Source: Botryllus schlosseri | Lineage: Eukaryota | Assembly: GCA_051294905.1 (NCBI GenBank) | Contig: CM119372.1 | Span: 2,668,001 to 2,732,000 of the forward strand | DNA: 64,000 nucleotides | Direction: 5' to 3' | Shown: positions 1 to 64,000 of the stretch, in pieces | Layout: every line of letters begins with the position of its first letter | Numbering within the stretch: the first letter of the stretch is position 1 | Notes under the pieces: generated by a model | Database searches by the model: none | Told to the model about the DNA's origin: nothing | Seen by the model: only the letters and a program-made list of their open reading frames with translations | Position numbers and translations under genes: made by a program

Positions 1-642
1 CTAAGCTGCGTACGATGAATTGCGTTATCATCGGTGAGGCTTGGCGCGTCTGCGTCATACCTCTGGTTTCGAGCTTTATTTTCGAACAATAAATATCAGT
101 TTTTATAGAGAAAGTGTGGCGCACACGAGGAATCCCATGTAGTGAGTTCGAATTCGCGCTACCATGACGTCACGAATTCCAATTGGGACGTAACAGTTGA
201 TTGGAATGTATGGCTCTTTGGGAGTTGAGGAGGAAAAAATAGGGCCAATATGGCTCTTCGGACGAAAAAGGTTCCCGACCACTGCGGTATAGCATCACTG
301 CATTTGGTAGGAGATTGACAAGCACGGCTATATGTTGGATTCAAATATTTTCTAGAATCATCATTGTCGAGTGTGAATCTGTCGACACAATCTTGGCTAC
401 TCTAATAGCTGTTTGGCCACTCGTTAGGTAAACGCACATTCAACGTCGCCGTTCGGCCTGGAGAATGTGCAAATAGAATAAATGTCACGTAACTGGTTTA
501 GGAATTTAAACTTACAATACAAATATCAACTCACTAGAACTCGCTGGCTGACGATATAAATCTTAGATCGACACTAGTTTTTCTGTAACATTGTTCGGGG
601 CGCATTTTATCAGAATATGTGTATTATGCGGAACGTATAGCA

Positions 643-3012
643 TAGGGTTGCCATATGTCCGGAATTCCCCGGTCAGATCCGGAATTTCACTGTAAAAAGT
701 GCTTCCGGGAGGAAATTCTAAAATAAGCCTTAAATATCCGGAATTTTGAAGGCTTGAAGTAGGCTCAGAAGTTTTTCGTAAATCAACATAAACAATCTTA
801 TTTCCAAGCAGATTTATGCTATTCGAAAAAATTTTTCGCGCTGCGTGCGAGTTAATGCAACGTATTTTGATATTAGTATGGGCACCAGGCACCACCCTCG
901 ACAAAAAAATGCAATCAAAAATAAATATGAATAACCAGCATTTACTGAAATCAGTCTAATTGTAATCCCAGGTATATTCCTAGAGTTGGTTAAGGTCGAT
1001 TGAATGTTTCAGAGGGTTGCAAATCTTGGGGTCGCTTGCCTTTATCTGAGGATCGCGATGATGCTGGACATAATCAGCATCCTAGGCCATGAGTAAGTTT
1101 GATCAAGCTGAAATTCTTTAGTAATCAGCTTACCAAGTTTTGAGCTGGGCCACGGAACATTTTCAAGTTGGAAATGAGGTCGCGACCGTAAAAGGTTTGA
1201 AATCACCAGATGTGCAACCTGCTGGTGCATTTTATAGTAGTCTATTATATGGAAGAATCAACATTATTGACAGAATTCATAAATAAAATTTAACAACCAG
1301 ACAGAGGTGGTCAAAGTAGTCAAGAAAGCTGCTCAAGTAGAAGTAGAAGTAGCGACGAAAAAATCTACTCAAGTACGAGTAGAAGTACTTCTTCTATAAG
1401 CAACCTAAAACTACTTGAAGTAGAAGTAGAATTGACTGACTCAAGTAAGTAAGTATAGTGAAAACGATCCTAATTCGTTCACATGGATTGTAAAAAGGTG
1501 CAAATTGAGCCATGCGATAGGTGACGAGCTTGATTCATATTGATGCATACCAGAAGGTATCCAATTTTCGATAGCATAAGCATTCGTCCACATCATGGGA
1601 TTAAAATGATAGTATTGATATGGAAATGCGATGCTAATCCTCTGTTTTCTCGAACAGCACATTTTAGAAAATAGCATGGTATGGCGCCATCCCCCATATT
1701 ATAAGGCACGTAGTTTAGTCGAAGTGCAATACGGAGACGTTGTATAGGATACAGTGTAAACACTTTGCGCGATTAGTAAACGTTGATAAAAAATATGTGT
1801 AAAAATGCCATTTTGTGTAGCTTTATTTCCAGAAATTAAAGGCATTACTACACTTGCTTCTATACTTCAACATGTATGTTATCCAGACAAAAGAACTGAT
1901 ATTAATTATAACTAAAAGTATATGATACTGGGAATTGAAAATGAAGTATAAATACTACTTCTGAAAGCAGAAGATGTGTTTCATGTTTTTAGTCCAGAAA
2001 GTTCCAAAGGCGGTATGCTAAACAGCTCTAAAACTAAAAAAAGTCAGAGTCCACTTTTCCAGATTAGGATACGCTATGGACATGCTAGATTACGATATGA
2101 CAAGTAAATGCTAGATTGCGAAACATCAGTTTCAAACGTTATGATGAGCCATATATACTGTGATGAATTATTTCATATGGGCGAAGGGCGCCAATGTGGT
2201 GTGAACGGAACCACGCCAACCCTCTACCTAATTTATATTCACCGATACTTTCGTGAAATCATACTGGTCACTCCTTATCCACTGCGCGCGAAGCGCGACG
2301 ATTCTGGGCTTTTCTAAACTTTTGTGAAAATCAAATGTCGATACTCCGTGAAAACAGCCCCGAAATTCGTCAGGCTATCTTCCTGATTGGAAGATTGAAC
2401 TACTTCTACTTAACAAACTGTATATAGCAAAAAGTAAGTAAATATTACGAAGTAGAAGTAGAAGTAGCGAAAATCAGATCTACTTGAGTAAGTACCAGAA
2501 GTAGAGGAAAACTACTTGAGTACTTCGAAAAAGTAGAAGTACTTCGTTACTGGCCACCTCTCCAACCAGATGCATATAGTAAGTATCCAAGAAGTTACAT
2601 CGATTACCTGATGGTGGGCCCAAGACCAGTGCTTTGTTTGGGCGGTAGGGGGCTGAAAAAAATGTTGTTTCGGACCTGATTAAAACATACAACCAGATAG
2701 CCGCACCGACATAACAGTATAGCAGGGCTATCAAACGCAATCCGACAGGCCAGACACGGCCCGGGAGACGATTTCATCCGACCGTGAATAAATCTATTGC
2801 AGACCCTAGCAAGTAGCAATCACCAGAGCTCACATTACAGACGGCCCAATTCATGACCTATTTTCATCTCCATCCTTGCATACAGTCAATGGGCAATGCT
2901 TTGCTTGTGTGACGTCATATTGACAGACAATGTGTTATACCTCATTTTAAAATCAGGTATAGGGGCGCTAAAGAGTGTCCGGAATTTGCTTCACAAAAAT
3001 ATGGTAACCAAA
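643..3012. mobile_element. Non-autonomous hAT-type element (TAGGGTTGCCAT TIR) carrying a nested element
   Basis: TIR tagggttgccat / atggtaaccaaa; TSD GTATAGCA/GTACAGCA. An inverted copy without the nested element lies at 43212-44311. Confidence 0.8.
1302..2562. mobile_element. Non-autonomous hAT-type element, family C (CAGAGGTGGTCA TIR, AGTAGA-rich subterminal repeats)
   Basis: Perfect 8-bp TSD CAACCAGA; inverted copy at 30574-32253. Confidence 0.9.
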
Positions 3013-4904
3013 GTACAGCACTATAGTGCTACGTTACGAAAAGCGATATTCACTATGGCCTATCCCCCCTTCATTCTGTCTCATTTTCCCACTGCCTATT
3101 CTTTAGTCATAACCAGGCCGATTTTTCTGACATGTCAAAAAAGTCAATATATTGTCAAATGTCAAAATTGTTTGCAGAGTAAAATTTTTTTGCAGCCTGC
3201 ATTTCGTTTGTATCGAAGATTTTGTACCGTCCGTGAACATATCATTTGACATTTTATAGCTCGTAGTTACTTTATAGGCCGACCGTTGTACACGGCTCAT
3301 TGTCTGCTCATTGTGAATAATAAACATTCAAATAAAACAAATAGGTTGACATGGTGTTATGCTCAACGTACCGCAATATCCTAACTGAAGCAAGACTACG
3401 TGGGCATTGCATGGTTCCTATATATTGAGGCGCATGACGAAAAATTGTGATGTAGACACCATTCTCAGAATGAAGTAACACGGTGTGTCACCAACAGTGC
3501 ACTCACAAATTAAGTGTTGTTAGCCAACAACTTCGGCTGTTGAACGTTCTTTCTCCATTCTTGCAAGCTACTTAGTAAGGACAGAAACTTTCTACCCGAG
3601 AATGTAGGAAAGCATATCTTTCGTTGCACCACAAAAAATTTCAATTATTTCTACCATATTACATGATGTAACTACTGGAATTCTTCATAGGGCCATATTT
3701 AGTTACAATAAAGTATTTTCATGTAAAAAACTGTCCGTTTTTTAGTCAAAAAAGTTTTTTCAGGCCAAACTACTTCGTAAGGGCAGACAGTTCCAAGGAA
3801 AAATTTAGATAAGTAGTACAATTCTTACATTATGTGGGGAAGCACCTAATTTGCAAACGATTTTTAGTTCAAAATAACCGTCGTCCTAAAAATCGTCCTA
3901 GTCATGACCTAAATCTGTCTGGCAAAACGAGAGTTAGGCTGAGAAGAAAGCGCCAGACAGTCCTGTTGCGTCACAATGCCAAAACTCGATCACAAAGCAA
4001 ATTTCTAGGGTGATTTTGGGGGTTCCAGGACCATGAACGGAACTAGATTTATATTTTCGTAATCGATGGAGCAGCAGCTTTGCATTGACCCGTTTTATTG
4101 ACCTTAGCGCTCGGCAAGCCGGTCAAAAATGGTCGCAATGTTGCCTTTGTTCAAATGGAAAGTATGACGAAACCCAAATGCAGTGAGCCGTTCAGTCTCG
4201 CTGTGTCCACACCATATAGGACACTATATGATATTACCATCTTCAAAGCCGTATCAGCAAGTGAGGAGTAGTGATATTTATTGGGAACAGGACAATAGCT
4301 TACTTTGAACAAAAACAACAATATTTATTTAAACAGAAATCAATATCAGCATTTCAAAATGCTTTACCAAGCGTTCTTCCGAAATTTCAAATCAGGTCGT
4401 GGACAGCAAAATATGACCTCGCGGGCCGCGTGTTGGTGACCCCTGCACCATGAGATAGTTAAGCAAGTGGCCCTTTGCGCAGTACTGGTATCAAAAAGAC
4501 TTCCGACTTCGGAGTGTTGCTGCCATCTAGCGAGCTTTACTTCAAAATGGGAAGTAGTACCTCACCTTTTCGCGTGAGTACGACAGAGAAAATCTTTATT
4601 TTTCAACTGTGCTAATCAATGGGTATACATAACACAAATGCGACTGAGTCAAATGTAATAGAGGGATAAGCGAGGTATATACTGGAAGCTCGACAGAACA
4701 GAACCATCAATACCGAGCTACCCGAGCAAGTAGCATCTTACTACAAGAGTCGTTACCCAAACAAAACCTTTAGATTAATTACCGCAATTATAAATGTAGA
4801 GAAACATCAACAACAAAAGCTCACAGAATCATGGTAACTGATTCCACGGGCAAGGCGGGACAATCATGGCAACAATTTATAACCAGTATAGTTGAAATGT
4901 GATG

Positions 4905-5798
4905 CAGTGTTGGGATCAAGTCACTACCTTCGAGTCACGAGTCATTTCGAGTCATTGCACATTTTGACTCGAGTCAAGTCAAGTCACTCGATTTTTGGAG
5001 GTGACTCGAGTCAAGTCGAGTCAAGTCAAGTCAAGTCACGAGTCAAGTCACAATTCAAGTCAAGTTGCCTTTTCGAAGTATGAGGTATGATTACGTCATT
5101 GCATTTTGCTAGCTGTCTGAAATACTGATTGCGTCGTCATAGATTTTGAACAGATGAACGAATATAGGGTTGAATATACACGCGAGAAGGCATTGTATCG
5201 CTCACATATACGTAAAATTGCTGATTGCATAGCCTCAGTTTATAATTACCAGCCGAAATAGAGAATAGAGAAACGAATTGATAAGATGCAATACATTACC
5301 CATTTACAAACTGATATGATACAATTCGAGCCTGCGCCAGTGGCTGAGGACTATATACACTATATTCAACGTCAATTAATAAAACAAGAGGCTTGGTTAA
5401 GGTAAGAACAAAGAACAGAAATAGACATTTTGCTATTAAATTACTTTACTATACCAGTTTACGACAACGTAAGCTGTAAGCTTCGATAACTTTGTTTGTG
5501 GTCAATTTATTTGTGAGATTACAATGGAGGCTCAGTAAAACGCACGATCATTGAATGATTGGTCGCTCTCACGGGTTACACTAGCGTTTCTCGAACAATC
5601 CGAAGATAAGCAAGATACAGTGATTTTTATCAACACCTATTACTTGATGACTTGAAATTGACTCGTGAATTTTGCTCCGAGTCACGAGTCAATCCACTTT
5701 TCTGATACGACGAGTCAAGTCAAGTCAAGTCAATTTAGAAAGTGACTCGAGTCAAGTCAAGTCACACGAAAAAGGTGACTCGAGTCATCCCAACACTG
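4905..5798. mobile_element. hAT-type MITE family A (CAGTGTTGGGAT TIR, GAGTCAAGTC subterminal arrays)
   Basis: Perfect TSD ATGTGATG; other copies at 20311-21197, 40636-44790 and 56529-56870. Confidence 0.92.
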
Positions 5799-5955
5799 AT
5801 GTGATGACACGTCCTTCAAAATGCCATCTCAACTAATAATAGGCTATTACTTTCACTCGGCCTGAACTCAGTTCACGCTGTGAGTTCAATTGATCAATGC
5901 ACCGGAAGTCGGAACAAATTCATGAGATTTTGTTTCCTTGATGCAAGCCACACAG

Positions 5956-8900
5956 CTATATATCTATTACTTCTTCTGATATTATTCGTTCTCCTGTAGT
6001 ATAATTGCATGGTTGACCGTCCCATTTCCATTGCTGTCCTGTCAATGCTTCAAGCTTTCTGTTGAAAGATTCGTAAAATATTCGTAATTTACCGCAAGCA
6101 TTCGCTGTCCCTGATGTACAGTTCCCTTTGAATGTTCCTTGCCCGCTATTAACGTCGCATTGCAGTCTAGGAACGTCAAAATTTGTAGCACGGACTTCAC
6201 GGTGTTCTTTGTACCACCACGGACGCAAACAAAAGCTACCGGTTCCTGGATGTCGCGCAAATGAAGTAGCATGCAACACAACTGGAATTGACAGAAAGCG
6301 TTGGACCGACTCAATGTGGGAGCCAGGATCCTGTTGAAACGTGTCGCCATTCATGATCATAATTCTCGAAAGAGTAAATACATCCATCCACCGCCGGATA
6401 TATTCAGAATACAGCCCAAACGCATATATGGAAAGCTGCTGACTTGCGTGTATTTTGCTTCTTATTTTATCCGAAACGCGTTTATTGCCTTGAAATATGT
6501 TCTTTACTAGCGACAAGTAGGTCTGTGCGTGTTCAACAAAACTGCGCTTTGCCATCCCCGACTTTTTCGCTCTCTGAAATGTTGAAGTTCAGTATACTTC
6601 CACTAATCGAGGCACATTGATGTGATATACATATATGTAGGGTTGTCATAAGTCCGAAATTTCACAGTAAAAACTGCGTCCGGGAGGAAATTCTAAAATA
6701 TGCCGAAATGTCCGGACTGTCCGGAATTTTGAACTAATTTTCTTGTCAATTGTTCCAGTAAAAGTGAGAGTATAATATAATAACATAAGCACTTTTGTAA
6801 GTAGTTTAAAATAGACGAAACCTTCTTGAGTACTCCAAAAAAGAAGACTTAGGCCTACTACGTACTGACCACCTCTATAGGTAGGTAGCAGAGATGAGCG
6901 GATTTGGAATTTCTATTTCCTAATCCAATCCAAATCCGAACCTTAAAAATCCAAATCCTAATCCGTAACTTTCTCATATCCAAGTCCATGTCCAATCCTA
7001 ATCCGATTCCAACTGGAAATTCAGAAAAAGTGCTAATTTATGCAAGGGAGGGGTTAGAAAATTTTCTTTCACAACCAACGATGCCCTTGATTCAAGATAA
7101 CTTAGTAATCATAAGTAGCCTACATTAATAACTGATCCGAATAAAGTTTGTCGCCATTCGCCACACGACATATCAATCTCCCAGAAAATAGGTAAATCCA
7201 ATCCAAATAGTAATCCGTTTAGAAAAAAATCTCTAATCCTAATCCAATCCAAATCCGACAAAATTTGACAAATCCTGTTTTTTCAAATCCTAATCCTAAT
7301 CCATGCTCATCTCTGGTAGGTAGGTTATGATAGCTATCAAATTATTATTGATGACGAAGATGACACGATGATGATAAAACATGCACGTCCGTACATTGGA
7401 TGTGTAAGCGGAAAGAGCCCTTTTCACTGGATCACAGATGACGAAAATGAGCTTTACTCCTGGACAGTCACGATTGATTATAGATGGAAGATTTCTCATG
7501 GGGGCGTAGAAATAGCTAGCTGATGATTCCAGTATGATCTCGTCTGCCGTTGCGTTAAGTAGAGTGGACCTGCAAAGTACAACAGGGATGCGGTCGCGGG
7601 TGGCGTAATTGTGTTGATATCGCCCCTGATCAGTGATGAGTCGGGTTGGTATTGGCGACCTTGGCCTCTCTGATATAGAGTATACACGTAAAAGCGTGAT
7701 CTGGTAACAGTCATGGACAATTAGATAATTCTAGTTGTCTAAATATACTAAGAGCGAACTGTCGGTAATCTAATTATGAGCTAATTAGCGAAATGTTTCC
7801 ATGCTCTCACTATGATTTCAATCTAATTCCTGGTTTACATGAAAATGCTACACGAGAAATGTTTAGTGCGAAACGAGCCAGGCTTGGTGTATAGAGACTG
7901 CTTATGAGAAATGAACTCTGATTTGGAATGAACTGAACTGGGTGTTTATTGTATTTCCGTCTATTTCGCAATTTAATCAAATTTGTTGTTCAGATCATTC
8001 AGTAATTCAAATTTAAAACTAGTTCGGGAAAACTGTGTGGATAATTCCAATTCTAATATAGTTTGAGAAAAGTGAATATTTTATAATTGTCCAACTCTGC
8101 CTGGTAAATTGCTGGCACACAATCACTTTCCGGTAAGAAATATATTTTCACAGTTTACAAAATTAATGCTTCACTAATTTTGAATCAAAGCTATTTGTCG
8201 ATGGCCTATAATAGGAAACATTATTGCCCCCATTTTAGGTTATATTACATGCCACACGTTTATATGTTTACTACATGTACAGTACATGATCAAAGTTGAC
8301 TTTCTTGTTAATATCAATCACAAACACACTTATCAGTAATATGTTTCAGTTTCTTTTCAAAGTTTTATTCAATCTCGAGCTGGAGAAAGTAAATTATGTG
8401 ATATTAGACCAATTTAGGGAATGATATCTTTAGCAAAATTGAAGCATCATACAGCGTTACAATCCTTATGGTACACCTATATACGTTCTATTTCGTATTA
8501 TTGTAATGTACCGATACCTATAGTATCGTAAATCTCGTTTACGATTTCTTGTATAGAAGTTGGTCGTGGTTTTCGTATATCTCACGAGAGGATGGTGATC
8601 CAGAAAAAATGTAAGTTTATCAGCCTCGCATCCAGCTGCTCCAATCACGATCACGTCGGGTGTTCGACTATAGCTTTTCTGAACCAGGAATAGAGGAAAA
8701 CAACGTCTGATTTGCTTTAGAATCCACATGAAGGCCTACTTACTTTCGTCGTGGAATTTCTGAGAATCTCCAATCGCAATTCGATTTCCATTTGTATCTT
8801 CTTCCTGCGAAACTCTGTCGAGAAACATAGCAGTTTTGTACATTGGTATCACTAAATAATCACAGCCCGATTAGTAGCTTAAAATGCGCCTAGAAATGTC

Positions 8901-11900
8901 CGACACGTGAGAGTTTATGGCAATGATTCCTTGCCCATGGTCCACGGAACGCTATGAGGTTCTCAGGAGGGCAAGACACGCGTGTAACTCATGTGATTTG
9001 TGATAATACGCCCGTCTTGACCATCATTGCTTGCAGTTAATTTGGCGCGATAAGTAGTCGAATTGTGACTGTTGGTGTGCTATGTCGTGTGCAGTGGCGT
9101 ACTTAGGGTAGGTTGGGGTTCAAAATGGAAACCATGTCCTTGGTATCACGTATCATTGCGTTTAGACTAAGTGATTTTCGCACTGGGGGACGTGAAAGCA
9201 TCTGAGAAGAGGTGCAAAGCCACCTGAGATAAGTCATGTTTCTTGATCAAGGAATGAGTTTAATTTGTGCTGAAACTTCCACATTTCAACATTGGAAAAA
9301 ATCCTAATTATATTTCGATTTTAAATGTCATAATTGCGTTGTATCATCCATATACTGATTCTAGATTTTGGCTGATATCGAGCCTTCCATTAATCTGAAG
9401 ATATCGCTGAATGAAGTGTTACTGGTGAATGCGTATAGCTATTCTCCTAGGGTTGCATTTAAAAGAAACGATGTTTTAAAACACTTTCTTTAAAACATGT
9501 TTTAAACAGTGTTTTAAACAAATACCTTTAAAAAAATGTGTTTTTTTAAGTTGTAAAATTATGCCATAATTACGCAAACAATTTCCAAAAAACATGTTGT
9601 ATGGGCCTACGGACAATTATACCACCCCATTTATCCGACGTATATCGATATGGGATGGTTGGCACCCTCAGAATAATCGGTTCAACAGTTATAGTACAGA
9701 TATTCCGTCAAAGGCACTATATTTACCCTATATTTTCAATTGTCAATGTCAATGTTAATCCATTATGGCGTCACAATTGAATATTTATGACGTAACTTGA
9801 AAAAACAAAAAAAAAAACAATAAAATTCATGTTTTAAATTAGGGCTTTGTTTTAAACATGTTTGTTTTTAATTGATTTTTGTTTTAATGCAACCCTATAG
9901 GTGCCGTTTTTTTTTCATTTAGCTTATGGTCAGGTACGTTTAAGCAAAGCGCAAGTGGAGCAATAGAACGGATTAGGCACCAAGACGTAACACCTCGCAT
10001 TTCTTAACTGGTATCTTCAAAAACCACTCTGATTTCGATGAATGTTCATTCTATTGTTTTCGTTTTGTGTGGAAATCATATTTTGATGTCAGTCAGTCAG
10101 TCAGTCAGTCAGGCTTATTAATATTTTTATCGTTTCAAAACATCACAAGACTGCGATACAATGAAAAGATAGGAGGGTGTCGAAACAACTTGGAGTAACC
10201 ATTAAGATCAGACACCCACCTTAGCCTAGGCGAAGTAAATAAGAGGCATGCACACTGAATGAAAAGTAATGCAGAGAATATAAGACGCAAGCGACAAAAT
10301 GGGGTGGCATGTGGCGGATGGCGAGGTCGATGTTAGGTCGTGGTCCGGTAATCCTGAAGACTGTCTAGTATGTATAAGATGTCTATAGTCAAATGTTTAC
10401 TGGGGTAGATTTTTCTTTGAATGACCCAACGAAAACTTTGTGTTACGCCAGGGCCGGGCAACATACGGCCCGCGGGCTCGCGACGGGATTTTTTCCGGCC
10501 TGCGGCCCCAGTCTGCCGAGATTCCCCACTACTTGCTTGAACGTCAAATTTTAGTGACTGTATGTTATTATATACGTGTGTGCGCAGCGTACGCGAGTAG
10601 AGCTTACGGGTAAGTTTGTCGAAGCGAGAAGACTTGCATTATTGGCATTAACCATGTACTCTACCCTAATGAATTGATATCTTGGTAAATATGGGATACC
10701 GGGCTTATCGAACGCCTTGAAATCCTAATTAAGGATTGCACCATAGTGTCCTATATGGTGTGCACGCAAGTAAATCTCACGGCTTAGTGAAATTGGTCTA
10801 TACGTCACACTTTACATTTGGCTAAAGGCAATTTGACGGTATTTTTTACCGGCTTGCCGAATATTAAATTAGATAAAACTGGTATCAATAGAAAGCTACC
10901 GAGGTACTGATTGCAAAAAATATATAGATTTTATTCTGCTATGGGCCCTGGAACTCAAAAATCACCCTCGAATGTTGCATTTTAACGGAGTTTGGTATTG
11001 TGACGCATCCATTCCGTCTGAGCAGCTCAGGAGCAAGTGGGCACGAGATAAGAGTGAGAGTGTGAATGCTCAATTGGTTGCAAACAATGGCCAAGACGCT
11101 TGCGGTTCGCGCTGCTTTCACTTGCTCCCAGAGGGCATGATTGCGTCACAATACCAAATACCGTTACAATACAACATTTATATTTGCGCAATCAGTACCG
11201 CGGTAGCTTTCGATTGGCACCCGTTTTATCAAATTTCGCGATCGGCAAGCCGGTCACTATAGGACACTATGGTGGCACCGTGTGTTAATTGATCAGTAAG
11301 AAGCAGACATGGCGTCGCCTGTATGACAATGCTATTCTCAAATCTACATTGTCTTCGTCATTATCGGCGAGAAATGGCTTTGAAGTGACATTGCTGTCGT
11401 TAAAATACACTCATTAAATACGATTTATTCCGTGTATAGTGGTAAATGGGCGAAGAGTGTATCGATTCAGCAATCCGGCCCGCCAAGTACTTGATTTTCC
11501 TGTATCCGGCCCTCCGACTGGAGAAGTTGCCCGCCCCTGTGTTACGCGAAGACTTATAGATTACCATAGGTTGTTGTTGTTTATGGTATGCATGGTGTTT
11601 ATCGACTACAGTCGACTACAATGGTCATTTACACCAGGCCGACAATTCTTATTTTTGATTCCGTAACTGCCGACTTGCGGTAGCACCAGCACCGTAACTG
11701 CCGCACCCCAAACCCCCCAATTGGGGGGGGGCGAGCTCGAAGGGGGCCCGAAATTATTTCGTGAATTAGCATAAATCAGAGTATTTTTTGAAAATTTACG
11801 CAATTTTTTCAAAATTTTTAGCGCTGCGCGCGAATTCAGGTAGCCATTTCTATTTATTATTGGGTATTGGGCCATTACCACGCCACGACCCACCAAGACA

Positions 11901-14122
11901 TACAATCAAGTTTTAGGCCATATAACATGCGACTCCAAGAAGTGTGCCAGAACGATCGGCAACGAGAAAACCTTGGCCGAAAAGGTCTATGCCCTTATGA
12001 TGACCGAAGACTTCGTTATATATACAAAATACATATAGGTTTAATTGTCCATAGGCGCCTAAATGACTGGCGCCGAATGTTTCTGTCTTTGCAATCTGAA
12101 CCTCACAAGACAAATACCATCCCGCTGGGAAAAATTTTATGCCAGTGAAGAAATACCAATTTGAAATCGTGTGCGTCTCTTAGTTTAGAAGCCTACGTCT
12201 GGGCGATTCTATATTTTTTGATATAGCAGACTGGAAGTCACGAAATAACATCATCTAACGAAGTCATATCAACGGGTCCGCCCGCCCGAAGATGTTTAAT
12301 TATTATTTACGGGCCCGCCCGTTTTCAAGACACTTCACTCAGCTCTACCGGTAAATCTAATTACGTGAGTAGAGAGGACAATAAATTGATAGCATAATAT
12401 ATATGCAATCGCCGATCTAATTGACCGATTTTATCATAAATTATCGAAAATTTTCGCGCTTCGTGCTGGCTCACAATAAAGTACAGATGATTTCGTGACA
12501 AACGCGAACAACGTGATGGAGGGGTCGTTTCATCAGCCAATGGGAGCCCAAGACCCACGTTTTTGGGGGCCTGACGAGGTGCTGTTTCGTTCCTGCCAAC
12601 GGGTATACGCCCGAAGATGTTTAATTATTATTGAGTGGTCCTACCTTTTCAAACACACCTCACCCAGCTCTACCGGCAAATCTGATTACGTGAGCAGATA
12701 GAAGATCCAAATTGATAACAATATATATGCCATTCCCGATCATACTGACCGATTCAATCATGAATTATAGAAATTTCCCGCGCTTCGCGCGCATAGGCGA
12801 CAAAAGCTTGTTCACTAAATAAACTCCCAACCAATACGATAAATAGCGGTAAACAGGGTATCGCCGGAGGGGGGTCTGGGGGCGAAGCCCCCCAAAAGTT
12901 CGGTCTATAACCCTATGGGGGGCCCAAGACCAAAGTTTTTTTGGGGGGCCTGACGAAGTGCTGTTACGGCCCTGGGTAGCACGGCCCACTTCTAGGCTTT
13001 TTGTAAGACACCGCTTGCGCGGATGAGATGGTGAGAAGGAGCCTATTACATCCAACACGTAAGCAGGAGTTCTAGAGTCGACCTCGGTCATATTCGAACC
13101 CACAAACTATTGGTGTTGGTGTAGTAGCTGTGGCTTATACCATAGGGTTACCATAGTTGGAAATCTAAAAAGAGGACACTTTTTCAGAATTTTCAGACTT
13201 GCAAAGCCGTTTTTCCTTTCACATTTTCAGGTGGTTGACTAAAAAAAGGTCATCTCCGGCCTGAGCGTTACTTCGGTGCTGATTTACGGTATCTCAGTCG
13301 ATTTTGGCCTTTGGCCGTAAATTTCACCGAAACTCTCAAAAAAGAGGACAAAATCTCAAAAAAAACGGACAAAAGGGCGTCTTCCGAAGACGCTTTCAAA
13401 AAGTCAAAAAAGAGGACAAATCCTCTTGAAAGTGGACGTATGGCAATAGCAACCCTATTATACCCCTACTATCTCTCCACCTTTACCGTAGGTGTTCCAC
13501 AAGTTAGTAATGTTCAAAACCACTGATTTATGGGAATGTACTAGCTTGCATACACTCTAGATCAGAGGTTCTCAAACTGGTGGGGACTGGGGGAGGGGAG
13601 GGGGGCTGCGTGAAAGCATCTGAATGGGCTGAGAAGCTGCGGTCAACTGAAAAAAATCTCGTTCCCCGCGCGATTCACCTCCAATTCATACTTATTTCTC
13701 TATATATAGTCCGAATCTTATATTTTAAAATTCTCTCATCAACAGTCATAACATTCCATGCCATTAAACTATCCGTTGGGGTTTCTAGCATTCTCGTTGC
13801 ATTTTGTGATATGACGATAAAAGGGGCGCGAAATGTTTCGCCATGGCAAAGGGGGGGCGTGTCCAAAAAAGTTTGAAAACCGCTGCTCTAGATCCAACCC
13901 GAATGTACGCAACTCCGTTCAAATGTTCTTGGATGTAAAATATGAAGGCGTCGTAGTTGGCTATAGCCTACCTTCGATTCGTAACCGTATCCGGTGATAA
14001 TCTTTGACTTTCCTCATTCTCCCGCGATCTTGGTGTACCTCCGCGACATAGACCAATACCTGGAGACTAACCAATGTCACCAACACTACCGCGCATATAT
14101 GGAAGAATCTCAAAGAGAACAT
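5956..14122 (-). CDS. HS3ST-like sulfotransferase-fold protein, copy 1 (391 aa, type II membrane); catalytic motifs degenerate, probable pseudoenzyme
   Basis: Hand-spliced exons 14122-13972, 8814-8744, 8678-8518, 7569-7395, 6573-5956. All introns GT-AG with compatible phases 1,0,2,0; 1176 nt, no internal stops. N-terminal signal anchor MFSLRFFHICAVVLVTLVSLQVLVYVA. Fold motifs RTPDVIVIG, KLIFVICDPVKRALSAY, GLYSEYIRRWMDVF, LRIFYESFNRKL. Exon structure matches the paralog at 25681-32764. Confidence 0.85.
6889..7315. mobile_element. hAT-type MITE family B (CAGAGATGAGC TIR, AATCC repeats), 427 bp, intronic
   Basis: Perfect TSD GTAGGTAG; same-length copy at 41834-42260. Confidence 0.92.
9448..9897. 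mobile_element. MITE (TAGGGTTGCATT TIR)
   Basis: TIRs at both ends; homologous to 16930-17263; TSD eroded. Confidence 0.75.
10088..10370 (-). mobile_element. 3' end fragment of CR1/L2-group LINE with (TGAC)n tail
   Basis: Reverse complement matches 58590-58888 and the 3' UTR of the LINE at 62541-63700; (GTCA)6 at 10088-10111. Confidence 0.8.
10449..11539. mobile_element. Charlie/Buster-type hAT non-autonomous element (CAGGG..GGGCAAC TIR) with nested insert
   Basis: Perfect TSD TGTTACGC (central TA); ends related to 38682, 47496 and 51565 copies. Confidence 0.88.
10742..11271. mobile_element. CATAGTGTCCTATA-TIR element nested in 10449-11539
   Basis: 14-bp TIR catagtgtcctata/tataggacactatg; a related partial copy ends at about 4228. 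Confidence 0.7.
11687..12974. mobile_element. Non-autonomous hAT-type element, family F (CAGnnCCGTAAC TIR)
   Basis: Perfect TSD GGTAGCAC; inverted copy at 52881-54362; internal duplication around 12280-12530/12605-12790. Confidence 0.85.
12990..13480 (-). mobile_element. Putative tRNA-derived SINE interrupted by the 13143-13457 element
   Basis: B-box-like GGGTTCGAA followed by GAGGTCGACTC on the minus strand; body recurs inverted at about 14475-14580. Confidence 0.4.
13143..13457. mobile_element. hAT-type MITE family D (TAGGGTTACCAT TIR)
   Basis: TSD TTATACCA/TTATACCC; homologous to 31329-31729. Confidence 0.8.
13563..13885. mobile_element. Charlie-type hAT MITE
   Basis: TIR cagaggttctcaaact/agtttgaaaaccgctg; perfect TSD CTCTAGAT (nTCTAGAn, typical of Charlie). 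Confidence 0.85.
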
Positions 14123-16929
14123 GACTGACGAAGCGACATTTCATCTGAATACAGGATACAGATTTTTTTATAATTCGGAGAGACATGTCGCTTCTAACGG
14201 ATGGAAGACTGTAACGCGCTATATTCAGTGTTGCTATGTCCTTATTTCTAATGTTTGTCCCTATTGTGAAGCACGATGACATAGAAAACTACATCTTCCA
14301 ATCTTCCATATTAATAAGATTTGTCCTTATTTTTGTTCTTTGTCCGTTCAAAGTGATTAGGACTGGGCAAAACTGATGACTTTTCTTTATAGTCATCACC
14401 GCGCAAATTGATTTTTAACCGTCTGTTTATAAATGCTAGGCTACTCTCAGTTTTTGGCTGACTTAGATTCATGTCGTTGACAGAGGTGGACTCCAGAATT
14501 CCTTTCTAAGTGTTGGTGGTATATTTAGGATCCTCCTCGCCATGTCATCCGTGAAAGCGGTGTCTTATAAAAGCATAGACCAGTGGTTCCCAACCTTTTT
14601 GGAGGTCGGAGTCGCATTTCAAACATCAGAGTATATGGGGCCGCATGAAAACGCGTAGGCGACTTATAACGAAAATTTAAAGGTGGCTTGCCTACTCCTG
14701 GATCTTACCATCCAGTTATTTCAAAAGCATGCACATAGACTTCTTTAGATTCTATATCGGTTATTTAAGCATTGATGAGCGCAGATATAGGCGAGTGCTA
14801 TACATTGAAATAAACTGAAAATACATATTGTTCAGGGATATATAGAACTCCGGGATGGCTGACTGCGTCAATTGCGTCATCGTGGTATTACCTAAGTAGG
14901 TCCAGATTCGCGCATTCAGTTTTGATGCACGTTCTGGTCAGCCGCTTCATCTGTGTGTAATTTTAAGTTTTTGATAGCGGTAGAGGCATATTATCCATGT
15001 TTATGTTCTTTTATAAAGCTAGAGGTTAACCAGGTTATGAGATGTTCAGGTAGTCTGAAACTTTGCTGTATTGGCCCTATCCCTTTTGCAGCAATTTACC
15101 GGTATACCGGTACGGTCATTTGCTCGCCTTCGGAATATCTCTGCTTCTGTAGTATCTTAAGTAACATGTTTTGCTGCGTTGATAATCGTGAGAAGATAAC
15201 AGAATGTAGAAAAATTTCCAACGTTAACATTGATATCAGCAGTAGGATTTTGATAACGCCTTGCGAGTTGCGGTATGTTTTTCATTACTTATGTTATGCG
15301 ATATTCTGTCACCATCCAAGGCTGTACATTGTACAAGTACAAGTGTACATTTACACTGTGCCGTGTCGACTATGAAGGCGACCGTTATCAGGGACTTCGT
15401 CTGTTAAGATCTTGTGCTATAGATTAACATGTGAATATGCGGGTTGTGCTGGTATTGCAGGCTTATTCCAGATAATTGCTGGATTATTCCTAGTAAGAAT
15501 TGGAGCCACTGAGTAGACTACCGGTATGCAAGATTCAAGAGGCATTTCAATCAAAGATAACCAAACATTTGAATCTAATACAAACACAACACGTCAAGGT
15601 GGTTGCAGTTGCAAGTGTCCATAACAACTGTTATAACAACTGTTGAATCCAATCTCTTATTACAGATATTATTCATCAGTTACATGTCTGATAAAACAAG
15701 GCAGGCATATGTTTGTTAACGAACGGCACCTTGATGCTACAATACTGGAATTATACTTCAACAGAAGTGCACTGATGTGAACTGCCAATAGCCGACTCCC
15801 AGAATATGGCCAACATTTGCTCTTACTGAAGCCTTGAAGATGCCCACTCGCTTGAATGGATAAGCCAACACAATCGTCGGGACAGGATACGACCCTGAGA
15901 TATGGCCTGTCTTTACCATATAAACACTCATAGCCTATAGGCTATAGGCCTATAGGATGAAGGAAGAGAAAACTCGGAAGATTTCGTCAAATCGTCGCAA
16001 TAAAGCATGGACCTCTCCTCAGTCGGCCTAAGGTAAGTTTGGCTGATTCTAGTGATACGGTATTAAATGAGGGATTTACAATCCTGATGTGGTTGAAGTA
16101 GTCAGCGTTGCTGCTCAAGTAACAGTCATATTCCCGGGGCGTACTGGTATTTAAACTTCCTCAAGTAGCAGTAGAAAGTGAAATGCCTGCAAGGTACTTT
16201 GAGTTTGGAGAAGGCTACTTCAAAATTACAAGATGTATCTTCGAAAATAGGCAACACCTACTTGAGTATTGCAATAAAGTAGAAGTTCTTCACTACTGAC
16301 CAACTCTACATACATCTATACATATTCTTAAGGTTAATTTGTGTCTCTAAATACATCATTTGTTCATTTTTGTTGCAGATTCCAGAAAAACGAACGTGAT
16401 GTTCCATCATTTGCATGACATCAACAGTGGATACTGATATATTATACTGGGCACATCCCTTGAATTCTTGGCAGAGATGGCCAAAATCTGAATATTTGGA
16501 TCTCGTGCCTCCTTACCGAGATGTTTTTTTTAAACATGGAATCATCTATCGCTCTATCGAAAAATCTGCAAGACGATGATACTGAATATTTCTCAACTGA
16601 CAAATGGCATGAAATGCTTCAGAAGGCCCTTTGTGATGTACCATTAAGCCGATGGTGATAATTTCTTCACTGCGGTCATGAAACTATTTCTAGGTGAACA
16701 AAATATCAGCTGAATTCAGCAACTGGGTCTACTGAATGCTTCTCAAACTGATAATATGTTACAAACCTCTACCCTCCGAGGCTACATTTGAACCAGTAGG
16801 GAAGTATTAATGGTGTGTTGATTTCTTGATCAACTTACATTGAGTGACGTAGAAGATGACAATGCTGCTATCACAATTTCGAGTCCTTACAGGCCGTGCT
16901 ATCTTTTCGTTATTGGAAATGCTCCATGG

Positions 16930-17263
16930 TAGGGTTGCATTTAAAACAAACGGTGAAAAAATTATGCCATAATTATGTAAATGCTTTCCAAAAAACATGT
17001 TGTATGAGCCTACGGCCGATTACCACCCGATAGCCGACTAATAACGATATGGGATGGCTGGAACCCTCAAAATAGTCGGTTCAACAGCAATAGTACAGAT
17101 ATTTCGTCAAAGGAGCTACATTTTCACTATATTTTCAATTGTCAATGTCAATCCAATATGACGTCACAATTGAATATTATTGATGTCATGGCTTCAAAAA
17201 AAATAAAAGTATGTTTTATACAAGGGCCTTGTTTTAAACATGTTTGTTTTAAATGCAACCCTA
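16930..17263. mobile_element. MITE (TAGGGTTGCATT TIR)
   Basis: Perfect TSD CTCCATGG. Confidence 0.88.
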
Positions 17264-17745
17264 CTCCATGGTAATTGTGGATTAACACGAATTGAAATGG
17301 CTGATTTAATCAATCCTATTACCCCCCCCCCCCTCTTCCCAGCTGCACGGTTTACGACAATGGCTTGTAAATAGGCAGATGACGCTGATTTAATTCGTTA
17401 TTCACTTTGTTATTTATGGCCTGATGCAGATTATATGTGTAGAAAATAAACTCATTCATGATTTACTGAAGTTCAGAGTTGTATCATTTACTTGGTTGGC
17501 TATACAACAGTGTCATACTTTACTTGGTTGGCTATACAGCAGTAAGGTTGAGATATGGGAAGAATCTCTAGCTTACTCGCTAACTATTCTGCAAAAGGTC
17601 GAGGATCATTATTCTAGAAACAGCTGTATCGCTAGCTTGCAGAAAAGTGGATATTTCGAGGTAGATTGCAGGTAACTTTTTGGACCTACTTAGGTAAAGG
17701 CCAAAAAGAAGTCAGCCATCCCGGAGTTCTATATATCCCTGATAT

Positions 17746-18004
17746 TGTTATGTTTGTGCATTCACGTTTTAGTGTCGTACAACTATTTCTTTCTATAGGA
17801 CTAGTAATTACCGCCAATCATTATTTCCTCGTGTGTCGTGCTTGTATTTATACCCTTTTTGTCTTCTGTTCTCTGTGGTCTTTCGTTTAACTGAACTCTG
17901 GATCGTGTCGCCTGTCTTAAAGTCATACTGCTGTTAATATACTGATTTCATATTGCAACCTCGTCGTATTGAGTTATTGTTCAAACAAGATCAAGAACAT
18001 AACA
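17746..18004 (+). repeat. 5' LTR (259 bp)
   Basis: Direct repeat of 23167-23424; begins TGTTATG, ends ATAACA. Confidence 0.95.
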
Positions 18005-18006
18005 AT

Positions 18007-18024
18007 TGGTGTCAGAAGTCGGAT
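18007..18024 (+). promoter_or_regulatory. Primer-binding site, tRNA-Leu type
   Basis: TGGTGTCAGAAGTCGGAT, 2 nt after the 5' LTR; near-complement of a eukaryotic tRNA-Leu 3' end (TGGTGTCAGAAGTGGGAT). Confidence 0.8.
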
Positions 18025-18097
18025 TCATAGTTATTTCTGCGACTGAGATTCATCATGCGGAGTCAATCATATTGAAGCTGCTCGAGAAGCAGCAGGC

Positions 18098-21000
18098 AAT
18101 GATGGCGAGTCTACATGAAACCATGGCCAATCAACAGGCACAGCGTCAAGAAGATATGGAGCAGCAAAAAGCTCGGCACAGAGAAGATTTGGAGCAACAA
18201 CGCGCACAGCACAAAAAAGAAATGGCGCAGTTAACGCAGAGGTTGAGTCCCGGTGCGTCAACATCTGAAGCTACCGCTCCCAACTTTGATTCGTTCATCA
18301 AATCTAAGGAGAAATGGGACCAATTTCTGCAACGATCCATCACCTAGCAATTTACGGCATTTCCAACATTGAGAAGAAAAGAGCGTGTCTACCCTCATGG
18401 GTTGGACCAGAAACGTACTCGCTCCTGCGTAATTTGTTTGGTGATGCTGATGTCAGTGCGCAAACCTTCGACGCGTTTGACTGAGAAGCTGTCTACACAC
18501 TTCAAGGACTCAATACATGTGCAAGCAGCCAGGTACGAATTTTACAATTGCAAAATACAACCGGGACAGTCATACGCCGATTGGATCGCTACTCTACGCG
18601 GAATCTCCAAGGATTGCAACTTCACATGCTCTAGAGATGGCTGTGATCAGAGCTACGTTGATGAGCTAATGCGCGATCTCATCATTAAAGAAACGCCGCA
18701 CGCGGATGTGAGACGGCATTGTCTAACACAAACCAATCCATCCCCCGACGACGTTCTCAAAGTAGCCGCAACACACGTGAGAACGCTGGAAACCGATAGG
18801 GTTATCCAGGGCGAGAGTAGCGGAAAAGACACTTCCATCATCAACAAAATGACGGGAAGTAACAAAATGACGGGAAGTTATCAGAAGGGGAAAAAACCTT
18901 CCAAATCCACCCAAGGCAATTTCCGGAAAGACTGAAATCCTGCAGCCGCTGTTTCATCGATCACCAGAGAAAATACTGTCAATATCGAGATGCAGTATGT
19001 CAGAAATGTGGTCGTAAAGGTCATATCAAACCTGTGTGCATGTCTACCAAACCTAGTATCACGCAACAGGTCACATCCATCAATTTCTGCTCAGTGCCGC
19101 TCCTCTCCTTCGACATCGATCAACTATATCGACGCGTAGGAAACCAGCTCTGGATCAACTCCAGCATCAACGGCATTCCGTTGCCGACACAGTGGGACAC
19201 TGGTGCACCCTCCGCCATGGTGGGATTGACTGGGTACAAAACTTTGGGCTCTCCGAAACTCTCCGCATACCATTGCTCTTTCGTAGCGTACGGCGACAAG
19301 CCTTTGAAAGTGAAAGGTATTTGCACTGTAACCGTGCAGGTGGGTTCCGAAGATCGAGTTGGCTTAAAATTAGTAGTTCTCGAGGAACACCGTGGGCAAA
19401 ACATTCTCGGTCTCGATTGGAGCGATGCTTTCTCCATGACCGCTAAGGGAACGTATTTCCTCGCTGATGGTCGAATCGCAATCATGTAATACTATTGACA
19501 TTTCTGATTCGAACGACAAATTGGCATCTTTTCAGTCCAAATTTCCCTCTGTTTTCTCTAATGTATTAGGACGATGCACCAAGACAAAGGTGACAATTCA
19601 CTTGAAACCTAATGCCAAGCACGTATTTAACAAGCCACGTCCTTTGCCTTTCGCAAGACAAATCGCTGTTCAAACCGAATTGGATAGATTAGTCAATCAA
19701 GGTATTCTGGAACCAATCAATTACAGTGATTGGGCAGCACCAATTGTTGCCGTCACCAAGTCTAATGGATCAGTACGCATTTGTGGTGACTTCAAAGCAT
19801 TGAATCAACAGATACAGATCGATCAACATCCCCTGCCCTCCTTAGATGAAATCCTTCACAAGTTACAGGGTGGTTGTATTTTCACGAAAATTGATCTTGC
19901 CGATGCTTATTTTCAGCTAGAATTAGATGATGATGCGAAGAATTTGTGTGTCATAAACACGCAATTCGGTCTTTTCCGTTATCGACGCATGTGTTTCGGA
20001 GTCGCATCTAGTCCCGCAAATTTTCAACGCTGTATTGATGCCATGATCGCCGGCTTACCCGGTGTTGCTAGTTCTATCGATGACATAATCGTTACTGGCA
20101 TTGATGAACGCGATCATTTTCGCAACTTATCGCTACTCTTTGAGCGCCTCACCGAATACGGTTTCACCGTTAACTTCGCGAAATGCGAATTTTTCAAAAG
20201 TAGTATCGAGTATCTTGGTCACATAATTGACAAGGATGGCAAGCGCCCGTCTAACAAATCCGTTGAAGCAATCAAACAGTTGCCTAATCCTCAGGATGTT
20301 CGCCAGCTACCAGTGTTGGGATGACTCGAGTCATGACTTGACTCGAGTCAGACTCGAGTCACTTTTTCGTATGACTTGACTTGACTCGAGTCACTTTGCT
20401 AAAATGACTTGACTTGACTTGACTCGGCGTATCAGAAATGTGGTTTGACTCGTGACTCGGAGCAAAATTCACGAGTCAATTTCAAGTCATCAAGAAATCG
20501 TTGTCGATAAAAATCACTGTATCTTGCTCGTGTTCGGATTGCTCGCGCAAGGCTGGTGTAACCCGTGATAGCGACCAATCATTCAATGATCGTGCGTTCT
20601 ACTGAGCCTCCATTGTTCTCTCACAAATATATTAATCGCAAACGAAGTGATCGAAGCTTACAGCCTATACCTTGTAAACTATAGTATTGTTTTATTGAAA
20701 TTGAATTCGAAAATAGTTTATATAGTTCTCAAGCATTGGTGCAGGCTCGAATTGTATAATATCAATTTGCAAAAGGGTAATGTATAGCACCTCATCTGTA
20801 TTTTTGCTGGTAACTATAAACTGAGGCTGTGCAATTTCTTATACGTAGTTTATTAGTTCTACATATATGTGAGCGATACAGCGCCTAACTTGCGTGTTAC
20901 TTTCGTGCGTGCGGTTCAAAATCAATGACCACTCAATCTTTATTTTAGACAGCTAGCAAAATACAATGACGTGATCACGCCTCATACCTCGAAAAGGCAA

Positions 21001-23133
21001 TTTGACTTGAATTGTGACTTGACTCGTGACTTGACTTGACTTGACTCGTCTTGACTCGAGTCACTTCCAAAAATCGACTGACTTGACTTGACTCGAGTCA
21101 CCTTCGAAAATCAATTGACTTGACTTGACTCGAGTCAAAATGTGCAATGACTCGAAATGACTCGTGACTCGAAGGTAGTGACTTGATCCCAACACTGCCA
21201 GCTACAGGCATTCCTGGGCAAAGTCAATTATTATCGCGCGTTTATTCCTAATTTCACGAATAAAGCCGCAGCCTTGTACCGTCTTCTTCAAAAAGAAGCG
21301 GAAATCATTTGGAATACGGACTGTGACGCAGCTTTTCGCATTCTCAAAAACGACATAATCGACACTACGCAGCTAGCTCATTATGATGTGAACAAGCATC
21401 CCATTTTGTCAACGGATGCTTCTCAATTCGGAATCGGCGCTGTACTCTCAATCGAGCACAATGGCGAAGAGAGACCGATCGCGAACGCATCCAAAACGCT
21501 TTCCGATTCGCAAAAATCCTACTCTCAAATAGAGAAGGAAGCTCTGTCAATCATTTACGAAGTCACTAAATTTCGTCAATTCTTGTATGGTAGAAAATTT
21601 ACGCTCGTAACGGACCACAAACCGCTTTTAGCTATTTTCTCGCCAGACAAGAAAATTCCTGTGATTACAGCGCAACGCTTACAGCGATCGGCACAGCGAT
21701 CGGCACTAACGCTCATGGCTTATCAATATGACATTCGCTATAAACCGACTAATCAGCACGGAAACGCCGACGGTTTATCTCGCCTACCAAATGGTCTGAG
21801 TTTGACGAACTGGAAATTCGTGAAAACGCGAAGATCGTTCACGCTATTAATATGGCATTCGATGGCTTACCGTTAACTCGCAATGAAATTCGCGACGCGA
21901 CGCTCAAGGACAAAACCATGAAACTAGTAAAATTATCTGTCACTCATGGTAATTGGATTCCAAAGACGCACATTGATGATTTTTCTTGGTTTTCGACTCG
22001 CAAACATTCGCTTTCTCTGCACGAATAGTCATGCTCAATATTGATGGTTTTCATCGCGTAGTAATTCCGCAGTCACTTCGCTCACGAGTCTTATCATTGT
22101 TGCACGAATGACATTGGGGTATCGCGAAAATGAAGCAGATGGCTCGACGTTACATCGCATGGCCTTCCATTAATCGCGACATTGAAAATATCGATAAGAG
22201 TTGCGACGCTTGCCGTAAGGTAATGAAAGCGCCTGATCGTCAGTATCGCGAATGGCCAAAAACTTCTGAAAGCTTTGAACGAATTCACTTGGATTTCGCA
22301 GGTCCAATGAACAATAAAATGTTTCTTGTCATCGTCGATGCGCATTCGAAATATCCTTTCGTTAAAGCAATGAATGTCGGTTCTACCACAACCTTGTGTG
22401 TGGTCAACGCTTTGAGGGAAGTCTTCTCTATCGAAGGCTTGCCCATAACAATTGTCACGGATGGCGGGCCGCAATTCACATCGAATGAATTCGATACGTT
22501 TTGTTCTAATTTGGCAATCAGCCACATCGTATCACCGTCTTTTCACCCTGCCTCGAACGGGGAAGCGGAGCGTTTCGTCCAGACTTTAAAAGCTGGATTA
22601 ATAAAAAATTGCGACGGGGGAAAAGATCTCAACTTCGCGCTCCAAACACTTCTCGCTACGTACCGATGTGCACCGCACCCGGGCATAGACTGGAAAACGC
22701 CTGCTGAGATTTTACACGGTCGGCAGCCGCGCAATTTGTTAAGTTTGTGCTCGCCCTTCGACAAATCGAAACCTGTTACGCCTAGACAATCAGTCGCTCA
22801 TTTGAGATTGGTTCCTCGGTTTACGCTCGTAGCTACCGACGCGGACCAAAGTGGGTTGCTGGCGTGGTGACGGAAATAATGGGCCGCGTGGTGTACATTG
22901 TAAAAACAGATCATGGGTATTGTAGGAGGCACAAAAACCAACTCCAACCACGCTTGATTTCAGCTGGCAGTAATACAGCCATACTGGAAGTTGTTCAACC
23001 TCAGCAACCTCAAGTTGAGCAGCCATTGGTTAGGAATAGGGCACAACGTCCTGCAGCTAATCCCGCCCGTACGTCGGGTAGACGTTATCCTCTTAGGAAT
23101 AGGAATCCCACCGATTTCTATAGACCTACGTAA
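18098..23133 (+). pseudogene. Disrupted gag-pol of the Gypsy element
   Basis: Broken into ORF pieces 18006-18347, 18369-18935, 19034-19489, 19467-20324, 21274-21876, 22130-22870, 22864-23133 by frameshifts, stops and a MITE. RT YxDD reads SIDD. Confidence 0.9.
20311..21197. mobile_element. MITE family A inserted in Gypsy pol
   Basis: TIR CAGTGTTGGGAT; perfect TSD CCAGCTAC. Confidence 0.95.
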
Positions 23134-23166
23134 ATGTGGGCAACCTCTCAACTTACAGGGGAGGAC

Positions 23167-23424
23167 TGTTATGTTTGTGCATTTACGTTTTAGTGTCGTA
23201 CAACTCTTTCTTTCTATAGGACTAGTAATTACCGCCAATCATTATTTCCTCGTGTGTCGTGCTTGTATTTATACCCTTTGTCTTCTGTTCTCTGGTCTTT
23301 CGTTTAACTGAACTCTGGATCGTGTCGCCTGTCTTAAAGTCATACTGCTGTTAATATACTGATTTTTTCACATTGCAACCTAGTCGTATTGAGTTATTGT
23401 TCAAACCAGATCAAGAACATAGCA
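23167..23424 (+). repeat. 3' LTR (258 bp)
   Basis: Differs from the 5' LTR by about 6 substitutions and 3 small indels (counted by eye). Confidence 0.95.
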
Positions 23425-25680
23425 CATATCATCGCTACAACACCGCTATATGATAGTTCTTCGGTCTTCATATACATTCCAGCAATTAATGCACACGTTT
23501 GCGAGGGATTATATGTCGAGTAATATTGGACTTATTACAAATTATACTTGACTATGAGCCGTTATTTTGATGTTAGTAAAATTGTGTCAAAATTTACTTT
23601 TCACAGAGACGATATATAAAGGTCGGTGACCAGCAGAACTCGAGATATATCCTTGTCTGACGGGTAATCAATAATCATCCATGCGTTCGACGATAATCTG
23701 CAAGAATTCTCTTTCCCAGTTTCGGAAGCGGCCTTGGACGGTTTTAAACATAACTATATCCCTCATTTTACCATTCATATACAGACATTTACTGTACCTA
23801 TTCAATATTCATAGAAACAAACACCAAATGTCGCCTATTATATTTTGTGGCATATTTAGAGGTCAATCAGAGCCGCAAGAAGGCTACCTTGGAGCCGCAT
23901 GCTTCTCTGAGAGCCGCGGTTGGGAATCACTGGCCTAGCTAGACTGATTGTGCATTGTGATTTGTGACTGTTCGGTATCAATTGAAGGAATTGCGACTTT
24001 GCAATTTACTACAGCCTCTATTATATTACCAAGTTTTACTGAATGTCATCGTCGGAATTTAACGAAGTTTGTTCAAAAAGTCGTCCCTATCTTTCACATA
24101 ACTTGTCTATAAACGCTCTGTATAGGCTACTTTTAAACAGTTTTTTATAGCAGTTGCACCATATGCCGAGTAGACCATACAATTTATATTATGACACCAT
24201 ACAAAAATACGTTTCACACTTCTAAATAAATGTAAAGTTTGATTTTATTTCTCTAATCTAATTAATGGAAATGCGCCCAAGTTCTTTCATTTCGGAATTA
24301 AGACATGAAATTCGAATGTATCTGGTGGACGGTCAGTAAACTTGCCGCGAACCGGCGGTTCGGAACCACTCATCTCGGAACCACTCATCTAAACACCTAT
24401 TGCAGCTGGTCCTAGTCCCAGTTTCAGCAGTCTAGCTTCAGTTTGCCCGCTGTACAGTTGCAGCGTTACCAAGAGCCCAGGAATGTCGGCAGAAGAGAGC
24501 AGAATATAGGATCGACAGCGAGAAGATTGCATGCTGTCACTAGTATTGGCATAAATCCACGGAATCATTCACCAATGACTTTATGTCAATGACTTAACCA
24601 CCTTGACAAAATATGAACACGAATTGTATGTTTACCGATTCCGCGTACGTAACTATTTCAGTATACGTGATTTTAATCATGCGTTTTGATGTCACCCAGC
24701 GACAATAGATGATCACGAGTCTGTTATTATTTCGAAGCATTACAGGCCCCTTTTATTTCTTTCAACTATTGTTGCACGCTAATGATAGTATGGTAATGTT
24801 TCTGATCTATCACATGATGAGCTGGAAAAAGCTCTAGCCTTCCTAAGCATCCGTATCCTACCTCAAAGAAACTTGTCTTTCGCTAAACTCATGATGTGTG
24901 TATGAGACAAACTACATCTGGAATGCCTTGGTACCAGATAGGCCTAAACTTATAAAACGTGATAAAGAAAGACTACATCAAAATTCGTTTTTCTCGTTCG
25001 TGTACAGAAATCAATCGAAAGATATTCCACAATAACGAAACACTAACAACTGTTTCAAGCGTGATTTTCCAAATGCGATGGTATTAATGAAGGCGCATCA
25101 CACAGGATTCCCTTCTATCTGAATCATAGGTTTTGTAAGGACAATATTTCGGGGGACTAGCGAATAACAGATCCGTAAATATTACAATATGCAGTTGAAA
25201 TGAATATATTAGGTTTGCAGGTAGATCCATAAGGTATATTATTACCGTTTATATCCACGTTTGTGCTACGTTATTTTCATTGCATATTCGAAATGTACCT
25301 TAACGTTCCATGTTTTAAAAAACCTTTGGCGTCATACGCCGTTTTATCCATAATATTAGTAATAATAAACTATTACACTTAGTCTATAAAATCACAGCAT
25401 AACTTATGTAATTATTCATTTTCAATTATCCCTACCTCTAACACCTTTGCCAATTCTTCATATACCGCAACTCTGCTATCTAACTCCTTCATGCATTGCA
25501 TATGAATAGCAATACGATTCTCTAACCGACATTTTTAAAGTTTTCTTCAATCTCTACATTTGCTTCCCGGGTTTTGTGCGTATTTACCATATTTACTGTG
25601 AATAAGGAACAGCATAAAAATAAGTTTATTCGGTATTATTGTTCTATATATAAAATGTATTTTTTTGCTGGTTATAGTCG

Positions 25681-28600
25681 CTATCGAAGCCAACTCCAAT
25701 CTTCCCAGAGAAGGTCCCTGAGATCTTTGTTGAACGGCTCGTAGAATTCTCTGAGCTTCTCCTCCGCTCGCGGGCGTAACTTATATTTTGAAACGCGGCT
25801 TCTTGTTCGACCTTTGATTTTTTTTTCAAGACATAGATGAAATCTTGAGTCATCCAGATCGGCAACGCCATACATGTCATCCCACCATGTGCGCAGACAC
25901 GACAGACCAGTGGCTCTGTTCGTGAAAAAATCTCGCCGTTGCAGCATCACTGGTACTGCTAGAAACTCTTGAATGGAAACAATAGTTAGACCGGGATCTT
26001 TCAGAAAGGATTCTCCATTTAATATAAGGAGGCGATCTTTAGGAAAAGCATTTACCCAGCGAGGTAGAAAGTATGAATACGCCCCTGTGAGGTAAGTTGT
26101 CAAATGGGCGTTCTTTTTGACTGCGAGTAAAACATCCTCAAATGCGTCGTCGTTTAATAGCTTTTGCGCTTGTGGCAAAAGAAGTTCAATGTGACGTTCG
26201 AAAGACATATTTTTGTACTTCGACCGCGGAAGCTCAATCTGAAATAGTTATGGAGGCTGAATTTATCGCATATAGGTCATACTTGGAAAACTGTAATTCT
26301 AGCAGTCTAATTACAAGGGATTCTCAACCTGTGGGTCATATGCCTATTTCAGGGGCACTATAATTCTATTAAATGTCGTTTTTTTTAATCTTTCGAAGGT
26401 TTGAAGATAATGAAGGCTCATTACGTTTTTAAAATTTTCAATGGAGGTCACAGAATTAAAAAGGTTTGGAATCCCTGGATTAGACTAAATAGAGCGGGAT
26501 CCCTGTAATCACATTCTCATCTAATTTCTGAAATGTTTCTACGCTATAATTTTAATTCTAATCTGATTCCTTTTTTTGAATGCTACGGAATGAACTCCAA
26601 TTTATACGAACTTAACTTGATTCAATTTCCAAGCTCTCACGAATTCGACAAAATACGGTGCAGCTATAATTCCAATTCTAATCTACTTTGGAAAATTCTA
26701 GCTAGAATTCTAATTCTAATCTAATTTGGAAAAGATGAAAATTTTCTAGTTGTCAAACTCTGATATAGGTAGATGATAAGAACGTCACGAACATGTAGTA
26801 TTTTTAATTATCTGACCGAATAGCCGGATTTTTACTCAGCCTCTAGCAGTGCCACACTTCCACATATACCCTCTATTTCAAGTTGGAAATGAAACATCGT
26901 ATCTGATTTTACCGCCGCTAAATGAACCTTTGTGACAACTCGTTACGATCAAAAGGTTGTTGGCCTATTTTTCAGGAATGGCACGAATCCCAAATACGCT
27001 TTCCTTTGACTGTGGAAACGCGTTGATTCGAAGCTAGCATACACCGGTAACCTTCGCTGAGTATGTTTTTGAAAACGCAGCCAACAGTGGCAAATATGCT
27101 CCCATATATAATCAAACTTCTTTGCATTGGAGTTGTCGGTCCCATACTGAAATTGCTATACCTAGTTTTAAATCAATCTAATATGCCTCTCACTCGCTGA
27201 ATAAATTGTGGACATTTCATTCAAGTGCGTGATTAATTTGTCAGAATATATAGGCATCCTTTCCAGAAGACCATGTAGAATTGGGGACGGCACTGCTAAC
27301 ATACATAGTGGGCAACTATATAGAACAGAATACACCTATATAAATGAGCATGAGCATGAGCATAGATATATGCACAATAAGGAAAATGTCCTAAACTAGA
27401 GGAGCATTGTAGTCAATCAACAGAATGCGAAAAGTTTTTACTTTGGGATCTGGCGCATTGCTATTGATGGAATTGCGATATGCGGTATTGTGACAGCCCA
27501 CCCATTATCGGTAGGGTTACCATTTGTCCTCCTTTAGGATGATTTGCCTCCTTTTCGGGAAATCAAAAATCTCCTATGAAGACGCTTAAATGTCCTCCCT
27601 TTCGGAATTCACCCGCTTTTATCGCTTTGAGAGACAGGAAGAACATAAAACGGCATAAATTACGTGAAATCTGCAATGCCGAAGCGAAAGCAAAACAGCG
27701 GTTCATGTCGACTTCGCATGCGGCAAGCGGGTGGTATTTCCGACAGACCCAACCCGGGCCCCCTAACCACGGATAATATACATTCACCTACGTTACCAGA
27801 AATCGGCATAACATTTGTAATTTAGCTACTCACCCGATTAGCATAGTCGGACAGAGACCGTTGAACTGGTTCGCACAGAATGATAATTAGTTTAACGCCA
27901 GGGCAATCCCGCTTGATAATTGACGGCAAGTCTTCGGGCAGTGATGTAAAATAAGCCGGGGTCTTGTCCACAATCAACTGTTGCGCGGTGGCGTTTTCCA
28001 GCAAAGATCTTAACGGAATATATATGCTACAAGAACTGCGCTGTTATGCATATTCCAGGACATGGAGCGTAAGCGGATTAGCATTTCCGTGCCATTATTG
28101 CGAGAAAGAAATTTTGTAATCTCGTTCTAATCTAATTTCCGGAATGTTTCTTTGCTCTAATTTCAATTCCCTAATTTTTGAAATATTTATACGCTGTATA
28201 TAATGCGAAGCGAGCCAAATTTTCTGTATACAGACATATTCCATTCTACTACGGAAGAGAATGAACTCATTTGTAAAAACGATGTAGCTTCTAATTCAAA
28301 TCTACTTTGGAAAAGCCGAAATCTTCCTAGTCATCCAACTCTGGATCGAGATAGGGTTTAGGCTCCACGTCCAAGTCACACATGTAATTACTCACCCAGA
28401 AAACTATAACTGTAGCTATCATCGTTTCATGTTATCAAAACGAGTATAAATTAAACTGTCTCTTTCTCTATTTGCAAATACCAAATTTCGCCACTTGCGA
28501 ATTAGTCTTTGTTGTCGCATTGTGTGTTCGATAAAAATACTGTTATACTACTTATAATATTTCAAAAACTTGCATATAACTACATTGCTACATGTACCGC

Positions 28601-31600
28601 GTGTTATTAGACTGCGTACGTTAAATTCCCAGGGACAGGCCGCTGAAACTGAAACTGACCTAAGGGTGTTGGAACACAATCAGGCCGTGGCAATGAACTC
28701 TGCCATTGGCAGGCATTTAGCTGAGCATGCTACTTGCGCCAATAACTATAGTGACGACAGATTCTCAATTTTGGGTAAAGGCCGCACACTTTTCCACTTG
28801 TCCGCGCTGGAATCGACATTCATTAAGATCCATCAACCACGCTTATGCCAGCAGAAGGAACGTTTGCTTCACCTAAAAATTGGCCACTAGCTGCGCTCGC
28901 GGCTTGTCTGCACTCGATGTTGTTTTTGTTCGTATGACGTCACAATTGGCTGTATGCAATGTAGTTATATGCAAGTTTTTGAAATTCTCTTTATGCCGAC
29001 GATTACTACTTATAATATCCAAGTCCTTTGTCCTGGTGTTTATCGTAATAGTGAGATTCCTCGCTCGTCACGAGTAGCGGGTGACTTCCCAAAAACACAC
29101 GAAGAGCGCCCGTCCCGCATTTCCTTGCCCCGATGATTATTACGTCTGGTGTTCGATTTTGCTTTGGCTGTAAACAGCATTAGAATCAAAGCCAGGAGTG
29201 GGAAAAACTACAGCCTGCCGGCCCCATGAAGCCCGCAACACCGTTTTGTTCTGCCGGCGAAAGGCTCAAGAAACGTATTAGAAATATTGATAAAATGCAT
29301 ACTAAAATATAAATACTGCACGGATTCGATTAAATTTTTTCTTATTTTATTTCATCACGATAATTATATGTTATATTCTTATTATAGTATATTTTTACTT
29401 CATTGCTGACGTGATAGCCCGACCTCGAGGCCCACGCATTTTAAAATGTTTCAACTGCTAAACATCACAGAAAGTCAAAACGGGAATGATCGAGTATAAT
29501 TTTACATAGGCCACTCTAGCAAGTTTATTACTTTGAATGCAGTACTTGATAAAAAAAAACTAATAGCGAGTGTGTTAGGTGGATTCATTCTCTGTAAGTG
29601 CAGAAGCATTTATATTTATAACATCTACATATTTTAGTGCTGGGAGCGATGAAGCTAGCATGGTTATGACGCTGTCAGCATTGTGTCTCCTGGAGTTGAA
29701 CCAAAAGTAGAATCAGCGAATCTATAAAGAGATCACTGCTTTCAGATTCAAATATCTATCCTGTTCTGAGAATCAGGACAACCGACTTTCACCCGTAGTT
29801 TTGAAAAGTGGTTATGGAGGTTGAACAGCTGCGATGCGGCTCGCGAGTTAAAAAGTTTGCCCACCCCTGATCAAAGCGAACAATATACGAACGAACAATA
29901 AACAATATACCTCCAAATCGATTAACATCTCAAGGCGGCTGCGTTCGGCTTTCCTGATTTCAAGAGCCAATTCATTTATCCGTTCGGTATCTAAATGAGA
30001 GCGTTATAATATTACTATTGGCATGATATATTTCTCTATGTATTTTGAAACCACACATCTTGGATTTTATTGGGACCAAATTATGATCGGTAACCAACAA
30101 AGTAATACGATGTCGCCAAATTGAATTTTTACAAGCAACTTAAGTAAATCTACGACAATAACGACGTAATCACTGAATCGGTTATCCAACATGGTTGTTA
30201 ACCTGCGGTAATAGTTTAAGAAATGGGATTTTCTATCTTATATGCCAATGACTTTGTGAAACAAGATCGCATATGGTGGTTTTGATGAGCTGGTTTCAAG
30301 GTTTCACCGGACAGGGGGCTATATGTAAAGAGAATCTCCCCTTTTTCCACAATTTGTAATTGCGAGATCGGAAACTGCATCACTACTGATGACGCAGTGG
30401 TGACAATTTATACGTGCCGGGAAAGTAAACAGCGCAAAGTTCGAACAAATATTCAGGTCACCATCACTATATGCCGAAAATAGGCCGCATTTTGTATGTT
30501 GGTTTCTGAAATACAGTTTGCCTCCTCGAGCTTATCTTTATTCACGTATTCCATATAGCATCACCCTAGATATCAAAGGTGGTCAGTAACGAAGTAATTC
30601 TACTTTTTTTTTTAAATTACTCAAGTAGTTTTCCTCTACTTCTAGTACTTACTCAAATAGATCTAGTTTTTGCTACTTCTATTTCATAATATTTTGTGAT
30701 CTACTTACTTACTTTTCGCTATTTTCAGTATGTCAAGTAGAAGTAGTTTAATCATCCAATCAAGAAGATAGCCTGAGGAATTTCGGGGCTGTTTTCACGG
30801 ATTATCAACATTTAATTTTCAGAAAAGTTGAGTAAAGCCAAAATTTTTGTCGCACTTCGCGCACGGTGGATATAAAGTAACCAATATGGTTTCACGAAAG
30901 TATCGGTCAATATAATTTAGGTAGCGGGTTGCATGGTTCCGTTCACACCGCATTGTCGCCCTATGAAATATTTCATCACGGTATATTTGGCCCATCATAG
31001 CGTTTGAAACTGATGTTTCGCAAGCTAGCATTTACTTATCATATCGTAGTCTAGCAGTCCATGGCATGTCCTAATCTGGAACAGTGGACTATGACTTTTT
31101 GGTAGCTTTAGACCGGTTTTAGCATACAACCTTTGACACTTTCCGGACTAAAGACATGAAGTACATTTTCCGCTTTTAGAAGTAGTAATTATATTCCACT
31201 ATCAATTCCTAGTATCATACTTTGAGTTCTGATTGGTATCAGTTCTTTTGTCTGGATCACATACATGTTTAAATATAAAAGCAAGTGTAGTAATGCCTTT
31301 AATTTCCGGAAATAAAGCTACACAATATTAGGGTTACCATACGTCCTCTTTTTTGACTTTTTTGAAAGTATCCTCAGAGGACGCCCAAATGTCCGCTTTT
31401 TTTGAGATTTTGTCCACTTTTTTAAGAATTTTTGTTAAATGTTAGGCAAAATTGACTTAGATACAGTAAGTCGACACTGAAGTAACGCTCCAGCCGGTAT
31501 TTCGGGAGCTGGGCCGTAAAGTTGACCTTTTTTTAGTCAACCACCTGATAATGTGAAAGAAAAACTGTATTTTGGGCGCTGAGCGAGAAAGTTGACCTTT

Positions 31601-32764
31601 TTATTTAGTCAACCGATCACGAAGGGGGTAAAAATTAGACCATTTCTTCAGGATTTTCCCTCAGTTTTGCTAGTCTGAAAATTTTGAAAAGGTGTCCTAT
31701 TTTCGTATTTCCAAAATATGGTAACCCTACACAATATGGCATTTTTACGATCCACCATATTTTTATTGACGTTTACTAATCGCTCAAAGTGTTTACACCG
31801 TATCCAATACAACTTCTCCGTATTGCTCTTCGACTAAACTGTGGGCCTTATAATATGGGGGAGGGTGCCATACCATGATGTTTTCTAAAACGTGCTAAAA
31901 CAGAGAATTAGTATCGCATTTCCATATCAATACTATCATTTTCACCCCATCATGCCGTGGAACGCTTATGCTGTCGAAAAATGGATACCTCCTGGTATGC
32001 ATCAATATGAATCAAGACCTGCACCTCTCGCCTAGCTCAATTTGCAGCTTTTGACAATCAATGCGAACGAATTACGATCGTTTTCACATCTACCTACTTA
32101 CTTGAGTAGATTTAAAGTCAGTCAATTCTACTTCTACTTCAAGTAGTTTTAGGTTGCTTATATAAGAAGTACTTCTACTCGTACTTGAGTAATTTTTTTT
32201 CGCTACTTCTAATTCTACCTAAGTAGCTTTCTTGATTACTTTGACCACCTCTGCTGGATATGCAGAAGACGAGACGACAAAGTTTGATATAGACATAGAA
32301 TGCGCCGACATCATGATTTGTTCGAACAGGAATTTAGATAGGATTTAAAATTTCGGTGGGTCAGATTTGGATATGGAATTTCGAACAAAGCCGAAAAGGG
32401 TGGTACACGAAAACAGAACCTAATTCAGAATTATAGCGCGGTTATAAATCTTACGTGCATGTGCATACATTCCTACGTGCATGCATAATTTGGATTAAAA
32501 TTTTGTACTCGATTTATACTGCGGTATAAGTCTGAGGTATACCTGCACCCTTTTCAGCCGTTTGGGTGTGAATACACACTATGCTATGAGTCTATTATAT
32601 TTCCCTATACCTTCCTGATTGTTGAATTCCGACCGATGGAGCGGCTGCTGCTCAGTTTCCCGGTTATTTACATTATCACTCTTCCTAATATTGACTAACA
32701 TTCGATAGAGTAGAACAAGAAGTGCAACGCTGACGATATATATTATCTTGGAACGCGTAGTCAT
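25681..32764 (-). CDS. Heparan sulfate glucosamine 3-O-sulfotransferase-like protein, copy 2 (374 aa, type II Golgi membrane protein)
   Basis: Exons 32764-32611, 29990-29911, 29167-29010, 28008-27834, 26238-25681 (GT-AG, phases 1,0,2,0; 1125 nt). TM anchor IIYIVSVALLVLLY; 5'-PSB loop IIIGARKCGTGAL; EESHYYD; DKTPAYF; LCEPVQRSLSDY; CLEKKIKGR; LREFYEPFNKDL. AATAAA (minus strand) at 25625-25630. Confidence 0.9.
28620..28890 (+). mobile_element. Penelope-like element 3' fragment (GIY-YIG C-terminal part), intronic
   Basis: SAIGRHLAEH...FSILGKGRTLFHLSALESTFIKIHQPRLCQQKE resembles the SAIxxHL / LExxxIxxxxPxLN motifs of Penelope GIY-YIG endonucleases. Confidence 0.7.
29193..29869. mobile_element. 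Charlie-type hAT MITE in intron 2 of HS3ST-like copy 2
   Basis: TIR caggagtggg/cccacccctg; perfect TSD ATCAAAGC. Confidence 0.85.
30574..32253. mobile_element. Family C element (inverted relative to 1302-2562) with nested family D
   Basis: Full-length homology to 1302-2562; TSD CTAGATAT/CTGGATAT. Confidence 0.9.
31329..31729. mobile_element. MITE family D
   Basis: TIR TAGGGTTACCATA; perfect TSD CACAATAT. Confidence 0.9.
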
Positions 32765-35374
32765 CTAAAAATCGAACCGACGACGAGGTTTTGAACAAGA
32801 AAATGAGCAGATTCATGAGTAAAGTCTCTTTTACTCAATCGATAAATGCTTACTAAATGTTTTTTTTTCTCCCAAGACTCCCTTACTGGGATCGCGTGGT
32901 ACGGTTCATACGTTTTCATTGCTGCAGTGTTCAAGACAAATCACTCTGTAATAACCAAAAAACACTGGGAGTGCATTACCTGACTCGGTGATGAGACGCA
33001 AAGTACTGACCTCCCCACACTCAACTTTCAGATCGATACCGACGTAGAATATTTGAGGTAGGCTTATCACCAAACTGTATATCTCGACTAACTTATTTTC
33101 TTAAGTTAACTGTGGGGTTTGTGAGTCTTGAACACTATTTCAATAGCGGCCTATGCAGACTTGGACAACTAGATTGTTCCAATTGTTTAATTAGACTAAT
33201 TAATGCCGGTAATCCAATTTTAATCTAATGTGTGAAATGTGTGTTTGCTCTAATTTAATTTCTGATCTGAATTCTTATTAATTTTCCCGAAAATGCTATA
33301 AGACAGCTGTGTAGTCCCAGGGTTATCACACGCCCTCCTTTAGGGGGATTTGTCCTCCTTTTTCAAGAAAGCGAACATGTCCTCCGATGACACTCAAATG
33401 TACGCCTTTTTGGCAATTCTTCCTCGTTTATAGTTTTGACAGCCAGGCGATTGCACAGGCACAACTAAAAAACGCCGTAAATGACCCGAAATATGGATAT
33501 CTACGGCAGTCACCGGGATGATTAGCAAGGATGACAAAAAAAGATTGACCGACTAAATTACGTTAGAGCGGGTCTTTCGGAAGTCGAGTTGAAAGAATGA
33601 CCTTTTTCAGACAACACAACAGTATTTGCCGTGAAAATTTTCAAATTAACCGTTTTCCCGTCCGACATTATGAGTTTTCATTTCTGGATCTCGAAATACG
33701 GTAACCATATCATAGGTCGTGAGCCTATGGCTAGCGAGCCATATTTTTATTTTTGGAATTGATTTATCAATATTACATCAACTTGTTCGTAAGTTTTCAT
33801 CACGACCAGGATAATTATTCTTGTGGCAGTTTAAACACGTTTCTGAGAGGTCAAGGTAATGTCGTATTCAGAGTTGGGGGCTCGGACCGTCTTTTTCAAA
33901 ATCCTCAAATTTAAGTTGCCAAAGATGTAACTTGCAAAAGACCTATGTAACTCAAGTTTCGACTGCGCAAATAAGGCAACCATCATGATTAGTATACGAG
34001 TTTACGATCTTATAGGTACGAAATTATGGCGGACACGACGAATCCCACGTAGTCAGTTCGAATTAGTGCTACTATGACGTCACTAATTTTCCATCCAATT
34101 AATTTTCAATTGACATGTTCGGCTCTTTGGAAGTTCAAATGGAAAATATAGGGATAATATGGCTCTTCGGACGAAAAACGTTTCCGATCCCTGTCTTACT
34201 TCGTTCGCAACGAGCCAAGATACCTAAAACGGAAGATTTTGACATAAAATATGGAAATTTGGACATGTTTTGACCTCAAAGTGTGTAAATTAGGTGTTTT
34301 CACACATAATGAGAGAATTGTACTACTTATCTTCATTTCTGATTGTAACTGTCTGTCCTTACGAAGTAGTCTGACCTGAAAAACACTTTTTTGACTTACA
34401 AACTTACAAATTTTTTCATGAAAAAACTTTATGTTTGCGAAATCTGGACCTGTGAAGAATTCCAGTGTAGTTACATCATCTATTACGGTAGAAGTAATTA
34501 AAATTTGTTGGAGTGAAACGAAATATACTTTCCTACATTCTACAAAATATTTTTGGACTTTGTAAACGATTTGGACAATTGTTCTCACTTAACGCCACAA
34601 TTTTGACAAAATTTTGACTTATCTTGACATGTCAAAAAGAATATGCCCAACTTATGAGAATGATCTTTGATTTGATATGAACTGAACTTGATCAATTTTC
34701 CAAGTTTTCGTAAATTCAGCAATTCTAATTCTAATCTAGTTTGAAAAAAAACTGAGTAGCTATAATTATAATTCTAGCATAATATATATATATACATGGA
34801 AAAAACTACGTCGCTCCAATTCTAATTCTAATCCAATTTTGAAAAGCTGAACATTTTGCAGTTGTTTAACTCTGCCTGTATGCATGCGAGAGAGGGAACT
34901 CCTTCAAGGCTTAAGAGGCTATTGGGGGTATGAGAACTTCAATCTGCAATTGAATAATATATTCATATTGAAACAAAGCAGAAAATATTAGGGTTTCTCT
35001 CAATATGAATAAATCATTCAATTGACTATTACGTCTTATCCTGGCCACTTCCAAATGTAAACTGCACCTATGGCGGCCACAATTGTCACGATGTTGAGAA
35101 GCAGCACTTTGTACTGTCCACTGAATTCGTTTCTTCCAATCAATCGATTAAATGTATATTGTGACGTAATATTTATAGTTACATAAGTTACAGCTTGCCA
35201 AACCGTTTGTGGTAACTTATTCGATACATGCAAATCGAAGTCATTTGATTTGGTTATGCGACTACGGAAATATGTATGAGCACATGATGCACTTTTGGTC
35301 ATATCTCGCTATCATCCTCGTGCGTGCTGTTGTTCTGACGGATCATATCGGTGAGCCCTACGATAACGTATGAC

Positions 35375-36236
35375 TAGGGCAAGTTTCTGCAACTTTTGTA
35401 ATTTTTTTTACAGCTTCCGACAGCTTCTTAGATACTCAAAATCTCTGTACGATGATGTTTTAAGCTGTATGGAGGGATTTTATAGTGCAACTTTTTGCAT
35501 CTTTATCTGTTTTTCATACCAATTTTTACTGCAACTTTTTATCAAATATTGCGGTAAAATGTAAAGGAGTGATTTAAAAACATGCTATAAACTATTTGTA
35601 GTATGGTTCTATGCTCTTTGATTTGCATAACAAGGATCTAAATGATGGGTCAGCTGTGCCTCACTTATATGACACAATGGCTTGCAGGCAAGAAGTTCAA
35701 CTACTCCTGCCGAGAAGGACCGTGTCCGAACAATATGTAAATAGATTACTTTATTGATTATGTCGTTTAAATTTGAGATAGTTTCCCATTTCACGAACGC
35801 CCAGGCGAGATCGCCGATAATTACCTTTTCACAGGATCACCTTATATTCAGGCCAGCCAATTGATGTTGTTAAAGTCGCCAAGAGTGAGTGTTTCTGCAA
35901 CGCTTTGGGTAAAGTTTGCAGACCTAGGAGGTTTGGGTTTGTTGTTTGACTTGTTTTAGTGGTAGTGGTTATTGCTATGCTGTTTGGCTTTTTTGTGGAA
36001 ATTTATTCTCGCATTGCGTGATTTTCTTGCTGTGTACCGGGAAAAATATAATTTTGACTGTCTCGCCAGAATGTCCGTGAAATGGCAAAATAACAAATTT
36101 GTCATACAACGGAACCTTTCGAGTATCTCATACCCTACTAATTTAACAAAAATTATAAATGCAACATTTCACTGCAACTTTTGTCAAAATTAAGTGCAAC
36201 TTTCTCGTGATTTTAGTGCAACAAAAACTTGCCCTA
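35375..36236. mobile_element. hAT-type non-autonomous element (TAGGGCAAGTTT TIR, TGCAACTTT repeats)
   Basis: TSD CGTATGAC/CTTATGAC. Confidence 0.8.
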
Positions 36237-38148
36237 CTTATGACCTTATGTGGTACACATAAACACTTGGCACGCCTACGCCGATAAATTCCATTGGAAA
36301 AATAATTACTGAAAAAACTTGTAGAGTTCATTACCATAAGCAAGAGGATGACAATGTAGCATTCTCATGAAAACCAGAAATCAGATTTGAATTAAAATTA
36401 GATCAAAAAACACATTACAAATTAGATTTTAATTAGATAATCGGCATTTCGATCTACTAAGTCTGATTCAGGGATGGCCAACTTGTGGCCGTAGAAGGAA
36501 ATTTGTGCGGCCGTCGACACGCGATTCAATTGGTAGGTGTTGACGGCCGTCGACATGGAAATTCAATTTACGAATTGACTCCCGAATTTTTGAGAGATTT
36601 TAAATAATCTTGAAATTTTCTTCGCGTACTGCACGATTCAATTGGCCTTCATTTTCGATTTCAATATAGTAGCGCCCTTTGCAATCTGAGCCCCATAGTA
36701 CAGATGTGAACAGCAGAGGAATTTGATGCGCGACATATAGAAATATACCAACTTGGATTCGTGTGCTCGACACGATACAAATTTGTACCTGGTACGTTTG
36801 GGGGACTGTCAGTATCTTTCCACGATACCGACAATCCTGGTGGGAGGTCAAGAAATAACAGGATGCAACAAAGTGAATAATAACAATTGACCCACCCGAA
36901 GATGAATCATCATTTGTAACCTGCCCATTTTTTTGAAAACACCCCTGCATCAACTCGTACCAGCGAATGTGATCAGATAGTCTGAGAAAGGATAAATATT
37001 TGATAATAATATGTGAAACTACTAATATTAATGACGAAATTCATTCATGAATCTGAAAAATTTTTCGCTCTTTTGGCGCGACCCTATCAAACCCCGGAAA
37101 CTATTCATAACATGACCATTCGCGATTTCGATGCTTATAGGAGGACGCATGGTAGCCCCTACCCCCTCTGCACCTCCACATTTCGATATACATTGCGATT
37201 CTGTATGATACCTCATCAGTTTTCCAGTTTCACCACCATATGTGAACTGTGCCGCAATTCCTTCCGATGTCTTGTTATTTTTTTCTTGCGTACCAATCCT
37301 GAATATTGATACGAATGACGCCTGGTGATGTTGGAAGAAGTAATACCACGTTAGGCCTCTGCCATATTTTCAGCATCCAAAAAGTAAATAACATGGAAGT
37401 AGAATTGTTACATCTGAATCTGATGATGTTTTACAATGCCTTGTTAGTAACAAAAAAAAGCGAAGCAAAATATACAAAAGCAGACAGGAAAACAGCAAAT
37501 GAAATTTCTTTATGAGATTCAGCCCATAGATAATTTGCCGTAGCCCTAACTTTCTCCGATAAGAAATGATCACTATTAACGAGTTGGGGAAATTGTTTGT
37601 AGGTAATATCATTGAAATTAAATACAACTATCAAGATGCCCGAAACTGATCCAACTAATAGGTCTGTTAAGTGCGAATCTGCGTCGAAAAATTGCGACAG
37701 ATCCTCGCGCGTAAGAAGGCCCAGATGTTGAACGATGTTTGCAATAACAATAAAGAAGGTCGCGTTGGCTGGGCAATTTGTTGGAAAACCGTCAATTCAG
37801 CATGTTTCATACCTATACCGTAATATTTCTAGAAATAAATACATCGTCCCGTCTAAAAGCCTTGTTTAAACTATAATAGACTATCTCGAAATGCGAATAA
37901 AGATGACATTTCGGCATTTTGGAGCGTCGTCGTCGAACCATTGACTTTTCATGAGAAAAGACGACAAATCTTCCTAAAAGAGGACTTATGGTGGAGCTAT
38001 ACACCATGTACGCGACTTCCCTGTGGGAACTTATCTTAAACATCAGTAAATCTGTGAAAATCAAACGAGACAACAGCAAACGTCTACAATCAAGTTTTAT
38101 TCGAGAACATGAAAAAAGGTTTGTCAAAAAGTGAGTAACTCGCAAATT

Positions 38149-41100
38149 CTAGTTTAGCAGATCAGCGTGTTCCGAGAAAAATATATTTCTGCCCCCCGTC
38201 GGACCTGAATAGAATACACAAGAACATAATTGCCCGATTGAATATAAATGAATTCTTTAAAATTACCACTCAACATACCTACGCTGCACCGTTTTCTGTA
38301 ACATCGTTTGCACTTGACGGTTTTCACGAAATCATCAAAATCGCCCATCCCCGGACACATGCCGCTGTGCAAGTCTCTCGCGTAGAAGTAGCAATTTAAG
38401 CCACGCAGCCCTGTGTCAGGTACAAAACATGAATCCGAATGCGGAAATAACGATAGAAATGGATTTGGTACGTAACAAGCTTCGCGGACAGCAAAGATGA
38501 GAAATCGTTTCTCATTTCGACACATGCCTGTGCGAATTAGCTCAATGCGCTGGGAAAAACGGGAAATTCGGGAAAACTTCCGCGTATAGTCAGGGCGTGC
38601 GTACACACCAAGTTCGCACCCCTTATCTCTTTTTCAATGGCAAAATTGCGATGCCTTTGGCTACATTTCGGAGGACTACATCAGGGACGGGCAACATACG
38701 ACCCGATAAGGGATTTTGACCGGCCCGCTGAGAGTTTCTACCATGAAAGTAAAATTCTATTCTGAAAGTATTAACAAATTTTATGCGTCACAGAATAATT
38801 CCAAGTTTGCTAACCTGAGAAAGATGAACAATGGACATGAAACTACTTGCTCTGTTCTGGTCTACAAACTTTTCGACCATTACCATTAATGAGACATGGC
38901 CGCGTTTCAAAATAACTGCTGTTCACGTTCAGTCTTTACCAAGGGTTTTTACATGCGACATTCAGTCAGAGTTCAAAGAACTTTCTGACAACTTTGACCG
39001 ACCACTGATGACAGATTGACTTCGACAGCTATTGTTGCTAAATTCAATAAATACTTTTTTTGGTCTCTATGCTTTTAACTTAATGTTTGCGTTACGATTG
39101 ATTCCTTGCATAGGTGGCTAATTATGCGATTAATGTAGGCCTATGTATTTTGTAATCCGGCCCGCCAAGTACTTCATTTCCCCATATCCGACTCACCGAG
39201 CGGAGAAGTTGCCCGCCCCTGGACTATACAATTTTTCAAGTATTTCTGCGGCTGTTATTGCACTATCCCCTATTTTAATGCTCATATTAAGCAAAACTAT
39301 GTTATAAAAAGAATGAGTGATACTGTATGAATAAGAACAACTCGAAAATATGAATCGAAGGCGAATCGATTTCCTGCAACATTTTGGAGAAATGGCAAGT
39401 ACATTGTACAACTATATACATGGTTTTGTTTTCAAGGACAACTCTCATCTTTAGGTCCTAATCGGTGGTAAGACTGATTTTGGGGAGAACAGAGAAGCTC
39501 AGATATGAATATATGAATGCGAATTCGTGTTTCATGAAATTCCCCCTTCAAATGGACCTCACAAATAGCCCCTTCCCCTAATGTTCTTACTATCCAAAAT
39601 TCCCAATGATGCTGTGTAACTATATTTCCTCTCACCGCATGTCTTGCCAATCTCGTTGTTGCATGCGGCGTCAGGCTCGTTGTTACATTCATGAAAGTCG
39701 TAGCATTTCTTCAGGCATTTCGAAGTTTCGAAGATCTTGACCTTCAACTCTATTAGTAAATGATTATGATTATTATTTGTCGATATGCTATTTCATATTA
39801 CAAATGGCAATGGAATAAATCAGTTTAAATATTTTAAAATTCCTGGCCATCGTCAACTTAAAGGTTTCATATAACTACATCAGTTTCTGTCCTCGTTTTG
39901 ATGTCGGAAAACGACATAATGTATGTTACTGACCAAATCACGAAATTGTCACCTACTGTCATCAATACATTTTTGCCTGCAATTCCAGCACGGGGCGAAG
40001 GTGGCAGTTGCGTTTGTTGTAGAGCAGACTTCGGCACACGGAGAGTGGATGGAGTACTGAAGACATTCGTGAAAGAATGGAGAACAGGAATCGCCTGAAA
40101 TATTGCATAAAGGGCTTCAAACTCTGTCATGCAGCTCTACTTATGTGACTTCTTATATGTAGCATAGTATTGGTATTCTGCTGGTAACAACAATTGAGAT
40201 GAACCGAACTATGTAGATTTAGTTCATCTGTATCATTCATCAACTGCTCAATGACACTTTTTACATGAGGTTTACTGATACAGAAGTATACAATGCCGCT
40301 AACCTACGTTACATTACATATGTTCATTGATGTAGCAGCATGCTATCATGATAGAGCATTAGAAAATAAACATTGCTCATTTAAAGGTTGGCGTGGCAAG
40401 ATTGCAACCAGTCTCTAACCATAGATAACTAACGTACGGGTAGATGCGAAACATCTGACTACACGGTTGGGTAACCAATCATGTCATAGAGATCGGCATT
40501 GCTGCGGCTGTGAACAATCGGAACGCCGCGATAGGTCATTGTTATGGTCTTTTATTACGGCCCTTCGGTTGTTCGCAGCGATGCCGATTTCGACTTTTAT
40601 AGGCCATTTTTGGGTGGTTGCGGTGTCCTGATCAGCAGTGTTGGGATGAGTTGAGTCATGACTTGACTTGACTCGAGTCACTTTGCTAAAATGACTTGAC
40701 TTGACTTGACTCGGCGCATCAGAAATGCGGATTGACTCGTGACTCGGAGCAAAATTCACGAGTCAATTTCAAGTCATCAAGTAATCGGGATCGATAAAAA
40801 TCACAGTAACTGGCATATGTTCGTATTGTGCGCGAAGCGCGGGTTTTATCCGTGAGAGCGATCAATCATTCAATGATCGTGCGTTTTACTGAGCCTCCAT
40901 TGTTCTCTCACAAATAATTCGACCGCAAACGAAGTGATCGAAGCTTACAGCTAACGTTGTCGTGAACTAGTATAGGCAGGGTTGCCATACCGTCCTTATT
41001 TCTAAGATTTGTCCTTATTTTGAAGGGCTCGGTCTTAGAAAACTCAATTGTCCTTATTTCTAAGAAATGTCCTTGTTTTCGACTTGCGTCCTTATTTTGT

Positions 41101-44100
41101 CTTATTTTCAACAACTACAGAACTTCGATCGTTTTCCTCAGGTATCTATGTTGCATAATAATTTAAATTAAGCTTTTGCGTTGAGATTTTATGACATCAT
41201 AAATGAACGGAACTCCCGTGGCGTACACACCACAGGATTTGACTATAGATAACTGACTAACCGTAGGTTAGTTATCTATAATTTGACTTCTAAGTGTTGA
41301 GATAGCTAGGGAAGTGAGTGGTATAGCTATAGAAATTAAACATGGAACGGCAACGACCGATTTTGCAGCTTCGTTCCGCTTCGCCGAGGCTGGAGTGGAG
41401 AATTGTTTTGCGTAAGCGACTGTAGGATTTATGGCAATCCAAAAGCTATCTTCCCGAGCGCAGAAATTATTGAATCTGGTCTTGATCGAAAGCTACTGTT
41501 GCACCGATTCCGAGAATATAAATTAAAATAATGATCAGGGTCTGATCCACCTGGAATCCGTCCTCAAAGTCCGAAATATCGGCATTGTTCGAACAATCGG
41601 AGAGTCGCAACGGGTCATTGTTATGGTCATTGTGTTGCGGTTACCCGATTGTTCTGAACAATGCCGACATTTCAGACTTGGAGGACAGATTGTAAGTGGA
41701 TCAGTGCCTGATCAATATTTTAATTTATATTTTCGGAATCGGTGCAACAGTAGCTTTCGATCAACCCAGATTCAGTAATTTCTGAGCTCGGGAAGTTAGC
41801 TTTTGGATTGCCAGAAATCCTACAGTCGCTTACCAGAGATGAGCGGATTTGAAATTTCTATGTCCTAATCCAATCCAAATCCGAACCTTCAAATCCAAAT
41901 CCAAAACCTAATCCATAACTTTTTCATATTCAAGTCCATGTCCAATCCTAATCCGATTCCAACTGGAAATTCAGAAAAAATACTAATTTATGCAATGGAG
42001 CGATTCGAAAATTTTCTTTCACAACCAACGATTCACTTGATTCAAGATAACTTGGTAACCATAAGTACAATAATAACTGATCTGAATAAAGTTTGTCGCC
42101 ATTCGCCACACGACATTTCAATCTCCCAGAAAATAGGTGAATCCAATCCAAATCCTAATCCGTTCTGAAAAAAATGTCTGATCCAAATCCAATCCAAATC
42201 CGACAAAATTTCGCAAATCCTGTTTTTTCAAAACCTAATCCTAATCCATGCTCATCTCTGTCGCTTACGCAAAACAATTCTCCACTCCAGGCTCGGCGAA
42301 GCGGAACGAAGCCGCAAAGTCGGCCGTTGCCGTTCCATGTTTAATTTCTATAGGTATAGCAGTTTCAGCTGTAGCCTACAAAGCTATCGCAGCGGACGTC
42401 CTTTTAGCAGTAAACGATAGCATAGGCACCAACTTGCGAGTTTGCGTGCGCCAGCAATTAGGCGAATCTACGCGACCGCGTCAGAGACGTCGTCGCTATA
42501 ATCAGAAAACAGTTGTCGCGAGGCGGCTGCTCAAGGGAAAAGTGCGGCACGCGACGCTATTCATAGCGGCCGCGAAAAGTTGATTCGAATTAAAAACATA
42601 AAGCCTACTTTTGAACGGTGATGCGTGGATTAAAACGACAGGCTGTAAAAACTAAACCGCAAATTCGTTTAATTTGAAGCCTGTTCAATAATATGCCGCG
42701 ATTACGCAATCGACGTACCTCGCATGCGTAATCCAGATTCAAAATAAAGCCGATGTAGCAAACGGTGCCGTAGTAATTGAAGTCACAAGAAGTCTCTCTT
42801 TCCTTATAGTTTAGTATTAAAGTTGAAGAGTGTTCGTTCTTGTTTGGCGAAGTAGGCCAAGGAGAGGAACAGACTTAGTAAAATGACAGTCAAACACTAG
42901 TTAAGGTAAACCTAGACCTGAGCTGTCGTGAAATCCATGAAGCACTTTTTAAAAACAAGGAGTTGCTGGAGCAGATTGTTTCCGGTAAAAAGTATGGAAT
43001 GTGATATGCCACGGCTCGTATAAATACAAAGTACGTGAAAATCGTATTTTAATGTTATCTAATTTTTCGACTGTCCTTATTTTTGGGTCCATATAGATGG
43101 CAACCCTGAGTATAGGAGAGTCATTTAATAGCAAAATGTCTATTTCTGTTCTCTGTTCTTACCTTAACCAAGCCTCTTACTTTATTGAAATTAAATTCGA
43201 ATAGTATATAGTGGGGTTACCATATTTTTGCGCGCAAATTCCGGACACTCTTTAGCGCCCACTAGCGGACTAGCGGAGGTATGTCACATTGTCTTTCAAT
43301 AAGAAGTCACACTAGCACTGCTTTGCCCATCGACCATAGGTGGTCACTATCCGGATCAGAAGCTGTTATAATGTTCGGTCGGTGCATTTCTATGGTTGTG
43401 TGTTCTTGTAACCAGGATCGCAACAACATTTTTTTCAGCCCCCTCCCGTCCAAATAAACACTGATCTTGAGCCCGCCATAGGGTAATCGATGCAACTTCT
43501 GGGGACTTACTATATACATACATATAGTTTCTATATGCATCTGGTCGTTAACGTTTGTGAATAAAATCAGTCTATATTATTGCTTCTTCCATGTATTACT
43601 ATAAAATATTGATCCTTTCTCCGCCCACATGATAACAGTTAGCGGTGGAACTGGTGGAGGACGATAACTTCGAATATACGGGGAACGAAATTATACATCT
43701 TAAGGTCATGTCATGTCACACGGTACAGACAATTTATCAGCCTAAATGCAGATCCGCACCAGCAGGTTGCACATCCGGTGGTATTCAACCTTTCATGGTC
43801 GCAACTCCATTTCTAATCTAAAAACGTTTTTTGGCCAAGCCTAGAATTTGATAAGCTGATTCCTGAAAAACGGTCAGCACCATTGCACAGACTTACTCAC
43901 GGACTATATTGGAAGCTGTTTACGTTCACATCTTCGCAAACCCCAGAATAAAGACAAACGACCCCCAGGTTTGGAGCCAATATCTTTGACTAAAGCATCT
44001 GAATGGCCTTAACCAACTCCAGTAATATACCGTTGTACCATAATTGCGATTACTATTAGATTTATTTTAGTAAATGATGGCTATTTTAAACAATGCATAT

Positions 44101-46441
44101 TAAAATCAATGATCGCGACACTATATCGCGCGGAGCGCGAGGAAAAATTTTAAGTGGCATAAGTCTGCCCAAAAATAATAACTTTCTGTTGATTTACTAA
44201 AACATTTTGATCCCATTTTAAACCTTCAAAATTCCGGATATTTAGGCATATTTTAGAAATTTCTTCCGGACGCAGTTTTAGCAGTGAAATTCCGGACGTA
44301 TGGCAATCCTAATATATAGTCCTCAACCATTGTCGCAGGCTCGATTTGTATCATATCAATTTGTATATGGGTAATGTATCGCATATTATCAATTCGTTTC
44401 TCTATTCTCTATTTTGGTTGGTAACTATAAACTGAGGCTATGCAATTACTTACGTAGTTTAGCGATACAGCGCCTTCTTGCGTTTATCTATTTATCTCTA
44501 TATTCGTTCATCGGTTCAAAATCATTGAACACGCAATCTGTATTTCAGACAGCTAGCATAATTCAATGACGTAATCATGCCTCATACTTCGAAAAGGCAA
44601 CTTGACTTGAATTCTTACTTGACTCGTGACTTGACTTACTCGACTTGACTCGAGTCACCTCCAAAATCGAGTGACTTGACTTGACTCGAGTCACCTTCAA
44701 AAATCGATTGACTTGACTTGAATAGAGTAAAAATGTGCAATGACTCGAAATGATTCGTGACTCGAAGGTAGTGAGTTGATCCCAACACTGCTGAAAAGAT
44801 AATAATATATATTGTTTGAATCAATGTGACAGTAGTTTTCGTTCAAGAACAATTTTCATAAATATTGCTCTCGTGTCGCAAGTTCTAAGATTGAGTTTGA
44901 TGACGTTTCTCATTTCCTTGGTAGTTGCAGGCAAAGTTACAAAAACAACGCTACGAGAAGTTGCAAAAACAAGACATACAATATATTTGTCAGATGCAGC
45001 CTGAATATGTTGCGATTCTCCTTAACTTTTACTAATAACATTTTCGAATATAATTCAATTATTAGGTCTGCTAAGTTCGAAATTGCGCTAGTCACATTGC
45101 GACACATTCCCGAATGTAAAATGACCCAGACGTTGCGGAGAATGCGGAGCGATGTGTGCAATAACAATCATGAAGGTAGAACCGGCAGGGACATTTGTTG
45201 GAAAACCTTTTTTAAGCCAGTAATTCAGCATGTTTCATGACTACAGTCATTCTTAGAAATATATACGAAATACGAAAAAAGAAGACATTTGGGTAATTGT
45301 GACCGTTCTCGTAGGACCGTTGACTTTTCTTGATATAAAAGGGCAAATCCTAATAAAAGTGTTCATATGGTTAGCCGTAGTAACATAACAACATATTTGA
45401 ACACAAAGTTACGAGAAATTGGTAGCTCACTACAAGTTCTGCCCAGACATTCGACGCATTTGTCGGCGTACGCGTCGATCATAGCTAGAGATCGGTCGAT
45501 GTTTTGGCATGACCCTCCCTCGTCACATCCTTTGAAACATTTGATCAGGTGTTCTGAAACGTAGTACCACGGCCTACGCAGTTGTGGACGTCGCCTCCCC
45601 AATTCAGCAACCGATGCCACGACGCCTGTGAGTAACCATGGGAGTATATTACTCGGACAAAGTACTACAGGTCGTTTAGAGGCAATAGATCATAGCAAGA
45701 AATATTCGCATAATGTAGGCTACTTGTAAAACAGGAATTTCATTATCATTGATATTGAATTGAAATTCACAGGCATTATATAGGACAATGCCAATCTACA
45801 CATATAAACGATTTAATAGCAAGCAATAATGTGTACTTAACAGTGACGAAATATGATTATCAAATAAGTGATTAAGTGTCATTCGAGATTCAATAATTTA
45901 GGACGGAATCGAACCCAAAAATCCTTCTTGCTTCGGACACAGACTATATTCATTGGAATTACCTGTCACAATAGTCATTTATGCCGTTCTATATGACTTT
46001 ACTGATACCGATACGATTGTTTATCTACAATGTCCCTATAATTCTTACTGGTTGTGTACGATTACTCCTGACGAGTGTAAGCCGAAAATATTCGGGTTCA
46101 TTTCAATATGGATAATATATATAAAATTCTAATGTATATTGAAGTTCTGTATCTCCGACGCAGTCTCTTCAATAATAACTTTGAATAGTATATTCATATT
46201 GAAATGAACCGGAAAAGTTTTGGCTGACACTCGTCAGGGGTAATCGTCAGCAACTAGTAGACGATTACCCCTGACGAGTGTCAGCTGAAAATATTCGGGT
46301 TCATTTCAATATGAATATACTATTCACCTGTATATTGAAGCTCTGTACCTCCAAGAAGCTGTTCAAAGAATAACGTTGTACATGAAAAGTATACTCACCA
46401 GACATAAACATGTATATGACTAATTTCACGAATCGTGACAT
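38149..46441 (-). CDS. Uncharacterised secreted cysteine-rich protein A (~225 aa)
   Basis: Exons 46441-46399, 45625-45431, 40094-39957, 39749-39636, 38410-38279, 38204-38149 (last exon less certain; AATAAA at 38096-38101 supports it). All introns GT-AG, phase 1. Translation: MSRFVKLVIYMFMSGVVASVAELGRRRPQLRRPWYYVSEHLIKCFKGCDEGGSCQNIDRSLAMIDAYADKCVECLGRTCSDSCSPFFHECLQYSIHSPCAEVCSTTNATATFAPCWNCRQKCIDDKLKVKIFETSKCLKKCYDFHECNNEPDAACNNEIGKTCGLRGLNCYFYARDLHSGMCPGMGDFDDFVKTVKCKRCYRKRCSVGPTGGRNIFFSEHADLLN. Exon-by-exon match to paralog B. Confidence 0.8.
38682..39221 (+). mobile_element. Charlie-type element family E (older copy), intron of gene A
   Basis: TIR cagggacgggcaac/gttgcccgcccctg; homologous to 47496-48068; TSD eroded. 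Confidence 0.8.
41327..42353. mobile_element. Fold-back palindromic element with CTATAG termini
   Basis: About 290-bp inverted arms covering almost the entire element once MITE B is removed; flanked by GTATAG direct repeats. Confidence 0.75.
41834..42260. mobile_element. MITE family B
   Basis: Perfect TSD TCGCTTAC. Confidence 0.92.
43212..44311. mobile_element. Non-autonomous hAT-type element, same family as 643-3012
   Basis: TSD GTATATAG/ATATATAG; shows the empty site of the family C insertion. Confidence 0.82.
46048..46375. repeat. Tandem short palindromic elements (~65-bp TIR GACGATTACCCCTGACGAGTGTCAGC...)
   Basis: Forward-reverse-forward arms at about 46058, 46185 and 46260; related copies near 34900-35030 and 56198-56300. 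Confidence 0.7.
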
Positions 46442-47495
46442 ACTTTATCTGTCTTGCGAGTGTGTGGTCGCTACCTCACTGTTTGTCAATAGTCCTGCTT
46501 CCTTTGGCATAACTTATGCGACTGCTGTTTTTCGCATTGAGACATCAGTGTGATCTGGATTGCAGAAAAAAAAATGAAGATGATTTCCAACGCCAAGTAT
46601 ACAATGTGCAGGCTGCATCGCGCGGCTCCGAGGCGCCCATTAGAAGGCTGGCATTAGAAATTAGGCACTTTTAAAATAGAAATCTGCAAACCGTCTATAT
46701 ATCCATAGTCATACCCAGTGAATAGAATGTCAACGATCACGTTACTTATAAAGGATAGAACAGTAAAGTTACCGTAGTAAGGATAAGCTTCACAATAGCC
46801 AGAACAAGTCGATATCTCATCCATCAATTTGTTTATGGTTATGTGACAAACACAATGCTGTGTGTCAGCGATGTTAGTCAGAAACCGAGTGATATACCCA
46901 CCCAAGTGGCTTGGCAGTAAATGGCCAATTATGAATAATCCTATTACGCGCGCCGCGTGAAGTTGTAGGAGTTAATCTGATCGTTACATCATGATAATTA
47001 CCGGCCAATATCCGATTGCGTTATCCCGCATTACCCTTGCACCGACGTGTGCCGAAGGACAATTATATCGAATATATGTATTTGCACTACACAACCGCCC
47101 ACTTTGCAATATGTGGATACCGGCTAATGACAATTTTCCGTACAACACAACAGTATTCTTTAAAATGCTTATATTCGCCACTGGAGAGGCCATATAGACG
47201 GATGAAGTCGAGTACTGGACTTTATTATTGTGTGTTTTACTCTTGAACTGATTATAATCAGGGGTGGAAACCTGCACCCCGCGGAATAGATTTGGCCCTG
47301 TAGCTATTTATATAAAAGTCAAAGCATTCGATATAGGAGAAATATGTTTGTATAAGCTGATATGATGTTATTTAATATATTTATGAATATCGCCCTATAT
47401 GTAAGTATAAAATCCCGCATTTAGAAAGTAAGGGCGTCGAGAAGGGATGAAAAAACTGCTAGTTTTTTTGTTGTTGTTGTCAGAATCATGTAAAC

Positions 47496-48068
47496 CAGGG
47501 TGGGCAACTTACGGCCCGCGGGCCGGATCCGGCCCGTGACGGGATTTTGAGCGGCCCGCAGACATATTCAACCCTGAAAGAGAAATTCCAATCTGAAACA
47601 TGGACATGGACAATTCTTTTGCGTAACTGAATGAATCCGAATTTGTTAACCTGAAAAAGATAGCCATCAACTATTTGTTCTGATCGTGTCTACATACATT
47701 CGCGTGTGAATATTTTCGATCATGAAAATTAACAAGACAAGGCTGCGTCCCAATCTAACTGATGTTTACATGCAGTCCTAACTGAGGACTTCTTAGTCGG
47801 ACATGGAGCCAGAGTTAAGAGAATTGTTGATAACTTTGATCGACCACACATGCCTCATTGACTTCAACAGCTATTGAAGTACAATATAGGTCGGTAAATT
47901 CATTAAATACTCTTTTTGTCATACTTTATGCATTAACCTTGAAGTTTACATTCATTCCTTGTACAGGTGGACAAATACGCGATTAATGCATTGATTCAGG
48001 AATCTGGCCCGTCAACTGCTTCATTTTCCCATATCCGGCCCTCCGACTGGAGAAGTTGCCCGCCCCTG
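47496..48068 (+). mobile_element. Charlie-type element family E
   Basis: GGCCCGCGGGCCGGATCCGGCCC subterminal motif; TSD ATGTAAAC/ATGCAAAC; internal decayed transposase C-terminus. Confidence 0.88.
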
Positions 48069-48419
48069 ATGCAAACGCTTTAGTTTTAAGTAGATACTGC
48101 TTAATTCCCCATAGCAGAGGTGGAAGTCGAGCGGTGAATTTCCGTTTTAGCTTGACACAAGATATTTCCCCATTACATCGGATCGAATGGCCACTGATGA
48201 TTTACGTATGCATAGTCTTTCAAAATCAGTGGGTGATACTTTGATATATTTGCTCTCTGCTTTCTCGGATTGGGTGGTGATGGGGGACCCAGATAAACCT
48301 CCTACACCTGGGTACGACCTGTAACATTACCAATCCTGCATAAGCAGACGTGTGTTTATATTTGGTTGACGCGGGCCAGACCATATGACTTGGGGAATCT
48401 TACAACCATATGTAGCGGT

Positions 48420-48612
48420 CAGAGGTGGCCAAAGTAGTCAAGAAAGCTACTCAAGTAGACGTAGAAGTAGCGACGAAACATTCTACTCAAGTACGGGTAG
48501 AAGTACTTCTTCCATAAGCAGCTTAAAACTACTTGAAATAAAAGTAGAATCGACTAACTTTAAATCTACTCAAATAAGGAAGTAGTTGTGAAAACGATCG
48601 TAATTCGATCGC
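48420..48612. mobile_element. Truncated left end of family C
   Basis: Matches 1302-1480. Confidence 0.7.
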
Positions 48613-49839
48613 AGTTCGGGGTTTTTCGAGACACTGCAAATGCAGTGAGATTGGTTTTTATTACGCCTATGCTTAGCTATAGTTTCGGGTTTAGGAGAGA
48701 GTATGAAGTGGTGTAGAGAATAATACTTTGCTGATCATTATCGTCGCCTCTCGCTTCTATCCTTTGGTAATATTATTAATATTATTGATGAAAAGGGGGG
48801 GGGGTGACGCTTTTCGCCTGCGAGGCCAGGTGCGTCACGGACCAGAATGTGCTGTCGGTATACCAAAATGTGGGCAAGAAGCGATTTACAAGTATGTACC
48901 ACACGATAGAACGAAATCTGAAGCATGAGATAACATTTCGGGGATGATCAGTAGATTTTCGAGTGTTGCGGCGATTTTGAGCTCGCGAGCCCTGTCGAAT
49001 AAAAAGTTTCGATGAAAATCGTATCGACGACAGTGCAGCAAAAATGCTCGACTGTTACAGGTACTGTACAATCGTCACATAGATCAGTATCTATCTTTTG
49101 TATTCGATGGTCGTCATGGTCGGCTGCGGTAAAAGTAAAACAAACTTCATATCTCCCCTTTCTGTATAGTGTGTGCCGGTATGAATTGGTTCAGTACGTC
49201 GATTCAGTATAACCTTTTTTGTGCCGTGACTCGACATTGAATGGCGATTTAGTGGAAATGAGCAAAATCTGTCTGAGTTTAAACATTTGATTTAGATTAT
49301 TACTAGAATTTGCGATGTTATCCCTTGGTGTAAACACTGCATCAATAGCATTAGTGTATAACTGTTTCTTGCCCACACACTCATGATAAGTCTGAAGCAG
49401 CCTTCGAGTAGAAATTTATTGTAATTACTATTTCAATTTATTCCCAGTTTCAAAAGAACGTGCTTGCATGGAAATATACATTATTCAAGTCATTGTGATA
49501 GTTGCGATGGGGGAGACTGCAGTTGAGAAAATTTCCTCTTTGCTACCGGCGACGATAGCAGCATCACGGAAACAGATTCTCGTGCTCTCCAAAGTATTTA
49601 GCAACCGAGCTGATCATGGCTGAAATTGGAAAAATGTATTCGGTTTGATATATATTTATAATTTCTATATCTTTATTCATCAATGCTCTACAATTCCACA
49701 ACCCAGTGAACAATATCCAACATAGATAATACATGCAATAAAATACAGAGTTTAAGAACGTTGGATCGCACCATGGGAGTGAATGTAAACTCTGTCTGGT
49801 TGACAGAGAAGTTAATGATTGTTGCTGATTCACGCAGGG

Positions 49840-50283
49840 CAGTGGTTCCCAAACGGTGGGGAATTCTCCACTGGTGGGAAATTTAATGATTTCTGGTGGG
49901 TAATAGACGCATTTGTTCAAAATTATATATAGGACAGTCTACATATTCACGGAGACACATGCGCAATTACCGTTACCAGTTAACTGCTCTCGAATGTATG
50001 TATCGAAAATTATATTGCGTGTTGTTCACAAAACATCATTTTAAACTCTATGGATGGCCAATCATGGCGTCAAAAACGCATCCAGTACGACTAATTTGAC
50101 GTTAAATAACGCTTTTGCGAAATTTTGCGAAGCCCCCCAGAAGTTAGGTTTATCACCCTGCGGGGGCCCAAGAACAACGTTTTTTGGCGGACCCGACGAA
50201 GTGCTGTTACGGTCCTGGTGGGGAATGAAGGCTCGGAATAAATCTGAAGTGGGGAATGAAGACGAAAAGGTTGGGAACCACTG
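49840..50283. mobile_element. Charlie-type MITE containing a family F fragment
   Basis: TIR cagtggttcccaa/ttgggaaccactg; TSD ACGCAGGG/ACGTAGAG. Confidence 0.75.
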
Positions 50284-50358
50284 ACGTAGAGTGACATATC
50301 GCACCTACACGGGTTGACTTGAAAGAAACATATCATCGAACCTTTACAATGCGAGTTC

Positions 50359-53300
50359 TTATCCTGCAGTCCATGAACCCTCGGGGGGTCCGACGACTGT
50401 GGCTTCATAAACGGATAATGTCGACCGCTATAAAACTATACTGTATACTTAATTATAACATATGTGCCCTTATTTTCACTGATTTTCAGTATTCATCACG
50501 GCCAACATAGCCACGCAGACGATAGAAACATTAATAATTATACTTTAATTGGTAATCAAGCCGTGACCAGGGCTAGACAAAAGTAATGCAATCATCTGCC
50601 TCTCCACGACATCACAGAAAAAAACCGTCAAGAAGTAGGCAACTGACTTATATGATAAAGAGACAAAATCTAATAGCTGCGTAACGCGATTTATATTTCC
50701 TAATATCACCAGAAAGAAGTGTTCTACGCACTCAGCCTGCATTGCTGCACGTAACATTTCTTGCATTTTTTTGTCGTTTGGAGTTCTTCGGCACTCCGGA
50801 AATGAGAATCCTCGCACTCCTCCAGCGTGAATCTGTGGAACACGTAACACCACCAGCCTTTATAGCCTAAAATTAACAGACAAAATGTTGGGATGAATGA
50901 CGATGAGCAATTGCGCTTATTCACTGCGACACCATTGCTTGCTACACATACCACAATGCTCTCCCATATAATGGCTGCAAGTGCCTAACGGTTCTTCCGG
51001 ACACTGGTATTCCAAATTGCATTTCATCGCGCATTCGTTTGCAGCCAATACCTTTTTCTTCATATCTAGGAATTATAACCGCAAGTTGAAATAAGTTTTG
51101 AATTGAAATGCTCAATGTTATAATCATACTTCGCTGGAGTAATAAATGCTACGTTAGAAAATACACAATATAGTAGGAGGGCAAGATATATATAAACATA
51201 AGCTATCATATATAGTTGTACCAGGGGTGGTCAAAGTAGTAAGTGTTTATATTCAAATAGAAGTAGCAATTTCGAAGACTTTTCACAACTACTTTGAGTA
51301 TACGTGGAAAATGTAAATTTGAAAAGTACTCAAGCAGGTACTTTCTAAAATCAGATTATGGTCAATGGGTCACATACATTTAGCAGTCATAATGATATAG
51401 TCCGTTTCGATATTGCGGGTGCATCTTCGCTATACTAACGCAAAATGAGCAATTAGGGTACAAATAGGTGTCATTTTCAGAAAACATATTAAGTTTTCAC
51501 GATACAGGAGATCTTTTACCAAGTTGTCGTGACCATTCCACTTCTGATAGGTAGCCTATTATATCAGGGGCGGGCAACTTAGGGCCCGCGGGCCGGATCC
51601 GGCCCGTAAACGGATTTTGAGCGGCCCGCAGACATATCCAACCCTGAAAGAGAAATTTCAACCTGAATCATGGACATTTTTTGCGTGACTGAATAAATCC
51701 GAATTTGCCAACCTGAGAAAGATGGCCTTCAAACTACGTGTTCTGATCGGATCTACGTACATTCGCGTGCAAATATTTTCGATCACGAACATTAACAAGA
51801 CAAGGCTGCATCCCAATCTAACTGATGTTTACATGCAGTCCATACTGAAGACTTCTTAGTCGAACATGGAGCCAGAGTTGAAAGAACTTGTTGCTAACTT
51901 TGATCGACCACATTTGTCTCATTGACTTCAACAGCTATTGAAGTACATTATGGTTAGTAAATTCATTAAACACTGTTTTTGTCATAGTAAATGCTTTAAA
52001 CTTGATGTTCACATTAAATACGATTTATTTCTTGTATAGGTGGACAAATACGCGATTAATGTATCGATTCAGGAATCCGGCCCGTCAACTGCTTCATTTT
52101 CCCATATCCGCCCGGCCGACTAGAGAAGTTGCCCGTCCCTGTATTATATGCAAGCATATCCCGAAACTAATTCCTACTTTATACAATCCAAAGCGTAAAA
52201 ATGATGCAGATTGCCTGAAATAGAAGTGGAATGAGGCAATCCAAAAACATTACCTCTTCAGTAAGTAGTTCAAGCTGGAAAAACCTACTTGAATTCTTTG
52301 CAAACGTAGAAGTAAGCCTACTTCGTTACCGGATACAGCTCTGAGTGCTACTATACGTTGCATTAGCTGTGTTTGAAGCATGGTGACTTGTATGATAGTC
52401 TTACCTTCACTGACGCATTTTTCTCTGCACATGTGGCAGTTTTCAAGTCTATCGTACAGCTCTTTCGTAAATGTGCAAACACCGTTGCAGCCAATATGTG
52501 CGAGGTGGATGCAGTCGTACCAAAATGGAGACATGGTATCACCTGTAGAAAAGCAATAATTACATGTCATGATGCAGCAAGCTCATGTGCGGTGGCGTTA
52601 TAAACTTGCGCCATGAAGTCTTGTATGACATAGTCAGTAAAGCATAATCTACTTACTACATTGTTTGGAGTAGCATGTGACGCACTCGGGAGGCGCTTGT
52701 CTGGCAATTTCCTCGTTTTGCTCTTTGGTGTAGCATGAATCTGGACCTACACATTCGTGCAAGCAATCTCTGACTTGCGGATAAATTTCATTCCAGAGAC
52801 TGACATGCTTATTGGTTTCATCTGAAACATATATCCAGCGTGATATGCAAACATAAATGCGATTGACATTATGTTACGAGCAGGACCGAAACAGCACTTC
52901 GTCAACCCCCCCCCCCCAAAAAAAACACGCTGGTCTTTTCCCTCCCCCCCCCCCCCCCCCCCATAGGGGGATAAACCAAACTTCTGTAGGGCTGCGCCTC
53001 CAGACCACCAACAACCTGTACGTTTTTACCGCTATTTATCAACGATGTTTATTGTGCTAATGAGTGAGTAAGCCTATATCGCCTAAACGCGCGAAACGCG
53101 AAACGCGAAATCTTTTATAATTCATTATTGAATCGGTCGATATGATCGGAAATAGCATGTATATTGCTATCATTTTTTATCATCTCTCTGCTCACGTAAT
53201 CAGATTTAGCAATAGAGCTCAACTAGGCGTATCGGAAAATGTAGGGCCCGTAAACAATAATTAAACATATTCGGGCGAATCAGTTGGTGTATTGACTTCG

Positions 53301-55358
53301 TTACATGATGTTATTTCGTGACCTTCTGTCTGCTATGTCAAAAATATTGGAAGCGCTCTAATGTACCAAACTAAGAGACGAACACGATTTTAGATTGGTA
53401 TTTCTTCACTGACAAATAATTTGTCCAGCGGAAGGACATTTGTCTTGTGAGGTTCAGATTGCCAGGACAGGACAGGCCTAAAACTTGATGTCTTGGTGCG
53501 TTGCGGCGCGGTAATGGACGACGCCGAAATGCCCATTTCTGTAAGGGCAGAGATCATGAAGATAGATTACCGATAAAATCGACAATCGCGTTCACCATGA
53601 TTCAACAACTCAGGATAACAGACCCCAGTTGATCGCAGCGCACGAAGTTGGTTTAAATCTCATGATTTAACAAACCGGAACTAACTATTGTTAACTAGTA
53701 ATCTATAAAAATTGCGTAGTCTACACTGCGTAACATTTCTGCACCATTGCATAGCGATATATCTATCAATATTATTTATTCCGTTTCTTTACTGTACCGT
53801 ACTGATTACGCACGGCTTTCTTTTCGCGGAGATAATAATTCTACCTATTATAGTCGCAGTACCTTTATCAGCAAGCCCCTGTGTCATTCAACAAGTTGAC
53901 AACTGTGACAGACAATAACGCCTTTTCACATTATGATGAAGCAGATAACACCACTTGATTAAAAACTTGGACACCTCGAGTATTCATTGCGCGTAACCTT
54001 ATCCAACTTTATGCGTCGCGATTAGCAGTTTATAATCATACGATTAGCATTATTCGGGATATGCTAACTTTATGATCTCCGCCTAAAATGAGTCCCGATC
54101 ACCAGTTTTTAATCACACGATTAGCAGTTTGCCGGATCAGCTAAATTCATGATCTCTACCCTAAATCATGTGTATATTTTCGCGGGGGAAGGGTACCCAA
54201 CAATCCAGATATTTGACACCAATAAATCGCGCGCAGCTCCCAAAAAGTTGCATATATTTTCAAAAAATATTCTTTATTTTATGTTACATCACGAAATAAT
54301 TTGGGCCCCCCTCGAGCTCGGCCCCCAATTGAGGGGTTTGGGGTGTGGCAGTTACGGTCCTGATTACGGGCAGAATCTATCGCCCCGACTGTATATTTAG
54401 GGTAATCGGACAGAAGGGCGGGCCAGCGAGTTATGTAGCGGGTAGATATATCGACGTGACATCAACGGAACTGCGTGTGAATCAGCAACAAACATGTCGG
54501 CCTCAGTAATTAGAACACCGTTATCATCGAACATCAACAAGCATGGTTCTGAACAGACTCGACAACTGGATGATTAATTGATTATAGTTTTCCAATTGGA
54601 CTAATTAGAGAGCGAAATCTCGGTGATCTAATTTTCCTCTCCTTTGTAAAATCGTTTTACGCTCTAATTTCAATTCTAGTCCAATTTCTGGTTTTCCTGA
54701 AAAAGATACAGAAGAGCTGCGTATAGTTCGAATCGAGACAAGCTTGTTTTACAGACATTTCCACACTCACGCTCTTGAGAATGGGCTCTGATTTGACATT
54801 GGCGTAACTGGATTTTTGTTTTAACTTCTTCTAATTCTGCATTACATTCAAATTCAACGTTTTTGCGAATTCAGTAACTAATTATAATCAGTTTTGGAAT
54901 ATCTGCGTCGCCTACATATCAATTTGGCCCAAAGTTAAAGGCTACACTACATGGAAGCAGGTCAATTATTCGAACAGGCGACCGCGGAGTATTGCTCCTT
55001 CAAATTCCAATGTGTTAAGTTATGCTAAACTGAAAAATAGAATGCTCTTTGAGGTATATTACCACGAATTTATTTGTGACCAACTGAGCAATGTGACAAT
55101 GACCAACGCACTTAACGTCGTAGTTGTAAGATGTTTTTCGTCACTAAAACCATAGTCATGTCGAACGCACTCCACTGATTTCCTAAAACCGACGAAAAAT
55201 GGCAACTCAATGCACATCCAAGCTACTTTCTAACTGAAGGATTTACAACGACTTACGTCAGACCCAATATTTTTCATACCTTCATCTGGTGATCCTAAGT
55301 TGCCAGGACAAATATTGAACCAGCATAGAAGTAAAGCGTATGCGCTCGATTTCTTCAT
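50359..55358 (-). CDS. Uncharacterised secreted cysteine-rich protein B (~212-222 aa), paralog of A
   Basis: Exons 55358-55280 (Kozak caccgccATG), 52821-52657, 52542-52405, 51065-50952, 50866-50732. These are followed either by tentative exon 50396-50359 (IVGPPEGSWTAG*) or by read-through to TAG at 50724. All GT-AG, phase 1; exons 3 and 4 are the same length as in A (138, 114 nt). Translation: MKKSSAYALLLCWFNICPGNLGSPDEDETNKHVSLWNEIYPQVRDCLHECVGPDSCYTKEQNEEIARQAPPECVTCYSKQCSDTMSPFWYDCIHLAHIGCNGVCTFTKELYDRLENCHMCREKCVSEDMKKKVLAANECAMKCNLEYQCPEEPLGTCSHYMGEHCGYKGWWCYVFHRFTLEECEDSHFRSAEELQTTKKCKKCYVQQCRL... Confidence 0.8.
51222..52343. mobile_element. Family C-related element hosting family E (intron 3 of gene B)
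   Basis: Ends caggggtggtcaaagtag / ttcgttaccggatacagctctg; TSD AGTTGTAC/AGTGCTAC. Confidence 0.55.
51565..52141 (+). mobile_element. Charlie-type element family E
   Basis: Perfect TSD TATTATAT; closely similar to 47496-48068. Confidence 0.92.
52881..54362. mobile_element. Family F element (intron 1 of gene B) with an internal insert at about 53548-54158
   Basis: Inverted homology to 11687-12974; TSD GTTACGAG/ATTACGGG; insert bounded by cagagatcatgaa/ttcatgatctcta. Confidence 0.8.
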
Positions 55359-56528
55359 GGCGGTGCTGCAGACCCGATATTGCAAGTATAGTATGATATC
55401 CTCTCAATACCCTAGCGAGTGTCATGAGTATAGGAAAATGTCACATATATATTTGGCTTGTCTCATGCCTTCGAGCCATTATTTGCTTGTCACCATAGGG
55501 CAGTGCACACTGTACTTTACAGCTATGTCTTTCAGGTGCCCGTCGTATATGTCGCCGTTACTTGAAAAGGTGTAAGATGAATGACCATCAGAATGGGATG
55601 TTAGATATACATTCGTAAACGTCTCGCAAACTGTCGATGTTTTGGAACGTGAAGTTGTAAATTTATAGACAACCGAATGACAGTATGCGCTAAACATAAC
55701 GACTATTTGTCACAATCGATGCATGTATAATAGTTGACGTTATGTTTATCATGGATAGTCAACATCATCGCTCGGACATATTAGAAATGCTGTTTCAGTC
55801 TGAATAGTATAAATATCCTGATCATCACTCATCATTGCTCATTAGATGTGTGTTGATCACGAAATTAGTAAGCCTGATTGCAAAAGAATGTTTCGCGATT
55901 TGAATCCAAGGCTCTGCTGTGCAGCTACTGAAATCAATCATTCGTGAATTGCACGTGAACTAACTTTCGTAATTCTTGCTCATACCACTTACCACAGTTG
56001 TATTTGTTAATTGACTAATGATTGAGATATAGTGATGAAGGTTTAATGTTGGACATATGCAGAAAAACAAGGAATGAATTCGGAGCTGCATAAGTAAATT
56101 ACGGGAGAACGAACGAATGTCAAGCAGCGACGACCTCATGGCTATAATATATATATACATAAAAGAATACATATACAAGCTTCTTTCCAATTCTCTGCTA
56201 GTTGCTGACCATTATCCCTGTCGACTGGCAGCCGAAAATATTCGGGTTTATTTCAATTTGAATATACTACGCAATTGTAAATTGAAGTTCCGTTCCTAAG
56301 CTCTTTAATCAACGTAAAAATGCGTATAAATTGATTGGATATGGATGTGGAGCTCTCTGATGCTCTCTGAAGCCCAAGCCTTCAACCGAGTATAGTTTGC
56401 TCACTCATTACTTCGTCCTAAGCGCTACCTATCCAAGAATCTCCTTCTTATTGAAAATATTCATAAACGGTTATAAATTGCTGAAATGCGTTTTCACCTA
56501 TCCAATAGGATTCTGTACATGTACAAGT

Positions 56529-56870
56529 ACATGTGAGCGATACAGCGCCTTCTTGCCTGTATATTTAACTCTATATTCGTTCATCGGTTCAGAATCAATG
56601 ACCACTCAAACTGTATTTGAGACAGCTAGCAAAATGCAATGGCGTATGCATGCCTCATACTTCGAAAAGGCAACTTGACTTGAACTGTGACTTGACTCGT
56701 GACTTGACTTGACTTGACTCGACTTTACTCGAGTCTCCTCCAAAAATCGAGTGATTTGACTTGACTCGAGTCACCTTCGAAAATCGATTGACTTGACTTG
56801 ACTCGAGTCAAAATGTGCAATGACTCAAAATGACTCGTGACTCGAAGGTAGTGACTTGATCCCAACACTG
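56529..56870. mobile_element. Partial MITE family A (one end)
   Basis: Matches 20868-21197. Confidence 0.85.
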
Positions 56871-58480
56871 CGTGGTCAGGTAATCCTGAAGGCTGACTAG
56901 TATTCATTTAGAAGAAATTGCTTGTATTTCGACCTGAATGCGGACATGCTGGACGACTGTCGGATAGCTGTCGAGATGCTGTTTCACAATTGGGGTCCGG
57001 CATACTTGATGGAGTGATGCGTTTTCTTGTATTTCGTCCTGATCATATGGTAGTTGTTCTCCGTTGAAGCGCGTGTGCCGCACTTGTGCGCTTTTGACTC
57101 CGAGGGGAAGTAGCCTATAGACGTTGAAATTTGAGGGACATTGCCATCAATTGAACTGATACATAAACTGGACAATTTCAAGCTTCCTCGTATATTCTAT
57201 GCTTACAACACGAGTAGATTTATCATGATTTATCAGTCGCACATCCAGGAACGGCAATTTTAGCGTTGGATATTGGTTGGCCAGCGATACCAACGGTTAC
57301 GTTATCGCAGGAGTTATAACGACCAATAATCGGAATTTCGCAGCGTTATCCCGAAGGCTGTTATGGGACGTCCTCTCATGCACTTTGGGCATTTGATCAC
57401 GGGTGACCGCATTCAAGCTTGCGGTAGTATAGGTGCGTGAGATAGGAGGTGAGTATCGTCAGCGAACAGTGTGGTATTTAGTGATGATGTTTCAAAGACA
57501 CCATTGACATATAAAGTTAAAAGGACTGGTCCGAGAACTGAGCCTTGCGGAGCACCACAAATAACAAGGTGCGGGGAGGATAAGGTGTTGGATATCGAAA
57601 CCATTTGAAATCTCCCAGTCAGGTAGCTTTTCATGAGCTCTAGTTGTGGACCCTGGAACCTGTAGCGCGTCGATTTCGAGAGAAGAATATACTGTGATCG
57701 ACGCAGTCAAACGCTTTTTTAGATCAAGAAACATGGTTCACCCCACACTTCGTTTCTCCAAGATGTCGTATAGTACTGTTCAGCCACTGTTAGCAGGACA
57801 TGTGTATAGAGGCCTTTCTTCACGGTACATGCAAGTGTTTATTCCAACAACATAACCCAAACCGGGCGTATACCGGGTGAATTTGAAAAATATTTTTGGA
57901 TCAGGATGGAGTTGGACTGAATTGGAAAATTTCAGGACTGGACCAGAACTGAAAAATATCACAGTCCACTCCTTAATGCCACACATGCGAGGTTGGACGC
58001 GTTAAGCGGAAGCCGAATTGTTGTGGGGAAATGATGGACATCTTGGTGAGGAACGAAGATTGGCGGGATAGGAGCAATTTTTCGAATACAATTCCTATAC
58101 GCGGTAGGACAGATATAGGTCGGTAGCTGGTGACATTAAGTTCTATCTCCGACTTTGTAAACGGGTACAACTCTGGCAGTTCTCAGATGATTTGGGTAAA
58201 CACCATTTTCTCTAATGAAATTGAAAAAATGGGCAATGAAATGGCCGATGAGTATGGTAATTAGTTTTAAAAACCAGACTGGAATTAGATCATATCCATC
58301 AGCCTTATTGGATTTAAGTTCCTAAATGGCGAGTACCACTTCCGTGGAAGTTGCAGGCTCGATGATGGATTGGGATACCGATACCGATTTAACATCAGGC
58401 CTGGTCATCGCAGGTTTCGAAATAGACAAGGCGATTTTATGGCCTACATTGCAAAAATATTCATTAAAGTTCAAGTTTGA
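56871..58480 (-). pseudogene. Decayed CR1/L2-group LINE ORF2
   Basis: Fragments in changing frames: EYFCNVG, SYRPISVLP, QQFGFR, FLDLKK, GAPQGSVLGP, LFADDT; homologous to 62780-63700. Confidence 0.85.
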
Positions 58481-58543
58481 ATCGCCGGCTCTCCGACAGT
58501 CAATCAATCAATCAATCAATCATTGGGTTATAATTTTCATCTA

Positions 58544-58888
58544 AGCATGTCCGCATTCAAGTCGAAATACAAGCAATTTCTTCTAAATCAATACTAGCCA
58601 GTCTTCAGGATTACCGGACCACGACCTAACATCGACCTCGCCCTCCGCCACATGCCACCTCATTTTGTCGCTTGCGTCTTATATTCTCTGCATTACTTTT
58701 CTTTCAGTGTGCAATTTGCATACCTCTTATTTACTTCGCCTAGGCTAAGGTGGGTGTCTGATCTTAATGACTATATACTCCAAGTTGTTTCGACACCTTC
58801 CTATCTTTTCATTGTATCGCAGTCTTGTGATGTTTTGAAACGATGAAAATATTAATAAACCTGATTGATTGATTGATTGATTGATTGA
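58544..58888 (+). mobile_element. 5'-truncated CR1/L2-group LINE 3' end with (TGAT)n tail
   Basis: Encodes the ORF2 C-terminus (MSAFKSKYKQFLLNQY) plus 3' UTR and a (GATT)n tail. Confidence 0.85.
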
Positions 58889-59060
58889 ATCGGATTAGGA
58901 TTAGGATTGAAGTATACAAAATCTCTGGATTAGGATTTCAAGCTTCGCATTAGGATAGGATTAGGACATGCAAATTCCAAATCCACTCGATGCTGCGCGA
59001 TACCATAGGGATTCACCATTCAGTTTTCAATGGATTCAAGAATTGCAATATAACATAGCC

Positions 59061-61731
59061 CAGTGCTTTTCAACCTGTGTGACGGTTCGCACTTGTGCGA
59101 ATGAAAAAAATTGCAGTGCGAATGACGAAGGTGGTGCGAATGAAAATCCCGGATGAGTGCGAAAGAAAATCGCGAATGATAATTGTTAATTTTTCTGACC
59201 TGGAATAATTCAAATAAACCTAATAGGAAATTCAAGGGCAGTGTAACTTTTGTAGTTGCGACGCTATTGTAAAAACTTGCTCAACTTACTCTAACTACAC
59301 CACTAATCGCAGCTCTCACAAGCCATAGTGAATTAATATTTTCGCATTATAATTATTACGTAACCAAAAAAGCCTGGTTTGTTAGCTTGTGTAGTGGCAG
59401 ACATACAGTATATCAGCCCGTCCAACCCTGCGACAGGCTGAAAAAATGGCGTCAAATTGACTTCCTGCTTTCTTTCGCTAAACAATATTTAGTAATAACT
59501 GTTCAATTAGTGCGAGACACGAGAATAGTAGTAAATACTAGGGATGGTGTGAACGTGAGGTTCTCGTTCGCGTTCTGTGTGTGAACCTCAGAAATTTAGA
59601 GGTTCACGTTCACAAACGAACCTTGATAGGTTCTGCACTGTGAACCTTTTTTCATATATTACAATTTTCACTTCAGTAAAACATCATTGGTTGAAATTAA
59701 TTGCATTTCAACTGCGGGCCACTATATGCATGGCGGTGGCAGCATAAAAAAAAAACACTAAACAAGCATTGACCTTGACAATCTCAAAAATTTTACTTGC
59801 TTTGTTACAAAGTTTGCTCGAATATTTAGTGACTCTCTGCTGTGAGCTTGACCCGCAATCACACAACATCAAGAGCGAAATACTCTGCCTGTAGGTAGTC
59901 AGCGAATGATGCTTATTCCACCAATCAATGAAATTGATATCATTGTCTGATGTAAAAAATCAAGCATGCGTTCGGGGCCAATCTTGATTCCATATGTTTA
60001 TTGTATCATAAAAACCAAATCCATGCGATCGGATTGTTGGCTACTTCTGTATAACTTGTTAATGGGGTAACATTGGTAACAAGTGAAGTAACCCGTTTTA
60101 CACTTTGCTCGATATCAAAGTAGCAATACTCCGCCGAATATACATTGTCCGATTACATTATATGTAATATTTGGAGGATTCATTGCAAAAATCCTACGAT
60201 AGTTTTTACAAATCTAAGGTCACGGTGTTGGGTAATGTAGCCAATAAGCAAGACACGCATAAAATATGGCTTTATCATGATAAGATTTGTCCGACTGGTT
60301 GTTGTTGTTGTTGTTTATTAAACATAAATAATGGCGCTTATCGCCTGACGGCCTTTTGCGCCACGGCCAATAACATTGTACATGAATAATGGCGGAAACG
60401 GAATAAATTGGATGCACTCAGTTCATAACAGGCGGTATCACAAGGACACGAGGGTAGACCAAAAACACGAGGGTAAGGCGGTTGCACAAGAAAACAAATC
60501 AATTATCAGAATAGCATGATAAACTCAAGTTACAAATTGCGGTTGCACGATAACACAAATTCAACAACATAAGGCGTTATTTGAGGATTAAGGAGTAAAT
60601 CGGTTATACGAAAATTCACTTTCAATTGCGCACATTTATCTACAAGAAATTCACGGTGAAAAGCATATTTTGGACAACATATTAAAAAGTGTTCCACGGT
60701 TTCGGGGTTTCGGGGTTTCGGGGCCAACCTCTTCTGCGTCGGGGCACATGACGACGTAAACTTCTGGCCAGCAAACCGCTGATATAAATGCGGTGCCGAA
60801 ACATAAGCGTCGACAAAACCTTGGCCAAAAATTAGCGATGCTGGATGGCCAAACCATTCGATATGGATATGCTCCGTTGTCGGCACGGAATAGTCCCGTT
60901 CTTGCAATCTGAGTAGAATGCAGTTGTACAACTGCGACACGCAGATGAATTTAATTTACCCTAATATGAGATCGCGTTCGTCAGACATATTTTGTAGAAG
61001 TGTGATGGATAGAATTGTGGTGTGCGCGTTCTGTATGTCATACATGTCCGTAAAATCGTAGCATATACCACTGATTTATTAAAAATGAATTCCTTTTCAT
61101 GGGTGAGGCTTGGGTAGCGAGATGCCACAAAAACTCAGATTTTGGTGGCAGTCTAAAAAGCTGCTTTGACGTTATTAAACTGAATTCTCAAGTTAGACTG
61201 TGCTAAAGAGCAGAACACAGAGTCGCGAGTTTGTTTGCTCTTCCCACATACTCGCGAGACAGAAAATGGGAAATAAAAAAAAAAAGTTGGAGCAGCTTAT
61301 AATAAGGTAGCGAGCTCTAATGTGCCTACTTTCCTTCATCGTTTGGACCTTATTTTCCAAGACATAAGACAAAAGCCTCAACAAAAAAAGTGGGTTTCCC
61401 ACCCTGTCGACATACTGGAGCCTCCTAGACCGTTTTGTCAGCTCTCAAAATCGATTTATTTCAGCAAGCATTTTTCACTCGTTACAACTTGTTTGGCCGA
61501 GAAGGGTTTTAGCGAAATTGTTGAAATCCAAACTGGCGAAAATAGTAGCCCTTTTAATGAGACACTTGAGGATAGCTTGAGATACATAGTATTCCATTTG
61601 TTGCAAATCTTAACAGCTAATGGTTGTATCTTCATCTTCTTATTGTATAACAATTTTTGGTTAGTTTTTGCGAATGAAATTTATTTTAGAAAAAAAGTGC
61701 GAACGAAGCTCAAAAAGGTTGAAAAGCACTG
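59061..61731 (+). mobile_element. Buster/Charlie-type hAT deletion derivative, 2.67 kb
   Basis: TIR CAGTGCTTTTCAACCT; perfect TSD ACATAGCC; remnant hATC motif TTCLAEKGFSEIVEIQT...LEDSLR at about 61480-61580. Confidence 0.88.
60298..60710 (-). mobile_element. 3' fragment of a non-LTR retrotransposon with C-terminal zinc-knuckle remnant and (CAA)n tail
   Basis: ETVEHFLICCPKY motif, stop at 60530, then AATAAA followed by (CAA)n on the minus strand. Confidence 0.7.
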
Positions 61732-62403
61732 ACATAGCCTTTATAAGGGCGATGACCTTTCGCGAATTTTTTTGTAGCGAGATATGGCTCAATGAATTGA
61801 AACCGCATTCTTATGCGTGGGGGATGTTGTCGCAGAAGTGTTTATGAATTTTCTTGTTTGTGATATGCACTTGACACGAAAACTGTACAAGAAATAACTA
61901 TGCACCGGTATGCAATGCATCGATAATCACGCAAGCTTCATATCCGATTCGCCGTAAAGTAGTAGTTTTTGATTAGGTTTGGATTCAAACTTTATGTAAA
62001 GCTGGACGACGGATTTTTTATACGACCTGCCTGTTATGTTAAGTTAGTGTTCGATTCGCTATGTAATCGCAATATGACGATAGACTTTTAAATAGAGTTA
62101 TATCCACTGACTTCGACATGACACGCGAAATGTATTCGAGATTTGAATTTGGACTTGGATTCGGACCTGGAATTAGAAAACGATTTGGATTTGAAGATAT
62201 TAAATTCGCACTATGCTTTATCTCACGGCACGCCGAGCTTCGAATATCCGAGTTTTTTCTCTATAGTTTCTTCAGCGATTACCAGTGAACTCGGACCTCG
62301 GAGAACCCGGCCTTACAAACTCGGCCCTCGGACCTCGGTGAGCCCAGCCCTCGATGAACTCGGCCCTCGGTGAATTCCGCACTCGGGAAATTTTGTATTC
62401 ACC

Positions 62404-63875
62404 GGCAACCCTAATATTCCACCTCCACCAACCCTAATATCCCACCTCCGGCAACACTAATATCCCACCTCCGGCAACCGTAATATCACACCTCCACCAA
62501 CCCTAATATCCCACCTCCACTAACCCTAATATCCCATCTCATCATCATTGGTTTATTATTAGCAATTTTATCAGTTCAATACACCACAAAAAATGCGATA
62601 CAATGAAAAGACAGGAAGATGTCGAAGCGACAAGGAGTAGTCTATGGAATCTGACACCCACCTTGGCCTAGGCGATGTAAAGAGGAGGCATGCACACTGA
62701 ATGAAAGTAAAGAAGATAGTATAGAAAAAGAAAGCGACAAGAAATAGGGCGGCATGTCATGGGAAGCGAGATCGATAGGTCAGTCGTGGTCCGGTAATCT
62801 TGAGGATGGACTGTATTTATTTAGTAGTAATTGCTTGTATTTCGACTTGAATGTGGACATGCTCGTCGACTTTCGGATGGCCGGCGGGATACTGTTCCAC
62901 ACATCAGGTCCGGCATATTTGATAGAGCGATGATCTTTTCGGTCGATCATATGATATTTGGACGACATGGACGCCCGTGTGTTGTACTTGTGCGCTTTTG
63001 ATTCAGAGGTAAAGAAGTCATTGAAATATTCGGGGCAACGACCGCAGTGAAACTGATACATAAACTTGGCGATTTCTAGTTTCCGCATATCTTCTATGTT
63101 TAGGACGCCGAATCTCTTCAGCAGCGACTTATTGGATGGGCAGCCAGGCCCCTTTGGGTCCCTAGCTATGATTCGGAGTACTTTATGCTGTAGTTTCTGC
63201 AGTGGCTTGAGTGCAGTTTTACTGGCAGCCCCCCAACAGAGGATGCCATAATGTAACTTCGATTGGATTAAGGATTTAAATAGTATCAGAAGAACCCATG
63301 CTGGCATGAAGCGCCCAAGGCTGTAGAACAGGCCGCACTTCGGTGATAATTTAGTTTCTACGGACTGAATATGACTCTTCCAGGACATGTTCGAGTCCAG
63401 TAAAACTCCGAGATATTTGGCATTATCTGCGTTGGAAACGGGCTGACCAGCCATATTAACGGTTAGATTATTTTTTGAATTTACTGTCAGCAATTGCGAT
63501 TTCGAGGCGTTTATGCAAAGGTTGTTCTGGGCCGTCCACTCATGGACTTTGGGCATTTGGTTACCCGTCAGGGCATCCAGCTCTGCCGTCGAAGATGCGG
63601 AAGAGAGGAGGTGAGTATCATCAGCGAACAGTGTGGTGTTCAATGAGGAGGTTTCAAAAATGTCGTTGACATATAGGGTGAAAAGGACCGGTCCAAGTAC
63701 CTCCAGCAACCCTAATATCCCACCTCCGGCAACCCTAATATCCCACCTCCGCCAATCATAATATCCCACCTCCGGCAACCCTAATATCCCACCTCCGGCA
63801 ACCCTAATGTCCCCCCACCACCAAACCCCAATATCCCCCCTCCCCCAACCCTAATATCCCACCTCCGACAACCCT
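62404..63875. repeat. 23-bp minisatellite (GGCAACCCTAATATCCCACCTCC) split by a LINE insertion
   Basis: About 6 units at 62404-62540 and about 7 units at 63701-63875. Confidence 0.9.
62541..63700 (-). mobile_element. 5'-truncated CR1/L2-group LINE with intact partial RT ORF (63700-62780)
   Basis: VLGPVLFTLYVND, LFADDT, KYLGVLLD, HKYNTR; 3' UTR ends in a short (TGA)n tail. Confidence 0.9.
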
Positions 63876-63876
63876 A

Positions 63877-64000
63877 CCCAGCAAACACTCGATGTCCAGT
63901 TGACTTCCGGTGGAATTGCCGGCAGGACGTCCGGTAACTTACGGCCGTCACCTCCCTGGAGTGGGTTTGTCGACAACTAGAGACGTCCTGTCTGCCCCCT
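63877..64000. mobile_element. Probable left end of another DNA element (CCCAGCAAACAC...), cut by the window edge
   Basis: Abrupt switch from the minisatellite to a terminus-like sequence with GACGTCC motifs; other end not visible. Confidence 0.35.

What the first reader, a model, noticed from the sequence alone, without database searches (positions are those of the whole stretch)
5956..14122. Intact-ORF pseudo-sulfotransferase next to an apparently active paralog
Seen: copy 1 keeps a 391-codon ORF, TM anchor and all four splice junctions, yet each functional motif is changed relative to copy 2. The PSB loop GARKCGTGAL becomes GAAGCEADKL, EESHYYD becomes TTTNFYT, DKTPAYF becomes ESSASYF, and KIKGR becomes SGQGT. 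Established: in HS3ST enzymes the PSB Lys/Gly-Thr, the Glu of the ExHFFD motif and the C-terminal KGR lysine mediate PAPS binding and catalysis. Inference: selective loss with fold retention suggests a catalytically dead glycan-binding or regulatory partner rather than random decay.
Basis: partly seen in the sequence, partly recalled or inferred. Interest (0 to 1): 0.7.

Follow-up and report, generated by a model that had tools for sequence, protein, structure and literature searches.

The report
Catalytically dead sea-squirt sulfotransferase copy
A sea-squirt gene for a sugar-sulfating enzyme was duplicated long ago, and one copy has lost its catalytic residues yet stays intact and looks conserved, so it probably has a non-enzymatic job that is still unknown.

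Summary
Observation confirmed. Copy 1 (minus strand, 14122-5956) is a five-exon, 391-codon gene with a type II membrane anchor. Its intron phases match copy 2 (32764-25681, 374 aa). Both resemble heparan sulfate 3-O-sulfotransferases (HS3ST), and the nearest named relatives are ascidian. Copy 1 keeps 0 of 9 residues listed as important for 3-OST-3 activity (copy 2: 7 of 9) but 31 of 36 other conserved positions. Contigs from two studies break exactly at the exon-5 acceptor, as spliced RNA would; two raw RNA runs show little signal. A relative about 70% identical over exon 5 differs with no stop or indel, and its changes are more conservative than neutral. The duplication is old, since four-fold sites are saturated. 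Best reading: a constrained pseudoenzyme. Corrections: copy 2's activity is untested, and it also lacks R166, R243 and Q255. Copy 1 has lost the glycan-contact residues too. Partnership with copy 2 is untested. Dead HS3ST-like copies recur (6 of 67 full-domain hits), including an independent dead-plus-intact pair in Styela clava. New variant of a known kind; moderate interest.

The parts
13972..14122 (-). Copy 1 exon 1: start codon, transmembrane anchor (about residues 6-27), start of a basic stem
   Evidence: GT donor, phase 1
8744..8814 (-). Copy 1 exon 2 (stem)
   Evidence: AG/GT; same phase as copy 2 exon 2; no direct RNA joint seen
8518..8678 (-). Copy 1 exon 3: degenerate PSB loop and catalytic-Glu motif
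8613..8642 (-). Degenerate PSB loop, residues 87-96 (3-OST-3 numbering: K162G, G164E, T165A, R166D; Cys kept)
8550..8570 (-). Degenerate catalytic-base motif, residues 111-117 (E184T, H186N, D189T)
7395..7569 (-). Copy 1 exon 4: K215S motif (7529-7509) and 3'-phosphate motif (Cys at the R243 position as in the subfamily; Ser kept; Q255S)
5956..6573 (-). Copy 1 exon 5: C-terminal half of the domain, K368Q/R370T at 6147-6133, extra Cys 338 and 346, and a 21-residue tail with Cys 375
   Evidence: PF00685 28.2 bits, cutoff 22; two contigs break at 6573
25681..32764 (-). Copy 2: five-exon, 374-aa HS3ST-like paralogue keeping K162, E184, H186, D189, K215, K368, R370
17746..23365 (+). Ty3/gypsy-type LTR retrotransposon between the copies (context only), interrupted by a hAT-like insert

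Best explanation
Copy 1 is a pseudoenzyme: an old tandem duplicate of an ascidian HS3ST-like Golgi-type sulfotransferase that can no longer transfer sulfate but is still transcribed and kept folded. SHOWN (sequence): intact gene, type II anchor, loss of the PSB lysine, catalytic Glu and substrate-contact residues, retention of scaffold residues, non-neutral divergence of exon 5. INFERRED from HS3ST/NDST chemistry: with Gly for K162, Glu for G164 and Asp for R166, the loop that binds the 5'-phosphosulfate is neutral to acidic, so PAPS is not bound productively; without E184 no acceptor hydroxyl is activated. INFERRED, weakest step (about even odds given the rest): it sits in the secretory pathway beside the active sulfotransferases and tunes glycan sulfation non-catalytically, as a scaffold or by holding polyanionic chains on a basic surface outside the old cleft. 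Extra cysteines and a C-terminal tail shared with P0001 point to a new interaction surface.
For:: 0 of 9 activity residues (list from PMC8341778) kept, against 31 of 36 other conserved columns. (copy 1 vs P0001, 178 domain codons of exon 5, 48 differences): neutral simulations at this distance stay stop-free in about 2% of runs; 1 of 27 W/C/F/Y changed against about 7 expected (P about 0.001); mean BLOSUM62 0.02 against -0.5 to -0.57 (P 0.007-0.02); no indel in 199 residues. Domain 48 of 178 changed vs tail 13 of 21 (Fisher p 0.002); 32 of 41 four-fold sites differ between the copies (saturated), so the frame has stayed open for a long time; against Styela P0002, 55 copy-1-specific vs 26 copy-2-specific changes, about twofold and far short of neutral decay; a 558-nt contig (X1) and a 676-nt contig (X3), from different studies, stop fitting exactly at 6573 with 124 and 280 letters left over; the exon-5 half folds at pLDDT 81, best Foldseek hits HS3ST1. 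Styela clava has a separate dead lineage (AU p 0.002 against a common origin).
Against: No activity or binding assay. No DNA for P0001, so no true dN/dS. P0001 covers exon 5 only, and it keeps Lys at the K368 position, so it may not be dead, and part of the constraint could predate loss of activity. Changes between copy 1 and P0001 do not significantly avoid family-conserved columns (11 of 50 vs 37 of 125, p 0.35), hydrophobic-to-polar changes are at neutral level (7 vs about 8.5), and 92% of changes are one base from copy 1's codon, which did not separate omega 0.1 from 1. RNA status of X1 and X3 is the tool's guess; none of the 15 joints displayed (of 194) was a predicted intron; raw RNA runs X22 and X20 gave depth under 0.6 on exon-5 bins and 0 on exon-2/3 bins (6% and 3% of the runs read). 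No canonical poly(A) hexamer within 400 nt downstream of copy 1, while copy 2 has one. The fold model used an alignment of relatives and covers half the domain. SULT4A1, long thought inactive, has abstracts reporting activity (listing).
Confidence: 0.6

Rival explanations
1. Relaxed duplicate on its way to pseudogene status: activity was lost recently and the open frame is a leftover.
For: P0001 still has Lys at the K368 position; conserved columns are not significantly spared (p 0.35); many radical one-step changes; near-zero signal in two raw RNA runs; no clear poly(A) signal.
Against: The PSB, E184 and K215 motifs carry many changes while neighbouring scaffold positions are kept, which takes time without decay elsewhere. 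No stop or indel and spared aromatics and cysteines against P0001. Contigs break at the splice acceptor in two studies.
Confidence: 0.17
2. The fold was co-opted as a fast-evolving recognition or matrix protein (for example cell-surface, shed, or tunic-associated) with no link to sulfation by copy 2.
For: 27% divergence made mostly of one-step changes, extra cysteines shared with P0001, a new tail, pI 9.8 and domain net charge +19 vs +5 in copy 2.
Against: Canonical HS3ST-type rows are also basic (+7 to +26). No localisation data. The anchor and stem match a Golgi-type enzyme.
Confidence: 0.13
3. Still an enzyme with rewired chemistry, or a PAP-binding protein.
For: The 3'-phosphate-motif Ser and nearby Arg and Tyr/Phe scaffold positions are kept; SULT4A1 shows that 'inactive' calls can be disputed.
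Against: All nine activity residues are replaced, two of them or their neighbours by acids in the phosphate loop, whereas all 25 sequences of alignment A3 (chosen as intact) keep K-C-G-T, Glu and both Lys.
Confidence: 0.1

Closest known systems
Vertebrate heparan sulfate 3-O-sulfotransferases HS3ST1/3A1/5 (PDB 1ZRH, 3UAN, 1T8T, 3BD9; Pfam PF00685)
   Same: Best sequence and fold matches for both copies; type II anchor; the Cys pair before the KGR loop is kept.
   Different: Copy 1 lacks 9 of 9 activity residues; copy 2 lacks R166 and Q255; both have Cys at R243 and insertions typical of the ascidian clade.
Ascidian HS3ST-like expansion (Styela clava XP_039261439 is the closest named protein; also Phallusia, Clavelina, Ciona)
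   Same: Both copies fall in a 28-row clade (100/97) whose 11 named members are all ascidian.
   Different: These are automatically named, and I found no functional study. Most keep the four core residues; copy 1 keeps none.
Styela clava XP_077967187 / XP_039267651-2 (P0063), beside XP_039267649-50 (P0024)
   Same: 0 of 9 activity residues, the same E-S-S change at the K215 motif, and an intact paralogue with consecutive accession numbers on a contig of the same length (adjacency inferred).
   Different: Separate origin: AU test rejects one clade with the copy-1 group (p 0.002).
SULT4A1 (orphan cytosolic sulfotransferase)
   Same: Conserved sulfotransferase fold; the crystallised protein did not bind PAP or PAPS (PMC11275347 passages).
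   Different: Cytosolic family; keeps PAPS-binding motifs and the active-site His and differs in loop 3; its inactivity is disputed. Copy 1 loses the catalytic residues themselves.

Membership tests
HS3ST-like / PF00685 sulfotransferase fold | Homology to the sulfotransferase domain, nearest to HS3ST | tested here: met
   PF00685 28.2 bits over cutoff 22 on exon 5; PDB hits HS3ST1/3 E about 1e-6; Foldseek
HS3ST-like / PF00685 sulfotransferase fold | Type II membrane anchor and stem before the domain | tested here: met
   Single N-terminal hydrophobic segment; Golgi location itself not tested
Active HS3ST enzyme | PSB-loop lysine (K162) and Gly-Thr | tested here: not met
   G90, E92, A93 in copy 1
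Active HS3ST enzyme | Catalytic base E184 with H186 and D189 | tested here: not met
   T112, N114, T117 (role from PMC8341778)
Active HS3ST enzyme | Substrate-contact residues R166, K215, Q255, K368, R370 | tested here: not met
   D94, S143, S185, Q331, T333
Active HS3ST enzyme | 3'-phosphate motif Arg and Ser (R243, S251; role recalled, numbering counted on the sequence) | tested here: inconclusive
   Ser kept; Arg is Cys in both copies and in 34 of 67 full-domain hits, 27 of which keep all four core residues
Active HS3ST enzyme | Transfers sulfate to glucosamine 3-OH of heparan sulfate | not testable with these tools
   Needs an assay, for both copies
Pseudoenzyme (functional, catalytically dead) | Intact reading frame and gene structure | tested here: met
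Pseudoenzyme (functional, catalytically dead) | Expressed as spliced RNA | tested here: inconclusive
   Two contigs break at the exon-5 acceptor, but RNA status is guessed, no intron joint was displayed, and raw RNA depth was under 0.6
Pseudoenzyme (functional, catalytically dead) | Purifying selection after loss of catalysis | tested here: inconclusive
   Protein-level tests favour constraint, one test does not, no dN/dS, and the N-terminal motifs of P0001 are unseen
Pseudoenzyme (functional, catalytically dead) | Shown inactive, with a shown non-catalytic role | not testable with these tools
   Needs biochemistry and genetics
Pseudogene | Stops, frameshifts, broken splice sites or neutral divergence | tested here: not met

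The most novel reading that the evidence does not exclude
The expanded ascidian HS3ST-like clade, which has mostly lost the uronic-acid-binding Arg (R166), includes the enzymes that 3-O-sulfate the uronic-acid-free alpha-L-galactans of the tunic. Dead tandem duplicates arose repeatedly (this lineage, Styela, Phallusia) as dedicated non-catalytic partners that set the sulfation level of these glycans: a recurrent enzyme-plus-pseudoenzyme module in Golgi sulfation.
Probability: 0.12. Interest if true: 0.72.

Novelty: new variant of a known kind. Interest (0 to 1): 0.42.

Why it matters
Pseudoenzymes are a familiar class (recalled), but five literature searches (listings only) showed no described dead HS3ST-type Golgi sulfotransferase. 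If real, this gives a testable case of non-catalytic control of glycan sulfation, with at least one independent parallel in a species with a public genome (Styela clava). It also shows that automatic names such as 'HS3ST5-like' cover proteins that cannot be active. It points to candidate enzymes for the 3-sulfated tunic galactans reported for Styela plicata and Herdmania monus (PMC3944403 passages). The interest is tempered because dead copies occur at about 9% among hits and are not enriched in this subfamily.

Tried and rejected
No whole genome is held, so paralogue number and synteny could not be checked. tblastn of seven queries found no third copy in the window. Word-index homologue searches: exon 5 against longer proteins, none among 290 candidates; exon 5 near length, 1 of 41 candidates (P0001); exon 4 against longer proteins, none among 34, so no orthologue showing the N-terminal motifs was found. 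Run search: no RNA holder listed. dN/dS between the copies failed because dS is saturated. The share of one-step changes did not discriminate omega. Single origin of dead copies: rejected (AU p 0.002). P0003 as an older orthologue of copy 1 (KGR lost, similar tail; 97/73): not established, since a position outside the duplication is not rejected (AU p 0.225); its N-terminus appears to be intron read-through and was masked in the tree. Enrichment of dead copies in the Cys243 subfamily: not supported (4 of 34 vs 2 of 30, p 0.68). Cys243 and R166 loss as ascidian-only: rejected, two Saccoglossus proteins share them. Rate acceleration was not significant with two more distant outgroups (33 vs 29; 34 vs 29). 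Earlier scan findings: none. PMC8869759 passages held nothing relevant. No supplements were read; supplementary gene lists of ascidian expression studies could bear on expression and on the not-in-print claim.
Full report
Observation. The window is eukaryotic (introns, transposons, about 40% GC). Two five-exon genes lie on the minus strand. Copy 1 has exons 14122-13972, 8814-8744, 8678-8518, 7569-7395 and 6573-5956, giving 391 aa. Copy 2 has exons 32764-32611, 29990-29911, 29167-29010, 28008-27834 and 26238-25681, giving 374 aa. All eight introns are GT-AG with phases 1,0,2,0 in both genes, and each protein has one N-terminal hydrophobic segment. The copies share 36% identity over 286 domain codons, and 32 of 41 four-fold sites differ, so the duplication is old. 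No third copy was found in the window, and no whole genome is held.

Identity. Exon 5 of copy 1 passes PF00685. The best solved relatives of both copies are HS3ST1, 3A1 and 5. The profile-free HMMER search of 1.84 billion representatives gave 232 hits, of which 150 were listed. The best were P0001 (unnamed Logan record, 199 aa, about 70% identical, exon 5 only) and Styela clava XP_039261439. In a 34-row tree (rows chosen by me from these hits, motif columns removed) both copies lie in a 28-row clade (100/97). Of its 26 non-window rows, 11 carry names, all ascidian; 9 were looked up and are unnamed; 6 were not looked up. I infer that the host is an ascidian, probably a stolidobranch. Copy 1 pairs with P0001 (100/99), copy 2 with P0005 (99/91), and these four plus P0003 form a clade (98/95).

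Active site. PMC8341778 (passages) lists nine residues important for 3-OST-3 activity: K162, R166, E184 (catalytic base), H186, D189, K215, Q255, K368, R370. I placed them by counting along the 1T8T sequence shown. Copy 1 keeps 0 of 9, copy 2 keeps 7 of 9, the Styela relative 8 of 9. Copy 1 also has Glu at G164 and Ala at T165. At columns conserved in at least 80% of 32 intact rows, copy 1 keeps 1 of 8 functional and 31 of 36 other columns (p 1.5e-4, post hoc). PMC3733922 (passages) gives the equivalent NDST1 lysines a role in binding the PAPS sulfate. Loss of activity is thus a strong inference but is not measured. Two corrections follow. The same paper places R166, K215, K368 and R370 at the saccharide, so canonical glycan binding is also lost. 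And copy 2 is not a canonical HS3ST: it has Gly at R166, Cys at R243 and Asn at Q255. Of 148 hits aligned (2 of 150 dropped for length), 67 cover all scored sites; 34 have Cys at R243, and only 2 of these keep R166, against 15 of 30 with Arg.

Is it maintained? For: against P0001 there is no stop or indel in 199 residues. In the 178 domain codons, 48 differ. Neutral simulations at that distance are stop-free in about 2% of runs, change about 7 of 27 W/C/F/Y residues (observed 1, P about 0.001) and give lower BLOSUM62 means (P 0.007-0.02). The tail differs at 13 of 21 positions (p 0.002 against the domain). Copy 1 evolved about twice as fast as copy 2 against the nearest outgroup (55 vs 26) and not detectably faster against two distant ones. 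Three cysteines absent from copy 2 (338, 346, 375) are shared with P0001. The exon-5 half folds at pLDDT 81 and matches HS3ST1, though the model leans on the alignment. Against: family-conserved columns are not significantly spared (11 of 50 vs 37 of 125, p 0.35); hydrophobic-to-polar changes are at neutral level; P0001 keeps Lys at K368 (R370 is lost in both) and its N-terminal motifs are unseen; both frames were ascertained as open; there is no DNA for dN/dS.

Expression. Four of 24 listed runs were laid. A 558-nt contig of X1 fits 6140-6573 with 124 letters left over, and a 676-nt contig of X3 fits 6178-6573 with 280 left over. Both stop at the predicted acceptor, in different studies, which is what spliced RNA gives. 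Their RNA status is the tool's guess, none of the 15 displayed joints (of 194, dominated by repeats) was a predicted intron, and X3 also has low depth in an intron bin. Raw RNA runs X22 and X20 (6% and 3% read) gave depth under 0.6 on exon 5 and none on exons 2-3. Transcription is likely and low, or restricted to some tissues.

Parallels. Styela clava P0063 keeps 0 of 9 residues and shows the same E-S-S change at the K215 motif. Its accessions directly follow those of the intact P0024 on a contig of the same length, so I infer adjacency. It has a 48%-identical unnamed relative that also lacks KGR (P0040). A common origin with copy 1 is rejected (AU p 0.002). Phallusia P0106 (1 of 9) is sister to an intact Ciona protein (100/99), which suggests a third loss. 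Overall 6 of 67 full-domain hits keep at most one of four core residues, with no enrichment in the Cys243 subfamily (p 0.68). Whether P0003 is an older orthologue of copy 1 is open (AU p 0.225).

Mechanism. Most likely (0.6) copy 1 is a constrained pseudoenzyme in the secretory pathway. Its acidified phosphate loop excludes PAPS, and it acts by protein contacts or by holding polyanionic glycan on basic surfaces outside the old cleft (domain net charge +19 vs +5 for copy 2, though canonical rows reach +7 to +26). Rivals: decaying duplicate (0.17), co-opted recognition or matrix protein (0.13), rewired enzyme (0.10).

Comparison and novelty. It is an HS3ST-like homologue but fails every tested defining feature of an active HS3ST except the fold, the anchor and the 3'-phosphate Ser. 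It works like other pseudoenzymes (class recalled). SULT4A1 is the nearest sulfotransferase precedent (PMC11275347 passages), but it keeps its motifs and its inactivity is disputed (abstract starts). Searches (listings only; library limited to open papers; no supplements read) showed no account of dead HS3ST-like paralogues or of the ascidian expansion. The boldest reading links the R166-less ascidian clade to the 3-sulfated alpha-L-galactans of the tunic (PMC3944403 passages), with dead duplicates as recurrent regulators (probability 0.12). Verdict: real feature, new variant of a known kind, interest 0.42.

Noticed in passing
window 17746-23365 (+): Ty3/gypsy-type LTR retrotransposon with 98-99% identical LTR segments (protease, RT, RNase H, integrase pieces), so a recent insertion; its pol region is broken into several frames.
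   Followed up: partly
window 4905-5798, 20311-21197, about 40636, 44790, 56870: hAT-like non-autonomous element with 12-nt terminal inverted repeats and 8-bp target duplications; one copy sits 160 nt past the copy 1 stop, another is nested in the retrotransposon pol gene.
   Followed up: partly
window 14442-14656: A 215-nt contig of run X1 (depth 4.7, no differences) lies upstream of copy 1 exon 1; possibly a 5' untranslated exon.
   Followed up: no
window 62780-63850 (-) and about 56987-57706 (-): Non-LTR (LINE-type) reverse transcriptase fragments, flanked by 23-nt tandem repeats.
   Followed up: no
window 8679-8743: Copy 1 intron 2 is only 65 nt, against 743 nt in copy 2; intron 1 (5.2 kb) is packed with repeats.
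   Followed up: no
copy 1 residues 91 and 173; P0063, P0106, P0110: The PSB-loop Cys and the Cys at the R243 position are both kept in these dead members; a disulfide or structural role is possible.
   Followed up: no
P0041, P0104, P0110, P0133, P0149 (one search hits): Further HS3ST-like proteins with partly or fully degenerate catalytic motifs, some under ordinary HS3ST names.
   Followed up: partly
window 28550-28995: Copy 2 intron 3 holds an insert flanked by a short repeat of the exon-3 end sequence, with a 110-codon open frame on the plus strand and no Pfam match.
   Followed up: no
window 36600-38633 (-): Several 110-160-codon open frames in a row without Pfam match, perhaps a decayed mobile element or an unrecognised gene.
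   Followed up: no

Follow-up and report, generated by a model that had tools for sequence, protein, structure and literature searches.

The analysed window, a 64-kb stretch of Botryllus schlosseri DNA, carries two related six-exon genes on the minus strand, here called gene A and gene B. Gene A specifies a product of 228 aa. Its exon 1 (55280..55412) comprises ~54 nt of 5' UTR and 79 coding nt (55358-55280), which begin with the ATG at 55358 and encode a predicted signal peptide. Exon 2 (52657..52821, 165 nt) encodes module 1, with six cysteines in the arrangement Cx3Cx5Cx16Cx2Cx4C, and exon 3 (52405..52542, 138 nt) encodes module 2, with six cysteines and an SPF motif. Five cysteines each are found in exon 4 (50952..51065, 114 nt), together with an EP motif, and in exon 5 (50732..50866, 135 nt), together with the motifs GxxGxxCY and KCKxCY. 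Exon 6 (49398..49619) holds 56 coding nt (49619-49564, with the stop at 49564) and the 3' UTR, with AATAAA at 49442 and 49420.

Gene A is spliced as a six-exon transcript, as judged by a length sum. Contig 15 of the RNA-type run X2 (907 nt, depth 25.1) has exactly the summed length of the six exons (133+165+138+114+135+222 = 907). Two of its six pieces were displayed directly, exon 2 (record positions 134-300) and exon 6 with its UTR (record positions 686-907, corresponding to 49619-49398), both with 0 differences. The 133-nt first piece was deduced from the record coordinates of the contig and a bin depth of 5.78, and the inner exons rest on the length sum and on bin depths, for which predicted and observed values were 9.49/9.49, 5.64/5.72, 5.00/5.44, 5.90/5.82 and 5.78/5.78. 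Exons 3 and 4 additionally align with a Styela protein described below, and the length of exon 5 was set by the 907-nt sum. A read-through stop in exon 5 was considered and ruled out by the same sum.

Gene B specifies a product of 225 aa. The coding part of exon 1 (46399..46441, 43 nt) encodes a predicted signal peptide and has an in-frame stop just upstream and a GTGAGT donor. Exon 2 (45431..45625, 195 nt) contains module 1, whose N-terminal stretch is basic, and exon 3 (39957..40094, 138 nt) contains module 2, with seven cysteines, one of them extra, and one N-glycosylation sequon. Exon 4 (39636..39749, 114 nt), exon 5 (38279..38410, 132 nt; X2 bin depth 3.34) and exon 6 (38149..38204, 56 nt including the stop, with AATAAA at 38101) come from the exon model and align with the Styela protein. 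Contig 13 of run X2 spans exons 2-4 in 492 nt and displays exon 2 directly, and predicted and observed bin depths of 2.02/2.03 and 2.38/2.36, the latter for exon 3, agree with coverage of exons 2 and 3 and of part of exon 4. Gene B is thus partly confirmed as a spliced transcript, over exons 2-4, and its exon 1 and exon 4-5-6 junctions are predicted. Accordingly, the proposed splice junctions are backed by RNA in gene A through the length sum and in gene B for exons 2-4.

The two genes share their architecture. All ten introns are phase 1 with GT-AG borders, and exons 3, 4 and 6 (in its coding part) are equal in length; the original prediction had noted this for exons 3 and 4, and the per-exon cysteine spacings are as it described them. 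The gene A protein contains 22 cysteines in its mature part and two in the leader, and the gene B protein contains 23, the extra one being in exon 3. Across six-frame translations of the window, the four exon cysteine patterns have 2, 2, 2 and 3 occurrences, compared with means of 0, 0, 0 and 0.03 (maxima 0, 0, 0 and 1) in 100 shuffles. Global alignment of the two proteins scored 234.5; the highest score among 2000 shuffles with cysteines fixed in place was 112.5. Taken together, the exon model, the cysteine-pattern shuffles and the RNA contigs bear out the presence of two paralogous minus-strand genes. The signal peptides were called by hydropathy: the only hydrophobic 19-mer peak in the proteins is the N-terminal leader, whose hydrophobic stretch is short in gene A, and the products are likely to be secreted. 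An internal duplication relating exon 2 to exons 4+5 gave local z scores of 3.0-3.8 for three exon pairs and a profile probability of 0.4%, and may be entertained as an unproven possibility. At the DNA level, the only similarity linking the two gene regions is a MITE-like repeat (51568..52141) in intron 3 of gene A, with copies at 47498-48068 (86%) and at 38688-39221 (69%) in intron 4 of gene B. A third paralogue was not found within the window; the search was confined to this stretch, so the family may have further copies elsewhere in the genome.

A full-length relative is present in Styela clava, the 230-aa "uncharacterized protein LOC120342489" (XP_039267264.1), which by BLASTP is 30% identical to A and 35-37% identical to B (E 1e-30 to 2e-35) and has the same cysteine frame and the same motifs. 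Two newer Styela models (XP_077967119.1 and XP_077967120.1/LOC144420996) meet at a break that coincides with the boundary between exons 3 and 4 in A and B, and they are likely to be halves of one gene. The Styela protein differs from A and B in an extra cysteine in its exon-5 part, a tail longer by 12 residues and three N-glycosylation sequons. It is a database prediction with no name or function, and no paper citing these accessions was found in the literature searched. In the three-way alignment 21 cysteines are aligned, and a 22nd is displaced by gap placement in exon 5. The motifs SPF, EP, GxxGxxCY and KCKxCY had been described as the only residues shared; they are indeed present, but among the 165 columns of the three-way core 20 non-cysteine columns are invariant (~11 expected under a naive independence model), and with three sequences these do not separate core from surface conservation.

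The original prediction took the fixed cysteines and divergent intervening residues as typical of proteins for recognition, defence, gamete interaction or metal binding, with recognition as its main reading. A polymorphic self/non-self or gamete recognition protein would fit the fixed cysteine scaffold, the 19-31% identity at non-cysteine positions and the excess of unique changes in A over B (31 versus 17, Tajima p 0.043). However, synonymous sites between A and B are saturated (pS 0.73, pN 0.48), so that dN/dS is not estimable. Because of this saturation, and because each of A and B shares more identities with the Styela protein (58/186 and 72/186, respectively) than with the other (52/186), the divergence appears old and no arms race is shown; an old duplication accounts for the same counts. 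The divergence thus looks like that of old paralogues, and would neither show nor exclude positive selection. Polymorphism speaks weakly on this point: the displayed X2 contig pieces, 584 nt in total, show 0 differences and may come from the same strain as the assembly. The known allorecognition proteins fuhc and fester have EGF, sushi or Ig domains or membrane segments and high allelic polymorphism; unlike them, A and B have no Pfam match to EGF, sushi or Ig domains and no membrane segment. Furthermore, only two copies lie in the window. We consider a recognition role of this kind improbable, and the argument from a variable surface is unsupported. Gene B is likely to be the orthologue of the Styela gene, and gene A would be an older or faster-evolving copy.

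The assessment that the family belongs to no assigned group held in every search, its only relative being the uncharacterised Styela protein. Pfam gave no match to the Styela protein at E up to 10 and one chance match (APOBEC4, E 2.6) to eight exons, and nine queries of NCBIfam gave one weak match (TIGR04292, E 0.028, against a cut-off of 200 bits). Neither collection revealed an enzyme domain or any other domain in A or B, and no EGF, sushi, Ig, peptidase, defensin, macin or inhibitor family matched in Pfam. PDB sequences yielded two chance matches at E ~1. The Atlas gave no usable feature match and structural TM values of at most 0.37. Word-based protein searches confirmed 0 of 2 candidates when the exon-3 alignment was run on longer proteins, 1 of 198 with the Styela protein and 1 of 266 with Styela plus an exon 3/4 profile, and neither of the latter two reached beyond Styela clava. 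None of 32 pattern matches in metagenome contigs was confirmed. An exhaustive HMMER search with the 46-column exon-3 pair had two matches, one being the Styela protein and the other an ankyrin protein of Artemia (E 9e-4), which was set aside as chance similarity over a short repeat. As this was the sole exhaustive search, relatives in Ciona, Phallusia or other species may have been missed. A literature search, with most subscription journals and supplements outside its scope, found no description of the family.

Fold comparison was attempted as originally proposed, and a model was obtained but proved poor. The AF2 model is all-helical over 33-140, with block pLDDT of 50-79 over 31-130; overall its mean pLDDT is 46.8 and its pTM 0.39, and the C-terminal half has a pLDDT of 37.2. 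Conserved hydrophobic columns show helical spacing, e.g. 118/122/126. With the C-half model left aside, Foldseek gave no match at E 0.001, and the VIA fold search returned generic bundles only among the best 50 matches listed. The low-confidence model suggests a helical N-terminal half with likeness to generic bundles only.

A loose resemblance to ascidian vanabins had also been raised. Vanabin cysteines form repeated C-X(2-4)-C pairs within a bow-shaped helical fold, and the proteins bind V(IV) via Lys/Arg and have V(V) reductase activity. A vanabin-like metal chaperone or thiol-disulfide redox protein would agree with the ascidian host, the helical model, Lys/Arg adjoining cysteines in exon 5 and the close cysteine pairs, as 9-10 of the 21-22 spacings are of 2-4 residues, mostly in CxxxC and CxxCxxxC groups. 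Vanabins such as Vanabin2 (PDB 1VFI) and VanabinX, from Ascidia and Ciona, are likewise cysteine-rich, and helical structure and close cysteine pairing may be further points in common. However, Pfam, which presumably contains a vanabin model, gave no match; 1VFI was matched neither among PDB sequences nor among the 50 listed VIA folds, and likeness to its fold can be judged only as far as the poor model allows. Vanabins have 18 conserved cysteines in a compact core with nine disulfides, and VanabinX has 16 (PMC9486056), whereas A and B share 22 in three modules over ~165 aa, with four gaps of 10-16 residues. Vanabin hosts are vanadium-rich; the nearest relative of A and B comes from Styela, a member of the Stolidobranchia, whose vanadium content is below that of Phlebobranchia (bioRxiv 10.1101/2023.06.02.543482). 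Judged by cysteine count and sequence, vanabin membership fails, and we rate such a function as having little chance.

Plant alpha-hairpinins are disulfide-tied helical hairpins, and a comparable fold could serve an innate-defence effector, either antimicrobial or a protease inhibitor, released by blood cells or tunic. The products are small, likely secreted and cysteine-rich, B is cationic (pI 8.3, 29 K+R), and expression differs between runs. Styelids have cysteine-rich haemocyte proteins, e.g. rusticalin of Styela rustica, which is also secreted and ~23 kDa when mature and carries two defensin-like Cx6Cx6-7Cx8Cx7CC repeats and an MD-peptidase domain (PMC6339383). In contrast, A and B lack a CC doublet and a peptidase match, pI values of 5.4 and 5.6 make A and the Styela protein acidic, matches to defensin, macin or inhibitor families were not obtained, and dibasic sites between the modules are not conserved. 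We regard a defence role as unlikely, though less so than a vanabin-like one. The odd cysteine count (23) of B and the Styela protein leaves a possible free thiol, as would suit a structural component cross-linking tunic, mucus net or adhesive through interchain disulfides. This too is improbable, as the extra cysteine lies in different exons in the two proteins and is missing from A, low-complexity or repeat regions are absent, and both genes are barely represented in two bulk RNA runs.

Our best guess is that the family consists of secreted ligands or binding proteins, low in copy number (two in the window and one cluster for Styela), with a disulfide frame not described before and a predicted function. 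We favour, at a probability of roughly 0.45, a reading in which A and B are old tandem paralogues encoding secreted helical hairpins of ~23-24 kDa with ~11 disulfides, which would serve outside the cell as ligands or binding proteins and dock on a conserved partner. The leader would send the chain into the ER and, as there is no second hydrophobic segment, the product would be released as a soluble protein. Exon 2 (six cysteines), exon 3 (six) and exons 4+5 (ten) would form three disulfide-closed modules, in which CxxxC and CxxCxxxC line up cysteines along one side of a helix and link it to its neighbours. The invariant patches SD-xx-SPF, EP, G-xx-CY-xxx-R, the basic KCKxCY and a C-terminal F-x-E would supply the core and a binding surface, and the basic patch could, speculatively, bind sulfated glycans. 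A further-reaching version, which we hold doubtful, is a class of secreted ligand confined to tunicates, serving signalling or recognition and built on a new helical fold laddered by disulfides, with three exon-bounded hairpin modules; its acidic and basic paralogues would differ in their conditions of expression and act on a receptor or sulfated glycans, e.g. in budding, regeneration, metamorphosis or colony recognition.

Secreted cysteine-rich proteins restricted to one lineage are common in invertebrates. In tunicates, annotation overlooks many extracellular signals and immune effectors that lack a homologue in vertebrates. The ligand reading has a precedent in Hemps of the stolidobranch Herdmania, a secreted metamorphosis signal with "novel cysteine-rich repeats" (PMC3760835). 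It has four EGF repeats, absent from A and B, and three of these cysteine-rich repeats; the HMMER search and the word-based searches with the Styela protein did not return Hemps. Together with the Styela protein, A and B constitute an undescribed, conserved and expressed family whose members are of a size suited to expression and structure determination. If their disulfide-stabilised helical scaffold proved new, it would extend the catalogue of folds; nothing links them to a process, which limits their weight.

Coverage of A and B was modest and varied by sample. Both genes were covered in run X2. In run X18, three B bins had low coverage, a signal that consists of bin depth only and draws on 13% of that run, whose depth on three A bins was 0. 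In run X14, coverage of both genes was near zero. Their opposite charge (pI 5.4 versus 8.3) and apparently different expression suggest divided roles of A and B. Separately, a poly-G artefact at 52903-52965 swamped the read-joint table, and 219 joints were masked.

Reading of the minus strand, combined with a scan for cysteine-rich exons bounded by AG and GT, recovered the exons originally predicted for two tandem genes, gene A (coding exons from 55358 to 49564) and gene B (46441-38149). Each has six coding exons and five introns, all phase-1 GT-AG, and the products are 228 aa (A) and 225 aa (B) long. Exons 3 and 4 are equal-sized in the two genes (138 and 114 nt) and the cysteine spacings hold, as had been claimed; exon 6 is likewise equal (56 nt). 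The mature chains have 22 cysteines in common, that of gene B carrying one more. The window contains 2, 2, 2 and 3 matches to the four exon cysteine patterns, versus means of 0, 0, 0 and 0.03 in 100 shuffles. The A-B alignment score was 234.5 against a maximum of 112.5 among 2000 shuffles with cysteines kept in place, indicating that the likeness rests on more than cysteines. No third copy was found in the 64-kb window.

Of 24 listed sequencing runs, four were compared with window positions 37950-55550. X2, labelled 'RNA?', skipped introns and had no depth at 46755-47341, an intergenic bin poor in repeats, thus behaving as cDNA; X1, which includes pieces of introns, behaves like genomic DNA. 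A 907-nt X2 contig contains gene A exon 2 (record positions 134-300) and exon 6 with UTR (686-907), with 0 differences. These two of the six exon pieces were seen directly, the remainder through five observed bin depths, all within 0.5 of prediction, and through the six exon lengths, which add up to exactly 907; this sum sets a length of 135 nt for exon 5, and exon 6 is confirmed. Gene B exon 2 lies within a 492-nt X2 contig, and bin depths are consistent with exon 3 and with a portion of exon 4; exon 1 and the final junctions are placed by splice signals and homology. Depth in repeat-free bins of gene A was near zero in two raw RNA runs (6% and 13% of reads used). Gene B had low depth in three bins of X18 (0.3-2.2 per strand) and almost none in X14. 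These data, which for X14 and X18 are bin depths without displayed joints, suggest that expression is sample-dependent and differs between the paralogues.

Used as query for an exhaustive HMMER search, the exon-3 sequences of A and B identified the uncharacterized LOC120342489 (E = 3.3e-7) of Styela clava, by taxonomy a stolidobranch ascidian. Its 230-aa form (XP_039267264.1) aligns full length, at E = 1e-30 to 2e-35; A shares 30% and B 35-37% identity with it, and 21 cysteines line up in all three proteins. Newer Styela annotation divides this older model into two halves, LOC120342489 (133 aa) and LOC144420996 (115 aa). The division coincides with the boundary between exons 3 and 4 in A and B, suggesting a conserved intron at that position. 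Judging from A and B, the split itself is probably an annotation or assembly artefact. Further protein and metagenome-contig searches of limited reach returned no relatives beyond the Styela cluster; given that reach, a limit of the family to styelids is unproven. A literature search confined to article texts found no paper citing the Styela accessions or describing a 22-cysteine family (ascidian expression tables in supplements could name the genes), and the family also goes unmentioned in the available passages of PMC13079984, bioRxiv 10.1101/2025.05.20.655184, PMC12212465 and PMC7435645. We conclude that the family is real, expressed and undescribed, its sole relative found being one uncharacterised database protein. 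What is new is the cysteine framework; what is familiar is the lineage-restricted secreted cysteine-rich protein.

Across 186 ungapped core columns, identities number 72 for B-Styela, 58 for A-Styela and 52 for A-B, and unique changes number 31 in A, 17 in B and 11 in Styela (Tajima p = 0.043). Two histories fit: a duplication before the divergence from Styela, which would make B the orthologue, or an acceleration of A. The A-B comparison gives a pS of 0.73, which is saturated, and a pN of 0.48; the only similarity left between the introns of the two genes is a MITE in A intron 3 with a copy in B intron 4. Twenty of 165 non-cysteine columns are invariant, versus ~11 expected under a naive independence model; the three proteins are an old, constrained family. 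These data neither show nor exclude the rapid diversification put forward in the original prediction. A polymorphic recognition factor is improbable.

Our preferred reading, at a probability of roughly 0.45, is that the products are soluble and work outside the cell as ligands or binding proteins. The chain would enter the ER, and ~11 disulfides would close three modules, one encoded by exon 2, one by exon 3 and one by exons 4+5; CxxxC and CxxCxxxC groups may tie helical hairpins together, and conserved patches could touch a partner. The protein might also be a defence effector, which is unlikely, or a structural cross-linker, to which we give little credence. Low copy number, modest sample-dependent expression and the retained non-cysteine motifs lead us to prefer the ligand or binding protein over bulk metal storage or a hypervariable family. 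The paralogues are opposite in charge (pI 5.4 and 8.3), which together with their differing coverage suggests divided roles. The finding would be weightier were A and B shown to act as ligands of a new fold in some defined process of tunicates.

Vanabins, to which the genes had been loosely likened, have the cysteine pattern C-X(2-4)-C. The available text of one account describes a bow-shaped core with 18 cysteines and nine disulfides, binding V(IV) via Lys/Arg (PMC9486056). On cysteine count (22 versus 18) and on sequence, A and B fall outside the vanabins; as to the fold, a low-confidence model with a helical N-terminal half matched generic bundles. A vanabin-like metal or redox protein is very doubtful: stolidobranchs are lower in vanadium, according to the part available of bioRxiv 10.1101/2023.06.02.543482. 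Ciona neck cells express Vanabin4 in an unclear role, in the passage at hand (PMC11273300), so a vanabin-like design need not serve vanadium storage. Rusticalin (PMC6339383) and Hemps (PMC3760835), as far as the accessible passages describe them, have architectures unlike A and B.

Elsewhere in the window, a multi-exon sulfotransferase gene lies on the minus strand at 30000-25684 (Pfam Sulfotransfer_1, E = 2.7e-4, last exon); its PAPS-binding loop is apparently intact, and it presumably resembles heparan sulfate 3-O-sulfotransferases. The PAPS-binding loop of a second minus-strand paralogue at 8830-5990 (Pfam E = 1.4e-6, last exon) is without the Lys and Gly-Thr of the first, and from its sequence this copy is likely catalytically inactive, although the inspected exons are open. 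At ~17750-23450 lies a Ty3/Gypsy-like LTR element whose terminal repeats match; a MITE interrupts it at ~20320-21200. Decayed non-LTR reverse-transcriptase-like fragments (~56900-58500 and 62560-63700) are flanked by a short G-rich tandem repeat near 62400-62550 and 63700-63900. A small palindromic element (46046-46378) lies a short way downstream of exon 1 of gene B; each of the four runs covered it highly on both strands.
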